64,000 nucleotides of DNA from an uncultured Actinomycetota bacterium (GTDB taxonomy: Bacteria > Actinomycetota > Actinomycetes > S36-B12 > UBA10799), in the NCBI GenBank assembly GCA_963769435.1, contig CAVYLN010000001.1, positions 959,768 through 1,023,767 of the forward strand, read 5' to 3'. The notes under the pieces were generated by a model. It saw only the letters and a program-made list of their open reading frames with translations, did not search any database and had not been told where the DNA came from. Shown here piece after piece: positions 1 through 64,000 of the stretch (its first letter is position 1; every line of letters starts with the position of its first letter). The translations under genes were made by a program, and so were the position numbers.

Positions 1-754
1 GCATGGGCGCACCCTTGAGCTGCTTGCGCAGGTTCGCCGGGAACGCCGGCAGCATCGCGGCGAACTTCGGGTTCGACGGGGTGCCGCCGGGGATCTTGTA
101 CCCCTTGACGTCCCAGGGCTGGGCGGCGTCCGGGTTGGCCTTGATCCAGGCCTTCGCCGCCGGGAGCAGCTCCGCGGGGTCGCTGACGAGTTCGTCGACG
201 AGTCCCACCTCGAGCGCGGCCGCCGGCTTGCGGCGCTGGCCCTGCAGGAGGACCTCCATGAGCGCCTTCTGCAGCCCGAACATCCGCACGGTGCGAGCCA
301 CACCGCCACCACCGGGTAGCAGCCCCAGGCTCACCTCCGGCAGACCGATCTCACTGCCCTTGACGTCCAGGGCGATCCGGTGGTGGCAGGACAGGGCGAT
401 CTCCAGTCCGCCGCCGAGCGCCGCTCCGTTGATCGCGGCGACCACGGGCTTGCCCATGGTCTCCAGCTGGCGGGTCAGCGCCTTGAAGTGCTGCAACTGC
501 TCGGTGAGCGCTTGCGCATCGGCGGGTGTGGCCTGACTCAGCAGCGTCAGGTCACCACCGGCGAAGAAGGTCTTCTTCCCGCTGGTGATCACGACACCCG
601 CGATGCCGTCCTTCTCCGCGAGCAGTCGTTCCACCGTCTGCTCGAAACTGCTCTGGAACGTCGCGTTCATCGTGTTGGCGCCCTGATCCGGGTCGTCCAT
701 CGTCAAGGTGACGATGCCGTCGGCGTCTGCGTCCCAAGCGATCATGTTCGTCAT
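1..754 (-). CDS. fadB: Fatty-acid oxidation multifunctional enzyme alpha subunit (enoyl-CoA hydratase/3-hydroxyacyl-CoA dehydrogenase), 3' end runs off window
   Basis: Manual translation from ATG at 754: MTNMIAWDADADGIVTLTMDDPDQGANTMN...SGKKTFFAGGDL...AAINGAALGGGLEIAL (crotonase motifs); directly downstream of thiolase; absent from ORF track because it is open-ended. Confidence 0.9.
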   Translation of the reverse strand, partial: MTNMIAWDADADGIVTLTMDDPDQGANTMNATFQSSFEQTVERLLAEKDGIAGVVITSGKKTFFAGGDLTLLSQATPADAQALTEQLQHFKALTRQLETMGKPVVAAINGAALGGGLEIALSCHHRIALDVKGSEIGLPEVSLGLLPGGGGVARTVRMFGLQKALMEVLLQGQRRKPAAALEVGLVDELVSDPAELLPAAKAWIKANPDAAQPWDVKGYKIPGGTPSNPKFAAMLPAFPANLRKQLKGAPM

Positions 755-758
755 ATCC

Positions 759-1973
759 TCAGACCCTCTCGACGATCGTGGCCACACCCATGCCGCCCCC
801 GATGCACAACGTGACCAAGCCGTAGCGGCCCCCGGAGCGCTCCAGCTCGTCGACGACCGTGCCGAGGATCATGGCACCGGTGGCTCCGAGCGGGTGTCCC
901 ATGGAGATCGCACCACCGTTGATGTTGACCTTCTCCATGGGCAGGTCGAAGTCCTTCACCCACTTCAGAACGACAGCGGCGAAGGCCTCGTTGAGCTCCC
1001 AGACGTCGATGTCGTCGACGGTCAGTCCCGCAGTATCAAGCGCCTTGCGGGTGGCCGGCGTGGGACCGGTCAGCATGATCGTGGGATCGGCGCCGGAAAC
1101 CGCGGTGGCGACGATACGCGCGCGGGGAGCCATCCCGAAGTCCTTGCCGACCTGCTCGTTCCCGACGACGACGAGCGCCGCACCGTCGACGATGCCCGAC
1201 GAGTTGCCGGGAGTGTGTACGTGGTTGATCGACTCGACCCAGTGGAACTTCTGCAGTGCCACCGCGTCGAATCCGCCCATCTCGCCGATTCCCGCGAACG
1301 AGGGTTTGAGTCTGGCGAGCGTCTCCATGGTGGTGTCCGGACGCATGTGCTCGTCGTGGTCCAGCAGTGTCACCCCGTTGCGGTCCTTGACAGGCACCAC
1401 CGATTTGGCGAAGTGCCCGGAACCCCAAGCCGCGGCGGTCCGCTGCTGGGACTGCAGCGCGTACGCATCGACATCCTCACGGGTGAAACCCTCCGTGGTC
1501 GCGATCAGGTCGGCGCTGATGCCCTGCGGAACGAAGTAGGTGTCGTAGGCGGTCTCGGGGTCCATCGCCCACGCGCCGCCGTCCGAACCCATGGGCACCC
1601 TGCTCATGGACTCGACCCCGCCGGCGATGATCAACTGGTCCCAGCCCGAACGCACTTTCTGTGCCGCGATGTTGACGGCCTCGAGCGCCGAGGCGCAGAA
1701 GCGGTTGATCTGGGTACCGGCGACGGTGTCCGGCAACCCGGCGAAGATCGCGGCGGTCTTGGCGATATCAGCACCCTGGTCCCCGACGGGCGACACACAG
1801 CCGAGCACCACGTCGTCGATGGCGTTGGTGTCCATGTCCGGATGACGGGTACGCAGTTCATCGATCAGTCCGGTCACCAGGGTGACCGGCTTGACCCCAT
1901 GCAGGGATCCGTTCGCCTTACCGCGGCCGCGGGGGGTTCGGATCGCGTCATAGATGTACGCTTCGGTGGCCAT
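759..1973 (-). CDS. fadA: Acetyl-CoA C-acyltransferase (thiolase)
   Basis: [22 protein letters not shown] and CIGGGMG thiolase motifs. Confidence 0.95.
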
Positions 1974-2003
1974 GGCCCTCCTTCATCAGGCTTTGGCCAC
2001 AGA

Positions 2004-3196
2004 CTAGGCCGGGGTGGGCTCACCGGCATCAGCCGGTTGCGGTTCCGGCGCCTCACGACGTCCGATCGCGGTGGCGATCTGCGGGAACAGCATGACCGTG
2101 AGGACGCCGGCACCCACGAGGGTCGCGGAGTCGGCTGCGGTCATGACACCGGCTTCGACCCCCACCTGGGACAGGGCCACCAACAGCGGCAGCGCGGTCG
2201 CAGAGTAGAAGACCATCTGCCAGCGCTGGTTGTTGGTCAGGACTTGCCGATACAGGTAGAGGGCAGGAAGCTCCACGCACCAGAAGCAGCAGCGCTGCGA
2301 ACATCACGGGCTTCCAGGGGGCCGCCAGGATCGAGTCGATGTCCAGGGTCATACCCGAGTTGATGAAGAACACCGGCACGAACAGTCCCCAACTGAGAGC
2401 CTCGAGTTTGCGTTCCAGGGCCCTCGTGTTGCCGGGTGCCCACCGCCTGAGTACCACGCCGGCCAGGAATCCCCCCAGCACGATGTCCAGTCCGAAGTCC
2501 TCGGCGAGGAACAGCAGGAACGCGAGCAGGATCACAGTCCACCGCAGCGTGATCTGACCGGTGGCGTGCTCCTGCAGGCCCAGTCGTGCCGAGAGGCCCC
2601 GGCGCCGGGCCCGTCGCAGGACCCTCAGGACGAGGTACACCGCGATCGCCATCCCGAACAGCGCGATGATGCCGCCGATCGCCCCGGTCGAACTGAGCAG
2701 CAGGGCCATCGCGACGATCGGGAAGAATTCCCCGACAGCGCCCGCGGCGAACACGAAGGGTCCCAACGCAGTGCCCAAGGGTTCCGTTGTCCCGCAGGAT
2801 CGGCAGGAGGGTTCCGAGGGCGGTCGTCGTCAAGGCGATCATCACCTCGATGTCGCCGTCGATGGTCTCGAAGCGCTGAGCCAGTAGCACCAGAGCCGTC
2901 GCGAGCAGCGCTGTGATGAACCAGGCCCGGATCGCGATCTTCCCGGGTATCTGCCGGAACAGCGCGATCTCGAGTTCGTAGCCGGCCAGAAGGAACAGGA
3001 ACCCCAGACCGAGTTGCGAGAGGACCTCGATCTGGTCCGGATCGGCGAAGTCGAGGACCTCGGGACCGATCAGAATGCCGCCGAGGAGCAGGAAGACGAC
3101 CTGTGGGATCGACGGTCCGGGCAGCACCGCTGTGAGGATCGGGGCGACACCTGCGATCACAGCGACCGCGAACAGGGACTCGAGCAGGGACGGCAT
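2004..3196 (-). CDS. Cation:proton antiporter (CPA2 family), reconstructed across two frameshifts (~2775, ~2275)
   Basis: Three consecutive hydrophobic frames: LGLGFLFLLAGYE, ALTTTALGTLLPIL, LDIVLGGFLAG, FVPVFFINSG, FYSATALPLLVAL. Confidence 0.85.
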
Positions 3197-3311
3197 GCTG
3201 CCCAGCATGTAGCACGAACGGCGGTTTGCCCCGGTTCCCGCACCGGTGGCGCGACCGGGGACCGCAGCGCGGGCGCACCCTGGGCGGTACCGCCCAGGGT
3301 GCGCCTACGAA

Positions 3312-3719
3312 CTAGCCGGCAAGAGCCTCTTGCAGTTTCGTGGTGCACTCCTGGACCCGGGTCGCCTTCGACGGGTCTTCGGTGAGTTCCGCAGCCAGTT
3401 GCGAAGCGGTGTCCTGCAGTTCCTGCGCCTTGGTCTGCAGTTCGGAGGCGTTGACCGACGTCGGGTCGTCGATGAGTTTCTTCGCCTCGGCGGCGTACTC
3501 GTCCACCTTCTTGCAGTACTCCTCGACCGCGGAACCGGCCGTCATGGCGTCGTCAGTGGCCTCCATGCTGGCGTCCTCGGTGGGCTCCATGGCATCGGTT
3601 GGCTCTGCTTGCGTGGCGGCTGGCGCCGTCTCGGCGGTGGTGCTGTCGCCACCACCACACGCTGCGAGCCCGCCGAACAGTAGGGGCACCACCACAACGA
3701 TCCCAAGTAGTTTCTTCAT
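3312..3719 (-). CDS. Putative lipoprotein with acidic Ala/Thr/Glu linker and small helical domain (two Cys)
   Basis: MKKLLGIVVVVPLLFGGLAAC lipobox; GGAGGCAGGA SD-like sequence upstream. Confidence 0.75.
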   Translation of the reverse strand: MKKLLGIVVVVPLLFGGLAACGGGDSTTAETAPAATQAEPTDAMEPTEDASMEATDDAMTAGSAVEEYCKKVDEYAAEAKKLIDDPTSVNASELQTKAQELQDTASQLAAELTEDPSKATRVQECTTKLQEALAG

Positions 3720-3833
3720 TTCCTGCCTCCCAGCCTCGGAGCGGCCGACTTTACCGGAGGAAGGGGCCTCACCCAAGCCGCCGAACGGCCAGTCTCGGAT
3801 GACTTCCGTTCCACCTGTCAAGAGCCCCCGGAC

Positions 3834-4544
3834 CTATCGCGGACGCCGGTCCTCGGTCCACTGGCGACCGTCCCACCAGCGCAGTTGGCCCGGGTCCTCC
3901 GGGTCTGGGTACCAGGAGCCGACCGCGGTCGGCCCACCAGCCTGCGCTCCGGTGGCCGGAGCATGTCCCGCGGCCGGGGCCATGCCGTAGTAGTCCATGG
4001 CCCCGCCCTGGACGGGTTTGGGCCGGCCGAGCACCGCTGCGACGATCAGCCACACCACACCCGCGATCGAGAGCACCACACCGGTGATGGCCAGTCCCGT
4101 CCAGCCGAAGACACCGCTGAGCGTGTCGGTGAGGGAGGGGCCGAGGACCAGACTTGCGTTGCCGCTGGGGGTGTCGACGGTGTAGGTGCCGGGCGTGTCC
4201 ACCTCGAACGAGACCACCCCCACGTACGTCGTCGAGCCCAGTGTCACGGTGGTCCGGGAGGCCCCGCACGAGATGCAGGTGGTCCGCACCGCCCCGCCCG
4301 GACCGGTGACCGCGATGCTGTCCTGGTCGATGGTGACCCGGGCCGTCTGCTCCGGCAACAGGCCGGCATTCTCGTAGACCACGTACTTCCCGGGATCCAG
4401 CACCTGCGACGTCGAGCCGGGGGCCGTCCAGGGTTCGCCGATCGTCTGCAGCGACGACGCGACACCCCCGACGGCATTGGCGACACCCACCGCGAACATC
4501 ACGACACCCACCAGGATCAGGCCGATCGGAAGCACCTTGCGCAT
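3834..4544 (-). CDS. DUF2510-domain membrane protein
   Basis: Two TM segments; C-terminal WYPDPEDPGQLRWWDGRQWT is the DUF2510 signature. Confidence 0.85.
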   Translation of the reverse strand: MRKVLPIGLILVGVVMFAVGVANAVGGVASSLQTIGEPWTAPGSTSQVLDPGKYVVYENAGLLPEQTARVTIDQDSIAVTGPGGAVRTTCISCGASRTTVTLGSTTYVGVVSFEVDTPGTYTVDTPSGNASLVLGPSLTDTLSGVFGWTGLAITGVVLSIAGVVWLIVAAVLGRPKPVQGGAMDYYGMAPAAGHAPATGAQAGGPTAVGSWYPDPEDPGQLRWWDGRQWTEDRRPR

Positions 4545-4667
4545 GTACCAACCCTGCCATGGGCGGCGGACGTTTGGCCGGACTCGAGCACGGCAACGAT
4601 CTCCGGCAAGGACTCTCACGAGGGCGGCCATCACCCTCCCGCAACCTCGGATACCGGCGTAGGCTCG

Positions 4668-6065
4668 ATGCCTGTGAGCGATTTCGACGACTTCATCGAC
4701 GGCTTCTACCCGTACCGCAAGCAGACCACCAACTACCGGCGCATCCCGGACGAGGCGCGCGACCGCGCGGAGGTCCTGGCGGAGATCACTTCGATGGCCC
4801 GGCGGGAGGACGCGACCGGCGACGAGGGCAAGGTGTCCGGAAGCCTCTACAGCGGCGACCACGAGCACTACGCCTACCTCGGGGACGTGTTCTCGGAGTT
4901 CTCGCACGCGAACGTGCTGCAGCGGGACATGTACCCGTCGGCGACCAAGTTCGAGGGCGAGATCATCGCGATGGTGCTGGACCTGCTCAACGGCGATGCC
5001 AACGCCTGCGGGGTGGTCACCAGCGGCGGCTCCGAGAGCCTGATCACGGCGCTGTACACCTACCGCGAGGTGGCCCGGGAGGCAGGTGTGACGAAACCCA
5101 ACGTCGTCATGCCGGTCACCGCGCACGTCGCGCTCGACAAGGGCGCGTACTGGATGGACATCGAGGTGCGCCACGCCCCGCTGACCGACGAGTACACCGC
5201 GGACGTGGCCGCCATGGCCGATCTGATCGATGATCAGACGATCGCCCTTGTCGGATCGGCCGGCGACTACGGGCACGGCCTGATCGACCCGATCGAAGAG
5301 ATCGCGGCATTGGCCGCCGAGCGGGGGATCGGCATGCACGTCGACGGTTGTCTGGGTGGGCTGCTGTGGCCTTGGGCCGAAGCCCTGGGCTACGACATTC
5401 CGCTGTGGGACTTCCGGGTGCCCGGCGTGACGTCGATCTCGGCCGACACCCACAAGTACGGCTACGCGCTGAAGGGCACGTCCACGTTGCTGTACCGCAG
5501 CAAGGACCTGCGCAGGCACCAGTACTTCACCTACCCGGATTGGCCCGGCGGCCTGTACCTGTCCCCCGGTCTCGCCGGCTCGCGCTCGGGCGGGCTGATC
5601 GCGGCGACGTGGGCGGCGATGGTCACGACCGGTCGCCAGGGGTACCTCGACGCCGCTCGCGGAATCCTCGAGACCGCGAGCACGATCCGGGAGGGCATCG
5701 AGGACATCGACGGGCTGCAGGTGATCGGCGATCCGAAGTTCCTGATCGCGTTCATGGCCGACCGCGACGACATCGACATCTACCTGGTCAACGACGCGCT
5801 GAAGAAGGCCGGGTGGCGGATGAACGCGCTGCAGTTGCCGGCCGCACTGCACTTCTGCGTCACGCGGCCGAACACCAAACCCGGCGTGGCGGAGGCGTTC
5901 CTGGCGGACTTGCGCGCGGCCGTCGAGTACGCGCAGGCCAACGTCGGCACACCTGCTGCCAGCGGGGCGATGTACGGCTTCGGTCACACCCCACAGGGCA
6001 ACGAGACCATCAACGCATTGATGTCGGGCGTGCTCGACGCTATGCACGAGGTGGCTCCGGAGTGA
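4668..6065 (+). CDS. Sphingosine-1-phosphate lyase-like PLP-dependent enzyme (group II decarboxylase fold)
   Basis: VTSGGSES, HVDGCLGG, SISADTHKYGY (PLP Lys), WPGGLYLSPGLAGSRSG; start may be GTG 4674. Confidence 0.85.
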   Translation: MPVSDFDDFIDGFYPYRKQTTNYRRIPDEARDRAEVLAEITSMARREDATGDEGKVSGSLYSGDHEHYAYLGDVFSEFSHANVLQRDMYPSATKFEGEIIAMVLDLLNGDANACGVVTSGGSESLITALYTYREVAREAGVTKPNVVMPVTAHVALDKGAYWMDIEVRHAPLTDEYTADVAAMADLIDDQTIALVGSAGDYGHGLIDPIEEIAALAAERGIGMHVDGCLGGLLWPWAEALGYDIPLWDFRVPGVTSISADTHKYGYALKGTSTLLYRSKDLRRHQYFTYPDWPGGLYLSPGLAGSRSGGLIAATWAAMVTTGRQGYLDAARGILETASTIREGIEDIDGLQVIGDPKFLIAFMADRDDIDIYLVNDALKKAGWRMNALQLPAALHFCVTRPNTKPGVAEAFLADLRAAVEYAQANVGTPAASGAMYGFGHTPQGNETINALMSGVLDAMHEVAPE

Positions 6066-7654
6066 CGTGGATCCTGGCCATCGATCTGGGCACCGGCGGA
6101 CCGAAGGTCGCGGCGGTCGACGAAGCGGGCCGAATCCTGGCAACGGCGTTCAAACCGGTGTCGGTGCACGTGGGCCGGGACGGGGCCGCCACGCAGGACG
6201 CGATCGAGTGGGAAGTGGCGCTGCGCGCCGCCATCGCGGAAGTCATCGAGGACCAGGAGCATGACGCCCTCAAGGCGATAGGGATAACAGGTCAATGGGC
6301 ATCCACGGTGCCGGTCGGCCACGATGACGCGCCCGTCGGCCCGGTTCTGTTGTGGTCGGACACCCGGTCGCGGTCGAACATGGCCCGAGTCGTGGGCGGA
6401 CCCCTGAACGTCGGGGGCTACGCCCCGCAGAAGGTGCTGCCGTGGCTGCGTGCGACCGGCGCTGCGCCCAGCCCGTCGGGGGCCGATCCCACCGGCCACG
6501 CGCTGCTGCTGCAGAACGAACTCAAGGAGATCGGGGACCGGTGCCGGGTCCTGCTCGAACCCGTCGACTACGTGGCTTTCCTCCTGACCGGTCGGGCGGC
6601 CGCCACCCCCGCCTCGATGACCGCTTCGTGGCTCACCGACAACCACATCGGCGGCGAACCCGAGTACCTCGACGACCTGGTCCGGCGTTCGGGGCGCAAG
6701 CGCGAGTGGCTTCCCGAGTTGCTCCCGACCGGTTCCGTCCAGGGCCCTCTGCTGCCGGAGCCCGCACAGCGACTGGGGATCAAGGCCGGGGTACCGGTCG
6801 TGTGCGGGATCCCTGACATCCATGCCGCCATCGTCGGCAGTGGCGCAGTGGGCCCCTACGACACGCACCTGGCGGTTTCCACGACAGCCTGGCTGTCATC
6901 ACGCGTGCCCTTCAAGCGAACCGACATCCTGCATTCGATCGCCACCCTGCCCGGCCTCGACCCGCAGATGAACCTGGTCGGCAACAACGTGGAGACCGGG
7001 GGCGCGGCGTTGTCATGGTTGCGCGAACAGATCATCGCCCCCTCCGACGGCCTGACCGGTGGCGGCAGCGGGATCGGGGCCGACGGCGCGGCTCCGGTCT
7101 TCGAGCAACCGACCTACGACGCGCTGACCGCCCTGGCGGCCACCGCCCCGGCGGGCTGTGAGGGCTTGATCTTCACCCCGTGGCTGGCCGGTGAGCGCAG
7201 CCCGGTCGAGGACCGGAACCTGCGGGCGGCCTTCCTGAACATGTCACTTCGCACCGACCGCGCCATGATGGTCCGCTCGGTGCTGGAAGGAGTGGCACTG
7301 AACATCCGCTGGCTTCTGCAGTACTACGAGAAGTTCCTGAAGCGCACCGTGCCGACGATCCGGATCATGGGCGGTGGAGCGCAGTCGGACCTGTGGTGCT
7401 CGATCATCGCCTCGACGCTCAACCGCCGTATCGAGCAGGTCGCTGACCCCTTGAACGCGCAACTTCGGGGCACGGCGCTGTGGGCGCAGGTCTGCGTGGG
7501 CGAGATGACCCTCGACGAGGCGGCCCGACTGGTCCCGGTGGCACAGGTCTTCGACCCGATCCCCGCGGACCGGGAGATCTACGCCCACCACTACGGCGAG
7601 TACCGGAAGCTCTACGGGACACTCAAGGGGTTCTACCGCCGGCTCAACGGGTAG
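6062..7654 (+). CDS. FGGY-family carbohydrate kinase
   Basis: ILAIDLGTGGPK, LLWSDTRS, FTPWLAGERSP, MGGGAQSDLWC; GTGA overlap with upstream stop. Confidence 0.9.
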   Translation: MTWILAIDLGTGGPKVAAVDEAGRILATAFKPVSVHVGRDGAATQDAIEWEVALRAAIAEVIEDQEHDALKAIGITGQWASTVPVGHDDAPVGPVLLWSDTRSRSNMARVVGGPLNVGGYAPQKVLPWLRATGAAPSPSGADPTGHALLLQNELKEIGDRCRVLLEPVDYVAFLLTGRAAATPASMTASWLTDNHIGGEPEYLDDLVRRSGRKREWLPELLPTGSVQGPLLPEPAQRLGIKAGVPVVCGIPDIHAAIVGSGAVGPYDTHLAVSTTAWLSSRVPFKRTDILHSIATLPGLDPQMNLVGNNVETGGAALSWLREQIIAPSDGLTGGGSGIGADGAAPVFEQPTYDALTALAATAPAGCEGLIFTPWLAGERSPVEDRNLRAAFLNMSLRTDRAMMVRSVLEGVALNIRWLLQYYEKFLKRTVPTIRIMGGGAQSDLWCSIIASTLNRRIEQVADPLNAQLRGTALWAQVCVGEMTLDEAARLVPVAQVFDPIPADREIYAHHYGEYRKLYGTLKGFYRRLNG

Positions 7655-7669
7655 TGCTAGGGGGCACAG

Positions 7670-8074
7670 TCAGCAACCCTCGGTCATCTCGAGCAGCCGG
7701 TCGCGCAGTGCCCATGCCGTCTGCGGCAGTTCACCGTCGCCGAGGTTCACCAGCGCCCTGGCCCGCACGCGGGAGGCTCCCACGGCGTTGCCCCGCCGGC
7801 AGTGGGTGAGCGCGACTGCCAGTTGGGCCAGTGCCTGCCATGCGGGACGCTGGTGATCGGGCGCCGATTTCCACGCAGCCTCGAGGGCTTCATGGGCCTG
7901 GAAGGGCATCCCCTTGTCGAGCAGTCGATCGGCGAGCGCGACGACGGCCGCCGGGCTGGTGTCGATGTCCTCGGGCAACGGTGCGACACCCTCGTGTCCC
8001 GGTGGCAGCGGCCTTCCCAGTTCGTCCCGCGGCCGGGCGTTCCGGGGACGTCCGGACGGGTCGCGGTCACGCAT
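7670..8074 (-). CDS. DUF309-domain protein, copy A
   Basis: RPRDELGRPL, PFQAHEALEAAWK, LAQLAVALTH.RGN motifs. Confidence 0.85.
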   Translation of the reverse strand: MRDRDPSGRPRNARPRDELGRPLPPGHEGVAPLPEDIDTSPAAVVALADRLLDKGMPFQAHEALEAAWKSAPDHQRPAWQALAQLAVALTHCRRGNAVGASRVRARALVNLGDGELPQTAWALRDRLLEMTEGC

Positions 8075-8144
8075 CCGCCTGCCCCTTGGCGCTCAGATAC
8101 GCCCGTCGGACATCAACTGCCTGTTGCAGCGAAGCACCCACGTC
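8067..8144 (-). pseudogene. 3'-end remnant (~25 codons) of a second copy of the 9515-10681 membrane protein
   Basis: DVGASLQQAVDVRRAYLSAKGQADA* versus DVGASLQQAVDVRRVYLTAKGITDA* at the end of 9515-10681; same overlap with a DUF309 start. Confidence 0.85.
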
Positions 8145-8993
8145 AGCGAACTTGGCGGGGTGAACCCGATGATCGTGGTGCCCGGCAAATGGAGCGCCGC
8201 GGACGTACGGCGACAGGCCGACAAGATCGTCGGGTCCAAGTTGTTGAACTGCGGCCACATCTGTGCTGCGCCGCAGGTTCTGATCCTGCCGCAGGACTGG
8301 GCGCAGGCCGACGATCTCCTGGAGCAGGTCCGGGAGTTGATGCGCACCCTGCCGCCGAACGCGCCGTACTACCCGGGCACCGATGAGAAGGTCGCCCGGG
8401 TCCTGGCCGGCTCACCCGGTGTTGAAACGCTGCAGGGTGCTGATCGGCGCTTGCTGGTCACGGGTTTGGACCCGGCGTCGAATGCCAGGTTGTTCCGCGA
8501 GGAGGTGTTCTCCGACGTCCTCGCGGTGGTGCGGCTGCCCGCCGAGACCGTCGAGGACTACCTCGCCGCTGCGACTGCGTTCGCCAACGAGCGCCTGACC
8601 GGCAGTCTCGCCGCCACGGTCCTGGTACACCCGGCGACCAGCAGGGCCCACCCGGACGCCGTGGATCGCGCGGTCGAGGATCTCAGGTACGGGGCCATCG
8701 GGGTCAATGAGTACGGGGGTCTGGCGGCGGGCATGGGCTACACGACCTGGGGTGGCTTCCCGGGGGCCACACCGGCGGACATCGACAGCGGGATCGGCGT
8801 GGTGAACAACGCATTCCTGCTGCGGAATCCGCAGAAGACGGTGCTAACAGCCAGATTCCATCCGCTGGCGAAACCCTCGACGGCGGTGAGCCATCGCACC
8901 TTCGCAACGACCTTCCGCGGGGTCGTGCACTTCGAGGCCACTGACCACCTAAGGGACCTTCCGGGGGTGTTCCTGGCGGCCATTCGGGGGTGA
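8145..8993 (+). pseudogene. Aldehyde dehydrogenase, C-terminal half only (5'-truncated)
   Basis: Begins abruptly at SELGGVNP; retains NCGHICAAPQ (catalytic Cys), EEVF and LRYGAIGVN; N-terminal NAD-binding region absent. Confidence 0.8.
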
Positions 8994-9111
8994 CCCCGTT
9001 GGAAGGTTGGGCCATGCAGTGCCGCTGTGGGGTCCCCGACCCCGGTCCCCGGCAGGCAGGCGCCGAAGCGCTGCGGCGTTGCCGGAACTGGCGGTGCGCA
9101 GCCCCGTCGAC

Positions 9112-9522
9112 TCAGTGTCGGTGCTCGCGCGTGAGATCAAGCAGTCGGTCACGCAGTGGATGCGCCACCAACGGCAGCTCACCTGCAGCGAGGTTGACCA
9201 GACCACGCTGACGCAGTCTTGCCGCGCCTGTGGCGTTGCCCCGCATGGAGTGGGTCAATGCCACCGCCAGTTGAGCCATTCCCTTCCACGCGACGCGCGC
9301 CGGGTCCGCGGACCCCTTCCACGCCGCCTCCAACACCTCATGGGCTTGAAACGGCCGGCCTTCGTCAAGCAGTTGTGTGGTCAAGCCCACGATGGCGTCC
9401 GGGGACGTGTCGAGGTCCTCGGGCAGAGGCTCCACACCTTTCTGGCCATACTCGAGCGGCCGGCCCAGGGCATCCCTGGGCCGGTCGTTGCGCGGCCGAC
9501 CTGTCGCATCACGGTCACGCAT
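9112..9522 (-). CDS. DUF309-domain protein, copy B
   Basis: RPRDALGRPL, PFQAHEVLEAAWK; clear paralog of 7670-8074. Confidence 0.85.
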   Translation of the reverse strand: MRDRDATGRPRNDRPRDALGRPLEYGQKGVEPLPEDLDTSPDAIVGLTTQLLDEGRPFQAHEVLEAAWKGSADPARVAWKGMAQLAVALTHSMRGNATGAARLRQRGLVNLAAGELPLVAHPLRDRLLDLTREHRH

Positions 9523-10681
9523 CGGTGATTCCCTTGGCAGTCAGGTAGACGCGACGCACGTCCACGGCCTGTTGCAGCGAGGCACCCACATCGTCGGAGA
9601 AGGACGCCCGGTACACGGGGTCGCTCGCGGCGTACACGGTCGTGTAGAAGGCCGCGAATGCCCCGAGGAAGGTGGACACCCGGATCAGAGCGCGGGACAG
9701 GACGTGATCCTGCCCGATCGTCCAGAACACGTCGGCGGAGCCGAGGTCCCCCAGCCATGCCTGCTGCACGGGCGCGGTGATCGCGACCACACCGAACACG
9801 ATGAAGAACGCCCACACGAGAAGCCCGATCAGAGCTGCCTGGATCACCTGGGTCGAGAGTGCCGCCACGACCATCGACCGTCGCTGAGGCCGGCGCAGGT
9901 CCGGGTCCCCCACCTCCGGCAACTGGTCCGCGATGCCGGCCAGTGGGGTGGGCGCGCACGCGGTCCGCACCTGCTCGATCGGCGCATCCAGTCGCAGCGT
10001 GTCGATCTGCTCCCGCGTGCGGTCGAGGGTCACCAGCACCCCGAAGATCAACAGCAGACCGCTGCTGCCCCACAGGACCGGCCCGGCGAGGCTGCCCGCC
10101 ACCTGCCACACCTCGGTGTTGATGAACAGGACGATCATGACGATCAGCAACAGTGGAAGGGCCTTTGTGGCGACCGCGTAGAGGTCACCCGCGGACCGGG
10201 CCGTCTGCCGGACCGCCCATCCCACCATCGCCAGCAGCGCGAAACGCGTGACGAAGTAGATGATGCCGAGCAGCAGCACCTGCAGCACCAGCGACGCCAC
10301 GACCGACTCCCACGTGATGTCGACACCCTCGATGCGGCGGCCGTACTGGATCGCGTCGGGAATGGCCCCGGCTGCGATGAAGCCCAGCAGCACGGGCCAG
10401 CCGACCCGTTCTGAGGGTGCGAACCAGTAGCCACGGCGGCGTTTCGACCAGACCCCCACGCCCAGCAACGCCAAGGCAGCGACCAGCACGCTGAAGACTG
10501 GCAGCACCCGACTGCCACTGCTGAGCGCACTCCACAGCGCCGTCGAGAGTTGGACCGCCAGCACCACGATCATCGCCGGCACCGCCCGGGTCCAGATGTG
10601 CTCGCGCGAGTTGTAGTCGTCGACGAACTGCGGGAGTCCGTTGTGCGCGAACCAGGTTTCGGTGCGCCGGATGGGGTCCAC
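9515..10681 (-). CDS. Integral membrane protein of unknown function
   Basis: Multiple TM helices, FINTEVWQ motif, GC3-biased codons. Confidence 0.8.
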   Translation of the reverse strand: MDPIRRTETWFAHNGLPQFVDDYNSREHIWTRAVPAMIVVLAVQLSTALWSALSSGSRVLPVFSVLVAALALLGVGVWSKRRRGYWFAPSERVGWPVLLGFIAAGAIPDAIQYGRRIEGVDITWESVVASLVLQVLLLGIIYFVTRFALLAMVGWAVRQTARSAGDLYAVATKALPLLLIVMIVLFINTEVWQVAGSLAGPVLWGSSGLLLIFGVLVTLDRTREQIDTLRLDAPIEQVRTACAPTPLAGIADQLPEVGDPDLRRPQRRSMVVAALSTQVIQAALIGLLVWAFFIVFGVVAITAPVQQAWLGDLGSADVFWTIGQDHVLSRALIRVSTFLGAFAAFYTTVYAASDPVYRASFSDDVGASLQQAVDVRRVYLTAKGITDA

Positions 10682-10740
10682 GGATGAACGCTAGCGCCGC
10701 GCGGCACCGCCGCGAGGTTCCTGCGGCCGATCCGTACGGG

Positions 10741-11127
10741 TCAATCGGTGCCGGCCGCGGTCGGTGGGGCCGCAACCATGGCCAGGGCGCGGGCGAATGC
10801 GGACACTGATCCGTCCAAACGGTCCAGTTGCTCCGGGCCGAGCAGCACCACCAGATCGGTGTCCGTGCGGCCCAGAACCACCGGACTGCCCGCCGCGGCG
10901 ACCCTGGCCGCGACATCCGCCGGCATTTCGTTCAGGTGATACAGACGGAACGGAACCCCGAGCGTATCGACGTACGCGTCCCACTGCTTCTTGCGCCGCA
11001 CCGGGGAGTGGGTGATGTCGCACAAGGCACAATGTGTGCGCCCCAGGATGTGTCCGACCACGTACTTGGCCTCGCCGACGAGACCACCGTCCGCGTGGTA
11101 GATCCCGATGTACTCCGTGATCGCCAT
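10741..11127 (-). CDS. Hypothetical protein with CxxC (HCALCDITH)
   Basis: MAITEYIGIYHADGGLVGE... compact soluble ORF; start inferred at ATG 11127. Confidence 0.7.
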   Translation of the reverse strand: MAITEYIGIYHADGGLVGEAKYVVGHILGRTHCALCDITHSPVRRKKQWDAYVDTLGVPFRLYHLNEMPADVAARVAAAGSPVVLGRTDTDLVVLLGPEQLDRLDGSVSAFARALAMVAAPPTAAGTD

Positions 11128-11176
11128 GGGTCCAGCCTGCGACGCCCTGGACGACCCCGCAACTAGACTCGTGCGC

Positions 11177-11542
11177 GTGAAGGCGTGGGTGGCTGCGGTC
11201 CTGGACTTCGTTTGCGTGCTGGTCTTTGTCGCGGTGGGGATCCGGGCACATTCCGAATCCGACTCGGTCGTGCAGGTCGCGGCCCCGTTCCTGGCTGCAC
11301 TGGCGCTCGGATGGATCATCGCGATACCGCTGCGTCCCCCGGAGTCGCTGCGGGCCGGCCTCGTGATCTGGATCATGACCCTGGTCGGCGGCATGCTGTT
11401 GCGGCGCACGTTCGGTGAGGGCACCGCCGCCGCCTTCATCGCCGTGGCGACCGTGTTCCTGGCGCTGACGATGTTGGGGTGGCGCGGGATCGCCTCGCTG
11501 GTGCTACGGCGTCGAGCCGCGGACACTGCCTCTGCGGGCTGA
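11177..11542 (+). CDS. DUF3054-family membrane protein
   Basis: D..CVLVFVAVGIRAH, AAPFL...LGW, GMLLR, F..VA..FL...MLGWR pattern; TAGACT -10 element 7 nt upstream. Confidence 0.8.
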   Translation: MKAWVAAVLDFVCVLVFVAVGIRAHSESDSVVQVAAPFLAALALGWIIAIPLRPPESLRAGLVIWIMTLVGGMLLRRTFGEGTAAAFIAVATVFLALTMLGWRGIASLVLRRRAADTASAG

Positions 11543-11551
11543 TCGGGGCGC

Positions 11552-12442
11552 TCAGCCCGTCTGTCGGATGTCGATGCGCACCGTTCGTCCCACCGCGGGC
11601 ACGGATCGGGTGTCGGTGACATACGACACCGTTTGGCCGGCCACGGTGCCGGACACCAGGAATCGCCCGTCATCGAAGGTCCGGCCGGTGACGCGCAGTT
11701 CCCACCTGCCTTCCTGGCTCTCCTGCAACCGCTCCGGCGGGTACGCGACGCCGTCGAGGACCGAGAGCCCGACCAATCGCGCGACGTAGTCGTCGACGGG
11801 TGCGTTCCACAACTCGTCAGCCGTGCCCACCTGGACGAGTCGCCCCTGCTTGAGCACGGCCACCCTGTCGGCCATCGTGAATGCCTCGTGCCGATCGTGC
11901 GTGACGGCCAGCACGGTCATCGCCCTGTCTCGCAGCAGCCGCTGGACGTCCAGTACGAGTTCCGCCTTCAACACCGCGTCCAGGGCGCCGAACGGTTCGT
12001 CGAGCAGAACCACTGCCGGGGCCGGGGCCATCGCCCTGGCCAGTGCCACACGCTGTGCCTGACCGCCACTGAGCGTGTCCACCGCCCTGTCCTCGAAACC
12101 CGCCAGCCCCACCAGGTCGATCATCTCGGCGATGCGGACGGCATCCCTGGCCGCCACCCCGAACCCCACGTTCTCCGCGACGTTCAGGTGCGGGAACAGC
12201 AGGTCGTCCTGGAACATCATCCCCACGGTCCGCCGGTGGGTGGGGACACCTTCCAACGCGCGACCGGCCACCTCGATGCGGCCGGTGTAGTCGACCAGAC
12301 CGGCGACCGCACGAAGCAGTGTGGACTTGCCGCCCCCGCTGGGTCCCAGGATGCAGACGATCTCACCCTGTGCCACCTCCAGGTCCACATGGTGGAGGAT
12401 CGGCTGGTCGTAGGCGACCGACACGTCCGTCAGATGCAGCAT
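11552..12442 (-). CDS. thiQ: Thiamine ABC transporter ATP-binding protein
   Basis: GPSGGGKST, LSGGQAQRVALAR, LLDEP; operon under TPP riboswitch. Confidence 0.85.
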   Translation of the reverse strand: MLHLTDVSVAYDQPILHHVDLEVAQGEIVCILGPSGGGKSTLLRAVAGLVDYTGRIEVAGRALEGVPTHRRTVGMMFQDDLLFPHLNVAENVGFGVAARDAVRIAEMIDLVGLAGFEDRAVDTLSGGQAQRVALARAMAPAPAVVLLDEPFGALDAVLKAELVLDVQRLLRDRAMTVLAVTHDRHEAFTMADRVAVLKQGRLVQVGTADELWNAPVDDYVARLVGLSVLDGVAYPPERLQESQEGRWELRVTGRTFDDGRFLVSGTVAGQTVSYVTDTRSVPAVGRTVRIDIRQTG

Positions 12443-14031
12443 CAGAAACCCACCGCCCGATTGAGGCGCACCCGGTCGATCGCCACCACCACCGCGACGG
12501 TCAGCATCAGCAACAGGGCTCCCGCCGCGTAGGCCGCGGCAACCGTCACGGCCCCCGGCCTGGCCAGAAGCCGGGAGATCGCCACCGGCAGGGTCGGGTC
12601 GGCCGGGCTGGCCAGGAAGACGGTCGCCCCGAACTCCCCGATCGTCACCGCGAACGCGAATCCCGTCGCCACCAGCACCGCCGGCAGGACCAGCGGTACG
12701 GCCACGGACCTCAGGGCGTTCACCGGCGACCGACCCAGCACGGCCGCTACGTGCAGGTACCTCCGGTCGAAGCCCTGGAGTGCCGGTGCCAGAACCCGCA
12801 CGACGAACGGCATGGCGACCAACGACTGGGCCAGCACGATCAACAGGCCGGTGTTGCGCAGGTCGATCGGAGGGCGACCGAAAGCGAGCAGCATGCCCAG
12901 CCCGACGGTGACCGCAGAGGTGCCCAGCGGCAGCAGCAGCATCGCGTCGACCGAGCGCAGCCACCTGCCGCGGCCGCTGAAGGCCAGCCCGAAGGCGGCC
13001 ATCCCACCGATCGTCACCGCGATCAGGGTGGCCGCTGCGGCCGTGCGCAGCGACGCGACCACCGCCGACCAGGGATCCACCGAGTTCGTACTCGTCCCTT
13101 GCGCGAACAGGGTCTGCCACCCCAGCGTGGTCCATTGTCCGTCGATGGTCAGCGATCGGACCAGCACGATCAGCAGAGGTGCCAGCACCGCCACGCAGGT
13201 GAGTGTCACGATGACCGTCACACCGGTCCACTGCCGCCATCCGTGCGGGGGTCGGGCCACATCCACGGCCGGCCCGCTGACCACCGACGCGGTGTTGCCC
13301 ACGACCGCGAGCATCGCGACGACGGCGAGCAACTGCAACAACGACAGCGCCGCCGCGGCCGGCAGGTCCAGCAGGAAGGCCGTCTGGCGGTAGATCTCCA
13401 CCTCGAGCGTCCTGAGTTGGCCCGCGCCCAGCACCTGCACGACGCCGAACGAGGTGAAACTGAACAGGAAGACGATCAGCGCCGACGAGCGCAGCCCGGG
13501 CCGCAGCAGCGGCCAGGTCACCCGCCACCAGGCCTGCCAGCGCGAGGCCCCCAGCACCTGGGCCGCCTGCTCAAGTCCGGGCTCGATCGTCGCCAGGACA
13601 CTTCCCACCACTCTGATCACGACGGCGATGTTCAGGAAGACGTGTGCGATGACCAGCCCCCAGACCGATCCCGACAGGTCGACGGACAGCACCCCGTTCG
13701 GTCCGATCAGTGCCAGGAACGCTGCTGCGACAACCACCGTTGGCATAACGAACGGCACCAGTACGAGTGCCCGTACCAACGCCCGTCCGGGGAACTTGAA
13801 TCGCGCCAGCACGACGGCGGCCGGCATCGCCACGATCATCGTCGCCAGCGTCGACAGTGCGGCTTGGGCGATGGTGAAGCCGAGGATGCGCCATGTGCGG
13901 CCCGCGCCGATGACCGCCAGCATCGCCTCAGGCCCTTCCTGCACCCCGACCCTCACCACGGCGGCCACCGGGATGACGAACAGCAGGATCAGGAACAGCA
14001 GTGGGACCAGCAGCACGAGCCGCAGGATCAC
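12442..14031 (-). CDS. thiP: Thiamine ABC transporter permease (double domain)
   Basis: Two ABC permease halves (LEQAAQVLGAS; AAVLGRSP); GTG start overlaps thiB stop. Confidence 0.88.
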   Translation of the reverse strand: MILRLVLLVPLLFLILLFVIPVAAVVRVGVQEGPEAMLAVIGAGRTWRILGFTIAQAALSTLATMIVAMPAAVVLARFKFPGRALVRALVLVPFVMPTVVVAAAFLALIGPNGVLSVDLSGSVWGLVIAHVFLNIAVVIRVVGSVLATIEPGLEQAAQVLGASRWQAWWRVTWPLLRPGLRSSALIVFLFSFTSFGVVQVLGAGQLRTLEVEIYRQTAFLLDLPAAAALSLLQLLAVVAMLAVVGNTASVVSGPAVDVARPPHGWRQWTGVTVIVTLTCVAVLAPLLIVLVRSLTIDGQWTTLGWQTLFAQGTSTNSVDPWSAVVASLRTAAAATLIAVTIGGMAAFGLAFSGRGRWLRSVDAMLLLPLGTSAVTVGLGMLLAFGRPPIDLRNTGLLIVLAQSLVAMPFVVRVLAPALQGFDRRYLHVAAVLGRSPVNALRSVAVPLVLPAVLVATGFAFAVTIGEFGATVFLASPADPTLPVAISRLLARPGAVTVAAAYAAGALLLMLTVAVVVAIDRVRLNRAVGF

Positions 14032-15043
14032 TCCATGATTGCGGACCACTGATCGATCCATTCATCGCGGCCGGCGGCGATCTCATTCGGCTCCATCACC
14101 ACGGGATCAGCCGGTTGCGGCGCGTACTTGCCGGAACGCCGTGGGGACCTTCGCCCCCTCGATCACCGGGTAGACGAACATCTGCCCGCCGATGTCGTCC
14201 TGGAACGTCTTGGACAGCATGAAGTCGATGAACTGTTTCCCGCCCTGCTCGTTGCGGGCGCCGGCGAGCAGCCCCGCGTACTCCACCTGCTGGAAACACT
14301 GCGCATCGACGTTGGCCGTGGGCGGGGGCGCCTGCGGGTCCTCGGAGAACATCACCTCGGCCGCCGGGCTCGTGGAGTAGGACACGACGATCGGCCGATC
14401 GCCTTCGCCGGAGCCACCGGAGAACTGCCGGTAGTAGGCGTTGTCCCACCCATCGACCACCTTGACGCCGTTGGCCTTGAGGTCGCGCCAGTACTGCTGC
14501 CAGTCGTCCTGGGTTGCGACGGTACTGAGCAGGAAGGCGAGCCCCGGTGAGGACGTGGCGGGATTCTGCACGACGGTGAGATCCCGGTACTGGGCATCGA
14601 CGAGGTCGGCGGGACTGTTCGGAGCGGGTCGCTCGGCGAAGTACTTCGGTGTCGTAGTTGAGGCAGACCGCACCGGTGTCGATCGGCGTGACGCCGGGTG
14701 CGTCCTCGGCCAGGGCGGCTGGCGCTCCGGGAGCCTGGTAGTCCACGAAGACACCCGCGTCCTGCGTCCGGCTCAGGAACGTGTTGTCCACCCCGAACAG
14801 CACGTCGCCCTGCGGTGCGCCGGCCGACAGGATCGCCGAGTTGACGACCTGGCCGGCATCACCGTTCTGGACGATCTTGACGGTCAGGCCGCTGTCCCGC
14901 GTGAACTCTTGGAGGACTTCCTTCGACACCGCGAAGGAGTCATGGGTCACGACCACAACTTCGGTCACCGGCGCGGCCTGTGGCTGCTCCTGGCTCGAGC
15001 AGGCCGCGAGTGCGATGGTCAGGGATGCGATGAGTAGGCGCAC
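14028..15043 (-). CDS. thiB: Thiamine ABC transporter substrate-binding lipoprotein, frameshifts near 14650 and 14135
   Basis: Lipobox LAAC, VVTHDSF, GDAGQ, FGVDNTFL, NPATSSPGLAFL, CFQQVEYAG; reconstructed C-terminus ...RDEWIDQWSAIME*. Confidence 0.88.
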
Positions 15044-15045
15044 GT

Positions 15046-15137
15046 TTCCTCCGCTGGCATTACCCAGATCAGGTTGTGTGGGTCGGCCACGCGGACGGTG
15101 ACCCTCTCAGCCCGGCTGACCCGAGCTCCCCATGTGG
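15046..15137 (-). ncRNA. TPP riboswitch (THI box)
   Basis: Minus strand reads GGGAGC..GGCTGAGAG...GACCC.. AACCTGATCTGGGTAATGCCAGCGGAGGA, immediately upstream of thiB and overlapping its SD. Confidence 0.95.
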
Positions 15138-15189
15138 TCCCAGGGTATCGCCGGATGTCCCGTGCCGGACAGGGGTACCTTGGGAGGCC

Positions 15190-15826
15190 ATGGACGCTGA
15201 GTGGTTCGGCTACGCGGGGGCGGTCCTCATGACGTCCATGTCCCTGCCGCAGATCGCCCGGATCGTGCGCGACCACAGCGCAGCAGGTGTGAGCCTGCTG
15301 ACGTGGACCATCTTCGCCATGTCCGGGACGAGTTGGCTGGCGTACGGGCTGATCCTGCAGGCGCCTGCCATCATCATCGGCAACGTGGCGTTCATCGCGA
15401 CCACGGTTCCGGTCGTGAGCCTGCTCCTGCGGCGGCAGCGCACGTGGCCCGTGCCGCTCGCGGCCACTGTCCCGATCGGGACGGTGGCGATTCTGGTGGC
15501 GGCCCTCGTGCAACTGCCCGGGGCCGTCTCGTCCGGACTCGGGGTCGTGTGCGGGGTCCTGACGACAGTGCCCCAACTCATCGAGTCGATCGGCCGGCAA
15601 GCGCGCGGGTGCGGTCTCCGAGGTGTCCTTGGCCACCCTCTTCCTGCTGCTGGGCGGGCAGTCGCTCTGGCTGGCGTACGGGCTGGCGCGTCCGGATCTG
15701 CCGATGATCGTCACGAACGTCATCGCCGTCTCGGTGACACTGTCCCTGATCGCCGTCCAATCCCGCCCGCCCGCCACACCGGATGCGGAACGATCCTCGC
15801 CTGTACATATACCCCCTGGGGTATAG
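15190..15826 (+). CDS. PQ-loop/SWEET-like transporter with two PQ repeats, frameshift near 15610
   Basis: MSLPQIARI..AGVS..WLAYG and TTVPQLIES..VS..WLAYG repeats. Confidence 0.75.
15808..15825. promoter_or_regulatory. CsoR/RicR/CstR-type operator overlapping a TATAGT -10 element
   Basis: Palindrome TATACCCC-CT-GGGGTATA (perfect 8-bp arms); TATAGT at 15822-15827, ATG 7 nt later. Confidence 0.75.
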
Positions 15827-15834
15827 TTGAGGGC

Positions 15835-16374
15835 ATGCCGACCTGCCCACTCAGCGCATTCGCCACGTGGAGCCTGCGGCGGTGGGTGGTCGCGGCCACG
15901 GTCGCAGTTGCCACCTTCCTGCTACTGGGACTCAGCACGGCGGTCATCCCCAACCCGGTGTTCGGACGAAGCATCCCGCCCACGAGTTGGGCCCTCAACG
16001 TCCTGATCGCGACCTCGGTTCTCACGGGACTGCTGACGGCGACATACGTGTCCGCAACCGCACCGTCCGGCATCGACAAGCGCGGCAGCGTGGGTGCTTT
16101 GCTCGCCTATCTGGCGATCGGATGCCCGGTCTGCAACAAGCTCGCGCTTGTGGCCCTCGGTGCCACCGGTGCGGTACAGGTCTTCGCCCCGATGCAGCCC
16201 TATCTGGCGGCTGCCGGGATCCTGGCCCTGCTCTGGGCCCTGGCGATCCGGCTGCGCGGCGAGATGTCGTGCGCGTGGGTGCCACCGACCGGCGACGTGG
16301 ACGTCTCGACCGTCAGCTCTGACGAGCCCCAGACCACGTCCGACGACCGGCCCGACGCGACGGTTGCGCCGTGA
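15835..16374 (+). CDS. Membrane protein with GCPVCNK motif
   Basis: About four TM segments, IPNPVFGR, LAIGCPVCNKL, FAPMQP; probably leaderless. Confidence 0.8.
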   Translation: MPTCPLSAFATWSLRRWVVAATVAVATFLLLGLSTAVIPNPVFGRSIPPTSWALNVLIATSVLTGLLTATYVSATAPSGIDKRGSVGALLAYLAIGCPVCNKLALVALGATGAVQVFAPMQPYLAAAGILALLWALAIRLRGEMSCAWVPPTGDVDVSTVSSDEPQTTSDDRPDATVAP

Positions 16375-17390
16375 GTTTTCGACTCGATTCCTTCGCGCCG
16401 AACTGGGGCGCCTCCGTCATGGGCACCTCCGTGGTCGCGGTCGCCACAGCAGCCATCGGCTGGCCGGTCTGGATCTCGCGCGCCCTGCTGGTGGTTGCAT
16501 CCCTGATGGCAGTCCTGGTGCTGATCGCCACAGCGGCCCGGTGGATCAGGCACCGCGACCTCGCGATGGCCGATCTGCGTCACCCGGTGAAAGGCGGCAT
16601 GTCGGCCACCGTCGCAGGTGGCCTGCTCGCGTGGGCGGTGGCGGTGGGAAGAGTGGGCGAAGGCTGGCTTCCGGACGGCTTGGTGACCTCAGGCGTGGCC
16701 GTTCTGACGGTGACCGGCGGTGCCTTGGCGTTGCTGATCGGCTGGGAGTTCATGGTCAACCTGTTCACCGCGGAGGGGACCCCCACCGAGCAGATCACCG
16801 GAGCCTGGTTCATCCCACCGGTCGTGACCATCATCATCCCGCTGGCCCTGGTGCCACTGGCCCTCCAGGTCCCGAACCTCTCGGCGGACCTGCTGGCACT
16901 CGGCTGGGCCTTCCTCGGGATGGGCGCGGTCCTGTATCTGGTAGTCACCGCCGTCCTGTTCCTCCGGACCGTTTCCCACCCACTGCCGCCCGACGCGCTG
17001 GCGCCCACGTTGTTCATCGGCATGGGCCCCGCTGGGCTGATGGGCCTGGACATGATCCGGCTGGCCCAGGCCTCCGGCAACCCGCAACTGGTCGATGCGA
17101 TGCTCCCTCTGGCCACCATGATGTGGGGCTTCGGCTTCTGGTGGATGGTGGCCGCCCTGCTGGTGATCCGCCGGGGCTACGGAACGCTGCCCTTCTCCTT
17201 GTCGTGGTGGGGCTTCGTGTTCCCCTTCGGCGCCTGGACGGTAGCTACGGCACTGCTGGCCCAGACCTGGGAAGCAGGACTGTTCGACATCCTGGCTTGG
17301 GCATCTGCGATCACCCTGTGCGCCATGTGGCTGGTCACCGCGGTCCGCACCGTTGCGGGCATTCGGAGCGGCACGATCTGGTCGCACTGA
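16371..17390 (+). CDS. TDT/SLAC1-family anion transporter (tellurite-resistance/dicarboxylate/sulfite efflux)
   Basis: PNWGASVMGT, WFIPPV, FSLSWWGFVFPFG; about 10 TM; GTGA-coupled to upstream gene. Confidence 0.9.
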   Translation: MSFRLDSFAPNWGASVMGTSVVAVATAAIGWPVWISRALLVVASLMAVLVLIATAARWIRHRDLAMADLRHPVKGGMSATVAGGLLAWAVAVGRVGEGWLPDGLVTSGVAVLTVTGGALALLIGWEFMVNLFTAEGTPTEQITGAWFIPPVVTIIIPLALVPLALQVPNLSADLLALGWAFLGMGAVLYLVVTAVLFLRTVSHPLPPDALAPTLFIGMGPAGLMGLDMIRLAQASGNPQLVDAMLPLATMMWGFGFWWMVAALLVIRRGYGTLPFSLSWWGFVFPFGAWTVATALLAQTWEAGLFDILAWASAITLCAMWLVTAVRTVAGIRSGTIWSH

Positions 17391-17501
17391 GGCCCGCGGT
17401 CCACCTCGCGGCGCGTCGCCACCGATCCTGATTCCGGTCTCGGCCGGCTGTCCACTCCCTGCCGGCCGGGCTTGTCCACAGTTTCTGTTCGGGTCCGGGT
17501 T

Positions 17502-17524
17502 TTGTCGTACGTGCGTTCTAGTCT
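17502..17524 (+). promoter_or_regulatory. PafBC/RecA-NDp-like DNA-damage promoter of the HNH gene
   Basis: TGTCGT-N10-TA-N3-T (TTGTCGTACGTGCGTTCTAGTCT); same architecture as the radA promoter at 42310. Confidence 0.6.
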
Positions 17525-17555
17525 GGGGGTGGTTGATCAGAAGGGGGTGGACGGG

Positions 17556-18789
17556 ATGGACGGGTTCTTCGAGGTTTCGATGGCAGCACGGCGGCGGGCG
17601 AAGATCCGCGCCTCGCTACCCACCGACCCGCCGGAGCAGGTGTTCGACCAGCGTGGCGGCCGCGATCGGCGCACTGCCGGACCCGGAGGTGCTGTGTGCC
17701 GAGGAACGCGCCGCCGCGATGACCGCGGTCGCGACCGCGCTGAACCAGATCCACGCCTACCTGAGCGATCTGGCCGATGCCGCCGATGCCCAGGGGGATT
17801 CGCGGGTGTTGCGGGCCGGGACCACCAGCACCCTGGTCGCCACCACCACCGGCAGCCACGCCGGCGGTCGGGGCCGGGATCGTCCACACCGCCCAGACAA
17901 CTACGCGACCTGCCCGAAGTCGCCGACGCCTACCGGAAAGGCCAGATCTCCGGGATGCACGTACGCGCGATCCTGGACCACAGCCCCCACATCACCGACT
18001 TCGCCGCCCGACAAGGCGCAGTGGTCGCGCTGGCCTGCGCGACCGACCCCCGGGAAGTCGGGCAGGATCCTGCAGGTGATCGCCGACAACGACACCGACG
18101 GCCAGCACCCCACCTTGTCCTATGCCGCGCAACGTGACCGCCGTTCCGCACGGCTGTCGGCAGGCCCCAACGGCATGTGGCGACTCACCGCCCTACTCGA
18201 TGAGACCACCGGCGCGGTCCTCGCCGACGCCCTGGCCGCAGCCACCAGTGATGACACCGGCGACACCCTGCCCCAACGCCGCGCCGACGCCCTGACCGAC
18301 CTGATCGACGCCGGACACACCACCACCCGCCCACTCGGGGTGTCCGCGGTCAGCATCCTGATCGACGTCGAACACCTGCCCGACGGCACTGGTGCCCGAC
18401 TCCCCGACGGCACCCCGATCCTGCCCAACGATTTCGACTACTACAGCTGCGCGGCCGTGTGCTCGATCATCTTCGGCGTCCACCGCGACGACACCTTCCT
18501 CCCGCTGGCGCTCGGCCGCACCAAACGCCGCGCCACCGCCGCGCAATGGGCCGCCCTGATCGCCCGCGACCACGGCTGCATCCGCTGCGGCCGCCCACCC
18601 CGCTACTGCCAAGCCCACCACATCCACCACTGGAAACACGGCGGCACCACCGACCTGGCAAACCTCACCCTCTTGTGCTCCAGATGCCACCACGACCTCC
18701 ACCACGGCCGCTACACCATCACCATGAACCAAGGCGTCCCCCACATCACCCCCACCACCACCCGCGCACCACCAGCCAAAACCGCATGA
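17556..18789 (+). mobile_element. DUF222-HNH endonuclease gene (REP13E12-like element), several frameshifts
   Basis: QRRADAL, LALGRTKRRAT, RDHGCIRCG...CQAHHIHHWKHGGTTDLANLTLLCSRCHH; strong C/A skew unlike neighbours. Confidence 0.85.
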
Positions 18790-18882
18790 CGGCAGGGCGG
18801 GACAGCCCGCTCGCCTACGACGAGTACATGCGATCTCCGCCGGCCGGACACGCAGCCAAGCCGGCATGACCGGATCGGTTTC

Positions 18883-21421
18883 CTACTCCGTCGCGATCGC
18901 CGCGAGAATGTCCAGCCGAGCCGCCCGACGGGCCGGCAGAGCGGCAGCGAAGATACCCAGGAGAACCGCCAGCACCATGATCACAATCACCGTTGCCACC
19001 GGGATCACCAGCACTTCGATACCGTCACCGGCCAGCGCCTCACGCAGACTGATACCGGCCACCAGACCCACCAGGACACCCACGACCGCGCCCGTCAGCG
19101 CGACCAGAATGGCCTCCCAACGGATCATCCGCCTGACCTGCCGGCGGGACAGTCCCACCGCCCGCAGCAGGCCGATCTCGCGGGTCCTCTCAAGGACGGA
19201 CAACGCCATCGTGTTCACCACCCCGAGTGCGGCGATGATGATTGAGAGCCCGAGCATGCCGTAGATGAGATACAGCAACTGGTTGATCTGCTGTGTGTTC
19301 TGCTCTTTGATCGACGCCTGGTCCAGAACCTGCAGCAGAGGGTTCTCGTCGGTGACCTCCTCCACAGCGGGCAGGGCAGTGGCAGGGTCCGCCTCCGGAT
19401 CCAGCGTGACGTACAGCAACGTGTCTTGTGCGGCACCACCGACCGAGCGGTAGTCCTCTTTCGGGATGATCAGGCCGCCCAACAGTCCGGCCTCAGTGGG
19501 CACGAATACCCCCTCCAGCGTGAAACTGCGGGTCTGTCCAGACGGGAACAGGACTGAGACCCTGTCGCCGACCTCGAGCCCGTTCTCAGTCTGCCCAGTC
19601 CTGGTCGGCGATCGCCGTCCCCTGCGTGAGCGAGTCGATCCGGCCGGACGCGACCTCCAAGTCGAAGGCCGACGTCACCGGCCCGCCACCCATAGCCGTG
19701 ATCAGCTGGTCCTCTCCGTCCACACGGGCCGGACCCTGCGACTGCGATACCACGTACTCGACGTCGGGCACGTCCCGCAGCCGGTCCGCGATCTGCGTGC
19801 TGAACGGGTTGCCGGTCTGCGTGGCGACGATGTAGTCGGCGCCGAACGCACGGTCGATCAGGTCGTTGATGGATTCCCTGGCTGAGGCCACCACAACGGT
19901 CACAGTGGTGACCAGGGCAAGCCCGATCAACAGCGCCGAGGCGGTCGCCGCGACGCGACGCGGCCCCCGCTGAGCGTTGCGGCCCGCCAACTCCCCGGAC
20001 ACGCCGCCCACGGCCATGAGCCTGCTGGCGACCTTGGCCGCACCCATCGCCAGAACCGGCGCGAGGAACACCGCCGCCACCAGCAAACCCAGCGCGGAGA
20101 AGGCCACGCGGCTCACACTCGGGTCGTCGGCGAACGCTCCGGCCAGGCCGATACCGGCCACAATCAGGATGACCACACCGATAGCGGTGCGAAGCCGGCC
20201 CGGTCGCTCCACCGGGGTTTCCGCTTCGCGCAGGGCGGCCAGAGGCGGCGTGTGTGCCGCGCGCACGGCGGGCAGCAGTGCCGACGTAACGGTGACCACG
20301 ACCGCCAGCACCAACGCCCATACGACCGCCTGAGGCGTCAGTACCACTCCAGAGGTCAGGGAGAGCCCGATCTGTTTGAGCAGAGCGGTCAGTCCCAACG
20401 CCAGGCCGTAGCCGAGCGCGATACCGATGACGGCGGCGACCAGCGCGAGCAGCAGCGCCTCCAGCAGGACTGATGTCAGGACCTGGCGGCGGGATGCGCC
20501 GACCGCCCTGAGCAGCGCCATCTCCTTCCCACGCTGGGCCACGAGCATCGCGAACGTGTTGTAGATCAGGAACGCGGCGACGAACAGCGAGATCCCGGAG
20601 AATCCCAGCAGCACGTAGGTGATGAACCCGAGGCCTTGCCGCAGAGCGGACGCGGACTCCTCCACCTGCTGGTCACGCGTCTTCACGGTCCAGCCCTCGC
20701 CGAGATCCGCCGCGATGGAGTCGGCCACCTGCTGATCCGAGAAGCCGTCAGCCGCGGCGACTTCCACGAACTGCCACTGACCGGGTTCGGTGAACAGTTC
20801 CTGCGCGCGTTGTGGCGTGAACGCGGTGATCGTCGCCCCCGCCAGACTGCCAGTCTCCCCGTACTTGAAGACGCCGACCAGATCGACGGTGATCCTGCCC
20901 TTCGGGGTCACCATCCGGACTTCGCCCCCGACCGGGATGTCGAGTTTCGGGAATGTCACGTCGTCCACGACCACCTCGCGGTCGGCCTGCGGCGCCGTCC
21001 CCTGCGTGATCGTGGATACGGACAGGGCCGGATCAGCCTGCCAGTTGACCCCTGCGGCCGGCGGACCGTTGCCGCCCACCACGTCGCCGTCCTTGTCGAG
21101 CAGGTATGCGCCGTTCTGGAAGATTCCGCCGTCAGCCGCGAGGACACCTTCGACCTCGGAAACCTGATCAACCTCCTCCTGCGAGATCAGCAGGACCGCG
21201 TCGTCACCGGTGCTCTGGGTGATGTCCTCGGCGACGGCGGCGGTGCGGGTGACCAGCACGTCCTGCGCGCCGCTCTCGAAGATGTCCGTGAATGTGCGGT
21301 CGAGGGCGTTGGTCAGCATCAGCATGCCGGTGATGAAAGCGACGCCGAGGAACACCGCGGCCGCAGTGAGCAACAGACGGAGCTTGTGCGCGCCGAGGCT
21401 GCGCAGGGCGATTGTGAGCAT
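18883..21421 (-). CDS. FtsX-like ABC transporter permease (two MacB/FtsX repeats), frameshift near 19590
   Basis: AHKLRLLLT, LIYNTF..LVAQR..EMALLRAVGASRRQV, VVNTMALSVLERTREIGLLRAVG. Confidence 0.9.
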
Positions 21422-21486
21422 CCCTTCGAGCGTAGTCGTCGCCCTCCGGTCCCGCGATATCCGCCCGAACCGGGCGCGGGTGCCGC

Positions 21487-23361
21487 TCAGCTCGCAGTGG
21501 GCGCGCTGCCATCACCCTTCAGAGCCTCACGGATGGTTTCCACATAGGCCTTGATGCCCTCGGTCGTCAGGTGTGTGCCGTCGTACACGAAGTACTCCCG
21601 GTGGCCCTCGGCGGCCGTCTCCCAGTCGGCGATCCGCACATTGTCGAACTGGTTGGCCATCCCGCGGATGTTGCGGTTCGAGTCGTCCATCCAGGAGTTG
21701 GGCGTGTGGACCGTGACCAGCACCACCTGCCGGTCGGTCAGTCCGTCCAGGGTCTCCTTCATCATGTCCCAGTAGGCGGTTCCGTTGGTCCCGGCGTGGA
21801 TCACCACCACGTCGCGCAGTTGCCCCGCCGCCTTTCGCGCGTTGATGCGTTCGACGATCTGCGGGAACTGCCGAGACACCGCGGCGTCCACGGAGACCCG
21901 GAAGGCCTTGTCCAGGGCACCGGCCGCCCCCAGCATCACCGAATCTCCCACCGCCGTCATCGGTTGCTTGGACAGGTCGGCCCCCACCGGTGGGGGCGGT
22001 TCGTCCACGTCGGCCGCATCGGCGTCCGGACCCTCCGCGGCGGCCGCCTCTGACGTCAGATCCTGGCCGATCTCGGTGCGACCTCCGAGATAGTCCGAGG
22101 CGTTCGGGGCAGGTATCGCCGCCAGCGCCGCACCGGTCGCGAAGATGACTGCGAAGGCCGCGACCAAGACACCGGCAGTCCGCGCCACCGCAGTACCGAC
22201 ACCCTCCTCGCGCCAGCGTTTCCATGCCGCGGACAGCGCGCCGCGCCGGATCGGCACCTCCAGGTATCGGTAGGACACCTCGGCGACGGCGAACGTGAGC
22301 CCCATGCGCACGATCCAGGCGGGGACGCCGTCGAAGGGCAGATCGATGCCGGGCCGGGTCACCACGAAGATCGGCCAGTGGTACAGGTACAGGCCGTAGG
22401 AGCGCTCACCGATGTAGCGCATCGGCTGGACGGCGAGTAAACGACCGAACCCGATCGCGGGGTGGCTGGCCAATGCCACGATCCCGAGAGCGGCCAAGGA
22501 GACGATGAAGAACCCGCCCCGGTAGAGCCACGCACTGTCCTCACCCACGCGGTGGAAGATCGACAGCAGCACCACCGTCGCCCCCAGCGCGGCGGCCCAC
22601 AGAACCACCTTGGCCGGTGCCGCCACCGTTCGTGGCAGCGCTCCCGGCCGCCACACGGTGGCCAGCGCGGCGCCGAGCAGCAGACCCATGGCGTGGGTGT
22701 CCGTGCCGAAGTACAGGCGACTCGCGTCACCGGCGTCCGGGACGTTCCAGACCAGCGAACCCAGCGCCATCAGGACCGTGGAGACCAGCGCGACGATCAG
22801 TGCGACCCGTCCCACCCCGGGACGACCGCGCCAGCGGTAGAGCAGGACGAGGACCACGGGCCACACCAGGTAGAACTGCTCCTCGACCGCCAGCGACCAG
22901 AGGTGCTGCAGCATGGGCGGCCGGCCCATGGCTTCGAAGTACGACAGGTCCTGGACCACGTACCACCAGTTGGTCACATAGAACATCGACGCGAGCGCGT
23001 CCTCACGGAACTGCGCGGCAGCATCCCGCGCGAAGAGTAGGACCAGGACCGAGGAGAGTGCGAGCGTCGCCAGCAGCGCAGGCAGCAAGCGCCGGGCCCG
23101 GCGCAGGTAGAACTGGCCGAACGAGACCGCCGATGTCCGCTCGATCTCCTGCAGCAGAAGGCTGCTGATCAGGAAGCCCGAGAGAACGAAGAACACATCG
23201 ACGCCGAGGAAACCGCCTGGAACGCCGGGCACACCTGAGTGGTACAGAAGCACCGCCAGCACGGCGATAGCCCGAATGCCGTCAAGCCCGGGGATGTAGC
23301 CCATCGGTGGCGCGGGCCGGCGGACATCCGTCTCATGCCGGGGCACAACCGCTACTGACAC
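21487..23361 (-). CDS. Acyltransferase-3 plus SGNH domain protein (OatA-like O-acetyltransferase)
   Basis: GLDGIRAIAV, GVDVFFVLSGFLI, HLWSLAVEEQFY; C-terminal GDSV, GTNG, DGTH. Confidence 0.9.
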   Translation of the reverse strand: MSVAVVPRHETDVRRPAPPMGYIPGLDGIRAIAVLAVLLYHSGVPGVPGGFLGVDVFFVLSGFLISSLLLQEIERTSAVSFGQFYLRRARRLLPALLATLALSSVLVLLFARDAAAQFREDALASMFYVTNWWYVVQDLSYFEAMGRPPMLQHLWSLAVEEQFYLVWPVVLVLLYRWRGRPGVGRVALIVALVSTVLMALGSLVWNVPDAGDASRLYFGTDTHAMGLLLGAALATVWRPGALPRTVAAPAKVVLWAAALGATVVLLSIFHRVGEDSAWLYRGGFFIVSLAALGIVALASHPAIGFGRLLAVQPMRYIGERSYGLYLYHWPIFVVTRPGIDLPFDGVPAWIVRMGLTFAVAEVSYRYLEVPIRRGALSAAWKRWREEGVGTAVARTAGVLVAAFAVIFATGAALAAIPAPNASDYLGGRTEIGQDLTSEAAAAEGPDADAADVDEPPPPVGADLSKQPMTAVGDSVMLGAAGALDKAFRVSVDAAVSRQFPQIVERINARKAAGQLRDVVVIHAGTNGTAYWDMMKETLDGLTDRQVVLVTVHTPNSWMDDSNRNIRGMANQFDNVRIADWETAAEGHREYFVYDGTHLTTEGIKAYVETIREALKGDGSAPTAS

Positions 23362-23522
23362 CACAACCTCTTCCGCGAACGCTGGAACCTCATGGTAAGC
23401 GGCGGATCCGACACAAGAGGGCAGATCCTGCGCGTGGCGGCCCATCCGGATGCCCGGGGTGCGCGCGAACTATGTCCGAAATCGGTCTTCCCAGCAGCGG
23501 CATACGGCGCTTGAATGCGCAC

Positions 23523-24788
23523 ATGACCCTTCGACTACTCGCCGTAGCGACTGCCACCGCGGTGGGACTGCCCGCCCTCGCGGGTCCCGCACTGGCCGAA
23601 CCGACACCTGACGGACAGTTCGCGGTCAGCGGTGTGGGTACGAACAACCAGATCGGGCCGGGTCCGGACGGCAACATGTGGGTCACCTTGGACGCGGTCA
23701 ACGACCTCGCGAAGGTGGCTGCCGACGGCACCGTCACCGAGTACAACCCGGCCACGGTGGCCACACCCACCGGGATCACCACCGGGCCCGACGGGAATCT
23801 GTGGGTGACGCAGAGCGGCGGGGTCGCCCGCTTCGCGCCGGGCGATCCGAACGCCGCGGTCGCGTTCGCGATCGCCGACATCAGCGACCCACGGGCTATC
23901 ACCACCGGGCCCGACGGGAACCTGTGGACCGCGTCGGGGAACAAGGTGATCAAGATCCCGCCGAACGACCCCGCCGGGTTCACGTCCTACGCGGCGACCG
24001 GGGTGGCCGGGGCGCGCTGGATCGCGGCCGGCTCGGACGGCAATCTCTGGGTGGCGGACTTCGGGGGCCAACAGATCGTCAGGGTCACCACGGCCGGGGT
24101 GGGTACCGCCTTCCCGACCGGGGGTGGTCCGCAGGGTGTGACCGGTGGCGCAGGTGGCCAGGTCGCCTACAGCAATCCCACCGCAGTGCCGCAGACCGTC
24201 GGACGCATCCAGCCCCCCGGAGCGGCAGTGACGACGCCGACACCGCTGGCCGACCCCTTCGGAGTGGCACTCGGGGGTGACGGCAGCTACTGGTTCGCCC
24301 AGTTCGCAACCAACAATCTCGGACGGCTGACTGCGGACGGGCAGTACTCGACCCTGCCGCTCGCGCCGGGCACCGGCCCCCGGCAGATCAGCGCCGGACC
24401 CGCAGACACCCTCTGGGTGACACTGGACCTGGCCGAGGCCGTTGCCCGTGTCAACGGTGTCTCACCGGCCCCCGCCCCGGCCCCGACACCTCAGCCCACT
24501 CCGACGCCGGGTCCGACCGTCGATACCCGCATCAGCAAGAAGCCCAAGAAGGTGGTCCGGACCAAGAAGGCACGAGCGAAGGTCAAAGTGCGGTTCACCG
24601 GGACGCCCGGGGCTTCCTTCCAGTGCCGCCTCGGAAAGAAGCCGCTGAAGAAATGGCGGTCGTGCACGTCCCCGAAGGTGCTTCGACTCAAGCCGGGGCG
24701 CTACAACTTCCGGGTCCGCGCAACGCTCGACGGCGTCAGGGACACGACCCCGGCCAGGGCCAAGTTCCGTGTGGTACGCCGCAGGTGA
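23523..24788 (+). CDS. Secreted Vgb/NHL-type beta-propeller protein with Pro/Thr linker and Lys/Arg-rich C-terminal domain
   Basis: Signal peptide; repeated GPDGNLWV blades; PAPAPTPQPTPTP linker. Confidence 0.8.
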   Translation: MTLRLLAVATATAVGLPALAGPALAEPTPDGQFAVSGVGTNNQIGPGPDGNMWVTLDAVNDLAKVAADGTVTEYNPATVATPTGITTGPDGNLWVTQSGGVARFAPGDPNAAVAFAIADISDPRAITTGPDGNLWTASGNKVIKIPPNDPAGFTSYAATGVAGARWIAAGSDGNLWVADFGGQQIVRVTTAGVGTAFPTGGGPQGVTGGAGGQVAYSNPTAVPQTVGRIQPPGAAVTTPTPLADPFGVALGGDGSYWFAQFATNNLGRLTADGQYSTLPLAPGTGPRQISAGPADTLWVTLDLAEAVARVNGVSPAPAPAPTPQPTPTPGPTVDTRISKKPKKVVRTKKARAKVKVRFTGTPGASFQCRLGKKPLKKWRSCTSPKVLRLKPGRYNFRVRATLDGVRDTTPARAKFRVVRRR

Positions 24789-24803
24789 GACTCAATCGGA
24801 GGG

Positions 24804-25103
24804 TCAGGAGACCACTTTCCACTTCAGCCGGCCCTTGGACTCACTACCGAGCCGCACCTGCACGCGGTACTTCGTGCCGTTCTTGGCCTTGACCTTGCAG
24901 TAGAAGATCTTGCCCTTGGCCCACGTGACCTTCGCCGGACATTTCACCTTCACCGAGGTGCCGGTCTGCTGCTTGAAACCGACCTTGATGCTCTTCTGAA
25001 GTTTGGCCCGCTTCACCACCGAGTCGGCCTGAGCGGGGCCCGCGACAAGCACCGGTGCCGCCAGCAGCGGAAGGGTTGTCGCAAGAGCCAGTGTTCTGCG
25101 CAT
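24804..25103 (-). CDS. Small secreted basic protein, DUF4333-like
   Basis: Signal peptide ending AQA; V.CP......G..F.C.V pattern. Confidence 0.65.
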   Translation of the reverse strand: MRRTLALATTLPLLAAPVLVAGPAQADSVVKRAKLQKSIKVGFKQQTGTSVKVKCPAKVTWAKGKIFYCKVKAKNGTKYRVQVRLGSESKGRLKWKVVS

Positions 25104-25170
25104 GGGGGCCGCCTCTCATGGGTTCGTCTCAAGACTACGCCGATGCGGCGGGCCTTGGCCATGCTCGGAT

Positions 25171-26124
25171 TCAGGCGAGCAGTTCGGCGGCCTCCAGCGC
25201 CCAGTAGGTCAAGACGATGTCGGCCCCGGCGCGGATGCATCCGGTCAACGACTCCAGGATCGCGGCTTCCCGGTCGATCCAGCCGTTCGCGGCGGCGGCC
25301 TCCACCATCGAGTACTCGCCGGACACCTGATAGACCGCGACCGGCACATCCGAGATCTCAGCCACTGCCCGCACCACGTCGAGGTATGCGGGTTTGACCA
25401 TCACGACATCGGCTCCCTCGGCAAGATCCAAGGAGGTCTCGCGCAAAGCCTCCCGGCCGTTGCCGGGATCCTGCTGATACGTTCGCCGGTCGCCGGTGAG
25501 GGAACTGTCCACGGCTTCCCGGAAAGGGCCGTACAGCGCGGAGCTGTACTTCGCGGCGTAGGCCAGGATCGATGTGTTCACGAAGCCGGCATCGTCGAGG
25601 GCCTGCCGGACCGCACCCACCTGGCCGTCCATCATCCCGCTGGTGCCCACCATGTCCACGCCCGCCCGGGCGAGGACCACGGCCATCTGCTGATAGCGCA
25701 CCAGCGTCGCATCGTTGTCCACCTCGTCGCCGGAGACGATGCCGCAGTGGCCGTGGTCGGTGAACTCGTCCAGACAGAGGTCGGCCTGCACCACGAGCCT
25801 GCCTGCGGCGGCCCGCACGGCGACCTCGACCGCGCGGGAGAGAATCCCGTGCGGGTCGGTGGCGCCGGAGCCGACGGCGTCCTTGTGCACGGGAACCCCG
25901 AACAGCATCACGCCGCCGAGCCCGGCCTGCGCCGCACGCTCGACCAGATCCGGCAGCGTGTCGAGCGTCTGTTGGTACACCCCCGGCATCGAACTGATCG
26001 GCTTGGGCTCAGTGAGACCCTCGGCCACGAAGACCGGCAGCACGAGCGCCGCCGGGTGCAGCCTGGTCTCGCACACCAACCGCCTGATCGCCGCGGTGGC
26101 ACGCAACCGGCGGGGACGCATCAT
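25171..26124 (-). CDS. hemB: Porphobilinogen synthase
   Basis: [40 protein letters not shown]. Confidence 0.95.
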
Positions 26125-27702
26125 GACTTCGAGCGCCGCCGACCGGCACCGCGTCGCTTCGACGGCCGCCACACGCGCTCACCGTTCTCCAGCGCCGCCT
26201 TGCGCAGCTGATCGCCGTGCGCGGCGAGAGCGGCGACCAGTGGCTCGATCTTCGCCTGCGCCGGTTCCACCGCCACCTTCAGCCCGTGCTCGGTGGCCGT
26301 CGCGGCCGTCTCCGGGCCGATCGCCGCGATCACGGTCGTTGCATGCGGCTTGCCCGCGATCCCGACCAGGTTGCGCACCGTACTCGACGACGTGAACACG
26401 ACGGCATCGAATCCGCCCGTCTTGATCGCCTCCCGGATCTCCGCAGCCGGCGGTGCCGCACGCACCGTCCGGTAGGCCGTGATGTCGTCGACCTCCCAGC
26501 CGAGATCGGTCAGACCAGCGACCAGTTTCTCCGTGGCGATGTCGGCGCGGGGCAGGAACACCCGCCCGATCGGGTCGAGTTCCGGGTCCCGCTCGGGCCA
26601 CACCTCGAGAAGTCCGACCGACGACTGCGCATCCGCTGGGGGCACCAGGTCGGCCCGGACACCGAAGTCCTGCAGCGCGTTGGCGGTCGCCTCCCCGATC
26701 GCGGCGATCTTGAGTCCGGCCAAGTGCCGTGCGTCGAGACCGCGCTGCTCGAAGCGCTCGCGGATGGCACGTACGGCGTTGACACTGGTGAATGCGATCC
26801 ACTGGTACCGGCCGGACTCGATGCCCTCGATGGCACGCTCCATCTGCTGCGGTGTGCGCGGCGGCTCGACGCTGATGGTCGGCACCTCCACGGGGACCGC
26901 GCCGAACAGACGCAGTTGCGCGGACAGCTCACCTGCCTGGTCCTTCGTGCGCGGCACGAGGACGCGCCACCCGAACAACGGCCTGCTCTCGAACCACCCG
27001 AGGTTGGACGCGGTTGCGACCCCGTCACCGATGAACACGTCCCCGTTGCCGGTCAGTTTGGCGGCCTTCAAGTCCGCAGCAGCGTCACCGAGAGTGGTCA
27101 CCACGGTCTGCTGTTCGACGGTCGTGCCACCGCGGACCACGACCATGCCGGTCCCCTGGGTGCGCCCGGCGGCCAGCGCCGCCTTGGCCAGGCCGGCGGC
27201 GGAATCCGCAGCGTTGCGGATCACCAGCGTGCAACTGCTGTCCGCCAGGGTCTGCTCGTCGACCTCCCCGGACAGCAGGTCGACGACGCGCAACTGCTTC
27301 GACTTGGAGCCGACCAGCCCGATCCCGGCGTACGCCGCGATGCCTGAGACGTCGCTTGCGCACGGGAGTATCTCGAACGGGATGTGCGAGCGGTGGAGCG
27401 CCTTCGCCTCCGCGATCACCCGGCCGTCCAGCACCGGATCGCCGGCGAAGACGCGCACGGCATGACGACCGGCGCGGGCCTGTTCGGCCAGCGCCTTCGC
27501 GACCGCTGGCGCGTCGGTCGGTGCCGAGGGGATGTCCAGCACTTCCAGGTCGTCGGCCTTCGAGCAGGGAGCGCACCTCGGAGTCGCAGACGACGACGTC
27601 GGCCTGCGCCAACATCGCGGCCGCCCGCACGGACAACAACTCCGGATCCCCGGATCCGGCGGCGATCAGCGCCACGGCTGGTACTGGCTTGCGATTCTTC
27701 AT
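26121..27702 (-). CDS. hemD: Bifunctional uroporphyrinogen-III methyltransferase/synthase, frameshift near 27555
   Basis: [11 protein letters not shown]-terminal domain; [31 protein letters not shown]. Confidence 0.9.
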
Positions 27703-28595
27703 CTGTTTTCTCCCAATAGTCGACCGGCGCCTTGCCCGATCAGGTCATCTGCGGCACGCCGGCCCACTGCGGAGCCCTGCGAGCCGGTAGTCGTGCATTC
27801 GTACATCTGGGTCCCGTCCTGCGACAGCACGGCCGCCCGCAGGTTCAGGCTGTCCGCGGCAGCGCGGGCCAGGGCGCCCACCGGCGCGCTGCATCCGGCC
27901 CGGAGTCCGGCCAGCAGTTCCCGCTCGGCCATCACCGCCGCACGGGAGAGGGGGTCGTCGATCCCGGCCACCTCCGGCACGGCGCGGTGCTCGCGGAGCA
28001 TCTCCACGGCAAGTGCGCCTTGACCGACGGCGGGCAGCATGGTGTCTGTCGACAAGGGCACCCCGGGTGGTGTCAGCCCCAGGCGCCGCAGTCCCGCGGA
28101 TGCCACCACCACCGCGTCGAATTCGCCACTCGAGACCTTCGCGACGCGGGAGTCGACGTTGCCCCGGATACCCACCACCTGCAGGTCGGGGCGCACCCGC
28201 CGCAGGAAGGCCATGCGGCGCGGGGAGCCTGTCCCGACCCGGGATCCGGGCGGCAGGTCGTGCAGGCCGTCGGCATCGGTGACCAGGAAGTCGCGCACGT
28301 CCTCACGTTCGGGTACCGCCACTATCTCGGTGCGGTCGTCGGGCGCGGTCGGCATGTCCTTCATCGAGTGCACGGCGACGTCGGCCCGGCCGTCGATCAG
28401 CGCCTGTCGGACCGCCGTCACGAAGACCCCCTGCCCCCCGAATGAGGTCAGCGCCGCCTTGGACGTGTCGCCTTCGGTCGTCACGAGCACCTCTGTCACG
28501 ACCACCCCGGTGATCGCGGCGATCCGCTCGCGGACCCAGCTGGTCTGTGCGCGCGCCAGTGCACTGGCCCTGGTGGCCACCCTGATCTCAGACAC
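27699..28595 (-). CDS. hemC: Hydroxymethylbilane synthase
   Basis: ATRASALARAQ, AVHSMKDMP, GTGSPRR, IRGNVDSR, AGCSAPVG. Confidence 0.95.
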   Translation of the reverse strand: MSEIRVATRASALARAQTSWVRERIAAITGVVVTEVLVTTEGDTSKAALTSFGGQGVFVTAVRQALIDGRADVAVHSMKDMPTAPDDRTEIVAVPEREDVRDFLVTDADGLHDLPPGSRVGTGSPRRMAFLRRVRPDLQVVGIRGNVDSRVAKVSSGEFDAVVVASAGLRRLGLTPPGVPLSTDTMLPAVGQGALAVEMLREHRAVPEVAGIDDPLSRAAVMAERELLAGLRAGCSAPVGALARAAADSLNLRAAVLSQDGTQMYECTTTGSQGSAVGRRAADDLIGQGAGRLLGENR

Positions 28596-29927
28596 TCGTC
28601 GATCCACCCACCCCGTCGGAGGAAGGCGTCTGCTCGACCTGATCGTTCGGCGTCGGCGTCTCGGTGAGCGCCGCCACCGCGGACGGATCCAGGTCGAAGA
28701 GGGCGTGCAGGGCGGCCGCGTACCGATCGCCGCCCGGGTCGACCGCGAACTCCTTCATCCGCACGGTGGGTGTATGCAGCAGCGTTGCCACCACCCGGCG
28801 CATGGCGCGGGCGATCTCGGTGAAGTCCCTCTCGGTGAGATCCGCGTTGCGCAGTCGCAGCCTCTGCAGTTCCGCGTCCACGACCTCTTCGGCCCGTGAG
28901 CGCAGGGCCACAACGACGGGTTCCACCTTCGCGCTGGTCTGCCGCGCGACGAACTCGGTCGTGGCCCCCAGCACCAGTGCTTCCGCGGTGCTCACGGAGT
29001 CCTTGGCGACATGCGCCTCCGGCAGACCCGCGATACCCGCCAGATCCAGACGCAGCACACCCGGAATCTCAGCGATGCGTGGATCGGTGTCGTGCGGGAG
29101 TGCCAAGTCGCACACGAACAGGTCGGGGGTTGTGCCGCGCAGGACTCGTTCGAGGTGGTCGTGGGTCACGAGCAGGCCGGTCGCGCCCGTGGCGCTCACC
29201 ACGACATCCGCGGCCCTCAGTTGCGCATCGAGATCGACCAGTTGGACCGGTTCACCGCCGACGGCCTCCGCAAGTCGATGGACCGCCGCAGCCGTGCGGC
29301 CGACGATCGTGACCCGGGCACCGGCCGCGGCGGCGACGGAGGCCGCCAGCGAAGACATCGAGCCCGATCCGATGATCACGACGTGGCGTCCCTCAAGGGA
29401 ACCGAAATGCCGCTCGGCCTGCGCCAGCGCCACCTCGACCACGGACGCACCGTGCCGCCCGATCCCGGTCTCGGTCTGCACGCGCTTCCCGATCCGTAGC
29501 GCGTCCTGCGCCAACTCGTGAAGGCTGCGCCCGCCTGACCCTGCTCGACCGCGGTCTTGAAGGCCTCCCGGAACTGGCCGATGATCTGCTCGTCACCGAC
29601 CACCATGGAGTCCAGCCCGCTGGTGACTCGAAATGCGTGCCGTACCGCTGCGTCCTCGTAGTGGACGTAGAGGTGCTTCGACAACTCCTCGGCCGACAGC
29701 CCGGAACTCTTCGCCAGGATCCCGGTGACCGCCTCCACCGCGGCGTGGAACCTGGACACCTCCGTGTAGACCTCGATCCGGTTGCACGTCGACAGGAGAA
29801 GCACTTCGCCGACCGCCTCGCCGGTCCCGAGGACCGAGAGCGTGTCGTTGGGATCCACCGCGGCGACCTTCTCGAGAACCTCGATGGGCGCGGTGTGGTG
29901 GCTGACTCCCAGCACCAGAAGACTCAT
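28588..29927 (-). CDS. hemA: Glutamyl-tRNA reductase, frameshift near 29525
   Basis: GVSHHTAP, LSTCNRIEVY, GLDSMVVGDEQI, IGSGSM, DLALPHD, LLHTPT. Confidence 0.93.
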
Positions 29928-30584
29928 GATCGCCCCCGACCGGCCGCGTGCACGGCGAGGATCTGGATCTCGGTGGCGAGGTCCACCGGGCGCACCACCA
30001 CACTGCTAGGCACATCCAGATGCACCGCGGACAGGTTCAGGATGCTGCTGACACCGGCCGACACCAACCGGTCGGCGACGTCCTGGGCGGCCTCGGCCGG
30101 AGTCGCGATCACCCCGATCCCCACCTCGTTGGCCGACACACAGGAGGCGATGTCCGCCAGCGGCAGGATCTCCAGGAACTCGCCGTGAGGGACAGTCCGC
30201 CTTCGAGCCGACCAGGTCCGGATCCACGTCGAACAGTCCGACCACACGCAGCCCGCGCTCACCGAACCCCGCGTACCCAGCCAGTGCCCGGCCAAGATGA
30301 CCGACCCCGACGACGACCATCCGGTGCTCGCCGGCGAGCCCCAGGGATTGATTGACCTCGTCGCGAAGTTGGCTCACGGGGTACCCGACGCCACGCGTAC
30401 CGTAACTGCCCACGTAGCTCAGATCGCGGCGGACGACCGCGCCACTGACTCCCACGTGGGCCGCGAGATCCGCACTGTGCACTGTTCGCACGCCGGCGTT
30501 CTCGAGCTGGGACAGGCACCTGATGTACTGGGGCAGCCGGGCGATGGTGGCGTCGGGCAATGCGCGTCGCCGCAATCGCACCAT
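29924..30584 (-). CDS. rex: Redox-sensing transcriptional repressor Rex, frameshift near 30195
   Basis: LPDATIARLPQY, RRDLSYVGSYGTRGVGY, GVGHLGRAL, GVSSILN. Confidence 0.93.
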
Positions 30585-30694
30585 GGACACCCGTCAACAG
30601 ATCTCACGTGGACCCTGCGCCCACCACCGATCATGCTACCGATTTCACAAGCGCTGCCCAAACTGACATTCGGACGCCACCGTTCGACTATCGG

Positions 30695-30937
30695 TTAGGC
30701 TACGGTTCCGCCGCCGATCAAAGTCGCGCGCAGTCGTTGCGGATTGACCCTGAACACGTCGTGCACCACACCGTCCACAAGCACCACGGGCACCTGATCG
30801 GCGTAGCGCGCCGCGAGCCGGGGGTCATCGTGCAACGACAGTTCCACCCACTCCGAGTCCGTCTGCGCGCACACCGTTTCGATGACCTCGCGGGCGACGT
30901 CGCACAGGTGGCAGCCCGGTTTGCCGACCAGGATCAC
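30695..30937 (-). CDS. Glutaredoxin-like protein (DUF836 type)
   Basis: KPGCHLCD, YADQVPVVLVDG; conserved position upstream of rex. Confidence 0.88.
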   Translation of the reverse strand: MILVGKPGCHLCDVAREVIETVCAQTDSEWVELSLHDDPRLAARYADQVPVVLVDGVVHDVFRVNPQRLRATLIGGGTVA

Positions 30938-30945
30938 GCGGGCGC

Positions 30946-32439
30946 TCAGAGTGAGGTCACCCCTTGGTCCTCCCGGAGCCGGCCCTTGCTGACCTTGCCC
31001 GTCACCGAGTGGGGCAGGTCGCCCACCACGTCCACGATGGTCGGGCACTTGAACCGCGCCAGTCGTGAAGTCGCGTAGTCGAGCACGTCCTCGGGTGTCA
31101 GTTGCGACCCCGGTTCGGTCACCACGAACGCCTTCACCGCCTCTCCCGTGTAGGAGTGGGTGACCCCCATCACGGCCGCCTCCAACACGCCGTCCATGGT
31201 CAGCAGCACATCCTCGACCTCGCGCGGATACACGTTGAAGCCGCTGACGATGATCAACTCCCGGCGGCGGTCGACAAGCCGGAGATCCCCCTCATCGTCC
31301 TCGATCGCGACGTCTCCGGTGGCGAACCAGCCCTCTTCGTCCGGGCCACCCTCGCCGTCCGGCCAGTAGCCGGAGAACAGATTCGGTCCGCGCACGAAGA
31401 TCTCGCCGGGATCACCTTCCTCGACGACGTCCGAGTCCTCGTCGCGCAATTCGACCTCGATGCCAGGAAGGGGCTGCCCGACCGACCCCGGCTTGGGCCG
31501 GCCCGAGACCAAGGAGGCGGTGATGACCGGCGAGGCCTCGGTCATCCCGTAGCCCTCCCAGATGGGTCGGCCGGTCGCCGTCTCGAACTGCGCCATGACC
31601 TCGCGTGGCAGGGCGGCGGCTCCCGACACCAACAGGCGCACCCCGCTCAGCGCCTCGGCCAAGCCTTCGTGCCCCGACCACGCGACGTACATCGGGGGGG
31701 CGCCGGCGACGTTGGTGACCCTGTGCCGATGGATCGCGTTCAGTGCATCGGCCGGGTCGAAGCGCTCGTTCAGCACGATGGTGGCCGCCTCGTGGGCCAC
31801 CAGCCCCAGAGTTGCGTTCAGCGCGTAGATGTGGAACAGCGGGAGCACGCACAGCACGATGTCATCGGGGGTCATGGCCGGCGGGGACTGCAGTTGGGCG
31901 AGCTGATCGAGGTTGGCGAGCAGCGCCCGGTGGGTCAGCATCGCGGCCTTCGGACGCCCGCTTGTGCCGGAGGTGAACAGCAACACCGCCAGCGACTCAG
32001 GGTCGGTCGGTTCGACCGGTAGCGGACTGCTACCGACGGTGAACCGGCGCCAGTCCTCGCTGCCGGTGACGATGACATCCACATCGGGCACCTGGCGGGC
32101 TGCCACGGCGGACATCTCATCGGCCACCACCAAGCGGGCGTCGATGTCCGAGAGCATCGCCTGCAACTCCGGGGCCGTGTATCCGGTGTTCAGGGGCACC
32201 GCACACATCCCGGCCCGGAGGATGCCGAAATACGTGGTGACGAACTCCAGGGTGTTGGGTTGCATGACGGCAACTCGACTGCCCGGGGGCAGACCGCGTG
32301 CGACGAGCCCACTGGCCACGGCACGCACCTGCCACTCGACCTCGCTCCAGGTGACCACTCGCTGATCGGTCACGACAGCCGGATGGCGGGGTCGGCTCTG
32401 TGCCGCCGCGCTCACAAGATCGGCAAGGTTGGCCACCAC
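30946..32439 (-). CDS. Long-chain fatty-acid-CoA ligase (AMP-binding)
   Basis: FTSGTSGRPK, EGYGMTE, ATGD, SGFNVYPREVE, TGK. Confidence 0.92.
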   Translation of the reverse strand: MVANLADLVSAAAQSRPRHPAVVTDQRVVTWSEVEWQVRAVASGLVARGLPPGSRVAVMQPNTLEFVTTYFGILRAGMCAVPLNTGYTAPELQAMLSDIDARLVVADEMSAVAARQVPDVDVIVTGSEDWRRFTVGSSPLPVEPTDPESLAVLLFTSGTSGRPKAAMLTHRALLANLDQLAQLQSPPAMTPDDIVLCVLPLFHIYALNATLGLVAHEAATIVLNERFDPADALNAIHRHRVTNVAGAPPMYVAWSGHEGLAEALSGVRLLVSGAAALPREVMAQFETATGRPIWEGYGMTEASPVITASLVSGRPKPGSVGQPLPGIEVELRDEDSDVVEEGDPGEIFVRGPNLFSGYWPDGEGGPDEEGWFATGDVAIEDDEGDLRLVDRRRELIIVSGFNVYPREVEDVLLTMDGVLEAAVMGVTHSYTGEAVKAFVVTEPGSQLTPEDVLDYATSRLARFKCPTIVDVVGDLPHSVTGKVSKGRLREDQGVTSL

Positions 32440-32481
32440 GCCACGAGTCTTGCATATGGGACGTTGGGCTAGCCTGCACAG

Positions 32482-33327
32482 GTGAGCCTCGGTGACGACG
32501 GACCTGCGCAGTGGGAAGCCGCTGAGAACCTCGATGCGCCCCCGGTGGTGCTGGATCCGGGTGCCGCTGCGTTCTTCGACATCGACAACACGCTGATCCA
32601 CGGGGCGTCGATGTTCCATTGGGCGCGCGGGCTGGCAGCCCACAAGTACCTGACCCGCAGTCAGATCCTCGACTTCGTCTGGAAGCAGACCCGGTTCATC
32701 GTGGTCGGCAAAGAAGACCCCGAGGACATGCACGATGTCACCGAGGAGGCCCTCGGGCTGGTCAAGGGCCGCAACCAGGACGAACTGGTGCAGTTGACGC
32801 GGGAGATCTTCGACGAGTACATGATCGATCGCTTCTGGCCGGGGACGGTCGCTCTTGCGCAGGGGCACATCGATGCCGGTCAGCGCGTGTGGCTGGTTTC
32901 CGCTGCCCCGATCGAACTGGCTGAACTGATCGCCGAACACCTCGGGCTTTCAGGCGCGCTGGGCACCGTGTCCGAGCAGATCCACGGGGTCTACACCGGC
33001 AGGCTGAGCGGCAAGCCACTGCACGGCGAGGCGAAGGCCCATGCGATCGAGGAACTCGCGCAGCGCGAACAACTCGACCTCAGCCGATGTTCGGCCTACT
33101 CGGACTCCGCCAACGACATCCCGATGTTGTCCCTGGTCGGCACCCCGGTGGCCGTGAACCCGGACCGCGCGCTGCGGCTCCACGCACGACGCAACGGCTG
33201 GACCATCCGCGACTACCGGACAGCTCGCCGAGTGGTCAAGATCACGGCTCCGGCGGTGGGCGTGGCCGGCCTGCTGACCGGGATCGCGGTCGGGACGGTC
33301 ATGGCCCGTCGCGCGATTCGCGGCTGA
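32482..33327 (+). CDS. HAD-IB family hydrolase (SerB-like)
   Basis: FFDIDNTL, YSDSANDIPML, VNPD. Confidence 0.9.
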   Translation: MSLGDDGPAQWEAAENLDAPPVVLDPGAAAFFDIDNTLIHGASMFHWARGLAAHKYLTRSQILDFVWKQTRFIVVGKEDPEDMHDVTEEALGLVKGRNQDELVQLTREIFDEYMIDRFWPGTVALAQGHIDAGQRVWLVSAAPIELAELIAEHLGLSGALGTVSEQIHGVYTGRLSGKPLHGEAKAHAIEELAQREQLDLSRCSAYSDSANDIPMLSLVGTPVAVNPDRALRLHARRNGWTIRDYRTARRVVKITAPAVGVAGLLTGIAVGTVMARRAIRG

Positions 33328-33540
33328 GCCGGAACCCGCGCCGCGCCCGGCCGGTCCCCTTGCGCCCGGCCCCTTTTGTGCCGAACCCGCGCCGCGCCCG
33401 GCCGGTCCCGCGCCCCGGCACCTTTTGTGAAGAAGTTGCCCGCAAACGCCGGCGTGTCGCGCAAACTTCTTCACAAAACCCCGGGGGACGCCGCGCTTCA
33501 CAAAACCCCGGGGGACGCCGCGCTTCACAAAACCCCCGCG
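33328..33540. repeat. Composite intergenic repeat: two ~50-bp tandem units, a 15-bp perfect inverted repeat, and 2.5 copies of a 27-bp unit
   Basis: GAACCCGCGCCGCGCCCGGCCGGTCCC at 33332 and 33383; TTTTGTGAAGAAGTT 33423-33437 / AACTTCTTCACAAAA 33464-33478; CTTCACAAAACCCCGGGGGACGCCGCG at 33469, 33496 and partial at 33523. Confidence 0.9.
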
Positions 33541-33579
33541 GGAGGTGGGGCCGCACTGAACCCCGGTGAACCGCCGCGC

Positions 33580-34596
33580 CTAGAAGAACACTGAGCGCCG
33601 GGCCACCAGCAGTCGGTACAGCGTCTGCTGAATGGTCTCGCGCACCTGGTCGGTGAGGTCGAACACCAACATCGGGTCGTCGGCGGCGCCTTCGGGGAAC
33701 TCATCGGTGCGGATCGGCTCGCCGAACTCGATGATCCACTTGCTCGGCAGCGGCACCATCCCCAGCGGGCCCAGCCAGGGGAACGTGGGCGTGATCGGGA
33801 AGTAGGGCGCCCCGAGCAGCCGGGCCATCAGTTTGGCGTTGCCGATGATCGGGTAGATCTCCTCGGCCCCAACGATCGAGCACGGGATGATCGGGGTCTT
33901 GGTTCGCAGGGCCGCCGCCACAAAACCACCGCGGCCGAAACGCTGCAGCTTGTAGCGCTCACTGAACGGTTTTCCGACACCCTTGAACCCCTCGGGCCAC
34001 ACGCCGACGAGTTCCCCCGAAGACAGCAGTCGCTCGGCGTCCGGCGCGCAGGCCAGGGTGTGTCCGCCTTTGCGTGCCAGCTCCGACACCACGGGCAGCT
34101 GGAAGACGAAGTCCGCGCCCAGCATCCGCAGGTGCCGGTGCTCGGGATGGTTGTCCCAGATGGCCAGCTGCGTCATCATCGAGTCGACGGCGACGGTCCC
34201 GGAGTGGTTCGCCACGAGCAGCGCTCCCCCGGTGTCCGGGATGTTCTCCAGGCCCCTGGTCTCGATCCGGAACCACCTCTTGTACAGCGGCCGGAACGGC
34301 GCCAGCAGAATCCGGTCGGTCAGTTCCGGGTCGAAACCGAAGTCGTCGACCTCGTAGTCACCGGTGATCCGGCGCCGCAGGAAGGCCAGCACACCGGCCA
34401 CGCGGGTATCCCAGTCGACGTGTTCCTCGGTGCCCGGCAGCGCCTGGGACTGCTCGATGGGCTCCTCGGCCGGGGCGGTGCTCGACCGGCTGGCACGGGC
34501 GCCGGCGGCGGGCGTCGACTTCTTGGCCGCGGGCCGCTTCTTCTTGGGACCCTTCGGATCCTTGCCCTTGATGGGTATCACTCGCGCGTCAGGCAC
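33580..34596 (-). CDS. Lysophospholipid/1-acyl-glycerol-3-phosphate acyltransferase family protein
   Basis: VANHSGTVAVD, VWPEGFKG, FGRGGFV. Confidence 0.9.
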   Translation of the reverse strand: MPDARVIPIKGKDPKGPKKKRPAAKKSTPAAGARASRSSTAPAEEPIEQSQALPGTEEHVDWDTRVAGVLAFLRRRITGDYEVDDFGFDPELTDRILLAPFRPLYKRWFRIETRGLENIPDTGGALLVANHSGTVAVDSMMTQLAIWDNHPEHRHLRMLGADFVFQLPVVSELARKGGHTLACAPDAERLLSSGELVGVWPEGFKGVGKPFSERYKLQRFGRGGFVAAALRTKTPIIPCSIVGAEEIYPIIGNAKLMARLLGAPYFPITPTFPWLGPLGMVPLPSKWIIEFGEPIRTDEFPEGAADDPMLVFDLTDQVRETIQQTLYRLLVARRSVFF

Positions 34597-35623
34597 CGGT
34601 TGAGTCCTTTCCGGTCAGCAGCGACAGCAGTTGGTCCTCGATGTTCTCCACGCGCTCCGGCGGCAGCAGCCGGTTCAGGTTGTGGGCCTCCACGTAGGCG
34701 TCGAAAGTCTCGGACGTGGTGTGCTGCGGGATGAAACCGAACTCGGTGCGCATGCGGGAGGTGTCGATGCCCCGCCCGTAGGTCAGGAACCGCACCTGCT
34801 CCGGGGAGAAGTCGGCAAGGCCCAGCCTGCGGAAGAACGCCCCGACGGTGAACGCGAACGGGCTCGCGATGGGCACCACCGGCCGGCCGGCACGCCTCGC
34901 GGCCTGCGAGACGAGGATGACCCCGTCGCCGGCGACGTTGAAAGTGCCCGGGTGATCCTCGACCGTCGCCCGCCGCAGGGCGTCGAGGCCGTCGTCCTCG
35001 TGGATGAACTGCAGGCGGGCGTCGAATCCGAGCACGACCGGGATCACCGGCAGCGAGAAGTACGTGGCCATGGGTGTCTGCACGCGCGGGCCGAGGTAGT
35101 TGGCGAACCGCAGCGTGGTGACGGCGACATCCGGACGCCGCCGGGCGAAACCGCGGACGTACGCCTCGACTTCGACGCTGTCCTTGGCCCACCCGGAGGT
35201 CGGCGCGTGCTTCGGCTCCATCTCCTCGGTGAACATCGCCGGGTCCTTGGGACCCGCGCCGTAGACCGACGAGGTCGACTTGACGACGAGTTTTCGCACC
35301 GTCGGCGACTTCTGGCAGGCGGCCAGCAACTGCATGGTGCCGATGACGTTGATCTCCTTCATCGACATCCGGCCGCCGGCCTGCATGGGGGTCGCGATGA
35401 CCCCCATGTGCACCACCGTGTCCACCTGGGCCGCATCGATGACCTTGGCGATGATCGGATTGCGGATGTCGGCGCGCACGAACTCGGCGCCACCGATCTC
35501 CTGCCGGGGTGCGACGACGTCCACGCCGATCACGCGATCGACGGCAGGATCCTGGGTGAGGATCTGCGCCATCCGCCCCCCGAGATACCGGGAGACGCCG
35601 GTGACCAGGACCACGTGTCCCAT
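34589..35623 (-). CDS. NAD-dependent epimerase/dehydratase
   Basis: VLVTGVSRYLG, INVIGTMQLL, SSVYG, LQFIHEDD. Confidence 0.9.
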   Translation of the reverse strand: MGHVVLVTGVSRYLGGRMAQILTQDPAVDRVIGVDVVAPRQEIGGAEFVRADIRNPIIAKVIDAAQVDTVVHMGVIATPMQAGGRMSMKEINVIGTMQLLAACQKSPTVRKLVVKSTSSVYGAGPKDPAMFTEEMEPKHAPTSGWAKDSVEVEAYVRGFARRRPDVAVTTLRFANYLGPRVQTPMATYFSLPVIPVVLGFDARLQFIHEDDGLDALRRATVEDHPGTFNVAGDGVILVSQAARRAGRPVVPIASPFAFTVGAFFRRLGLADFSPEQVRFLTYGRGIDTSRMRTEFGFIPQHTTSETFDAYVEAHNLNRLLPPERVENIEDQLLSLLTGKDSTGA

Positions 35624-35629
35624 GGGCGA

Positions 35630-35728
35630 CTACTTCTTGTTACGCCGCTGGACGCGAGTCTTGCGCAGCAACTTGCGGTGCTTCTTCTTCGCCATCCGCT
35701 TGCGGCGCTTCTTGACCACCGAACCCAT
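35630..35728 (-). CDS. 30S ribosomal protein bS22 (AURKAIP1/COX24-like)
   Basis: [32 protein letters not shown]; GGAGGA SD. Confidence 0.95.
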
Positions 35729-35771
35729 TAAGTCCTCCAACCGACATCGACTACTGCCCAGGGTAGTTCGT

Positions 35772-36947
35772 CTAGAACATCGGATCGGGGTCTGGGTCGA
35801 TACCGAGATGTGGGAAGGCGGCGCGCCGTGCGGCCAGGACGGCCGCATCCACCGGATCGTCCGGGTTGTAGCCGGTCTCCCAGCTGCGGACCCAGGGATC
35901 GCGGTCGTTGCCCATCGTCAACGGCGGATCCTGCTGCAGGACGTTGCCGACAAGGTCGCGGAAAGCCTCCGGCGTGGGCTCAGCGGGGTCGATCGGCCGG
36001 TCGAGTGCCTCGGCCAGCAGATGGGTCCAGGCCAGGGGGACCACCTCCACCCACTCGTAGCCGCCTCCCCCCATCGCGATCCACCGGCCACCGGCATATG
36101 TGTGCGCCAAACGGTGCAGGGACCTGTAGGACATCCGCTGCCCCTCGATGCTCAAAGCCATGTGGGCCAGAGGGTCCTGGAAGTGGCTGTCGCACCCCTG
36201 CTGGGTGACCAGGAACTGCGGGTCGAACGCCCTGAGCGCTGCGGGCACGATCGCGTCGAAGGCTCGCAGCCACGCATTGTCGGCGGTTCCGGGTGGCAGC
36301 GCGACGTTGACCGCGGTCCCCTCGGCGCCCTCACCACCGATCTCGGTGGGCCACCCGGTCCCCGGGAACAGTGTCCGCGGGCTCTCGTGCAGCGAGATCG
36401 TCAACACGCGGGGGTCATCCCAGAAGTGCTGCTGCACACCATCACCGTGATGCACGTCGACGTCGACGTACGCGACCCTTTCCACGCCTTGGTCCAGCAA
36501 CCACTGGATCGACGTCGCCAGGTCGTTGTAGACGCAGAAGCCCGAGGCCCGATCGGGCATCGCGTGGTGCAGCCCGCCGGCGAAGTTGACCCCGTGGTCG
36601 GCGCGTCCGTGGTACACCGCCTGGGTCACCGCCAGGGAAGCCCCGCAGATCCTCTCCGAGTGTTCGTGCATCTGTGGGAACGTGGGGACGTCGTCGGTCC
36701 CGAGCCCGTGACTGCCCGCCAGCTCCCGCCGGACCGCGTCGATGTAGTCGGGGTCGTGCACCTGCGCGAGCAGGCCGTCTGGCAGGTCGACCGGCTCCAC
36801 CACCGACAGGTTCGCATCCCCGAGCAGCCCGAAGTCGCGCGACAGGCGGTAGGCCAGTTGCACGCGCACCGGCGCCAACGGGTGTCCTGGACCGAAGTCG
36901 TAGAGGCGAAGGTCGTCGTGCCACGCGAAGGCCACGCGATGACTCAT
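35772..36947 (-). CDS. acuC: Acetoin utilization protein / histone-deacetylase family protein
   Basis: [40 protein letters not shown]. Confidence 0.92.
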
Positions 36948-37082
36948 ACTTTCCACGCTATCCGCAAATGCCGCGGGTCTGTAGTTCTTCACGACAGGCA
37001 AGTACCTGATCCGGCGGACCGAGCGAGCAGCTCTGGCGTTGCGGGTCCGGCCCCGCAGGGTGGGGTTGTTACGTTGTTCCCC

Positions 37083-37883
37083 ATGGGCGTGGTTGCGGTC
37101 GTCGGGGCCGGCGTGATGGGCGAGGCACTTCTGTCGGGGCTGCTGCGGGGTGACCGCATGGGTGACACGTTCGTCGTGGCCGACAAGCGTCACGACCGCG
37201 TGATCGAGTTACACGAGCGCTACGGCGTCGACATCTCATCGAACACCGAGGCAGCACGTGAGGCCGACGTCGTGGTCCTGGTCGTGAAGCCGCAGGACAT
37301 ATTCGGGGTCGTGGACGAGATCGCCGGGGAGCTCAAGCCGAGCGCGCTGGTGGTGTCACTGGCCGCCGGTGTCACCACTGGGTCGCTGGAGCAGCGCCTC
37401 CCGGAGGGCACGCCGGTGGTGCGGGTCATGCCGAACACACCCGCGCTGGTCGACCAGGGGATGTCGGCGGTGTCCCCCGGTGCCCACTGCCAACCGGAGC
37501 ACGTCGCGATGGCCGTGCGGCTGATGGGATGCGTCGGCAAGGTCGTCGAGGTTCCCGAGAAACAGCAGGACGCCGTCACCGCGATCTCGGGCTCCGGGCC
37601 CGCCTACATCTTCTACACCGTCGAGGCCATGATCGAGGCGGGCGTGGGCCTGGGCCTTCCCCGCAGACTCGCCACCGAACTCACGCTGCAGACCGTGTAC
37701 GGCGCAGCCACCATGCTGCGCGAGACCGGCGAGCACCCGGTGGTGCTGCGGGAGAACGTGACCTCGCCGGCGGGTACGACGGCGGCAGCGCTGCGGATCC
37801 TCGAGGATCACAAGGTGCGAGCCGCGTTCCTGGCGGCGCTCGAGGCCGCCCGCAACCGCTCGGTGGAACTGGCCGGGGGCTGA
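37083..37883 (+). CDS. proC: Pyrroline-5-carboxylate reductase
   Basis: GAGVMG, VKPQD, RVMPNTP, SGSGPAY, VTSPAGTT. Confidence 0.95.
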   Translation: MGVVAVVGAGVMGEALLSGLLRGDRMGDTFVVADKRHDRVIELHERYGVDISSNTEAAREADVVVLVVKPQDIFGVVDEIAGELKPSALVVSLAAGVTTGSLEQRLPEGTPVVRVMPNTPALVDQGMSAVSPGAHCQPEHVAMAVRLMGCVGKVVEVPEKQQDAVTAISGSGPAYIFYTVEAMIEAGVGLGLPRRLATELTLQTVYGAATMLRETGEHPVVLRENVTSPAGTTAAALRILEDHKVRAAFLAALEAARNRSVELAGG

Positions 37884-37913
37884 AGTAGTCCCTGAGGTGC
37901 GAGCAGGTCCGGA

Positions 37914-38843
37914 CTAGGACTTCGAGGTCATCGACTTCACGAACAGCGCCATGTTCGCCGGCTTCTCCGCCATGCGCCGGACCATGTAGCCGTACCACTC
38001 CTCGCCGTAGGGGATGTACACGCGCATCCGCTCGCCGGCCTTGGTGAGGCGACGCTGCTCGTCGGGCCGCACTCCGTAGAGCATCTGATACTCGTAGGTC
38101 CCCTTGGCACGATCTGCACGGGTCGCCAGCGCCCCGGCGATCTCCACCAGTCGGGGGTCGTGGGAGGCGATCATCGGATAGGCCGGGGAGTCGAACAGGA
38201 TACGCATGCAGCGCACGTAGGCCTTGTCCACGTCCTCCTTGGCCTGGAACGCCACCGACTCGGGCTCCTTGTACGCGCCCTTGCACAACCGGATCCGGGA
38301 TCCCTCGTGAGCCAGGTCGCGGCAGTCCTGCTCAGTGCGGTACAGATACGCCTGCAACACCGCTCCGGTTGCTGGGAAGTCGCTGCGCAACTCCCTCAGG
38401 ATCCCCAGGGTGGAGTCGGTGGTCGTGTGGTCCTCCATGTCCAGGGTGACGGTCGTGCCGATCGCGGTCGCCGCCTCGCAGATCGCGAGCGCGTTGTCCA
38501 ATGCGATCTTCTCGCCGTCGTCGGGCAGAGCCTGGCCGACAGCGGACAACTTCACCGAAACCTCCGCGGCCGCCGCGAGACCGGCCTCGTCGAGGCCCCG
38601 CAGCAACCTCAGGTAGGCCTCACGGGTGTGGTCGGCCTGACCGCGGTCGAGGGTGTCCTCGCCCAAGTGGTCGATGGTGCTGAGCAGACCTTCGGTCGCC
38701 AGGTCACCGGCGGCGCGCACAGCGTCGTCCTCCGTCTCCCCCGCGACGAACCTCGACACCACGGACCTGCTGATGGGGGCATTGGCCGAGATCTCCTGGA
38801 TCTTCTTCTGCCGGGAAAGACTCAACAGCGCTTGCCGGATCAC
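37914..38843 (-). CDS. Monofunctional proline dehydrogenase
   Basis: RFVAGE, SVKLS, DMED, RLCKGAY, ASHD, YQMLYG, RVYIPYG. Confidence 0.93.
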   Translation of the reverse strand: MIRQALLSLSRQKKIQEISANAPISRSVVSRFVAGETEDDAVRAAGDLATEGLLSTIDHLGEDTLDRGQADHTREAYLRLLRGLDEAGLAAAAEVSVKLSAVGQALPDDGEKIALDNALAICEAATAIGTTVTLDMEDHTTTDSTLGILRELRSDFPATGAVLQAYLYRTEQDCRDLAHEGSRIRLCKGAYKEPESVAFQAKEDVDKAYVRCMRILFDSPAYPMIASHDPRLVEIAGALATRADRAKGTYEYQMLYGVRPDEQRRLTKAGERMRVYIPYGEEWYGYMVRRMAEKPANMALFVKSMTSKS

Positions 38844-38876
38844 GGGCGACCTCCCTGGACGATGCTCCCGCTCAGG

Positions 38877-39521
38877 CTATCCGCCGTTCGTCGGCTTTGG
38901 CTCGGTGGTGCCGTGCTTGGTGGAGGGCTTCGACGCGGGGGGCTTCTGGCTCTTCAGCGGCTTGGTCGGGTCCAGCCAGTTCTGGATCGTGGGGGCCACG
39001 AGTCGCACGAGGTCGTCCTCGGGCATCGACGCGATCGGCTCCAACCGGACGATGTAGCGGGTGGTGGCGATCCCCATGAGGTAGGCCACGATCAGGTTGA
39101 CCCGCAGCCGGGCGTCGGGGACCCCCAGGGTCCGGACCAACCGGTCCACGATCGAACGCTCCATGAAGTCCTGCATGCTCTTGGCCGCTTTGGTGGCCGA
39201 GGCGCCCGCCTGGAAGAGCGCGATGAAGTCGTTTCGGGTCTCCTCATCACCCAGCAGATCCAGCGTGGCCCGGGTCAGCCGCTCGCCCATCCCGTCCAGG
39301 CCCGGGGCGACCAGTTCCGGCACGGCACTCGCGGGGTCGAAGGGCAGTCTCATGGCTGCGGCGAACAAGGACTCCTTGGAGTTCCAGTACCTGTTGACGA
39401 CCTCCGGCGCGACCCCCGCGGCCGCCGCTACGCCCTTCATTGAGGTCCGCATGTAGCCGCGCGCGTGGAAGGCTGCCCGTGCGGTGTCGAGCACCGCATC
39501 ACGAACGTCGTCAGTTCCCAT
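38877..39521 (-). CDS. TetR-family transcriptional regulator
   Basis: N-terminal HTH (F.ARGY..TS...VAAAAGV....V..YW.SKESLF); C-terminal RYIVRLEP. Confidence 0.85.
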   Translation of the reverse strand: MGTDDVRDAVLDTARAAFHARGYMRTSMKGVAAAAGVAPEVVNRYWNSKESLFAAAMRLPFDPASAVPELVAPGLDGMGERLTRATLDLLGDEETRNDFIALFQAGASATKAAKSMQDFMERSIVDRLVRTLGVPDARLRVNLIVAYLMGIATTRYIVRLEPIASMPEDDLVRLVAPTIQNWLDPTKPLKSQKPPASKPSTKHGTTEPKPTNGG

Positions 39522-39602
39522 GGGCTCAGCCTATGCGCCGACCGCGATCCCGCCCGCGAACCTCGACCCTCGGACGGCTTCGGCGATTCGGCAATGGTGT
39601 GA

Positions 39603-40416
39603 TCAGGGCACTTCGAGGTGCAGGCGCGCGAATGCCAGAGCCTCGACCAGGTCCCGCTCCCTTTCGGTGCGGTTGGCGGCCTTGCGAGTGGACACCTCGA
39701 CGACGACGACACCGTCGAAACCGGCGCCGGCGATGTTCTCGAGCACGTCGCCGCAGGGCTGGTTGCCGCGGCCGGGGATGAGGTGCTCGTCACGGTTGCT
39801 GCCACTGCCGTCTGCCAGGTGGATGTGGGTCAGGGAGCCGCCGAGGTCAGCGACCATCCGCTGCGGGTCGACCCCGCTGACCGCGGTGTGCGACAGGTCG
39901 AGGGTGGTGTTCGGGTAGTCCTCGTCACGGATGTCCCACCCGGGTGCGTACGCGGCCAGTTCCCTGCCCCCGGCACGCCAGGGGTACATGTTCTCCACCG
40001 CGAACCGGATGTCGGTCTCATCCTGCATCCGGCGAAGACCACGCAGGAAGTCGCGCGCGTACTCCCGCTGCCAGCGGAAAGGCGGATGCACCACCACCGT
40101 GCTGGCCCCCAGCGTCTCGGCCGCGGCTCGCGCGCGCACAAGCTTGGCCCATGGGTCGGTCCCCCACACCCTCTGCGTGATGAGTAGGCAGGGGGCGTGG
40201 ATCGCCAGGATCGGTATGGCGTAGTGGTCCGACAGTCGTTGCAGCGCCTGCGGGTCCTGCGAGACGGCATCGTTCATCACCATGACCTCGACACCGTCGT
40301 ATCCCGAGCCTCGACGCCATCTCGAAAGCGGCGGCCGTCGACTCCGGGTACACGGAGGCACTCGACAGCGCCACGCGCACCTTCGGCCTGGGGGTGCCCG
40401 GCTGGGATTCGGTCAC
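39603..40416 (-). CDS. Sugar-phosphate isomerase/epimerase (TIM barrel), frameshift near 40305
   Basis: [44 protein letters not shown]. Confidence 0.85.
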
Positions 40417-40553
40417 TGACCCAGTGTTGCAACCGGTCGGCCCCGGCTGTGACGCAAGGGTCCGGCGGGTCGCCTGAACCCCCTCCCGCGCGTGTGCGTC
40501 ATGGGGCCGGTCGGGCACACCGGCGGGTCGCGCTGACGTCCCCGGGCCGGATC

Positions 40554-41483
40554 TCAGTCGGAGATGACGTCCAGACGTTCGAGGATGACCCCCTCGCGCA
40601 GGGCCCAGGGGCAGATCGCGAACTCGTGGATCCCGAAGATGTCCATGACCGCCTCGGCGACCACCGCCCCGGCCACCAGTTGCCTGGCCCGGCCGACGGA
40701 GACACCCGGTAGTTCCGTGCGTTTGCTGGCGGGCATCTCGGCCAGTTTCGGCATCCACACGGCGAGGTCGTCGCGGGTGAGGGACCTCCTGACGTACAGG
40801 CCCTCGGAACTGGCCGGTGCACCTGCGATCCTGGAGAGTTGCCGAAGTGTCTTGCTGGTGGCGACGGACAGCTCGGGCTGGCCGAACCTCGTCAGCCGGC
40901 TGACCACATCGGCCACCTGCGCCCTCGCGTGTTTGCGCAGCGCCTTGAGTTGCTTGCTGGTCGGAGGGTCGTCGGGCAACCAGTCCCGGGTCAGTCGGCC
41001 AGCACCCAGCGGCAACGACAACGCCTCGTCGGGGCTCTCGTCAGCACCACTGGCCAGCTCCAGCGACCCACCCCCGATGTCCACGACCAGCAAGCGGCCG
41101 CTGGACCAGCCGAACCAGCGGCGGACCGCGAGGAAGGTGACCCGGGATTCGCGTTCCCCGCTCATCAGGTCCACCTCGACGCCGGTGCGCCGCTGCACCT
41201 CCTGCAGAACAGACCTTCCGTTGGGCGCGTCCCGGATGGCGCTCGTGGCGAAGGCCATGATCTCGGTGACGCCGGAGTCCTCCGCGATCTGCAGGGAATC
41301 CTCGATGAACTCGATCAGGGCCCGGGCCGCCGAGTCGTCGATGCTGCCGTCGTCGAGCAGGTGTTCGGCGAGCCGAAGTTCCAGTTTGTGCGAGACGGCC
41401 GGGACCGGTGCCGCGCCCTGGTGCGCGTCCACCAGCAGCAGGTGTGCGGTGTTGGAACCGATATCCAGGACGCCGAGTCGCAT
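40554..41483 (-). CDS. ppx: Ppx/GppA exopolyphosphatase family protein
   Basis: MRLGVLDIGSNT, ATSAIRDA, DIGGGSLE, ALREG. Confidence 0.92.
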   Translation of the reverse strand: MRLGVLDIGSNTAHLLLVDAHQGAAPVPAVSHKLELRLAEHLLDDGSIDDSAARALIEFIEDSLQIAEDSGVTEIMAFATSAIRDAPNGRSVLQEVQRRTGVEVDLMSGERESRVTFLAVRRWFGWSSGRLLVVDIGGGSLELASGADESPDEALSLPLGAGRLTRDWLPDDPPTSKQLKALRKHARAQVADVVSRLTRFGQPELSVATSKTLRQLSRIAGAPASSEGLYVRRSLTRDDLAVWMPKLAEMPASKRTELPGVSVGRARQLVAGAVVAEAVMDIFGIHEFAICPWALREGVILERLDVISD

Positions 41484-41514
41484 GGCTTCAGGGTAGGGCT
41501 CGTAGGCTGGGCCG

Positions 41515-42270
41515 GTGCCAGAGGTTGCCTTAGATTTCCCCAGAGAATGGTTGGAGTTCACCGACCCCGACGACGCCGAGCGGATGTTCCGGTGCGACCT
41601 CACCTGGCTGACCAGCCGGTGGACGTGCATCTTCGGCCGTGGCTGCGGTGGCATCTCCGCCCACATGCCCGACGGTGGGTGCTGCACGCTGGGCGCACAC
41701 TTCAGCGACAAGGACGACCGCAAGCGGGTGTCCAAGTGGGCGGCCCGGCTGTCGCCGGAGGACTGGCAGTACCACGAGGTCGGTGCCGAGAAGGGCATCG
41801 TCATGAAGGACCCCGAGGGCAGCAAGCAGACCCGGGTGGTGGACGGGGCCTGCTTGTTCCTCAACCGCCCCGACTTCGACGGCCCCACCGGCTGCGCGCT
41901 GCACGCTCTGGCGATCCGGGAGGGCGTCTCGCCGGTCCAGACGAAGCCGGACGTCTGCTGGCAACTGCCGATCCGGCGCACCTTCGACAACGTCGAGCGC
42001 CCCGACGGCACCCACGTGCTCGTGGTGGGAATCGGAGAGTACGACCGCCGCGGCTGGGGTCCCGGTGGGCACGACCTGAACTGGTACTGCTCGTCGAACA
42101 CCGAGGCCCATGTTGCCGCCGAGCCGGTCTACGTCACAGAGCGGGACGCCCTGCTGGAACTCATGGGCGAGAAGGCCTACGCGGTACTGGCCGAGGCCTG
42201 CGAGCGCAGGGAGCGTGGTCGGCTGCGCGGCGACGAGACCGCCCGGCATCCGGCCGACCCCCGGGACTGA
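41515..42270 (+). CDS. Conserved Cys-rich actinobacterial protein of unknown function
   Basis: [38 protein letters not shown]. Confidence 0.8.
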
Positions 42271-42309
42271 CGCGGCGCTGTCCCCAACCCTGGCGCGGCG
42301 GTCCCGCGC

Positions 42310-42331
42310 TGTCGTACCCCGCCCATAGGCT
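42310..42331 (+). promoter_or_regulatory. PafBC/RecA-NDp-like promoter of radA (leaderless)
   Basis: TGTCGT-ACCCCGCCCA-TAGGCT, GTG start 7 nt downstream. Confidence 0.65.
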
Positions 42332-42338
42332 GACGAAC

Positions 42339-43767
42339 GTGGCCAAGACCGAGTACCAGTGCACCGATTGCGGCAATCGCACGGCGAAGTGGCTGGGCAA
42401 GTGCCCGGCGTGTGAGCGTTTCGGGGTGCTCGTGGAGGCCGCGCCCAGTCGGCCGAAGGCCGGGGCGAAGTCGCGCGGACCCGCCTCCACCCCGACCCGG
42501 GCCGCGCGTCCCGTCGTGGATCTGAGATCCGAGACCCACCAACGGCAGACCACCGGCGTCGGGGAGTTCGACCGCGTGCTCGGCGGCGGTCTTGTCTCAG
42601 GCCAGGTGGTTCTGGTCGCCGGGGAGCCTGGTGTCGGCAAGTCCACCCTGCTGCTCGACGTCGGGCATCGATTCGCCGAACGCAACGGCGCGGTCCTGTA
42701 CGTCTCCGGGGAGGAGTCCGCCGAGCAGATCGGGCTACGGGCCCAGCGGATCGGAGCCCTGCACCCGAACCTGCTGATCGCCGATGAGACCGAGCTGGAG
42801 CAACTCCTGGCGCACGTGACCGCGGTCCGGCCACGCCTGCTGATCGTGGACTCGGTGCAAACGATCGCGACGGCCTCCATCGACTCGCGGGCCGGTGGTG
42901 TCGCGCAGGTGCACGAGGTGACCCAGGCGATCACCCAGTGGGCCAAGTCCCATGGGCTGCCGACGCTGCTCGTGGGACAGTCGACCCGCGAGAACTCGGT
43001 GGCCGGTCCTCGCGCACTGGAACACCTGGTGGACACCGTCGTCACCTTCGAGGGCGACCGGACGTCGGCGTTGCGGATGCTGCGATCGGTCAAGAACCGA
43101 TTCGGCCCCACCGATGAGGTGGCGTGTTTCGAGCACGACGAACAGGGTCTGCGGGAGGTCGGGGATCCGTCGTTCCTGTTCCGGAAGGTGCGCGAGGAAC
43201 CCGTCGCGGGGTCCTGCCTGACGGTGACGATGGAGGGCCGCCGCCCACTGCTCGCCGAGATCCAGGCACTTGTGGCGGTCACCGGGGCTCCTGCTCCGCG
43301 CCGGGCGGCCACCGGACTGGAACTCAACCGGACCACCATGCTGGTCACCGTCACGGAGAAGGCCGGCGCACTGCAACTGAACAACCGGGACGTGTACGCC
43401 GCCACTGTCGGGGGCGCGAAGGTGATCGACCCGGGAAGTGACCTGGCGATCTGTCTGGCTGTCGCGTCGGCACGACTGGACGTCCCCCTGTGGGCCGACA
43501 CCGTCGCCATCGGTGAGGTCACACTGTCCGGTGACCTACGGGTGGTGCCCGGGCCTGGCCAAGCGCATCTCCGAGGCCGCCCGGCTCGGGTTCAAACGGG
43601 TGATCATCCCGGGGGATGCCGGCAGCAATCCGGAGGTGGTGCGCGCGGCCGAGGGCCTTGCGGTGCAGCCCATCCAGCGGCTCAGCGACCTGCTCGGCGC
43701 CCTGCGCCGTACGCCGAGGGTTTCTGCGGTCCGTCCGAAACTGCGACCGGTCAACGCGCCCTTCTGA
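42339..43767 (+). CDS. radA: DNA repair protein RadA, frameshift near 43550
   Basis: CTDCG..KWLGKCPAC zinc finger, GEPGVGKST, KNRFG. Confidence 0.95.
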
Positions 43768-43798
43768 GCCCGTCGGGCGATAATGCCTGGAAGACGGG

Positions 43799-44876
43799 GT
43801 GAGGAGGCAGGCCATGGATCGAGCGCTGCGGATGAGGACGGCGCTCGCGCAACTCGCACCGGGAACGGCCCTTCGCGAGGGACTCGAGCGTATTCTGCGC
43901 GGGCGCACCGGCGGGCTGATCGTCCTGGGCAATGACGAGACCCTCGAGCGGATCTCCGGCGGCGGGTTCCGCATGGACGTCGAATTCACCTCGACCGGGC
44001 TGCGGGAACTCGCCAAGATGGATGGGGCGGTGATCCTCGACCGCAATGCGACCCGCATCCTGCGCGCGGCCGTGCAGCTGTTGCCCGACGCAGCCATCCC
44101 CACGCAGGAGACCGGCACTCGGCATCGCACGGCCGAACGTGTCGCGGTCCAGACCGGATTCCCCGTGATCAGCGTCAGCAAGTCGATGCAGACGCTGGCT
44201 CTGTACTACGACGGTCAGCGGAAGGTCCTCGAGGACTCCACCACGATCCTGGGCAAGGCCAACCAGGCGCTGGCCACGCTCGAGCGGTACCGCTCAGCGC
44301 CTCGACGAGGTCGGATCCACGTTGTCCGCCCTTGAGGTCGAGGACCTCGTGACGGTCCGAGATGTCCTGCTGGTCGCGCAGCGCCTCGAAATGGTCCGGC
44401 GGATGTCCGCGGAGATCGACGAGTTCGTCGTGGAACTCGGCGTCGACGGCCGTCTTCTGGACCTGCAGTTGCGGGAGGTCGTCAACGGGGTCGGCACCGA
44501 CCAGGTGCTCCTGCTCAGGGACTACCTTCCGGACCCCGACGACTACGCACCCACGATCTCCCTGCTCGACGGGGCTGAGGACGAGACGCTCATGGATCTC
44601 ATCTCGCTGGGCACGACCATCGGCCTGTCCGCGGATCTCGACGGGCTGGACCAGCCCTTGAGCCCTCGCGGCTACCGCCTCCTGGGGCGCGTGCCGCGAC
44701 TGCCGGAATCCGTCGTCCAGAGACTCATCGACCACTTCGGCAGCCTGCAGAAGCTGCTCGCCGCCTCGATCGACGACCTGCAGTCGGTGGACGGCGTCGG
44801 TGAGGCCCGGGCCCGGAATGTGCGGGATGCCCTTTCGCGGCTTGCCGAATCGTCGATCCTGGATCGCTACCAGTAG
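43799..44876 (+). CDS. disA: DNA integrity scanning diadenylate cyclase, frameshift near 44295
   Basis: [18 protein letters not shown]-terminal Hh[11 protein letters not shown]. Confidence 0.95.
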
Positions 44877-44882
44877 CACGGG

Positions 44883-45500
44883 TCAGCCCAGGCTGAACGT
44901 GACCGGCTCGCTGGTGACGGCTGCGTTGGTCGCCTCCACCTGGTAGGCGCCGCTCTGCGCGGCGGTCGCGCTGGCACCGCAGCCGTTGGCCGTGACGGTC
45001 GCGTCCCAGGTGCCCTTCACCGCATAGGCCTCCCCGGCCGGGATCTCCTCCTCCTGCGACTCGCCCGGGTCTGTGCAGTCGTCCGAGGACCACACGTCGA
45101 AGCCGCCGGAGGTGACCACAAACGTGTTCGCCGCCGGACCGACGTCGCGCACGCACGCTTCCGCACCCTCGTTGGCGATCTTCATGACGAACTCGACCGG
45201 ACCGCCGGCAGGGGCGGTCTGGGCCGTCGTGACCGAAACGACGATGTCAGTGTCCTGGCACGGTGCCCCGGACACCGCGGGCGACGCCGAACCCGACGGG
45301 GTCGGACTCGTGGCCGGGGTCGACAGTGTCGGCAGCGGGGAGGGGCTCGCGCTGGCTGCCGTGGGCGCCGGTGATCCACCCGGCGAGATGAGCCACCACA
45401 CCAGCGCCAGGACGACGAGCACTCCCAGGATCACGACGATCCGGCGGCGCCAGTAGACGCTGGCGGGTTCCGGGCCGACCGGGTTGAACAACGAACTCAT
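44883..45500 (-). CDS. Membrane-anchored exported protein conserved between disA and mutY
   Basis: PVGPEPASVYWRRR, one TM, Pro/Ser linker, VWSSDDC. Confidence 0.8.
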   Translation of the reverse strand: MSSLFNPVGPEPASVYWRRRIVVILGVLVVLALVWWLISPGGSPAPTAASASPSPLPTLSTPATSPTPSGSASPAVSGAPCQDTDIVVSVTTAQTAPAGGPVEFVMKIANEGAEACVRDVGPAANTFVVTSGGFDVWSSDDCTDPGESQEEEIPAGEAYAVKGTWDATVTANGCGASATAAQSGAYQVEATNAAVTSEPVTFSLG

Positions 45501-45569
45501 GACAGCAACGTTATGCAGCCCTCGGGCCCCGCGTTTGCCCGGGTCGGGCAACCGGGGTGCAATGTCGGC

Positions 45570-46388
45570 ATGGCTCAGGTGGACCGCGTCGTCAGCGAGT
45601 GGTTCATCGCCAACCGTCGGGACCTGCCGTGGCGATCCAGTGACCCCTGGGGCGTCTACGTCAGCGAGATCATGCTGCAGCAGACACCCGTCAACCGGGT
45701 GCTACCGGCCTGGCACGCCTGGCTGTCACGCTGGCCCACTCCCACCGCCCTTGCCGACGACTCGGTGGGGGAGGCGATCCGGCAATGGGGCCGCCTCGGG
45801 TATCCACGTCGGGCGAAGCGGATGCACGAGGCTTCCGTGGTGATGCGCGACCGATTCGACGGTCGCGTCCCCGACCGCGAGGACCTGCTGCGCGACCTGC
45901 CGGGAGTGGGCGAGTACACCGCGGCGGCGGTGGCCGCCTTCGCGTACGGTCGCGACACTGTCGTCGTGGACATCAACGTCCGCCGATTCCTCACACGGAT
46001 CCTGACCGGCCGCGATCCCGGGCTGCACCCATCCGCTGCGGAACGCGCGTTGGCACAACTGGTCTTCGACGAACTGGACGTACCGGCACCGCTGTGGGCG
46101 GCGGCCTCCATGGAGTTCGGGGCGCTCGTGTGCACCGCGCGAGCGCCGGGATGTGATTCCTGCCCGCTGTCCGAGGCGTGCGATTGGGTACCCGGACCGC
46201 GCGTCTCGCGCACCCAGACCTACGAGGGGACCGACCGCCAGGCCCGCGGTGCCGTGCTGGAGGTGCTGCGCCAAGGCCCGGTGGACGACTTCGACTGGCA
46301 CGATCGGGACCAGCTCGAGCGGGCTCTGGGTGGGCTGCTCGCCGACGGCCTGATCGTGCGGACCGATCGATGGCGGCTACCGGACTAG
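45570..46388 (+). CDS. mutY: A/G-specific adenine glycosylase
   Basis: RDLPWR, VSEIMLQQT, LGYPRRA, LPGVGEYTA, CTARAPGCDSCPLSEAC [4Fe-4S] motif. Confidence 0.93.
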   Translation: MAQVDRVVSEWFIANRRDLPWRSSDPWGVYVSEIMLQQTPVNRVLPAWHAWLSRWPTPTALADDSVGEAIRQWGRLGYPRRAKRMHEASVVMRDRFDGRVPDREDLLRDLPGVGEYTAAAVAAFAYGRDTVVVDINVRRFLTRILTGRDPGLHPSAAERALAQLVFDELDVPAPLWAAASMEFGALVCTARAPGCDSCPLSEACDWVPGPRVSRTQTYEGTDRQARGAVLEVLRQGPVDDFDWHDRDQLERALGGLLADGLIVRTDRWRLPD

Positions 46389-46416
46389 GCGCGGCCCAGC
46401 TCTCTGGGGATCCGAC

Positions 46417-46599
46417 CGCCTCCAACTCTCCGCGGACACCTGAAGCGGCCTTCGCCTCACTGCGCTGAGTTGGAGGGCATTCGACCCATTTGTCCCGGTT
46501 TGTAAGGAAATTCGCCTCCAAGCTGTCCGCACACAGCCCACAGCGATGCGGACAGTTGGAGGCGAACCGGCAGCAGGGCGCAGCGACGCGGACAGTTGG
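46417..46599. repeat. Cluster of five related short motifs, four in alternating orientation plus a partial fifth (REP/BIME-like)
   Basis: CGCCTCCAACTCTCCGC 46417, GAGTTGGAGG 46467, TTCGCCTCCAAGCTGTCCGCA 46511, TGCGGACAGTTGGAGGCGAA 46547, GCGGACAGTTGG 46588. Confidence 0.75.
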
Positions 46600-46622
46600 G
46601 TCCCTCAGTTGCCCGCCAGACA

Positions 46623-46662
46623 CGCAGAGGGGCCGCACCGAACCCGGTGCGGCCCCTCTGCG
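46623..46662. terminator. GC-rich hairpin, probable terminator after clpC
   Basis: Perfect 18-bp stem CGCAGAGGGGCCGCACCG-aacc-CGGTGCGGCCCCTCTGCG just downstream of the clpC stop. Confidence 0.8.
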
Positions 46663-46673
46663 GTGAGCGTTGA

Positions 46674-49169
<2,496 letters not shown>

Positions 49170-49220
49170 CCGTAGACTCCCATCGCACGGTGATTTCTCA
49201 CTCTAGCCTCGACCTACGAC

Positions 49221-49298
49221 AACGACGAGTTCGTTTGTGTGCTTCCCGGCTTCGCCCAGGGTGAACGCGGCGACCTCGGCCGGGCACGCACCGCGAAC
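49221..49298 (-). promoter_or_regulatory. clpC control region: SigR/SigH-type promoter plus ClgR-like sites
   Basis: GGAAG-N18-GTT at 49246-49221; GTTCAC-N5-GCGAA at 49266-49251; GTTCGC-N5-GTG at 49298-49285. Confidence 0.55.
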
Positions 49299-49364
49299 AC
49301 CCGGACAGATTCCATTTCACATGTGAAGCCGATTCTGTCCAAGTTTCGCGCGGGCCGACCCCCG

Positions 49365-51446
49365 TCACTCCGGAGAGGCCCCAAGCCGCAGGTCGTGGCA
49401 GGCGAGCAGGAACTCCGAGGCGGACCACGCCTGGTAGGCCTTGCCCATCGGGCGGCCGGTCTCGCCGTGCGCCCACTCGTTGAACTCCCACTCCGTCGAA
49501 GATCCCGTCCTGGTTGAGCTTGGCCAGCTTGACGAGTTCCTGGTAGGCGATCTGGCGGTAGCCCAGGCGCTGGATGAACCTCACCCACTGGGCGCCGATG
49601 AACGGCCAGATCCCGCCGTTGTGGTAGTGGTGCGGGAGGTTCAGCAGGTTCACCGTGTAGTAGGGCGCGCCAGTCCGGGTCACCGGAGTGCACGACCGGG
49701 TAGAGGTTCTTGACCGGCCACGGGTCGTTGATCCCGACCCCCCACATGAAGCGGAAGGCGATCTTGGCCCGTGCCACGTCCAGGACGTTGAACAGCGAGG
49801 CGAGGATGTTGCCGTAGACGTCGCAGCGCCAGTTGAAGTCGAACGGCGTCACCTGCGCCAGCAGGTACCGGGTGTCGCCGACGCCGAGTTGCCGCTCGGT
49901 GAACATGGAACCGGCACCCTCGTCGCCCTTCGGCCCGGTCGTCGGCCAGAACCGGTCCAGCAGCACCGACTTGATCGTCTGCGACCAGCGCAGGTAGTCC
50001 GCCGCCCGCTCGTGTTCCCCGGCCAGTTCCAGCATCCGGCCGAACGCGACGTTGGCGCGGTACCACAGCACCTCGTCGACCAGGATGTTGTAGCTGCGGC
50101 CGAACAGGTCGGTCCAGTCCCCGGCCTCCGGGATCTCGAGCAGGGCGTCGTTGTTGCTGTCGTGCGCGCTGAGCCAGTTCATGGCGTGCTGCAGACCCCA
50201 CAGCCGCTCGCGCAGGAAGCGCGATGTCCCCGGAGTTGCGCACGTACTCGTACATGGCGATGACGGTCCACAGACCCGGAGTCGATGGAACTGATCCCGC
50301 CGACCCCGGAGTAGTCGGGGATCTCCTCGTCGATGGTCACGTTGGCCGGGATCTGACCGTTGGGACTCATGTGGTTGAGCAGCGTCTCCAGGGTCCTGCG
50401 ACGCGCACGCCCGGATCTCCGGATCGTCGAGGTGCATCGAACCGACGACCGCGACGGACCCGTCGCGCGCCCAGACGCTGCGGTAGTTCACATCGGTGCC
50501 GTGGACCAGGTTGTCCTCCAGCGAACACGCGGAGAAGCCCAGCGGGGTGATGTTGCGCTTGAGCGCCTCGACCGCCTTGGCGTACGCCGGTCTCCAGCAG
50601 TTCGATGTCCTCGCGCGACAGCCCGTCGACGTGCTCCTCGTCGAAGATCCGCTGGATCGCCGGGTCGAGTCTGCTTGGGCCATTCGTGGTCGTCGTACTC
50701 GGGGATCTCGCGTGATCACACCGTAGTGCTGCAGGCCCTCGAGCACGCCGTCGGCGAAGTGCTCCTGCGCCTGGATAGGTGGGCACGGACAGCGTGCGGG
50801 CGGAGAGTTCCGGCTGCGCGTTCTCGACGACGATCCCGCGGACGCCGGGGATGAGGAACATCGCCGAGTCGTTGCCGGTGTCACCGGCCACGACCACCTC
50901 GTGGGCCTTGATCCCCAGTTCGTCCAGGAGCCAGCGCAACGAGTTGCCCTTGTTGGCCATCTTGGGCAGCACGTCGAGGTCGCGGGCACTGGAGTAGACG
51001 AGGTTGACCGTGACCCCCTCGGCGTTCAACAGGTCCTCGAGCTGCTGGATCGCCTCGTCCTCGGCACCTTCGAGGTACCAACTGGACTTGTAGCGGTGCT
51101 GGAACTGAGGCGGTTGCCGAACGGCGTTCGTGGCGGCCTGCACGATCGACTCGATGGTGCCCTTGTCCCACCCCTCCTCCATGACCTCGGAGAACTCCTT
51201 GAGCATCGTCTTGGCCTTGAAGTCGTAGATCATGGTGCCGACCCCGCAGATCGCGAAATCCGGCTCCGGCAGGTCCGTGTTGGCGATCACCTTGACGGTG
51301 TCGTTGAGCAGCCGGCCGGTCGTGTAGCACAGCAGCGGGCGGGCCTCGTCGGGGATCGAGCGCCAGGCATGGTTGAAACGCAAGGTGGCGTCGGGTTTGC
51401 CCAGAAGGGTTCCGTCAAGGTCGGAGCAGAACATCCGTACTGACAT
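49365..51446 (-). CDS. HAD-IIB (sucrose/mannosylfructose-phosphate phosphatase-like) domain fused to a GH100-like (alpha/alpha)6 glycoside hydrolase; multiple frameshifts
   Basis: FCSDLDGTLLG, DLDVLP..ANKG, AGDTGND; then NYRSVWARDG, IPEAGDWTDLF, YHNGGIWPFIG, EFNEWAHG..GKAYQAWSA. Confidence 0.8.
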
Positions 51447-51531
51447 GCGAATCCTTTCGAGTCGGCCCCGGACGCCCACCCTAGCCCGCGCCGGGGACGC
51501 AGGGAGGTTGAGCGGATCCGGCCGATCGCGA

Positions 51532-52840
51532 TCAGACGAACGAGTCGGTCACGTCGAAACTCGGAGTGCCCCGGGACTCCACGGCGCTGATCAACTGCTG
51601 GGCGATACCGGTCCACGTGAACAGTGCCCGCACGCGATGTGCGCCGTCGCGGTGCAGTCGCTCCCGCAGCCTCTGGTACTTCAACGCCTGCAGCAGAGCG
51701 ATGCCGAACTCCTGCTTGTCGGTGGTGTCGGCGTACAGCGCCTGTGGATCCGAAGTACACGGCCCGCCACAGCCCACCGTGGGTGGTCATGACCGTCGGC
51801 GCCCCACAGGCCATGGCCTCCACCGCCGTCATCCCGAACGGTTCGTACCGGCTGGACAGCGCGAACACGTCGGCCGCGCGGTAGAAGTCGGCCATCTCGT
51901 CGTCCTCGAGGGATCCGGTCAACTGCACGCGGTCCTCGAGACCGTACTCGCGGACCTTCGCAACGATCTCGTCCAGGATGTCGTTGTCACCGAAGTCGGA
52001 GGTCTCGGCGCCACACGCTATCCGCAGCCGGGCTTCCGGGATCCGTTCGGCGACCACGCTGAACGCGTCCACGAGCAGGTCGAAGCCCTTGTTGCGCGCC
52101 AGTCGCCCGATGGAGGCGATGACCAGACCCTCGTACCCCAGCGACTCCCGGATGCTGTCGCGCGTCGCACCACTGACAGGGAAGAACCGGTTGTCGTCGT
52201 AGCCCGGCGGGATCATCTTGATGCGGTGAGCCGCCACGTCGTAATGCTCGCGCAGCAGGTCCACCTGCGGCGGCGAGGTGGCGATCACCATGTCGCACTC
52301 GCGGAACAGCGTCTCCTCGTGGTGGATGCGCCGGCTGAAGTTGTACTGCTTCTCCATCTCCTCGGCGGACTTGTCGGAGTCCTGCTCCATCTGGTGCTTC
52401 TTCCAGTACCCCAGCGAGTGCGGGGTGTGGATGTGCGGCACGTCGAGCACGTTGGCCAGGTGCTGGCCCGCCAGGCCGGCGTCCCAGTAGTGGCTGTTGA
52501 TGAACTCGTACTCCAGGCCCTTGTTCTTGATGAAGCGCAGGGCGTTCTCACCCCACTCGGGGAGTTTCTTGTAGAGGTACTCCTTGGGGATGAACTCGGG
52601 CCCGCCGCAGTTCATCCGGATGATCCGGACATCCTCGTCGACGACCTCGATCTGCCGCTGCTTCTCGAAACGCCGGGTCCAGATGTCCACGCGGTAGCCC
52701 AGTTGCGCGAGTTTCTTGGACAGTTCGAGGACGAAGACCACCTGACCGCCGGTGTCGGGGGCACCGAGCGGGGGTTCCGCGGCCACGTACCCGTGTGTGG
52801 AGATCATGGCTATCCGTTGCTTGCGCCGCCGGGGGGCCAC
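51532..52840 (-). CDS. mfpsA: GT4 sugar-phosphate synthase, mannosylfructose-phosphate synthase (MfpsA)/SPS-like, frameshift near 51745
   Basis: ISTHGYVAAEPPLGAPDTGGQVVFVLEL, FIPKEYL, INSHYWDAG, HTPHSLG, SSRYEPFGMTAVEAMACG; gene symbol assigned from recalled similarity. Confidence 0.75.
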
Positions 52841-52970
52841 TGCAAATCACCTCGTCAGATCGCGAACCACTGCCCTGATACTACCCGTGGGCCCGCGAGC
52901 GACACACCCCCACGCGCAACCGGGCTCCCCGGCGACGCCGACCACGCCGTTCGGCGGGGTACCCTCCAGG

Positions 52971-53841
52971 ATGCGCACTTCTCCGGGAGGGGACGACCTA
53001 CAGATCCGGCCGCTGGAACGCTCGGGGTTGGATCTCGTGATGCAGTGGGCCGCCGACGAGGGCTGGAACCCCGGCTCGTGCGACGCGGGACTGTTCTGGA
53101 ACACCGACCCCGAGGGGTTCCTGGGCGTGGAGTCGGACGGCAGGCTCGTGGGTGCGGGGGCGATCATCGACTACGGGCGGGCGTTCGGCTTCATGGGGCT
53201 GTTCATCGTGACCCCGGAGCTACGCGGCCGAGGCGTCGGCCGCCGACTCTGGTACCACCGTCGGGACACCCTGCTCGCACGGTTGCAGCCCGGCGCCGCG
53301 ATCGCACTGGACGGGGTCAAGGACATGGAGGGCTTCTACGCCGGCGGCGGTTTCCGTGCCACACACGACGAGGTCCGGATGTCGACCCGGGCGCCGCGCG
53401 CCGTCGGGGGTGGGGCCGAGCCGGTCACGGAAGTCGACGAATCGATTGCCGCGCTGGACGTCGCATGTTTCGGTGCGGCCAGGCCGGCGTTCCTCGGACC
53501 CTGGCTGACAGCGCCGGGCCACATCAGCCGCGCGGTGCGGCACGACGGGCGGATCGTGGGCTTCGGAACACTTCGGCCCTGCCAGTCGGGTTTCAAAGTG
53601 GGTCCGTTGTTCGCGGAGTCCGCCGACGTGGCCGACACCATCTTCAGATCCCTGTGCGCGGACCTGCCCGAGAGCGCCGAGGTGTTCGTCGACGTTCCCG
53701 AGGTCAATCGGGAAGCGATGAAGTGGATCGCGACCCGGGGTGGCAACGGAGGTCTTCCGGTGCGCCCGGATGTACTACGGATCCCCGCCCGACACCGACT
53801 GGGCCAAGGTTTTCGGCATCACCACCTTGGAACTGGGCTGA
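52971..53841 (+). CDS. GNAT N-acetyltransferase with YitH-like C-terminal domain, frameshift near 53745
   Basis: WAADEGWNPG, FMGLFIV..ELRGRGVG, KVGPLFA, reconstructed end ARMYYG...FGITTLELG*. Confidence 0.85.
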
Positions 53842-53997
53842 TCTCCCGGCGAAGGTTGTGAACATCACGTCACGGGGCGCACAGATGTTTGCACGCTTTG
53901 CCGAGAAGGCCCAGTTCGCCCGAACTGACCCCGCCGATCGCGCCCAAGCCTCCCGACAACCCGACGTGGATTGCTCAGCCGCACTACGCTTCCCGGG

Positions 53998-56644
<2,647 letters not shown>

Positions 56645-56654
56645 GAGGCACACC

Positions 56655-57017
56655 TCAGCCTGCGAGCCCGGTTCCCAGATACCACCCCGCGATCGCGGCC
56701 AGCAGACCCACGGCCATGCTGGCACCCACGTTGAGCAGGGCCACGGTTCCGGAACCGTCCTCGACCAACCGGACCGTCTCGAAGCCGAACGTGCTGAACG
56801 TGGTGAAGCCGCCGCAGAAGCCGGCACCGAGCAGCGCCACCCACTGCTGCGAGAGATCGGCGCCGAGGATCACCCCGAGCAGCAGGGACCCCGCCACGTT
56901 GATGGTGAAGGTGCCCCAGGGGAAGACGCTGTCATGGCGCGACTGCACGGATCGGTCGAGCAGCCACCGGCTGGGCGCTCCGACCGCGGCGCCGAGCATG
57001 ACCAGCGCGAGGATCAA
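56655..57017 (-). CDS. crcB: Fluoride channel FluC/CrcB
   Basis: [25 protein letters not shown]. Confidence 0.92.
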
Positions 57018-57352
57018 GGCTTCCCGCCGACGTACTTGATGACCTGCACCGGATCCAGGATCACCAGACCCTGCCCGATCAGTTCGTCGAGTTCGGGCAG
57101 GAACGCCTCGACCCGGTCCTGGGTGTCGACGATGACGATTGCCACCGGCAGATCCTCGCCCAGGCTGAGCAGGCGACTGGTGTGCACCCTGGAACTGGCA
57201 CCGAAGCCCTCGATCCCGCGCATCACACTGGCACCGGCCAGTCCAGCCGCGTGCGCGCGGTGGACGACTTCGGTGTAGACCGGGCGATGGTGCCACTGGT
57301 CGCTCTCCCCCACGAAGATCGTCAGCCGCATCGCCGACCCCTCGAGTTTCAT
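57014..57352 (-). CDS. DUF190 (PII-like) protein
   Basis: [41 protein letters not shown]. Confidence 0.9.
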
Positions 57353-57828
57353 GATCTCTTCTCCCTCACCGCATCTGCGGACAGCGCACGTGCCAGAACG
57401 ATCCCGAGCCACACCGCCACGACCCCGACGGCGACACTGGCGAACATGTAGACGATCCCGATCGGGGCGTGACCGTCCATCAGCAGTTGCCGCGCCTGGG
57501 ACGTGTACGCCGAGTAGGTCGTGAAGCCGCCCATCACCCCGACCGCGAGGAAGGGCCGCAGGTACCGGCGGGGCGACCACACGTCGAGCAGGTAGACCAT
57601 CAGTGCCCCGAGCAGGAAGCAGCCCAGCACGTTCTCCACGAAGGTCGACCATGGGAACAGGGACTCCGGCACCACCACGTCGAGCAGGTGCCTGCCCGCC
57701 CCGCCGATCGCGCCTCCGGCCGCGATCGCGAGCAGTAGATCCCACGTGCGCTCTCGCGCGACCGGGGTGTCGACATCGAACGGGGACAGGTCCGGGTCGA
57801 CCGGGAGATCCGGCTCTGCGTCTGCCAT
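57349..57828 (-). CDS. crcB: Fluoride channel FluC/CrcB (second subunit)
   Basis: [31 protein letters not shown]. Confidence 0.9.
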
Positions 57829-57957
57829 CAAGGCCTCCCTTCGTGCCCGAGGCTAGTGGCCCGAGGCGAGCCGTTGTAGGCGGTGGTGATCGGATCGTGA
57901 CCTGCCTCACCCGAAGGTGGTGTTGATCCGCCACGGGTCTCGGGAGACCATGGAGGG

Positions 57958-58692
57958 GTGATCGATGCCCTGGCCGCCGCAGTCTTCCTGCTTCCGAGTG
58001 AGGAATCGCCTGCCCCGACCCCGACCCCGACCGCCACGACACAACCGGTTTCGAAGAAGCAGGCTGTCAAGAAGGCACCGCCGATGAAGCAGGTCTACGC
58101 GGGCAAGGCCAAGATCCGCAAGGGCATGCAGGGCAAGTCCGTCCGGCGTATCCAGGAGCAGCTCAACGGCATCGGCAAACCGGCCCCCACGAACGGGGTG
58201 TTCGACAAAGCGACGGTCAAGGCCTACAAGTCGTATCAGGACAAGTTCGGCTACTGGCCCACCGGCAACGTCTCGCAGAAGCAGTCGCTGAAACTCAAGA
58301 AGCTCTACGGGAAAGGCAAACTGCCCCCGATCTGCAAGCGCGGCAAGGTCCTGTGCATCGACAAGACGCAGCTGGTCCTGCGGCTCATGGTCAAGGGTGA
58401 CCAGAAGCTCGTGACTGACGTGCGTTTCGGCGCCGAGCAGACCCCGACCCGTAACGGCAAGCACCGCGTGCACTCGAAGATCCGGTACCTCATCAGCGAT
58501 CTGGCCGGGACCCCGATGCCCTACTCGGTCTTCTTCAGTGGCGGTCAGGCGGTGCACTACTCGCCGGGATTCCACCGTGATGGCTACAACGGGGCCTCAC
58601 TGGGTTGCGTGAACGTCCGGGTCCTCAAGGATGCGCGCGAGATCTACCAGCGGACCTCGGTGGGCACCACCGTTTACGTCTACCGCTCCTAG
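57958..58692 (+). CDS. L,D-transpeptidase with peptidoglycan-binding domain
   Basis: PG-binding segment (VRRIQEQL...NGVFDKAT), [23 protein letters not shown]. Confidence 0.88.
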
Positions 58693-58741
58693 CCAGCGCG
58701 TCCGGCCGGTGGTGAGCCGGCCGCCGCGCCCACCATGAACA

Positions 58742-60205
58742 ATGGGTCTGGTGCGACGGTGGAACCTGCTGGTGGACCTTGGCCTGGTCCTCGTCTGTGC
58801 GCTGGCCGCCGCGCTGTTGGAGCAGGATGCGAACTGGGATCAGTTGCAGTACCACTACTGGTATCCCTGGCAGTTGTTCCACGGCGGGTTCTCCGATCCG
58901 GACCTCTACGGTGGGCGGTTCCAGAACCCCTTGCCGCAGGTCCCGTTCTACCTGCTGGCCTCGACCCTCCCGCCCCAGATCGCACAGGCCCTGTTGGGCG
59001 GGCTCGCCGGGACCGCCGCGGTCGTGGCCCGCCGGATCGCGCTACGAGTGCTTCCGTACTCCGGCGGAACGCAGATCGTGGCGAGCCTGGCCGCCGCCGT
59101 CCTCGCGGTGGTTGGCGCCGGCTTCCGCAGCGAACTGGGCACCAGCTACTCCGACGTGCTGCTGACTGTGCTGCTGCTCGGAGCCCTACTGCTCGTCATG
59201 CGGTCAAGGCCCTGGCCCGCGCTGTGGGCCGGGGTGCTGGCGGGGGCCTCGGTGGGACTGAAATACACCAGTGCCCCCTTCGCGATCGCCGTGCTGGTCG
59301 CACTGTGGGTGCTCCCCGGAGACCGGCTCAAACGCACCGGCCTGTGGGTCGGGGGTGCTGTGCTCGGGTGGTTCGTGACCGGTGCCGCGTGGGCGTGGAA
59401 CCTGTGGCGCACCTACGACAGCCCGACTTTCCCGTTCTGGAACACCGTCTTCGGCAGTCCGTGGTACCCGACGGCCAACCTGACCGACCAGCGCTACGGC
59501 GTGGAAGGGATCGGGCAGTGGCTCTCGTGGCCGTGGACGATGGCGACCGGCTCCGCCAGAGTGCTCGACCTCCCGGTGCGGGACCCGCGGTGGCTGCTCC
59601 TGGTGCTCGCGGTGGTCCTGATCGCAGTGGGCTGGCGCCGCTTCCCGAACCCCGGCAGGGCCGTCCTCGCGTTCACGTTGGTCGGACTGGTGTTGTGGCT
59701 GGCCGTGTTCGGCGTGATCCGGTACGCGATCCCAGCCGAGATGACCGCAGCGGTACTGGTGGTCTGTGCGCTCGCTCTGTGGCTCAGCCCGCGGGCCGCG
59801 ATCGCGCTGTCGTTGGTTCTGGCGGTGGCGGCCGGTCTGCTCACGCGATCCGCACAGAGCCGCAGGGTGGAGTTCGCGCACAGTTGGTACGAGGTCGAAC
59901 CAGGAGCTTTCGCGGCGATCAGGCCCGGGGATGCCGTCCTCGTCGACGGCCAGTATCCGAGTACGTTCCTGCTCCCCGGCGCACTGCCGCCCGGCGTGCC
60001 GGTGTACGTCGTCCAGAAGGACTTCACGGGCACGCCCATGCTCGGGTGGCTCGAGCAGGAACTGGCGGCGGCAGGACGGGTGTGGGTCGTGACCGGGCGC
60101 CCGCCGTCGCAGGTCGATCCGGCGCTCGGGACCATCGACTACGAGGACTGCACGAGGATCAGGAGCAATGTGGTGGATCGATGGCTCTGTCCGGTGAGAC
60201 TGTGA
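58742..60205 (+). CDS. Multi-pass membrane glycosyltransferase-like protein (GT-C fold)
   Basis: QDANWDQLQYHWY, GLKYT, PTFPFWNTVFGSP, IRYAIP; more than 10 TM. Confidence 0.65.
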   Translation: MGLVRRWNLLVDLGLVLVCALAAALLEQDANWDQLQYHYWYPWQLFHGGFSDPDLYGGRFQNPLPQVPFYLLASTLPPQIAQALLGGLAGTAAVVARRIALRVLPYSGGTQIVASLAAAVLAVVGAGFRSELGTSYSDVLLTVLLLGALLLVMRSRPWPALWAGVLAGASVGLKYTSAPFAIAVLVALWVLPGDRLKRTGLWVGGAVLGWFVTGAAWAWNLWRTYDSPTFPFWNTVFGSPWYPTANLTDQRYGVEGIGQWLSWPWTMATGSARVLDLPVRDPRWLLLVLAVVLIAVGWRRFPNPGRAVLAFTLVGLVLWLAVFGVIRYAIPAEMTAAVLVVCALALWLSPRAAIALSLVLAVAAGLLTRSAQSRRVEFAHSWYEVEPGAFAAIRPGDAVLVDGQYPSTFLLPGALPPGVPVYVVQKDFTGTPMLGWLEQELAAAGRVWVVTGRPPSQVDPALGTIDYEDCTRIRSNVVDRWLCPVRL

Positions 60206-61155
60206 TCACGGCGTGGCACGACGGACACGTCGTCGACGCCGCCATCGCCGCCGGGGCGCACGCCCTCGCCCATCACCACGTGGTCGGGATGCCCACCGAG
60301 ACGGTCTACGGCCTGGCCGCCAGCGCCACTGACTCCGCGGCGGTGAGCCGGGTGTTCGCGATCAAGGGCCGGCCCGCGGACCATCCGGTGATCGTGCACG
60401 TCCGGGGAGCCGACGCCCTCGGGGAATGGGCCCGCGAAGTTCCTGGCTACGCCCGCGATCTCGCCGTTGCGCTGTGGCCCGGGCCGCTCACCCTGGTGGT
60501 GCCGGCTGCCGATCGGGTGCCTCGCTTCGTGACCGGCGGTCAGGACACGGTCGGACTGAGGTGTCCGGCACATCCGGTCGCACTGGCACTCATCGATCGA
60601 GCGGGGCCCGTGGCCGCACCGAGTGCGAACCGCTTCGGTCAGGTCTCCCCCACCAGCGCCGCTGACGTGGTCGCGGACATCGGCCACCTGCTGAGCCCGG
60701 AGGACCTGGTGCTCGACGGTGGCCCCTGCCCGGTCGGTGTGGAGTCGACGATCCTCGACTGCACCGGAGACCGCCCACGAGTGCTGCGCTGGGGGGCGGT
60801 GGAACCCGCTGAGATCCGGGAGGTTGCCGGGGTGGCGGTGAGCGCGGAGACCTCCACCGTGCGCGCTCCCGGCGGGTTGGCCTCGCACTACGCACCTCGG
60901 GCCCGGGTCCGGCTCGGCGCCGACCCTCGACCGGGCGAGGCTTTTCTGGCACTCGCCTGCGAGCCGACCCCTGCCGAGGCCGTGCGCCTGGCCTCCCCGG
61001 CCACCACCCGCGACTACGCGGCGGTGCTCTACCGGGCATTGCGCGACGCCGATGCGCGAGGACTCGGATCGGTTTGCGCAAAGCCCCCCGATGACGGCAG
61101 TGCGTTGAGCACTGCGATCCACGACCGCCTCTCCCGGGCCGCGGCCTCCCGGTAG
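60202..61155 (+). CDS. sua5: L-threonylcarbamoyladenylate synthase (Sua5 type)
   Basis: PTETVYGLAA, KGRPADHP, WPGPLT, APSANRFG, GVESTI, APG.L.SHYAP. Confidence 0.92.
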   Translation: MITAWHDGHVVDAAIAAGAHALAHHHVVGMPTETVYGLAASATDSAAVSRVFAIKGRPADHPVIVHVRGADALGEWAREVPGYARDLAVALWPGPLTLVVPAADRVPRFVTGGQDTVGLRCPAHPVALALIDRAGPVAAPSANRFGQVSPTSAADVVADIGHLLSPEDLVLDGGPCPVGVESTILDCTGDRPRVLRWGAVEPAEIREVAGVAVSAETSTVRAPGGLASHYAPRARVRLGADPRPGEAFLALACEPTPAEAVRLASPATTRDYAAVLYRALRDADARGLGSVCAKPPDDGSALSTAIHDRLSRAAASR

Positions 61156-61237
61156 CGCCTGGCTGGTCGCGGAGTCCCCGTTAGCGCCAGGTTCCCGAAG
61201 TCGACGACGGCACATGCTTTCGCGGCAGACTGTGGGC

Positions 61238-62212
61238 ATGCGCGCTGTGACCATGACCGCCGTCAACGAGATCGCCGCGGGTGAGCGACCGGATCCCGAA
61301 CCCGGCCCGGACGAGGTGCTGATCCGGGTGACGGCATCGGCGGTGTGCCGGACGGACCTGCAGATCCTGCGTGGGGACCTCCCCAGTCACCGGCTCCCGC
61401 TGATCCCCGGCCATCAGGTGGTCGGGGAGGTCCTGACCGCGGGTCCACTGCAGGGCCAGCGGGTCGGCCTGGTCTGGCTGGCCCACGCGTGCGGCGTGTG
61501 CCGCTTCTGCCGGGAGGGCCGCGAGAACCTCTGTCTCAATGCCGAGTTCACCGGCTGGGACCGTGACGGCGGCTACGCGGAACTGGTGACGGCGCACAAG
61601 GACTTCGTGCACCCGCTCCCGGACGGTGACGCGGTGGCCCTGGCACCGTTGCTGTGTGGCGGCGTGATCGGGTTCCGCAGCCTGCGCGTGGCCGGCATCG
61701 GCCCGCATTCGGCCGGGGCCAGGCTGGGACTGTACGGCTTCGGCGCCTCGGCCACCATCGCCATCCAGGTGGCCAGATACTGGGGCTGCGAGGTGTACGT
61801 CGTGACCCGGTCGCAGGACGAGGTTGGGCGCGCACGCGAACTCGGGGCGGCGTGGGCGGGCACGTACGAACAGGACCTCCCCGCCGCGCTGGACGCCGCA
61901 GTCACCTTCGCACCGAGCGGCGACGTGGTCGTCGCCGCGCTGAAGGCCCTCGACCGCGGCGGCACGGTGGCCATCAACGCCATCCATCTCGACCGGATAC
62001 CCCAGATCGACTACGACGACCTGTGGTGGGAACGCAGCCTGCGATCGGTGGCGAACGTGACCCGCGAGGATGTTCGCGACTTCCTCGCGGTCGTGGGGCC
62101 GGCGGAGGTCCGAGCCCAATACGAGGTGCTGCCCCTCGACCAAGCCCCACGAGCCCTGGAACGGGTTGAGTCGGGCGACGTGCGGGGCGCGTTCGTACTC
62201 GCCGAGCACTAG
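61238..62212 (+). CDS. Zinc-binding alcohol dehydrogenase family protein
   Basis: CRTD, PGHQVVG, CGVCRFC...ENLC, LLCGG, LYGFGASA. Confidence 0.92.
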   Translation: MRAVTMTAVNEIAAGERPDPEPGPDEVLIRVTASAVCRTDLQILRGDLPSHRLPLIPGHQVVGEVLTAGPLQGQRVGLVWLAHACGVCRFCREGRENLCLNAEFTGWDRDGGYAELVTAHKDFVHPLPDGDAVALAPLLCGGVIGFRSLRVAGIGPHSAGARLGLYGFGASATIAIQVARYWGCEVYVVTRSQDEVGRARELGAAWAGTYEQDLPAALDAAVTFAPSGDVVVAALKALDRGGTVAINAIHLDRIPQIDYDDLWWERSLRSVANVTREDVRDFLAVVGPAEVRAQYEVLPLDQAPRALERVESGDVRGAFVLAEH

Positions 62213-62222
62213 GGTCGGGCCC

Positions 62223-64000
62223 ATGCTGTCGCGCGCCCGAGCCAGCCTTCTCACGCGCGACACCAATCGGCGAGCACTGCGTCGGGGCGTGCGGGTTGCC
62301 CTGGTGGTTCCCCTCACGCTGGCTGCCCTCACTCAACTCCCCTGGATCTCGCAAGGGGCGCTGTTCGGCGTCTTCTCGTGCCTGGCACTTCTGGTGTTCG
62401 CCGATTTCGGAGGCGACCTTCCCAGGCGGGCCACGTCGTACCTGACGACGACGGCCGCTGGGGTACCGCTGGTGCTGATCGGGGCCTATGCCGGCCAGGC
62501 CCTGTGGTCGTCGGTCCTGATGATGGCCGTGGTGGCCATGATCGTGGGGATTCTGGGAGTGTTGCGAGGACCTGTCACCTCGGCCCAATCCGCGCTACTG
62601 CTCGGAACGGTCATCACATTGACGGCGTCCTCTCCCGAACTGGCGCTGCCCGACGCGGTGGCCTGGATCGCCGGCGGCCTCATCGCAACGGCGGCTGCAA
62701 CGCTACTGTGGCCCGCCCGGCCCTCTCGCCCCATCCGGCGACACATCGCGGAAACCCTCGATGCGGTCGCGGACGCGGTATCCGCGCGATGGGGTCCCGA
62801 TGCTGACCCGGGTGACTTGGCCTCGGCACGCCGACACCTCAACGAGTGCGTGGACAACCTCCACTCCATCTACGACGGCGACCTCGCCCGGCCCAGCGGC
62901 CTCACGTCCTCGGAACGCGCAATGGCCGAACTCGTCGACGAGATCACTCGACTGCGGTACATGCAGAAATGGGAGGATCTCGCCGAACACAAGGACCAGC
63001 GCCTGCGCGCACTCGCCGAGCATCTGGCCGAGGTTTCGATCGCGGGACTGGGCAGTTGCTCCAGTCGGTTGCGCGGCGAGAAGGGGCGGCTGTCCTCACG
63101 ACCGCTGATGGAGGCGCGCCAGCAGAATCTGACCGACGTCAGCGACTGGCTGGGCGACGACCTCGATCCTCCACAGGCGTCCTCCAAGCGACAGCAGATC
63201 GACGACATGTTCCCGTTGCGGATCACGAATCTCGTCACGTCACGGATCATCGACCAGACGATCGCCCTGAAGCCCGAACCAGCCGACGAGCCCTCTGACA
63301 CCGTTGGGGACTCACTGGAGTTGGCGACCGCTCCCCCCACCCGTCCGCCGGGCAAGCGCCAGCGCCTGCGCGCCCACCTGTCCTGGGACTCACCGTGGTT
63401 CCGCAACGCGCTGCGCTCCGCGGTCGCACTGTCCCTGAGCATCGCGGTCGCGAAGATCGGTGAATCTCGAGCACCCGTTCTGGATCGTGCTCGGAACCTT
63501 GAGCGCCTTGCGTTTCGATGCGCTGGGCACGGGGCGCACGGCGCGGCAGGCCCTTGTCGGTACGACCGCCGGTGTCGTGATCGGAGCAGCGCTGATCTGG
63601 GTCTTCGGAGCCAACCCGGTGGTCTGGTGGACCATCTTCCCTGTGACGCTGTTCCTCGCCGCCTACACGCCGGGGACATTCTCGCTAGCCGTCGGACAGG
63701 CAGCATTCAGCCTGGTGGTCATCGTGATGTTCTCCATCATCAGTCCGGCCCGGCTCGACACGGCCACGGCCCGACTCGTCGACGTCGCGTTGGGCCTGGC
63801 GATCAGCCTCATCGTGAGCGTTCTCCTGTGGCCGCGCGGAGTGGTCCAGACCCTCAATCGGCGCTTCGCCGACGCGATGACCGCAGCCTGCGATTTCTAC
63901 GTCGCGTCGGTGGACTGGATGGCCGGCGGTGCCATCGACCGCCGACTGCTCGCAGGGTTCCGCCAGCGCAGTTTCGAGGCGCGCGACCGGGCGACCGAGG
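62223..64000 (+). CDS. FUSC-family membrane protein, frameshift near 63460, runs off window
   Basis: LRRGVRVAL, LVFADFGG, SPWFRNALRSAVAL, LEHPFWIVLGTLSALR, RLVDVALG, LLWPRG. Confidence 0.85.
   Translation, partial: MLSRARASLLTRDTNRRALRRGVRVALVVPLTLAALTQLPWISQGALFGVFSCLALLVFADFGGDLPRRATSYLTTTAAGVPLVLIGAYAGQALWSSVLMMAVVAMIVGILGVLRGPVTSAQSALLLGTVITLTASSPELALPDAVAWIAGGLIATAAATLLWPARPSRPIRRHIAETLDAVADAVSARWGPDADPGDLASARRHLNECVDNLHSIYDGDLARPSGLTSSERAMAELVDEITRLRYMQKWEDLAEHKDQRLRALAEHLAEVSIAGLGSCSSRLRGEKGRLSSRPLMEARQQNLTDVSDWLGDDLDPPQASSKRQQIDDMFPLRITNLVTSRIIDQTIALKPEPADEPSDTVGDSLELATAPPTRPPGKRQRLRAHLSWDSPWFRNALRSAVALSLSIAVAKIGESRAPVLDRARNLERLAFRCAGHGAHGAAGPCRYDRRCRDRSSADLGLRSQPGGLVDHLPCDAVPRRLHAGDILASRRTGSIQPGGHRDVLHHQSGPARHGHGPTRRRRVGPGDQPHRERSPVAARSGPDPQSALRRRDDRSLRFLRRVGGLDGRRCHRPPTARRVPPAQFRGARPGDR

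Follow-up and report, generated by a model that had tools for sequence, protein, structure and literature searches.

A fused gene in the genome of an uncultured Actinomycetota bacterium joins an SPP-type phosphatase domain to a GH100-like glycosidase domain, and its product is probably, on balance, a single cytoplasmic protein of ~690 residues with two catalytic domains, which would work with the GT4 glycosyltransferase encoded upstream as a make-and-break pathway for a disaccharide. The gene lies in a stretch of 64,000 nucleotides (GCA_963769435.1, contig CAVYLN010000001.1, positions 959,768 to 1,023,767), hereafter the window. The analysis shows directly that relatives have a single frame, which folds the two domains adopt, that catalytic residues and gene order are conserved, and of what kind the indels are; all enzymatic activities, the substrate, and regulation, if any, are what we infer.

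The fused gene and its distribution

The gene is about 690 codons long, to which the window assembly adds nine extra bases, and its two domains are separated by a linker of ~45 residues (Table 1). The original prediction had given exactly these gene coordinates, and the motifs which it listed (DLDGT, GDTGND, GVLEGLQHYG, WARDG, YHNGGIWP, and EFNEW) were all found. Its remark that indels blur the junction was also correct, as four of the nine extra bases fall in or beside it. The linker is modeled with a pLDDT of 66-67 over residues 250-270 in the full-length model of the fused protein. A promoter and terminator scan of positions 49000-53200 gave a signal no greater than that in shuffled sequence.

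Table 1. Features of the fused gene and its upstream neighbor in the window.
Feature	Position	Strand	Evidence
Fused gene: SPP-type HAD-IIB phosphatase, linker, and GH100-like (alpha/alpha)6 glycosidase	49365..51446	-	Frame pieces (ATG at 51446-51444, stop ending at 49365); intact one-frame homologues in 6 same-genus genomes
N-terminal phosphatase domain, residues ~1-245	50714..51446	-	DLDGT, TGR, K of KGN, GDTGND; extra base at ~50775
Linker and start of C-terminal domain	50586..50713	-	Three extra bases here or at the edge: ~50710-50712, 50669, 50587
C-terminal GH100-like (alpha/alpha)6 glycosidase domain	49365..50584	-	WARDG, SIDSG, GDWTD, YHNGGIWP, EFNEW
Extra bases within the C-terminal domain	~50395-50401, 50273, 50221, 49667, 49493	-	Comparison with two same-genus genomes
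All extra bases in the fused gene	~50775, 50710-50712, 50669, 50587, 50395-50401, 50273, 50221, 49667, 49493	-	Comparison with two same-genus genomes
Putative Shine-Dalgarno-like GAAAGGA, 5 nt upstream of the fused-gene ATG	51452..51458	-	Read from the sequence
GT4 glycosyltransferase, SPS/MshA-like	51532..52840	-	tblastn, NCBIfam, and PDB matches; upstream of the fused gene

The fusion is real, judging by the sequences of its intact relatives. The fused gene is present in six of 13 other genomes of the same genus (it was not found in the remaining seven), and in all six carriers a single uninterrupted frame runs for 701-757 codons between stops, or ~690 counted from the ATG. The proposal that the two domains make up one polypeptide is upheld by this single frame, in which no stop separates the domains, and by homologues that match over their full length. 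The original prediction had called for a search for intact homologues of ~700 aa. Of 2386 homologues, each of the best 120 carries both PF05116 and PF12899, and all but one of these 120 have a length of 685-727 aa and align with 99-100% of the query. Relatives with the same architecture are encoded in at least 559 genome stretches, mostly in Verrucomicrobiota, and are common in members of that phylum from soils, sediments, and waters. Candidate cultured carriers include Prosthecobacter debontii, Pelagicoccus albus, Opitutaceae bacterium EW11, Verrucomicrobium sp. BvORR034, and Horticoccus sp. The family retains ~60% identity across phyla, and the fused gene seems to have reached the actinobacterial genus by transfer. 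In a FastTree phylogeny of the C-terminal domain, the fused and stand-alone states interchange at least three times.

The suggestion that similar fusions exist unstudied in other phyla was likewise borne out: relatives occur in other phyla, and a literature search for the fusion and for sucrose genes in Verrucomicrobia found no relevant paper. The same search returned one passage with the word ‘mannosylfructose’ on a verrucomicrobial genome, which was the legend of an EPS cluster.

The N-terminal phosphatase domain

The N-terminal domain most likely dephosphorylates a hexosyl-fructose phosphate. The Pfam family S6PP (PF05116, cut-off 20.3 bits) matched the intact homologue P0001 with 222.6 bits and the window piece 50772-51446 with 203.9 bits (E=4.1e-60). 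The Synechocystis sp. PCC 6803 SPP (1S2O) was matched with E=3.4e-29 by P0001 and 1.6e-43 by a profile. The HAD-IIB fold is alike over the whole of this 244-residue enzyme (TM 0.82 by target length) at 29% identity, with Asp9 and Asp11 at the same numbers and TGR, KGN, and GDxGND aligned. The four HAD motifs (I, DxDxT; II, T/S; III, K; IV, GDxxND) all lie in the window's own first piece and align with 1S2O, and D9, D11, T13, G44, R45, K166, D189, N192, and D193 were invariant in 26 of 26 sequences. In contrast to 1S2O, the phosphatase here is the N-terminal third of a ~690-residue protein and falls below the NCBIfam SPP equivalog TIGR01485 (165.6 against a cut-off of 183.65 bits), which counts against the proposed function.

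Neighboring genes and the identity of the disaccharide

The GT4 gene ends 85 nt before the fused gene and has one extra base of its own near 51744-51749, where tblastn shows a change of frame. Its scores are about equal for the NCBIfam families sucr_P_syn_N (TIGR02472, 210.5 bits, far below the cut-off of 576) and MshA (217.1 bits, below the cut-off of 462.5), which weighs against the proposed pathway, and its PDB matches include MshA 3C48 (5.9e-52) and SPS 6KIH (4.4e-49). In 65 of 79 related loci there is a GT4 gene on the same strand, upstream in all but two; 72 of the 79 loci offer 1.4 kb or more of upstream flank. Likewise, a PfkB kinase gene starts within 240 nt of the fused-gene stop in 30 of the 71 loci with downstream flank, and other genes recurring nearby encode a mechanosensitive channel (11 loci), a universal stress protein (10), and a chloride channel (4). 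These neighborhood counts are not independent because most of the carriers are related to one another (Verrucomicrobiota account for 63 of the 71 locus rows in the tree).

The disaccharide could well be sucrose, although this falls short of being probable; mannosylfructose is a possible candidate, and some other sugar is unlikely. Tentatively, then, the cassette may both make and break mannosylfructose, with the GT4 as a GDP-mannose:fructose-6-phosphate mannosyltransferase, the N-terminal domain as a mannosylfructose-phosphate phosphatase, and the C-terminal domain as a mannosylfructose hydrolase. Gene names point in this direction: among the best 120 homologues of the GT4, mannosylfructose-phosphate synthase is the name of all 21 that JGI has named, sucrose-phosphate synthase appears in none of the 34 rows with a name, and the clade of a 48%-identical Paracoccus homologue bears the same name. 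These names, however, were transferred automatically by KO and could be circular, and the fused protein itself is named by JGI as a sucrose-6F-phosphate phosphohydrolase. That the GT4 and the phosphatase domain both miss the NCBI cut-offs for their sucrose equivalogs, and that the solved GH63 structures include mannosylglycerate and glucosylglycerate hydrolases, would also favor mannosylfructose. Against it, the nearest solved relatives of both domains use sucrose or its phosphate, and none of the 26 recurrent neighbor families scanned handles GDP-mannose or mannose.

A precedent in favor of mannosylfructose is the pathway of Agrobacterium tumefaciens (MfpsA/MfppA), in which, reportedly from work by Torres and Salerno in 2007, a GT4 synthase is paired with an S6PP-family phosphatase in one operon. 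The present cassette resembles it in this adjacency and is linked to it by JGI automatic names only. We know of no hydrolase domain in the Agrobacterium system. Beside the Paracoccus homologue, a 514-residue protein was considered as a relative of the C-terminal domain and discarded (BLASTP E 2.6), being weakly GH32-like instead.

The C-terminal GH100-like domain

The protein is most likely also able to hydrolyze the free disaccharide. In the predicted structure, the C-terminal domain is closest to the GH100 alkaline/neutral invertases, such as InvA and InvB of Anabaena (5GOO/5Z74) and the Arabidopsis enzyme 6TTJ, which are its best match by a clear margin. An AF2 model of the domain, built on an alignment of 58 diverse sequences, had a pLDDT of 90.7, and Foldseek placed GH100 structures at all ranks from 1 to 28 (TM 0.71-0.74). 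Similarly, VIA-align gave Z values of 40.3-43.6 for GH100 and at most 36.3 for other families, the superposition on GH100 having an rmsd of 2.8-3.1 over 378-388 residues at ~20% identity. The full-length AF2 model (26 close sequences) was set aside for the domain model, as its active-site loops had pLDDT below 50 and its TM to GH100 was only 0.55-0.58. The GH63 mannosylglycerate and glucosylglycerate hydrolases (4WVA, 5OHC) share the clan-type fold and a role in compatible-solute breakdown, but they match clearly more weakly (Foldseek E ~1e-10, TM 0.61-0.64) and are stand-alone enzymes.

The match to the Pfam family Glyco_hydro_100 (PF12899, cut-off 23.6 bits) is partial: P0001 scores 56.8 bits, with its best stretch confined to the last third of the profile (positions 275-429 of 435), whereas the stand-alone relative P0150 covers positions 28-433 with 104.4 bits. 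The domain also exceeds the Pfam cut-offs of GDE_C, MGH1-like, and Bac_rhamnosid6H. Across 58 of 58 fused and stand-alone relatives, R326, D327, D387, D444, N607, W611, and E654 are invariant, and the putative catalytic acids sought in the glycosidase domain, an Asp and a Glu, are thus present throughout. In a HMMER alignment with InvA, D444 corresponds to Asp188, E654 to Glu414, and W671 to Trp434, while W611 aligns with Trp376 (position good to within one), so that both catalytic residues and two platform Trp find counterparts; the roles of these residues in GH100 invertases are taken from two papers (PMC6995568, PMC13671375). Arg430 of InvB, reported to be important and to assist the catalytic Glu, falls in a three-residue gap of the HMMER pairwise alignment.

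The original prediction had presumed that GH100-type enzymes cleave fructosides, a premise contradicted by PMC13671375, where they are described as alpha-glucosidases acting on sucrose rather than fructosidases, and as single-domain proteins. Here, the domain is joined to a 245-residue phosphatase. A plant-centered survey (PMC10661998) found GH100 homologues in cyanobacteria and proteobacteria only, whereas the present relatives occur in Verrucomicrobiota, Actinomycetota, and others.

There is a further explanation, a very improbable one, in which the C-terminal domain does not hydrolyze the product of the pathway and instead binds sugar, has a regulatory role, or acts as a phosphorylase, a transglycosylase, or a hydrolase of some unrelated alpha-glycoside. 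The low identity to GH100 and the gap at Arg430 in the HMMER alignment leave room for such a role, other six-hairpin enzymes which include phosphorylases of the GH94 and GH65 types come next at Z 33-36, and a built-in futile cycle looks wasteful. However, the acid and the base are both invariant in the 58 relatives, and inverting phosphorylases of the (alpha/alpha)6 fold, to our knowledge, do without the base residue. The repeated joining of the phosphatase to this domain family (the state changes counted above) also argues against an unrelated role, as does P0224, a relative of the glycosidase domain that is itself fused to a PfkB kinase and points to a shared pathway yielding a phosphorylatable hexose.

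Frame breaks in the window copy

In the window copy no single frame is open across the fused gene, and the protein can be read only by joining nine pieces spread over three frames. The nine breaks correspond to nine single extra bases relative to two genomes of the same genus; once these are set aside, there is no in-frame stop (0) or deletion, and the protein is 91% identical to its intact relatives. These breaks are assembly errors rather than gene decay, as read from the sequence comparisons, because the bias is toward insertions only, leuS bears such a lesion, related contigs lack the extra base, and dN/dS is low.

Over the 54,120 window bases aligned to both relatives, isolated +1 events outnumber isolated -1 events by 24 to 2, and the extra bases lie mostly outside homopolymer runs. 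The only leuS copy in the genome, an essential gene, has a frame break with one isolated extra base exactly at that point; in two relatives, leuS is a single 914-codon frame. Metagenome contigs from near relatives (runs X1-X3; 93-98% identity over the bridging pieces, all but one at least 95%) bridged five of the nine sites and lacked the extra base at all five, the sites bridged by no contig being ~50587, 50669, 50710, and 50775. Among public sequencing runs, none was found to hold the window assembly, the best share of sampled words being 0.19. Selection on the fused gene appears intact, with dN/dS of 0.09 and 0.125 against the two nearest relatives and 40.5 synonymous against 11.5 non-synonymous window-specific changes.

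It is highly improbable that the window copy is a true pseudogene, with the nine insertions as real mutations in a sugar cassette that is decaying in this strain. Such decay would agree with the clustering of breaks in the cassette and its neighbor (14-15 within 49.4-56.2 kb, where insertions are about nine times denser than elsewhere in the window) and with the integrity of nine long housekeeping genes, including rpoB, rpoC, clpC, ileS, valS, two dnaE, and gyrA. The cassette is dispensable, going by the same-genus genomes in which it was not found, and the other nameable broken genes are accessory (those for a solute-binding protein, an FtsX permease, an AP_endonuc_2 protein, radA, and disA). 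Natural bacterial indel spectra, however, show a deletion bias, and the insertion-only spectrum found here, mostly outside homopolymers, is unlike them. Real mutations of this kind are also at odds with the same lesion type in leuS, with dN/dS values that indicate no relaxed selection, with a frame free of stops and deletions after correction, and with the closely related contigs without the extra bases. Programmed frameshifting was set aside, as the nine sites have no common motif and the relatives require no change of frame. The lesson of the window is a gene that appears broken solely through insertion errors in the assembly.

Proposed pathway and significance

In the proposed pathway, the GT4 would join an activated hexose to fructose-6-phosphate, yielding the 6F-phosphate of a sucrose-type disaccharide, and the SPP-type HAD-IIB domain would take off the phosphate with Asp9 as nucleophile and Asp11 as acid/base. 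The C-terminal domain, as a putative inverting GH100-type alpha-glycosidase in which Asp444 serves as the acid and Glu654 as the base, would split the free disaccharide into hexose and fructose, and in many carriers the adjacent PfkB kinase may re-phosphorylate the fructose. One protein would hold both the last synthetic and the first degradative step of a disaccharide solute, with the balance between making and breaking presumably depending on conditions, for instance ionic strength. The make-or-break switch between accumulating and degrading an osmolyte, which the original prediction had put forward, is a hypothesis drawn from the architecture and the neighboring genes. Two opposed activities, if unregulated, would burn nucleotide sugar, which counts against the proposal, and no regulatory feature was seen. 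A measured activity of any family member was not found in the literature.

For sucrose-type solutes, synthesis and breakdown are usually assigned to separate enzymes, and GH100 invertases are usually regarded as single-domain enzymes of cyanobacteria, proteobacteria, and plants. Comparable fusions exist. For example, the sucrose enzymes of cyanobacteria and plants are modular, SPP often being fused to a pathway partner, as described in a preprint (bioRxiv 10.64898/2026.09.11.751015); in those SPS-SPP proteins the partner is the preceding synthase, whereas here it is the enzyme that would undo the product. The same logic with another disaccharide is found in a fusion of trehalose-phosphate phosphatase with a GH15 trehalase, which forms a cluster of 119 members in the ESM Atlas, most of them from Actinomycetota, with Pfam shares of 98-99%. 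Its domains are unrelated to the present ones, and the match of language-model features (0.82) is a lead only. We know of no characterized member of that fusion.

The fused family brings the last synthetic and the probable first degradative step into one chain, within a compact operon shared with the synthase and, in many cases, a sugar kinase. Reciprocal control of the two activities, if it exists, would make the family a simple, testable model for the tuning of osmolyte pools in cells, and it would give a function to hundreds of genes labeled only ‘HAD-IIB family hydrolase’. It is somewhat doubtful that a gated make-and-break enzyme sets the pool of a fructose-containing disaccharide osmolyte, possibly mannosylfructose. 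Should such gating hold, and the sugar be mannosylfructose, the C-terminal domain would represent the first known hydrolase of this disaccharide. The design would also have arisen repeatedly, counting the three or more fusion or fission events, the non-homologous GH32-like hydrolase next to the same two genes in Paracoccus, and the phosphatase-trehalase fusions, and it may then represent a general bacterial means of switching quickly between the accumulation and the removal of solutes.

A single fused gene behind nine frame breaks

The original prediction of one polypeptide joining a phosphatase to an invertase-like hydrolase gave the start and stop of the gene exactly, and every motif it quoted is present in the window sequence. 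In the window itself no frame is open throughout; the protein can only be traced via nine pieces in three frames, and parts of the gene fall within each of the longest listed ORFs, 50367-51479 and 49214-50989. A DNA alignment with two same-genus genomes reveals that every frame break is one surplus base in the window. Once the nine bases are set aside there are no stops, between the domains or elsewhere, and the protein is 91% identical to its two nearest relatives. The fusion is confirmed by 6 of 13 other genomes of the genus, which carry the gene as one open frame each.

Features of the window in and around the cassette, and further genes with changed frames
Feature	Position	Strand	Basis or remark
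Fused gene	ATG at 51446, stop ends 49365	-	Read from sequence
AAGGA box	5 nt upstream of fused-gene ATG	-	Read from sequence
Nine extra-base sites, fused gene	~50775, 50710-50712, 50669, 50587, 50395-50401, 50273, 50221, 49667, 49493		Alignment with two relatives
GT4 glycosyltransferase gene	51532-52840	-	85-nt gap to fused gene
GNAT acetyltransferase gene	52752-53861	+	Acetyltransf_18 82.9 bits, Acetyltransf_1 41.4 bits
MGH1-like/GH63-like glycosidase gene	53971-56646	+	Pfam MGH1-like_GH 65 bits; ~890-930 codons in relatives
Extra bases (at least four), MGH1-like/GH63-like gene	54822, 55205, 55348, 56200
radA and disA homologues	~43547, 43789, 44293		Frame-changed
AP_endonuc_2 gene	~40302		Frame-changed

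We think that the nine breaks are not real, because of the direction of the insertions, a lesion in leuS, related contigs, the signature of selection and the lack of further damage. Over the 54,120 window bases aligned to both relatives, isolated single-base events comprise 24 insertions vs 2 deletions, and most of the insertion sites inspected lie outside homopolymer runs. The only leuS of the genome has the same type of lesion: it falls into two frames, of 437 and 599 codons, with the break at profile position 348/349 and one isolated extra base exactly there (G000:C1 ~445713, position 1502 of the stretch L102), and is a single 914-codon frame in two relatives. Metagenome contigs from three public runs, in pieces 93-98% identical to the window (all but one at least 95%), bridge five of the nine sites, and the extra base is absent at all five. 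Compared with its two nearest relatives the fused gene has dN/dS values of 0.09 and 0.125 (intact copies range from 0.04 to 0.31), its window-specific changes are 40.5 synonymous vs 11.5 non-synonymous, and it holds no in-frame stops and no deletions. Against this insertion-only bias, constraint and contig evidence, a true pseudogene is very improbable, although nine long housekeeping genes (including rpoB, rpoC, clpC, ileS, valS, two dnaE and gyrA) are intact, the insertion density at 49.4-56.2 kb is about nine times that of the rest of the window, and none of the public runs searched was found to contain exactly this assembly. Lower read depth over an accessory cassette is only a guess for this local excess. 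With isolated insertions in the assembly, false pseudogenes are to be expected in gene calls on this genome. Other frame-changed genes of the window are the radA and disA homologues, the AP_endonuc_2 gene, and those for a solute-binding protein and an FtsX permease.

The two domains

Protein features were taken from P0001, an intact homologue of 690 aa from a same-genus genome. Its residues 4-242 match Pfam S6PP (222.6 bits), and the N-domain aligns with the Synechocystis sucrose-phosphate phosphatase (SPP) structure 1S2O at E=3.4e-29, a value that improves to 1.6e-43 when a profile of 26 homologues is used; none of the HAD motif residues varies in 26/26 sequences. All S6PP/HAD-IIB features examined are present except that the domain scores slightly below NCBI's strict SPP equivalog cut-off (165.6 vs 183.65 bits).

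Four six-hairpin families of Pfam match the C-terminal 440 residues above their cut-offs, with GH100 at the top (56.8 bits, in a match restricted to the last third of the profile). A structure model of the C-domain built with 58 fused and stand-alone relatives (pLDDT 90.7) retrieves only GH100 invertases at Foldseek ranks 1-28 (TM 0.71-0.74), and VIA-align gives GH100 Z scores of 40.3-43.6 over 378-388 residues, all other families reaching at most 36.3. In the HMMER alignment D444, E654 and W671 correspond to Asp188, Glu414 and Trp434 of the Anabaena invertase InvA, and W611, by count, to Trp376 within one position; the roles of these residues follow PMC6995568 and PMC13671375. D444 and E654, the putative catalytic acids, are invariant in 58/58 relatives. 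The domain resembles GH100 in fold, Pfam cut-off and catalytic pair but differs in being fused, in an identity of only ~20%, and perhaps in lacking a counterpart of InvB Arg430, which falls in a gap of the pairwise HMMER alignment. We would call it GH100-like rather than class it as GH100.

Among the 150 best cluster representatives of the C-domain family, 86 are stand-alone (380-480 aa), 11 phosphatase-fused, 50 fragments and one PfkB-fused. A FastTree tree of the C-domain calls for three or more switches between the fused and the stand-alone form. A metagenomic protein of 730 aa (P0224) joins a stand-alone-type relative to a C-terminal PfkB carbohydrate kinase (164.8 bits); FastTree places it among stand-alone forms.

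Distribution and probable horizontal transfer

Searches of 11 further genomes of the family and of 16 from other families of the order did not find the fused gene. In a large protein collection the best 120 of 2386 matches all have both domains, and 119 of these 120 measure 685-727 aa; their names include ‘HAD-IIB family hydrolase,’ ‘sucrose-6F-phosphate phosphohydrolase’ and, in UniRef, ‘beta-fructofuranosidase.’ Among species-representative genomes, at least 559 stretches encode a relative. Similar fusions do exist in other phyla, as had been supposed, mainly in Verrucomicrobiota, with 63 of the 71 tree loci (3 Spirochaetota, 2 Lentisphaerota, 1 Chloroflexota, 1 Bacteroidota, 1 without a named phylum); a length and motif filter removed 8 of 79 loci from the tree.

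The actinobacterial copies form one clade with an SH-like support of 100, nested among verrucomicrobial sequences and placed next to a Terrimicrobiaceae/Verrucomicrobiaceae group (support 96), on a tree made with FastTree only and rooted on distant fused forms. This nesting suggests that the gene probably entered the genus by transfer. The closest match of the window GT4 is likewise a copy from Terrimicrobiaceae (72%), and the sequences suggest that the two genes were transferred together.

Gene neighbourhood

The GT4 gene lies on the same strand in 65/79 loci, upstream in all but two, with adequate upstream flank in 72 of the 79. A PfkB sugar kinase gene starts within 240 nt of the fused-gene stop in 30 of 71 loci with downstream flank. 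Recurrent neighbours are genes for mechanosensitive channels (in 11 loci), universal stress proteins (10), the two members of a two-component pair (11 and 10), sodium:solute symporters (8) and chloride channels (4), counts which are not independent because the loci are mostly kin. The MGH1-like/GH63-like gene, itself broken by extra bases, adjoins the cassette in this genus only (0/79 loci of other taxa). The GNAT gene lies between it and GT4, where two same-genus relatives have only ~220 bp.

Substrate and proposed mechanism

Sucrose may be the disaccharide of the cassette, with a likelihood a little short of even: for both domains the closest relatives with solved structures have sucrose or sucrose phosphate as substrate, and the JGI name of the fused protein is sucrose phosphatase. 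Mannosylfructose, for which the original prediction had proposed a specific hydrolase, is a serious if less probable candidate, as all 21 JGI-named GT4 homologues are ‘mannosylfructose-phosphate synthase,’ ‘sucrose-phosphate synthase’ (SPS) stands on none of 34 named GT4 homologue rows, and the GT4 falls far under the NCBI SPS cut-off, with an equally good MshA score. Some other disaccharide is unlikely.

Folds, catalytic residues and gene order are observed, whereas every step of the mechanism is inferred. The upstream GT4 would form a hexosyl-fructose 6F-phosphate, which the N-domain would dephosphorylate; the free disaccharide would then be cleaved with inversion by the C-domain, D444 serving as acid and E654 as base, and the PfkB kinase, where encoded, would recover the fructose. 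Finishing and undoing steps in one chain only make sense under reciprocal control, and the stress-related neighbours suggest that osmotic state may control the two activities; no regulatory element for such control was seen. The observation behind the original prediction stands; its interpretation, in which a switch between accumulating and degrading an osmolyte would be a conjecture, is supported in part only.

Relation to known systems

The fused protein would act as an SPP and a GH100-type glycosidase combined. Known fusions of sucrose metabolism combine a synthase with an SPP-like domain (bioRxiv 10.64898/2026.09.11.751015). GH100 enzymes are described without associated domains in PMC13671375, and a plant-centred survey places GH100 homologues in cyanobacteria and proteobacteria only (PMC10661998). 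A lead to a parallel for trehalose comes from the ESM Atlas, where one cluster of 119 proteins, mostly actinobacterial and ~843 aa long, unites a trehalose-phosphate phosphatase with a GH15 trehalase (Trehalose_PPase, TREH_N and Glyco_hydro_15) and so follows the same logic of phosphatase plus hydrolase. Likewise, Paracoccus sp. TOH plasmid p1 (L101:2674-6266) encodes in a row a weakly GH32-like protein of 514 residues, an S6PP-type HAD of 245 residues with its start overlapping the stop before it, and a GT4 that shares 48% identity with that of the window; so, in this one record, a non-homologous hydrolase appears beside the same two synthesis genes.

A literature search that left subscription journals largely uncovered found no description or assay of the fused family, which is already in databases under automatic names. 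The family is an uncharacterised, widespread make-and-break architecture, to which the window copy adds an actinobacterial member, probably gained by transfer.

Follow-up and report, generated by a model that had tools for sequence, protein, structure and literature searches.

Does the gene at 51532-52840 of the 64,000-nucleotide stretch of DNA analysed here (the window) encode a mannosylfructose-phosphate synthase (MfpsA), and if so, what would it make together with its neighbors, is it intact, and how did it come to reside in an actinobacterium? To our knowledge the mannosylfructose pathway is known by experiment only from Agrobacterium, where the sole studied family member makes a salt-stress sugar; MfpsA and the phosphatase MfppA of Agrobacterium tumefaciens were reportedly described by Torres and Salerno in PNAS in 2007. 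An earlier note, made from the DNA letters, had read the gene as closer to MfpsA than to cyanobacterial or proteobacterial sucrose-phosphate synthase (SPS), and as a horizontally acquired component of a rare-osmolyte pathway that is now codon-adapted to its actinobacterial host.

The glycosyltransferase gene and its neighbors

Translation of the minus strand from 52840 to 51532, combined with Pfam profile searches, identified a two-domain GT4 glycosyltransferase (Glyco_transf_4, 8.7e-26; Glycos_transf_1, 1.3e-27). The features of the locus are as follows:

51746-52807, minus strand: 5' part of the glycosyltransferase gene in frame A, about 353 codons from ATG 52807, with both GT-B halves, to ...THGGLWRAVYFG
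51745 (approximate site), minus strand: single extra, frame-shifting base within TTCGGATCCACAGG, from frameshift-aware alignment and DNA alignment
51532-51744, minus strand: 3' part of the glycosyltransferase gene in frame B, 70 codons plus the stop codon at 51532-51534; QALYADTTD...TWTGIAQQLISAVESRGTPSFDVTDSFV
49365-51479, minus strand: second gene of the operon, a fusion of an S6PP domain (sucrose-phosphatase family, HAD-IIB) with a GH100/GDE_C-like (alpha/alpha)6 glycosidase, from Pfam and alignment
46674-49169, minus strand: clpC1-type AAA+ chaperone downstream of the operon, used as synteny anchor (Clp_N, AAA_2 and ClpB_D2-small in Pfam)
53001-53861, plus strand: GNAT acetyltransferase ORF between the divergent genes (Acetyltransf_18, 2e-23; Acetyltransf_1, 2e-10 in Pfam)
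53998-56644, plus strand: divergent, upstream GH63/MGH1-like glycoside hydrolase of 880 aa, with four single-base insertions at about 54823, 55199, 55344 and 56200

The peptide read from 52840 holds MISTHGYVAAEPPLGAPDTGGQVV... and ...EFIPKEYLYKKLPEWGENALRFIKNKGLEYEFINSHYWDAG; both motif strings on which the earlier note relied are therefore genuine. The resemblance far exceeds chance, as the best database match of the protein reaches E 2.3e-228 at 95% identity. Translation could begin at an in-frame GTG at 52840 or at the ATG at 52807, where the homologues begin (MISTHGY). The gene bounds had been recognized correctly, from GTG 52840 to the stop codon, but a break in the frame had been missed: the interval spans 1309 nt, which is 3x436+1 and no multiple of three. 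Frame A is protein-like up to ...THGGLWRAVYFG(S), beyond which it continues as Arg/Pro-rich nonsense until a stop at 51287, and the conserved C-terminus QALYADTTDKQEFGIALLQALKY...TWTGIAQQLISAVE is found in the second frame at 51535-51744, where a tblastn search with the protein of an actinobacterial relative (L001) as query recovered it at 88.6% identity over 70 residues. A single skipped base near 51745 suffices for a frameshift-aware alignment with the intact L001 orthologue as reference, in which 410 of 436 residues are identical. All five actinobacterial relatives (L001-L005) have one base fewer at about 51745 in the DNA alignment, and the stretch YFG[A/Q]QALYADTTD runs uninterrupted across the position of the break in eight full-length homologues. 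Thus, owing to one extra base near 51745, the window copy as recorded is not an intact ORF.

Directly downstream lies the window piece matching S6PP (2.1e-59 in Pfam), with a likely start at ATG 51446 or GTG 51479. Relative to the intact, 701-aa L001 protein (S6PP, 3.3e-66), nine single-base insertions interrupt it at about 50774, 50713, 50673, 50588, 50401, 50277, 50219, 49666 and 49494; once these are bridged by frameshift-aware alignment, 636 of 701 residues are identical, with no stops and no codon indels. In L001 and L003 the S6PP domain forms the N-terminal third of a protein of 693-701 aa, and the C-terminal 410 residues, analysed in L001, match the Glyco_hydro_100 (3.1e-15), GDE_C and MGH1-like models of Pfam. 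Among solved structures the N-terminus is related to the sucrose-phosphate phosphatase (SPP) of Synechocystis (1s2o, 2.4e-29) and the C-terminal domain to the cyanobacterial GH100 alkaline invertases (5goo, 4.1e-9). The phosphatase is 46% identical to the one following the synthase in a Rhizobiaceae genome. An S6PP-type phosphatase gene of the MfppA kind hence follows the synthase, but here it is fused to a GH100-like glycosidase and is not a plain MfppA.

On the other side of the synthase the GH63-like hydrolase, whose L001 orthologue matches MGH1-like_GH (2e-25) and Glyco_hydro_63 (7.5e-8), retains 810 of 880 residues identical to L001 in frameshift-aware alignment. The stretch of about 52855-53979, which holds the GNAT gene, has no counterpart in L001-L005, blastn synteny being broken at 52854/53978 in all five. 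The clpC1 gene is intact, with 98.4% identity to L001 and no frameshift. A promoter and terminator scan of 49100-54100 found nothing above shuffled expectation. A search of the 121 ORFs flanking the module in 30 loci detected no GDP-mannose pathway domain at E<=1e-12, and recovered a PfkB kinase after the module in 4 of the 30. PfkB kinases are typical of sucrose clusters.

Family membership and predicted chemistry

A word-indexed protein search recovered 5453 proteins at E<=0.001 for the glycosyltransferase among 8000 candidates scored. The closest of those listed share 95% (425 aa) and 89% identity with it (Candidatus Nanopelagicales MAG), the next ones, at 65-76%, come from Verrucomicrobiota and Lentisphaeria MAGs, and the closest non-actinobacterial relatives, at 74-76%, are Verrucomicrobiota. 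JGI gives the name mannosylfructose-phosphate synthase to 19 of the best 120 homologues listed, and the NCBI names are just glycosyltransferase. In a library of representatives at 50% identity all members of the family fall into a single entry (570 bits, 60%), followed by an entry at 392 bits (47%). With the gene of L033, a Rhizobiaceae MAG, as query, a further search recovered Mesorhizobium, Rhizobium, Pararhizobium and Ciceribacter proteins bearing the name mannosylfructose-phosphate synthase in NCBI or UniRef, along with a protein of Agrobacterium sp. ES01 that is named only as a GT4 enzyme and clusters with them. The 5' part of the window gene aligns with the ES01 orthologue at 217 of 353 identical positions (61%) without gaps, and the Rhizobiales proteins taken together are 59-62% identical along their full length, again without gaps.

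The curated models point the same way. The 365-aa 5' part scores 194.8 bits against TIGR02472 (sucrose-phosphate synthase, sucr_P_syn_N; cut-off 576) and 194.6 bits against TIGR03449 (MshA; cut-off 462.5), falling short of both, and the intact, 95% identical P0003 has no TIGR02472 match at E<=1e-75. In an NCBIfam scan of 100 near relatives at E<=1e-75 the MshA cut-off was passed by one (P0346, 692 bits) and the SPS cut-off by none, the top score being that of P0352 (346 bits). Matches to solved structures range from 127 to 166 bits, with MshA 3c4q and SPS 6kih at about 152-166 and SPS 2r60 at 127-145. Thus, the protein is a GT4 enzyme with the two Rossmann-like halves of the MfpsA family and a member of this sharply bounded family, and the curated models assign it to neither SPS nor MshA; in this respect the reading of the earlier note was borne out.

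Comparison with the solved SPS of Thermosynechococcus (Tll1590, 6kih) and Halothermothrix orenii (2r60) reveals a shared GT-B fold and an SPP-type partner, but the bit scores to both and the shortfall against TIGR02472 separate the window protein from them, as does the position of an SPS-like row outside the family in the tree described below. In the report on Thermosynechococcus SPS (TeSPS), His158 and Glu331 are essential sugar contacts, Arg105 and Arg178 bind the phosphate of sucrose-6-P, Arg249 and Arg253 bind the UDP phosphates, Glu339 lies at the ribose, Ala48 and Gln51 lie at the fructose, and the sugar 2-OH contacts the UDP phosphate only (PMC7264703). These positions were transferred to the window protein through the 6kih alignment, the chain numbering being the paper numbering +3 as read from the AGGQ and HSLG motifs. 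His158, Glu331, Pro332, Glu339, Arg178, Arg249 and Gln51 are conserved as H130, E322, P323, E330, R160, R235 and Q22, and Arg105, Arg253 and Ala48 are changed to K75, N239 (with K240 adjacent) and T19. Of the nine residues whose roles are listed above, 7 are identical or conservatively replaced. The window protein therefore has in common with this SPS its catalytic His and Glu, its GGQ motif and most of its phosphate-binding residues. The pattern, mapped by homology to SPS, would be consistent with hexosyl transfer to fructose-6-phosphate; because the sugar 2-OH of TeSPS contacts only the UDP phosphate, the sequence does not distinguish mannose from glucose as the sugar transferred.

Taken together, these observations are probably, though by no means certainly, explained by an MfpsA-family synthase in a two-gene sugar module that was laterally acquired, with the frame break being an error of the sequence record. 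The first gene encodes a retaining GT4 enzyme of GT-B fold which, judging from homology, would use a nucleotide sugar, most likely GDP-mannose, as hexose donor and the 2-OH of fructose-6-phosphate as acceptor. The S6PP-type domain of the next gene would then remove the phosphate to yield a sucrose-like non-reducing disaccharide, presumably mannosylfructose, and the fused GH100-like domain and the divergent GH63/MGH1-like hydrolase might break the disaccharide down once it is unneeded. A small actinobacterial lineage would have gained the module laterally through its common ancestor; the module occupies a constant position beside clpC1 and is fully codon-adapted. What was observed directly is the family placement, the order and synteny of the genes, the nested tree, the retention of catalytic and phosphate-binding residues and the pattern of the frameshifts; the donor sugar, the product, the physiological role, the direction of transfer and the artefactual origin of the insertions are inferred. 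The sole experimental basis for transferring an osmolyte role to this locus by homology is the mannosucrose of A. tumefaciens, in strains of which this sugar (beta-fructofuranosyl-alpha-mannopyranoside) builds up with NaCl (PMC2918589).

Several observations were counted against this account. The Rhizobiales references owe their names to databases and belong to the family's other main subclade, not to that of the window; no GDP-mannose genes lie beside the module in the 30 loci, 4 of which have the PfkB kinase after it, and the GH100 type and the phosphatase names fit sucrose equally well; and Arg253 of TeSPS corresponds to Asn239 here.

Several of the same observations feed an alternative in which the enzyme is a functional SPS that uses UDP- or ADP-glucose, the module makes and recycles sucrose, and the name MfpsA applies to the Rhizobiales subclade only. 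It would account for a partner that joins an S6PP domain to one nearest the alkaline invertases, for the PfkB-type kinase after the module in 4 of 30 loci, for the retention of the catalytic and fructose-contacting SPS residues, and for the separation of the window subclade from that of the Rhizobiales. Nevertheless, we consider it unlikely, given that the curated SPS model stays at 194.8 bits against its cut-off of 576, that the solved SPS score no better than MshA (152-166 versus 153-166 bits), that not one of the 100 scanned near relatives reaches the SPS cut-off, and that the protein aligns with the Rhizobiales proteins at 59-62% identity, full length and without gaps.

In comparison with the Agrobacterium MfpsA/MfppA pair, the MfpsA-family module thus favored shares the GT4 family, with 59-62% identity to Rhizobiales orthologues of which 7 of 8 are so named by NCBI or UniRef, and the gene order of a synthase followed by an S6PP-family phosphatase. 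It differs in that the window clade belongs to another subclade than the Rhizobiales, that its phosphatase carries a fused GH100-like glycosidase, some 410 aa long, which is missing from both Rhizobiales loci, that it is accompanied by a divergent GH63-like hydrolase, and that the window copy is frameshifted.

The extra bases in the window

Relative to the L001 proteins, single-base insertions number one in the synthase, nine in the fusion gene, four in the GH63-like gene and none in clpC1. The 14 insertions in the three cluster genes are accompanied by no in-frame stops, deletions or codon indels, and after frame correction identity to L001 is 94% for the synthase, 90.7% for the fusion and 92% for the GH63-like protein. 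With two more flanking genes added, all 16 frameshifts are +1 insertions. Beyond these genes, mapping of the reading frames by codon usage along the entire window revealed about 13 additional places where the frame changes on the same strand with no stop in between, the change being +1 at 11 of them, and Pfam analysis showed domains to be split in a Na/H exchanger, a solute-binding protein, hemD, hemA, rex, radA, disA and a FUSC-type protein. The extra bases most likely stem from an error in the sequence record, and the organism itself probably carries an intact gene, since the damage consists of insertions only, housekeeping genes are also hit and there is no sign of relaxed selection.

The contrary possibility is that the frameshifts are real and that the glycosyltransferase, the phosphatase-glycosidase and the GH63-like hydrolase were recently inactivated and are decaying. 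The concentration of 14 breaks in three adjacent, functionally linked genes (6.1 kb) next to an unbroken clpC1 speaks for it, as does the insertion of the GNAT gene between the divergent genes, which is absent from the five relatives. However, bacterial pseudogenes show a deletion bias, and the pattern seen here is its opposite: each of the 14 breaks is a +1 insertion, while deletions, nonsense codons and codon indels are absent, and this counts against decay. Moreover, dN/dS relative to L001 is 0.052 for the glycosyltransferase, 0.092 for the fusion and 0.059 for the GH63-like gene, as low as in the intact neighbors (0.02-0.19); at least 7 of the 14 inserted bases are unlike both neighboring bases and hence no homopolymer slips; and the housekeeping genes hemA, disA and radA are broken likewise. 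Decay of the three genes is accordingly quite improbable. An error in the record is thus the preferred reading of the breaks, although a uniform error does not predict their clustering, which is unexplained: the fusion gene (2.1 kb) has nine insertions, clpC1 (2.5 kb) has none (P about 0.002 and about 0.04, respectively, under uniform error).

Programmed or slippage-type frameshifting was also considered and was rejected, as the breaks lie outside homopolymer or slippery runs. Given the richness of the window in single-base insertions, apparent pseudogenes within it need confirmation at the level of reads.

Descent and distribution of the module

Two trees, a quick one of 108 rows and a careful one of 52, were built to examine the descent of the glycosyltransferase, and their results agree. 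The Rhizobiales MfpsA references in them bear names assigned by databases, 7 of the 8 used being so named by NCBI or UniRef, and phylum labels are the titles of MAG records, for which mis-binning is possible (e.g. L037, a 1.6-kb contig binned as Bifidobacterium, is not trusted). The trees exclude the loci in which the glycosyltransferase is partial or split (L037, L063, L070, L073, L074 and L080). Five long-branch rows labelled near representatives (P0247, P0249, P0253, P0257 and P0260), which the quick tree placed inside the family, were omitted from the careful tree as probable long-branch artefacts, together with P0246 and P0266.

In the careful tree the family forms one clade of 45 rows (support 100/99), outside which fall the true MshA (P0346, on a branch of length 2.0) and the SPS-like row (P0352). 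The window and the five actinobacterial rows L001-L005 form a clade (100/100) nested in a 12-row clade with Verrucomicrobiia, Chthoniobacterales and Lentisphaerota (100/98), which in turn lies within an 18-row clade that includes Opitutales (100/99). The Rhizobiales rows constitute a clade of their own (100/93), whose sister is an Opitutaceae row (99/99) and which belongs to the family's other half. Hence the phylogeny proposed in the earlier note does group the glycosyltransferase with Rhizobiales proteins named MfpsA to the exclusion of SPS-like and MshA rows, but these references are named by databases and the window protein belongs to a different main subclade. The idea of a rare Agrobacterium speciality does not hold: the family is widespread and centred on Verrucomicrobiota, with the Rhizobiales clade nested among Opitutaceae.

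The nesting of the actinobacterial clade among Verrucomicrobiota and Lentisphaerota fits the horizontal acquisition that the earlier note had proposed, and suggests that the actinobacterial and rhizobial genes both look like exports from a Verrucomicrobiota-centred family. The gene of the window was probably gained laterally, long ago, from a Verrucomicrobiota/Lentisphaerota-like source. As 42281-62000 of the window is collinear with L001-L005 in blastn synteny, the acquisition would predate the split of the window genome from these relatives, all five of which are Actinomycetota or Micrococcales/Nanopelagicales by title, in agreement with the actinobacterial host noted earlier; dS between the window and L001 is 0.6-0.8. 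The supposed codon adaptation also agrees with the data, the GC3 of the glycosyltransferase (0.89-0.92) lying at the top of the range of host genes (0.81-0.91). No tRNA gene marking an insertion site was found within the window.

Vertical descent as a paralogue of MshA, the D-inositol-3-phosphate glycosyltransferase of mycothiol synthesis (3c48/3c4q, TIGR03449), or as another ordinary actinobacterial GT4 enzyme is extremely improbable, for even though MshA shares the GT4 fold, is as close by score as SPS, is among the best PDB sequence matches in its C. glutamicum version (152.7 bits) and has a model reaching 194.6 bits, that score is far under the cut-off of 462.5, true MshA branches outside the family, it has GGM and HTLA where the window protein has GGQ and HSLG (the Gln22 position being Met in the 6kih alignment), its neighbor genes differ, an S6PP domain comes next in the window, and the nearest non-actinobacterial relatives are Verrucomicrobiota.

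The laterally acquired module, for its part, has many counterparts. Of 80 loci, 48 have the synthase followed immediately by SPP plus a GH100-like domain, and a further 4 have this arrangement after a gap of 2-2.6 kb; in 11, including both Rhizobiales loci, SPP occurs with no GH100-like stretch beside it, 6 reach a contig edge, and 11 have no SPP downstream. One locus counted among the 11 without a GH100-like domain, L052, has a split SPP that hid the GH100-like stretch. A search with the fusion protein recovered 2135 proteins at E<=1e-20 among 8000 scored; the best 120 homologues listed all possess both Pfam domains and bear generic names (HAD-IIB hydrolase, sucrose-6F-phosphate phosphohydrolase, once beta-fructofuranosidase). 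Within the literature collection searched, queries on mannosylfructose returned nothing on Actinobacteria or on a phosphatase-glycosidase fusion, those on mfpsA/mfppA gave a relevant mention only in the legend of a Pontiella gene map, and those combining GH100, sucrose-phosphate phosphatase and Verrucomicrobia gave nothing relevant.

If its proposed role holds, the module extends a compatible-solute pathway to a lineage of uncultured Actinobacteria. The family centres on Verrucomicrobiota and has apparently been exported laterally at least twice, once to Rhizobiales and once to Actinobacteria. The family itself has already been named by automatic annotation, and the more interesting object is the whole module of synthase and phosphatase-glycosidase, the fusion being present in most of the loci, generically named so far and cheap to test biochemically. 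A wider and only tentative reading is that this very widespread module makes and dismantles a sucrose-like solute, the means of breakdown being built into it, and that the Agrobacterium pair is a reduced form of the module that lacks the glycosidase. In that case, what the Verrucomicrobiota/actinobacterial subclade produces may be other than mannosylfructose, or alternatively the fused domain may do something else than simply hydrolyse the product. The GH63/MGH1-like hydrolase, limited to the actinobacterial loci L001-L005 among the loci compared, would in this wider reading be an addition by the actinobacterial lineage.

The phosphatase-glycosidase fusion and the GH63-like hydrolase

A fusion of a sucrose-phosphatase domain to a GH100 invertase-like domain, as in L001 (11321-13426), was recovered in 48 of the 80 loci carrying homologs of the MfpsA-like synthase, and is the usual partner of this family outside Rhizobiales. 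The fusion protein has many database entries, all under generic names. The divergently oriented gene of the window codes for a further hydrolase:

53998-56644 (L001, 7048-9690), divergent from the synthase: GH63/MGH1-like hydrolase, 880 aa

This gene is restricted to the five actinobacterial loci, and its product may be an enzyme, specific to this lineage, that breaks the solute down. The interval separating the synthase gene from this divergent GH63-like gene (52855-53979) contains a GNAT acetyltransferase ORF with Acetyltransf_18 and Acetyltransf_1 matches; in the five syntenic relatives (L001-L005) the same interval spans merely about 250-300 bases.

Among other neighbors of the synthase-fusion module, a PfkB-family sugar kinase lies directly 3' of the fusion gene in 4 of 30 loci (L029, L038, L040 and L051). 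In L016 a KdpD osmosensor is encoded nearby, in L038 an MscS-type channel, and in both L017 and L036 a sodium:solute symporter.

Frame breaks in the window and in related records

Genes throughout the window are split by single-base frame breaks, at approximately 2277, 2779, 14647, 27561, 29518, 30195, 43548, 44293 and 63458, with a shift of +1 in most. The breaks are recognized from neighboring gene pieces lying in differing frames.

Genes split into adjacent pieces in different frames
2278-2778 and 2780-3211: Na/H exchanger
29520-29939 (GlutR_N) and 28591-29517: hemA
42267-43547 and 43549-43704: radA
43916-44293 (DAC) and 44295-44861 (linker): disA
Likewise split: solute-binding protein, hemD/cobA, rex, FUSC-type protein

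In related MAG records, the GH63-like gene of L002 (3730-5974) aligns as two pieces, as does the GT region of the synthase in each of L063, L070 and L080; therefore, the window is not alone in the frame breaks of this gene set.

Surrounding gene clusters

The region 42267-46388 encodes, in order, radA, disA, an unassigned ORF and a mutY-like HhH-GPD glycosylase, followed by clpC1, an arrangement typical of Actinobacteria (as in Mycobacterium); the sugar cluster is placed beyond clpC1, on the side opposite to the radA, disA and mutY-like genes. A heme-synthesis cluster (hemA, hemC, the hemD/cobA fusion and hemB) occupies 25174-29939 on the minus strand, with a rex-like regulator (29942-30554) upstream. 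An ORF at 23472-24767 scores 9.8e-41 against the virginiamycin B lyase family, and one with an HNH endonuclease domain (18067-18762) lies inside a stretch with several short frame switches (17651-18762).
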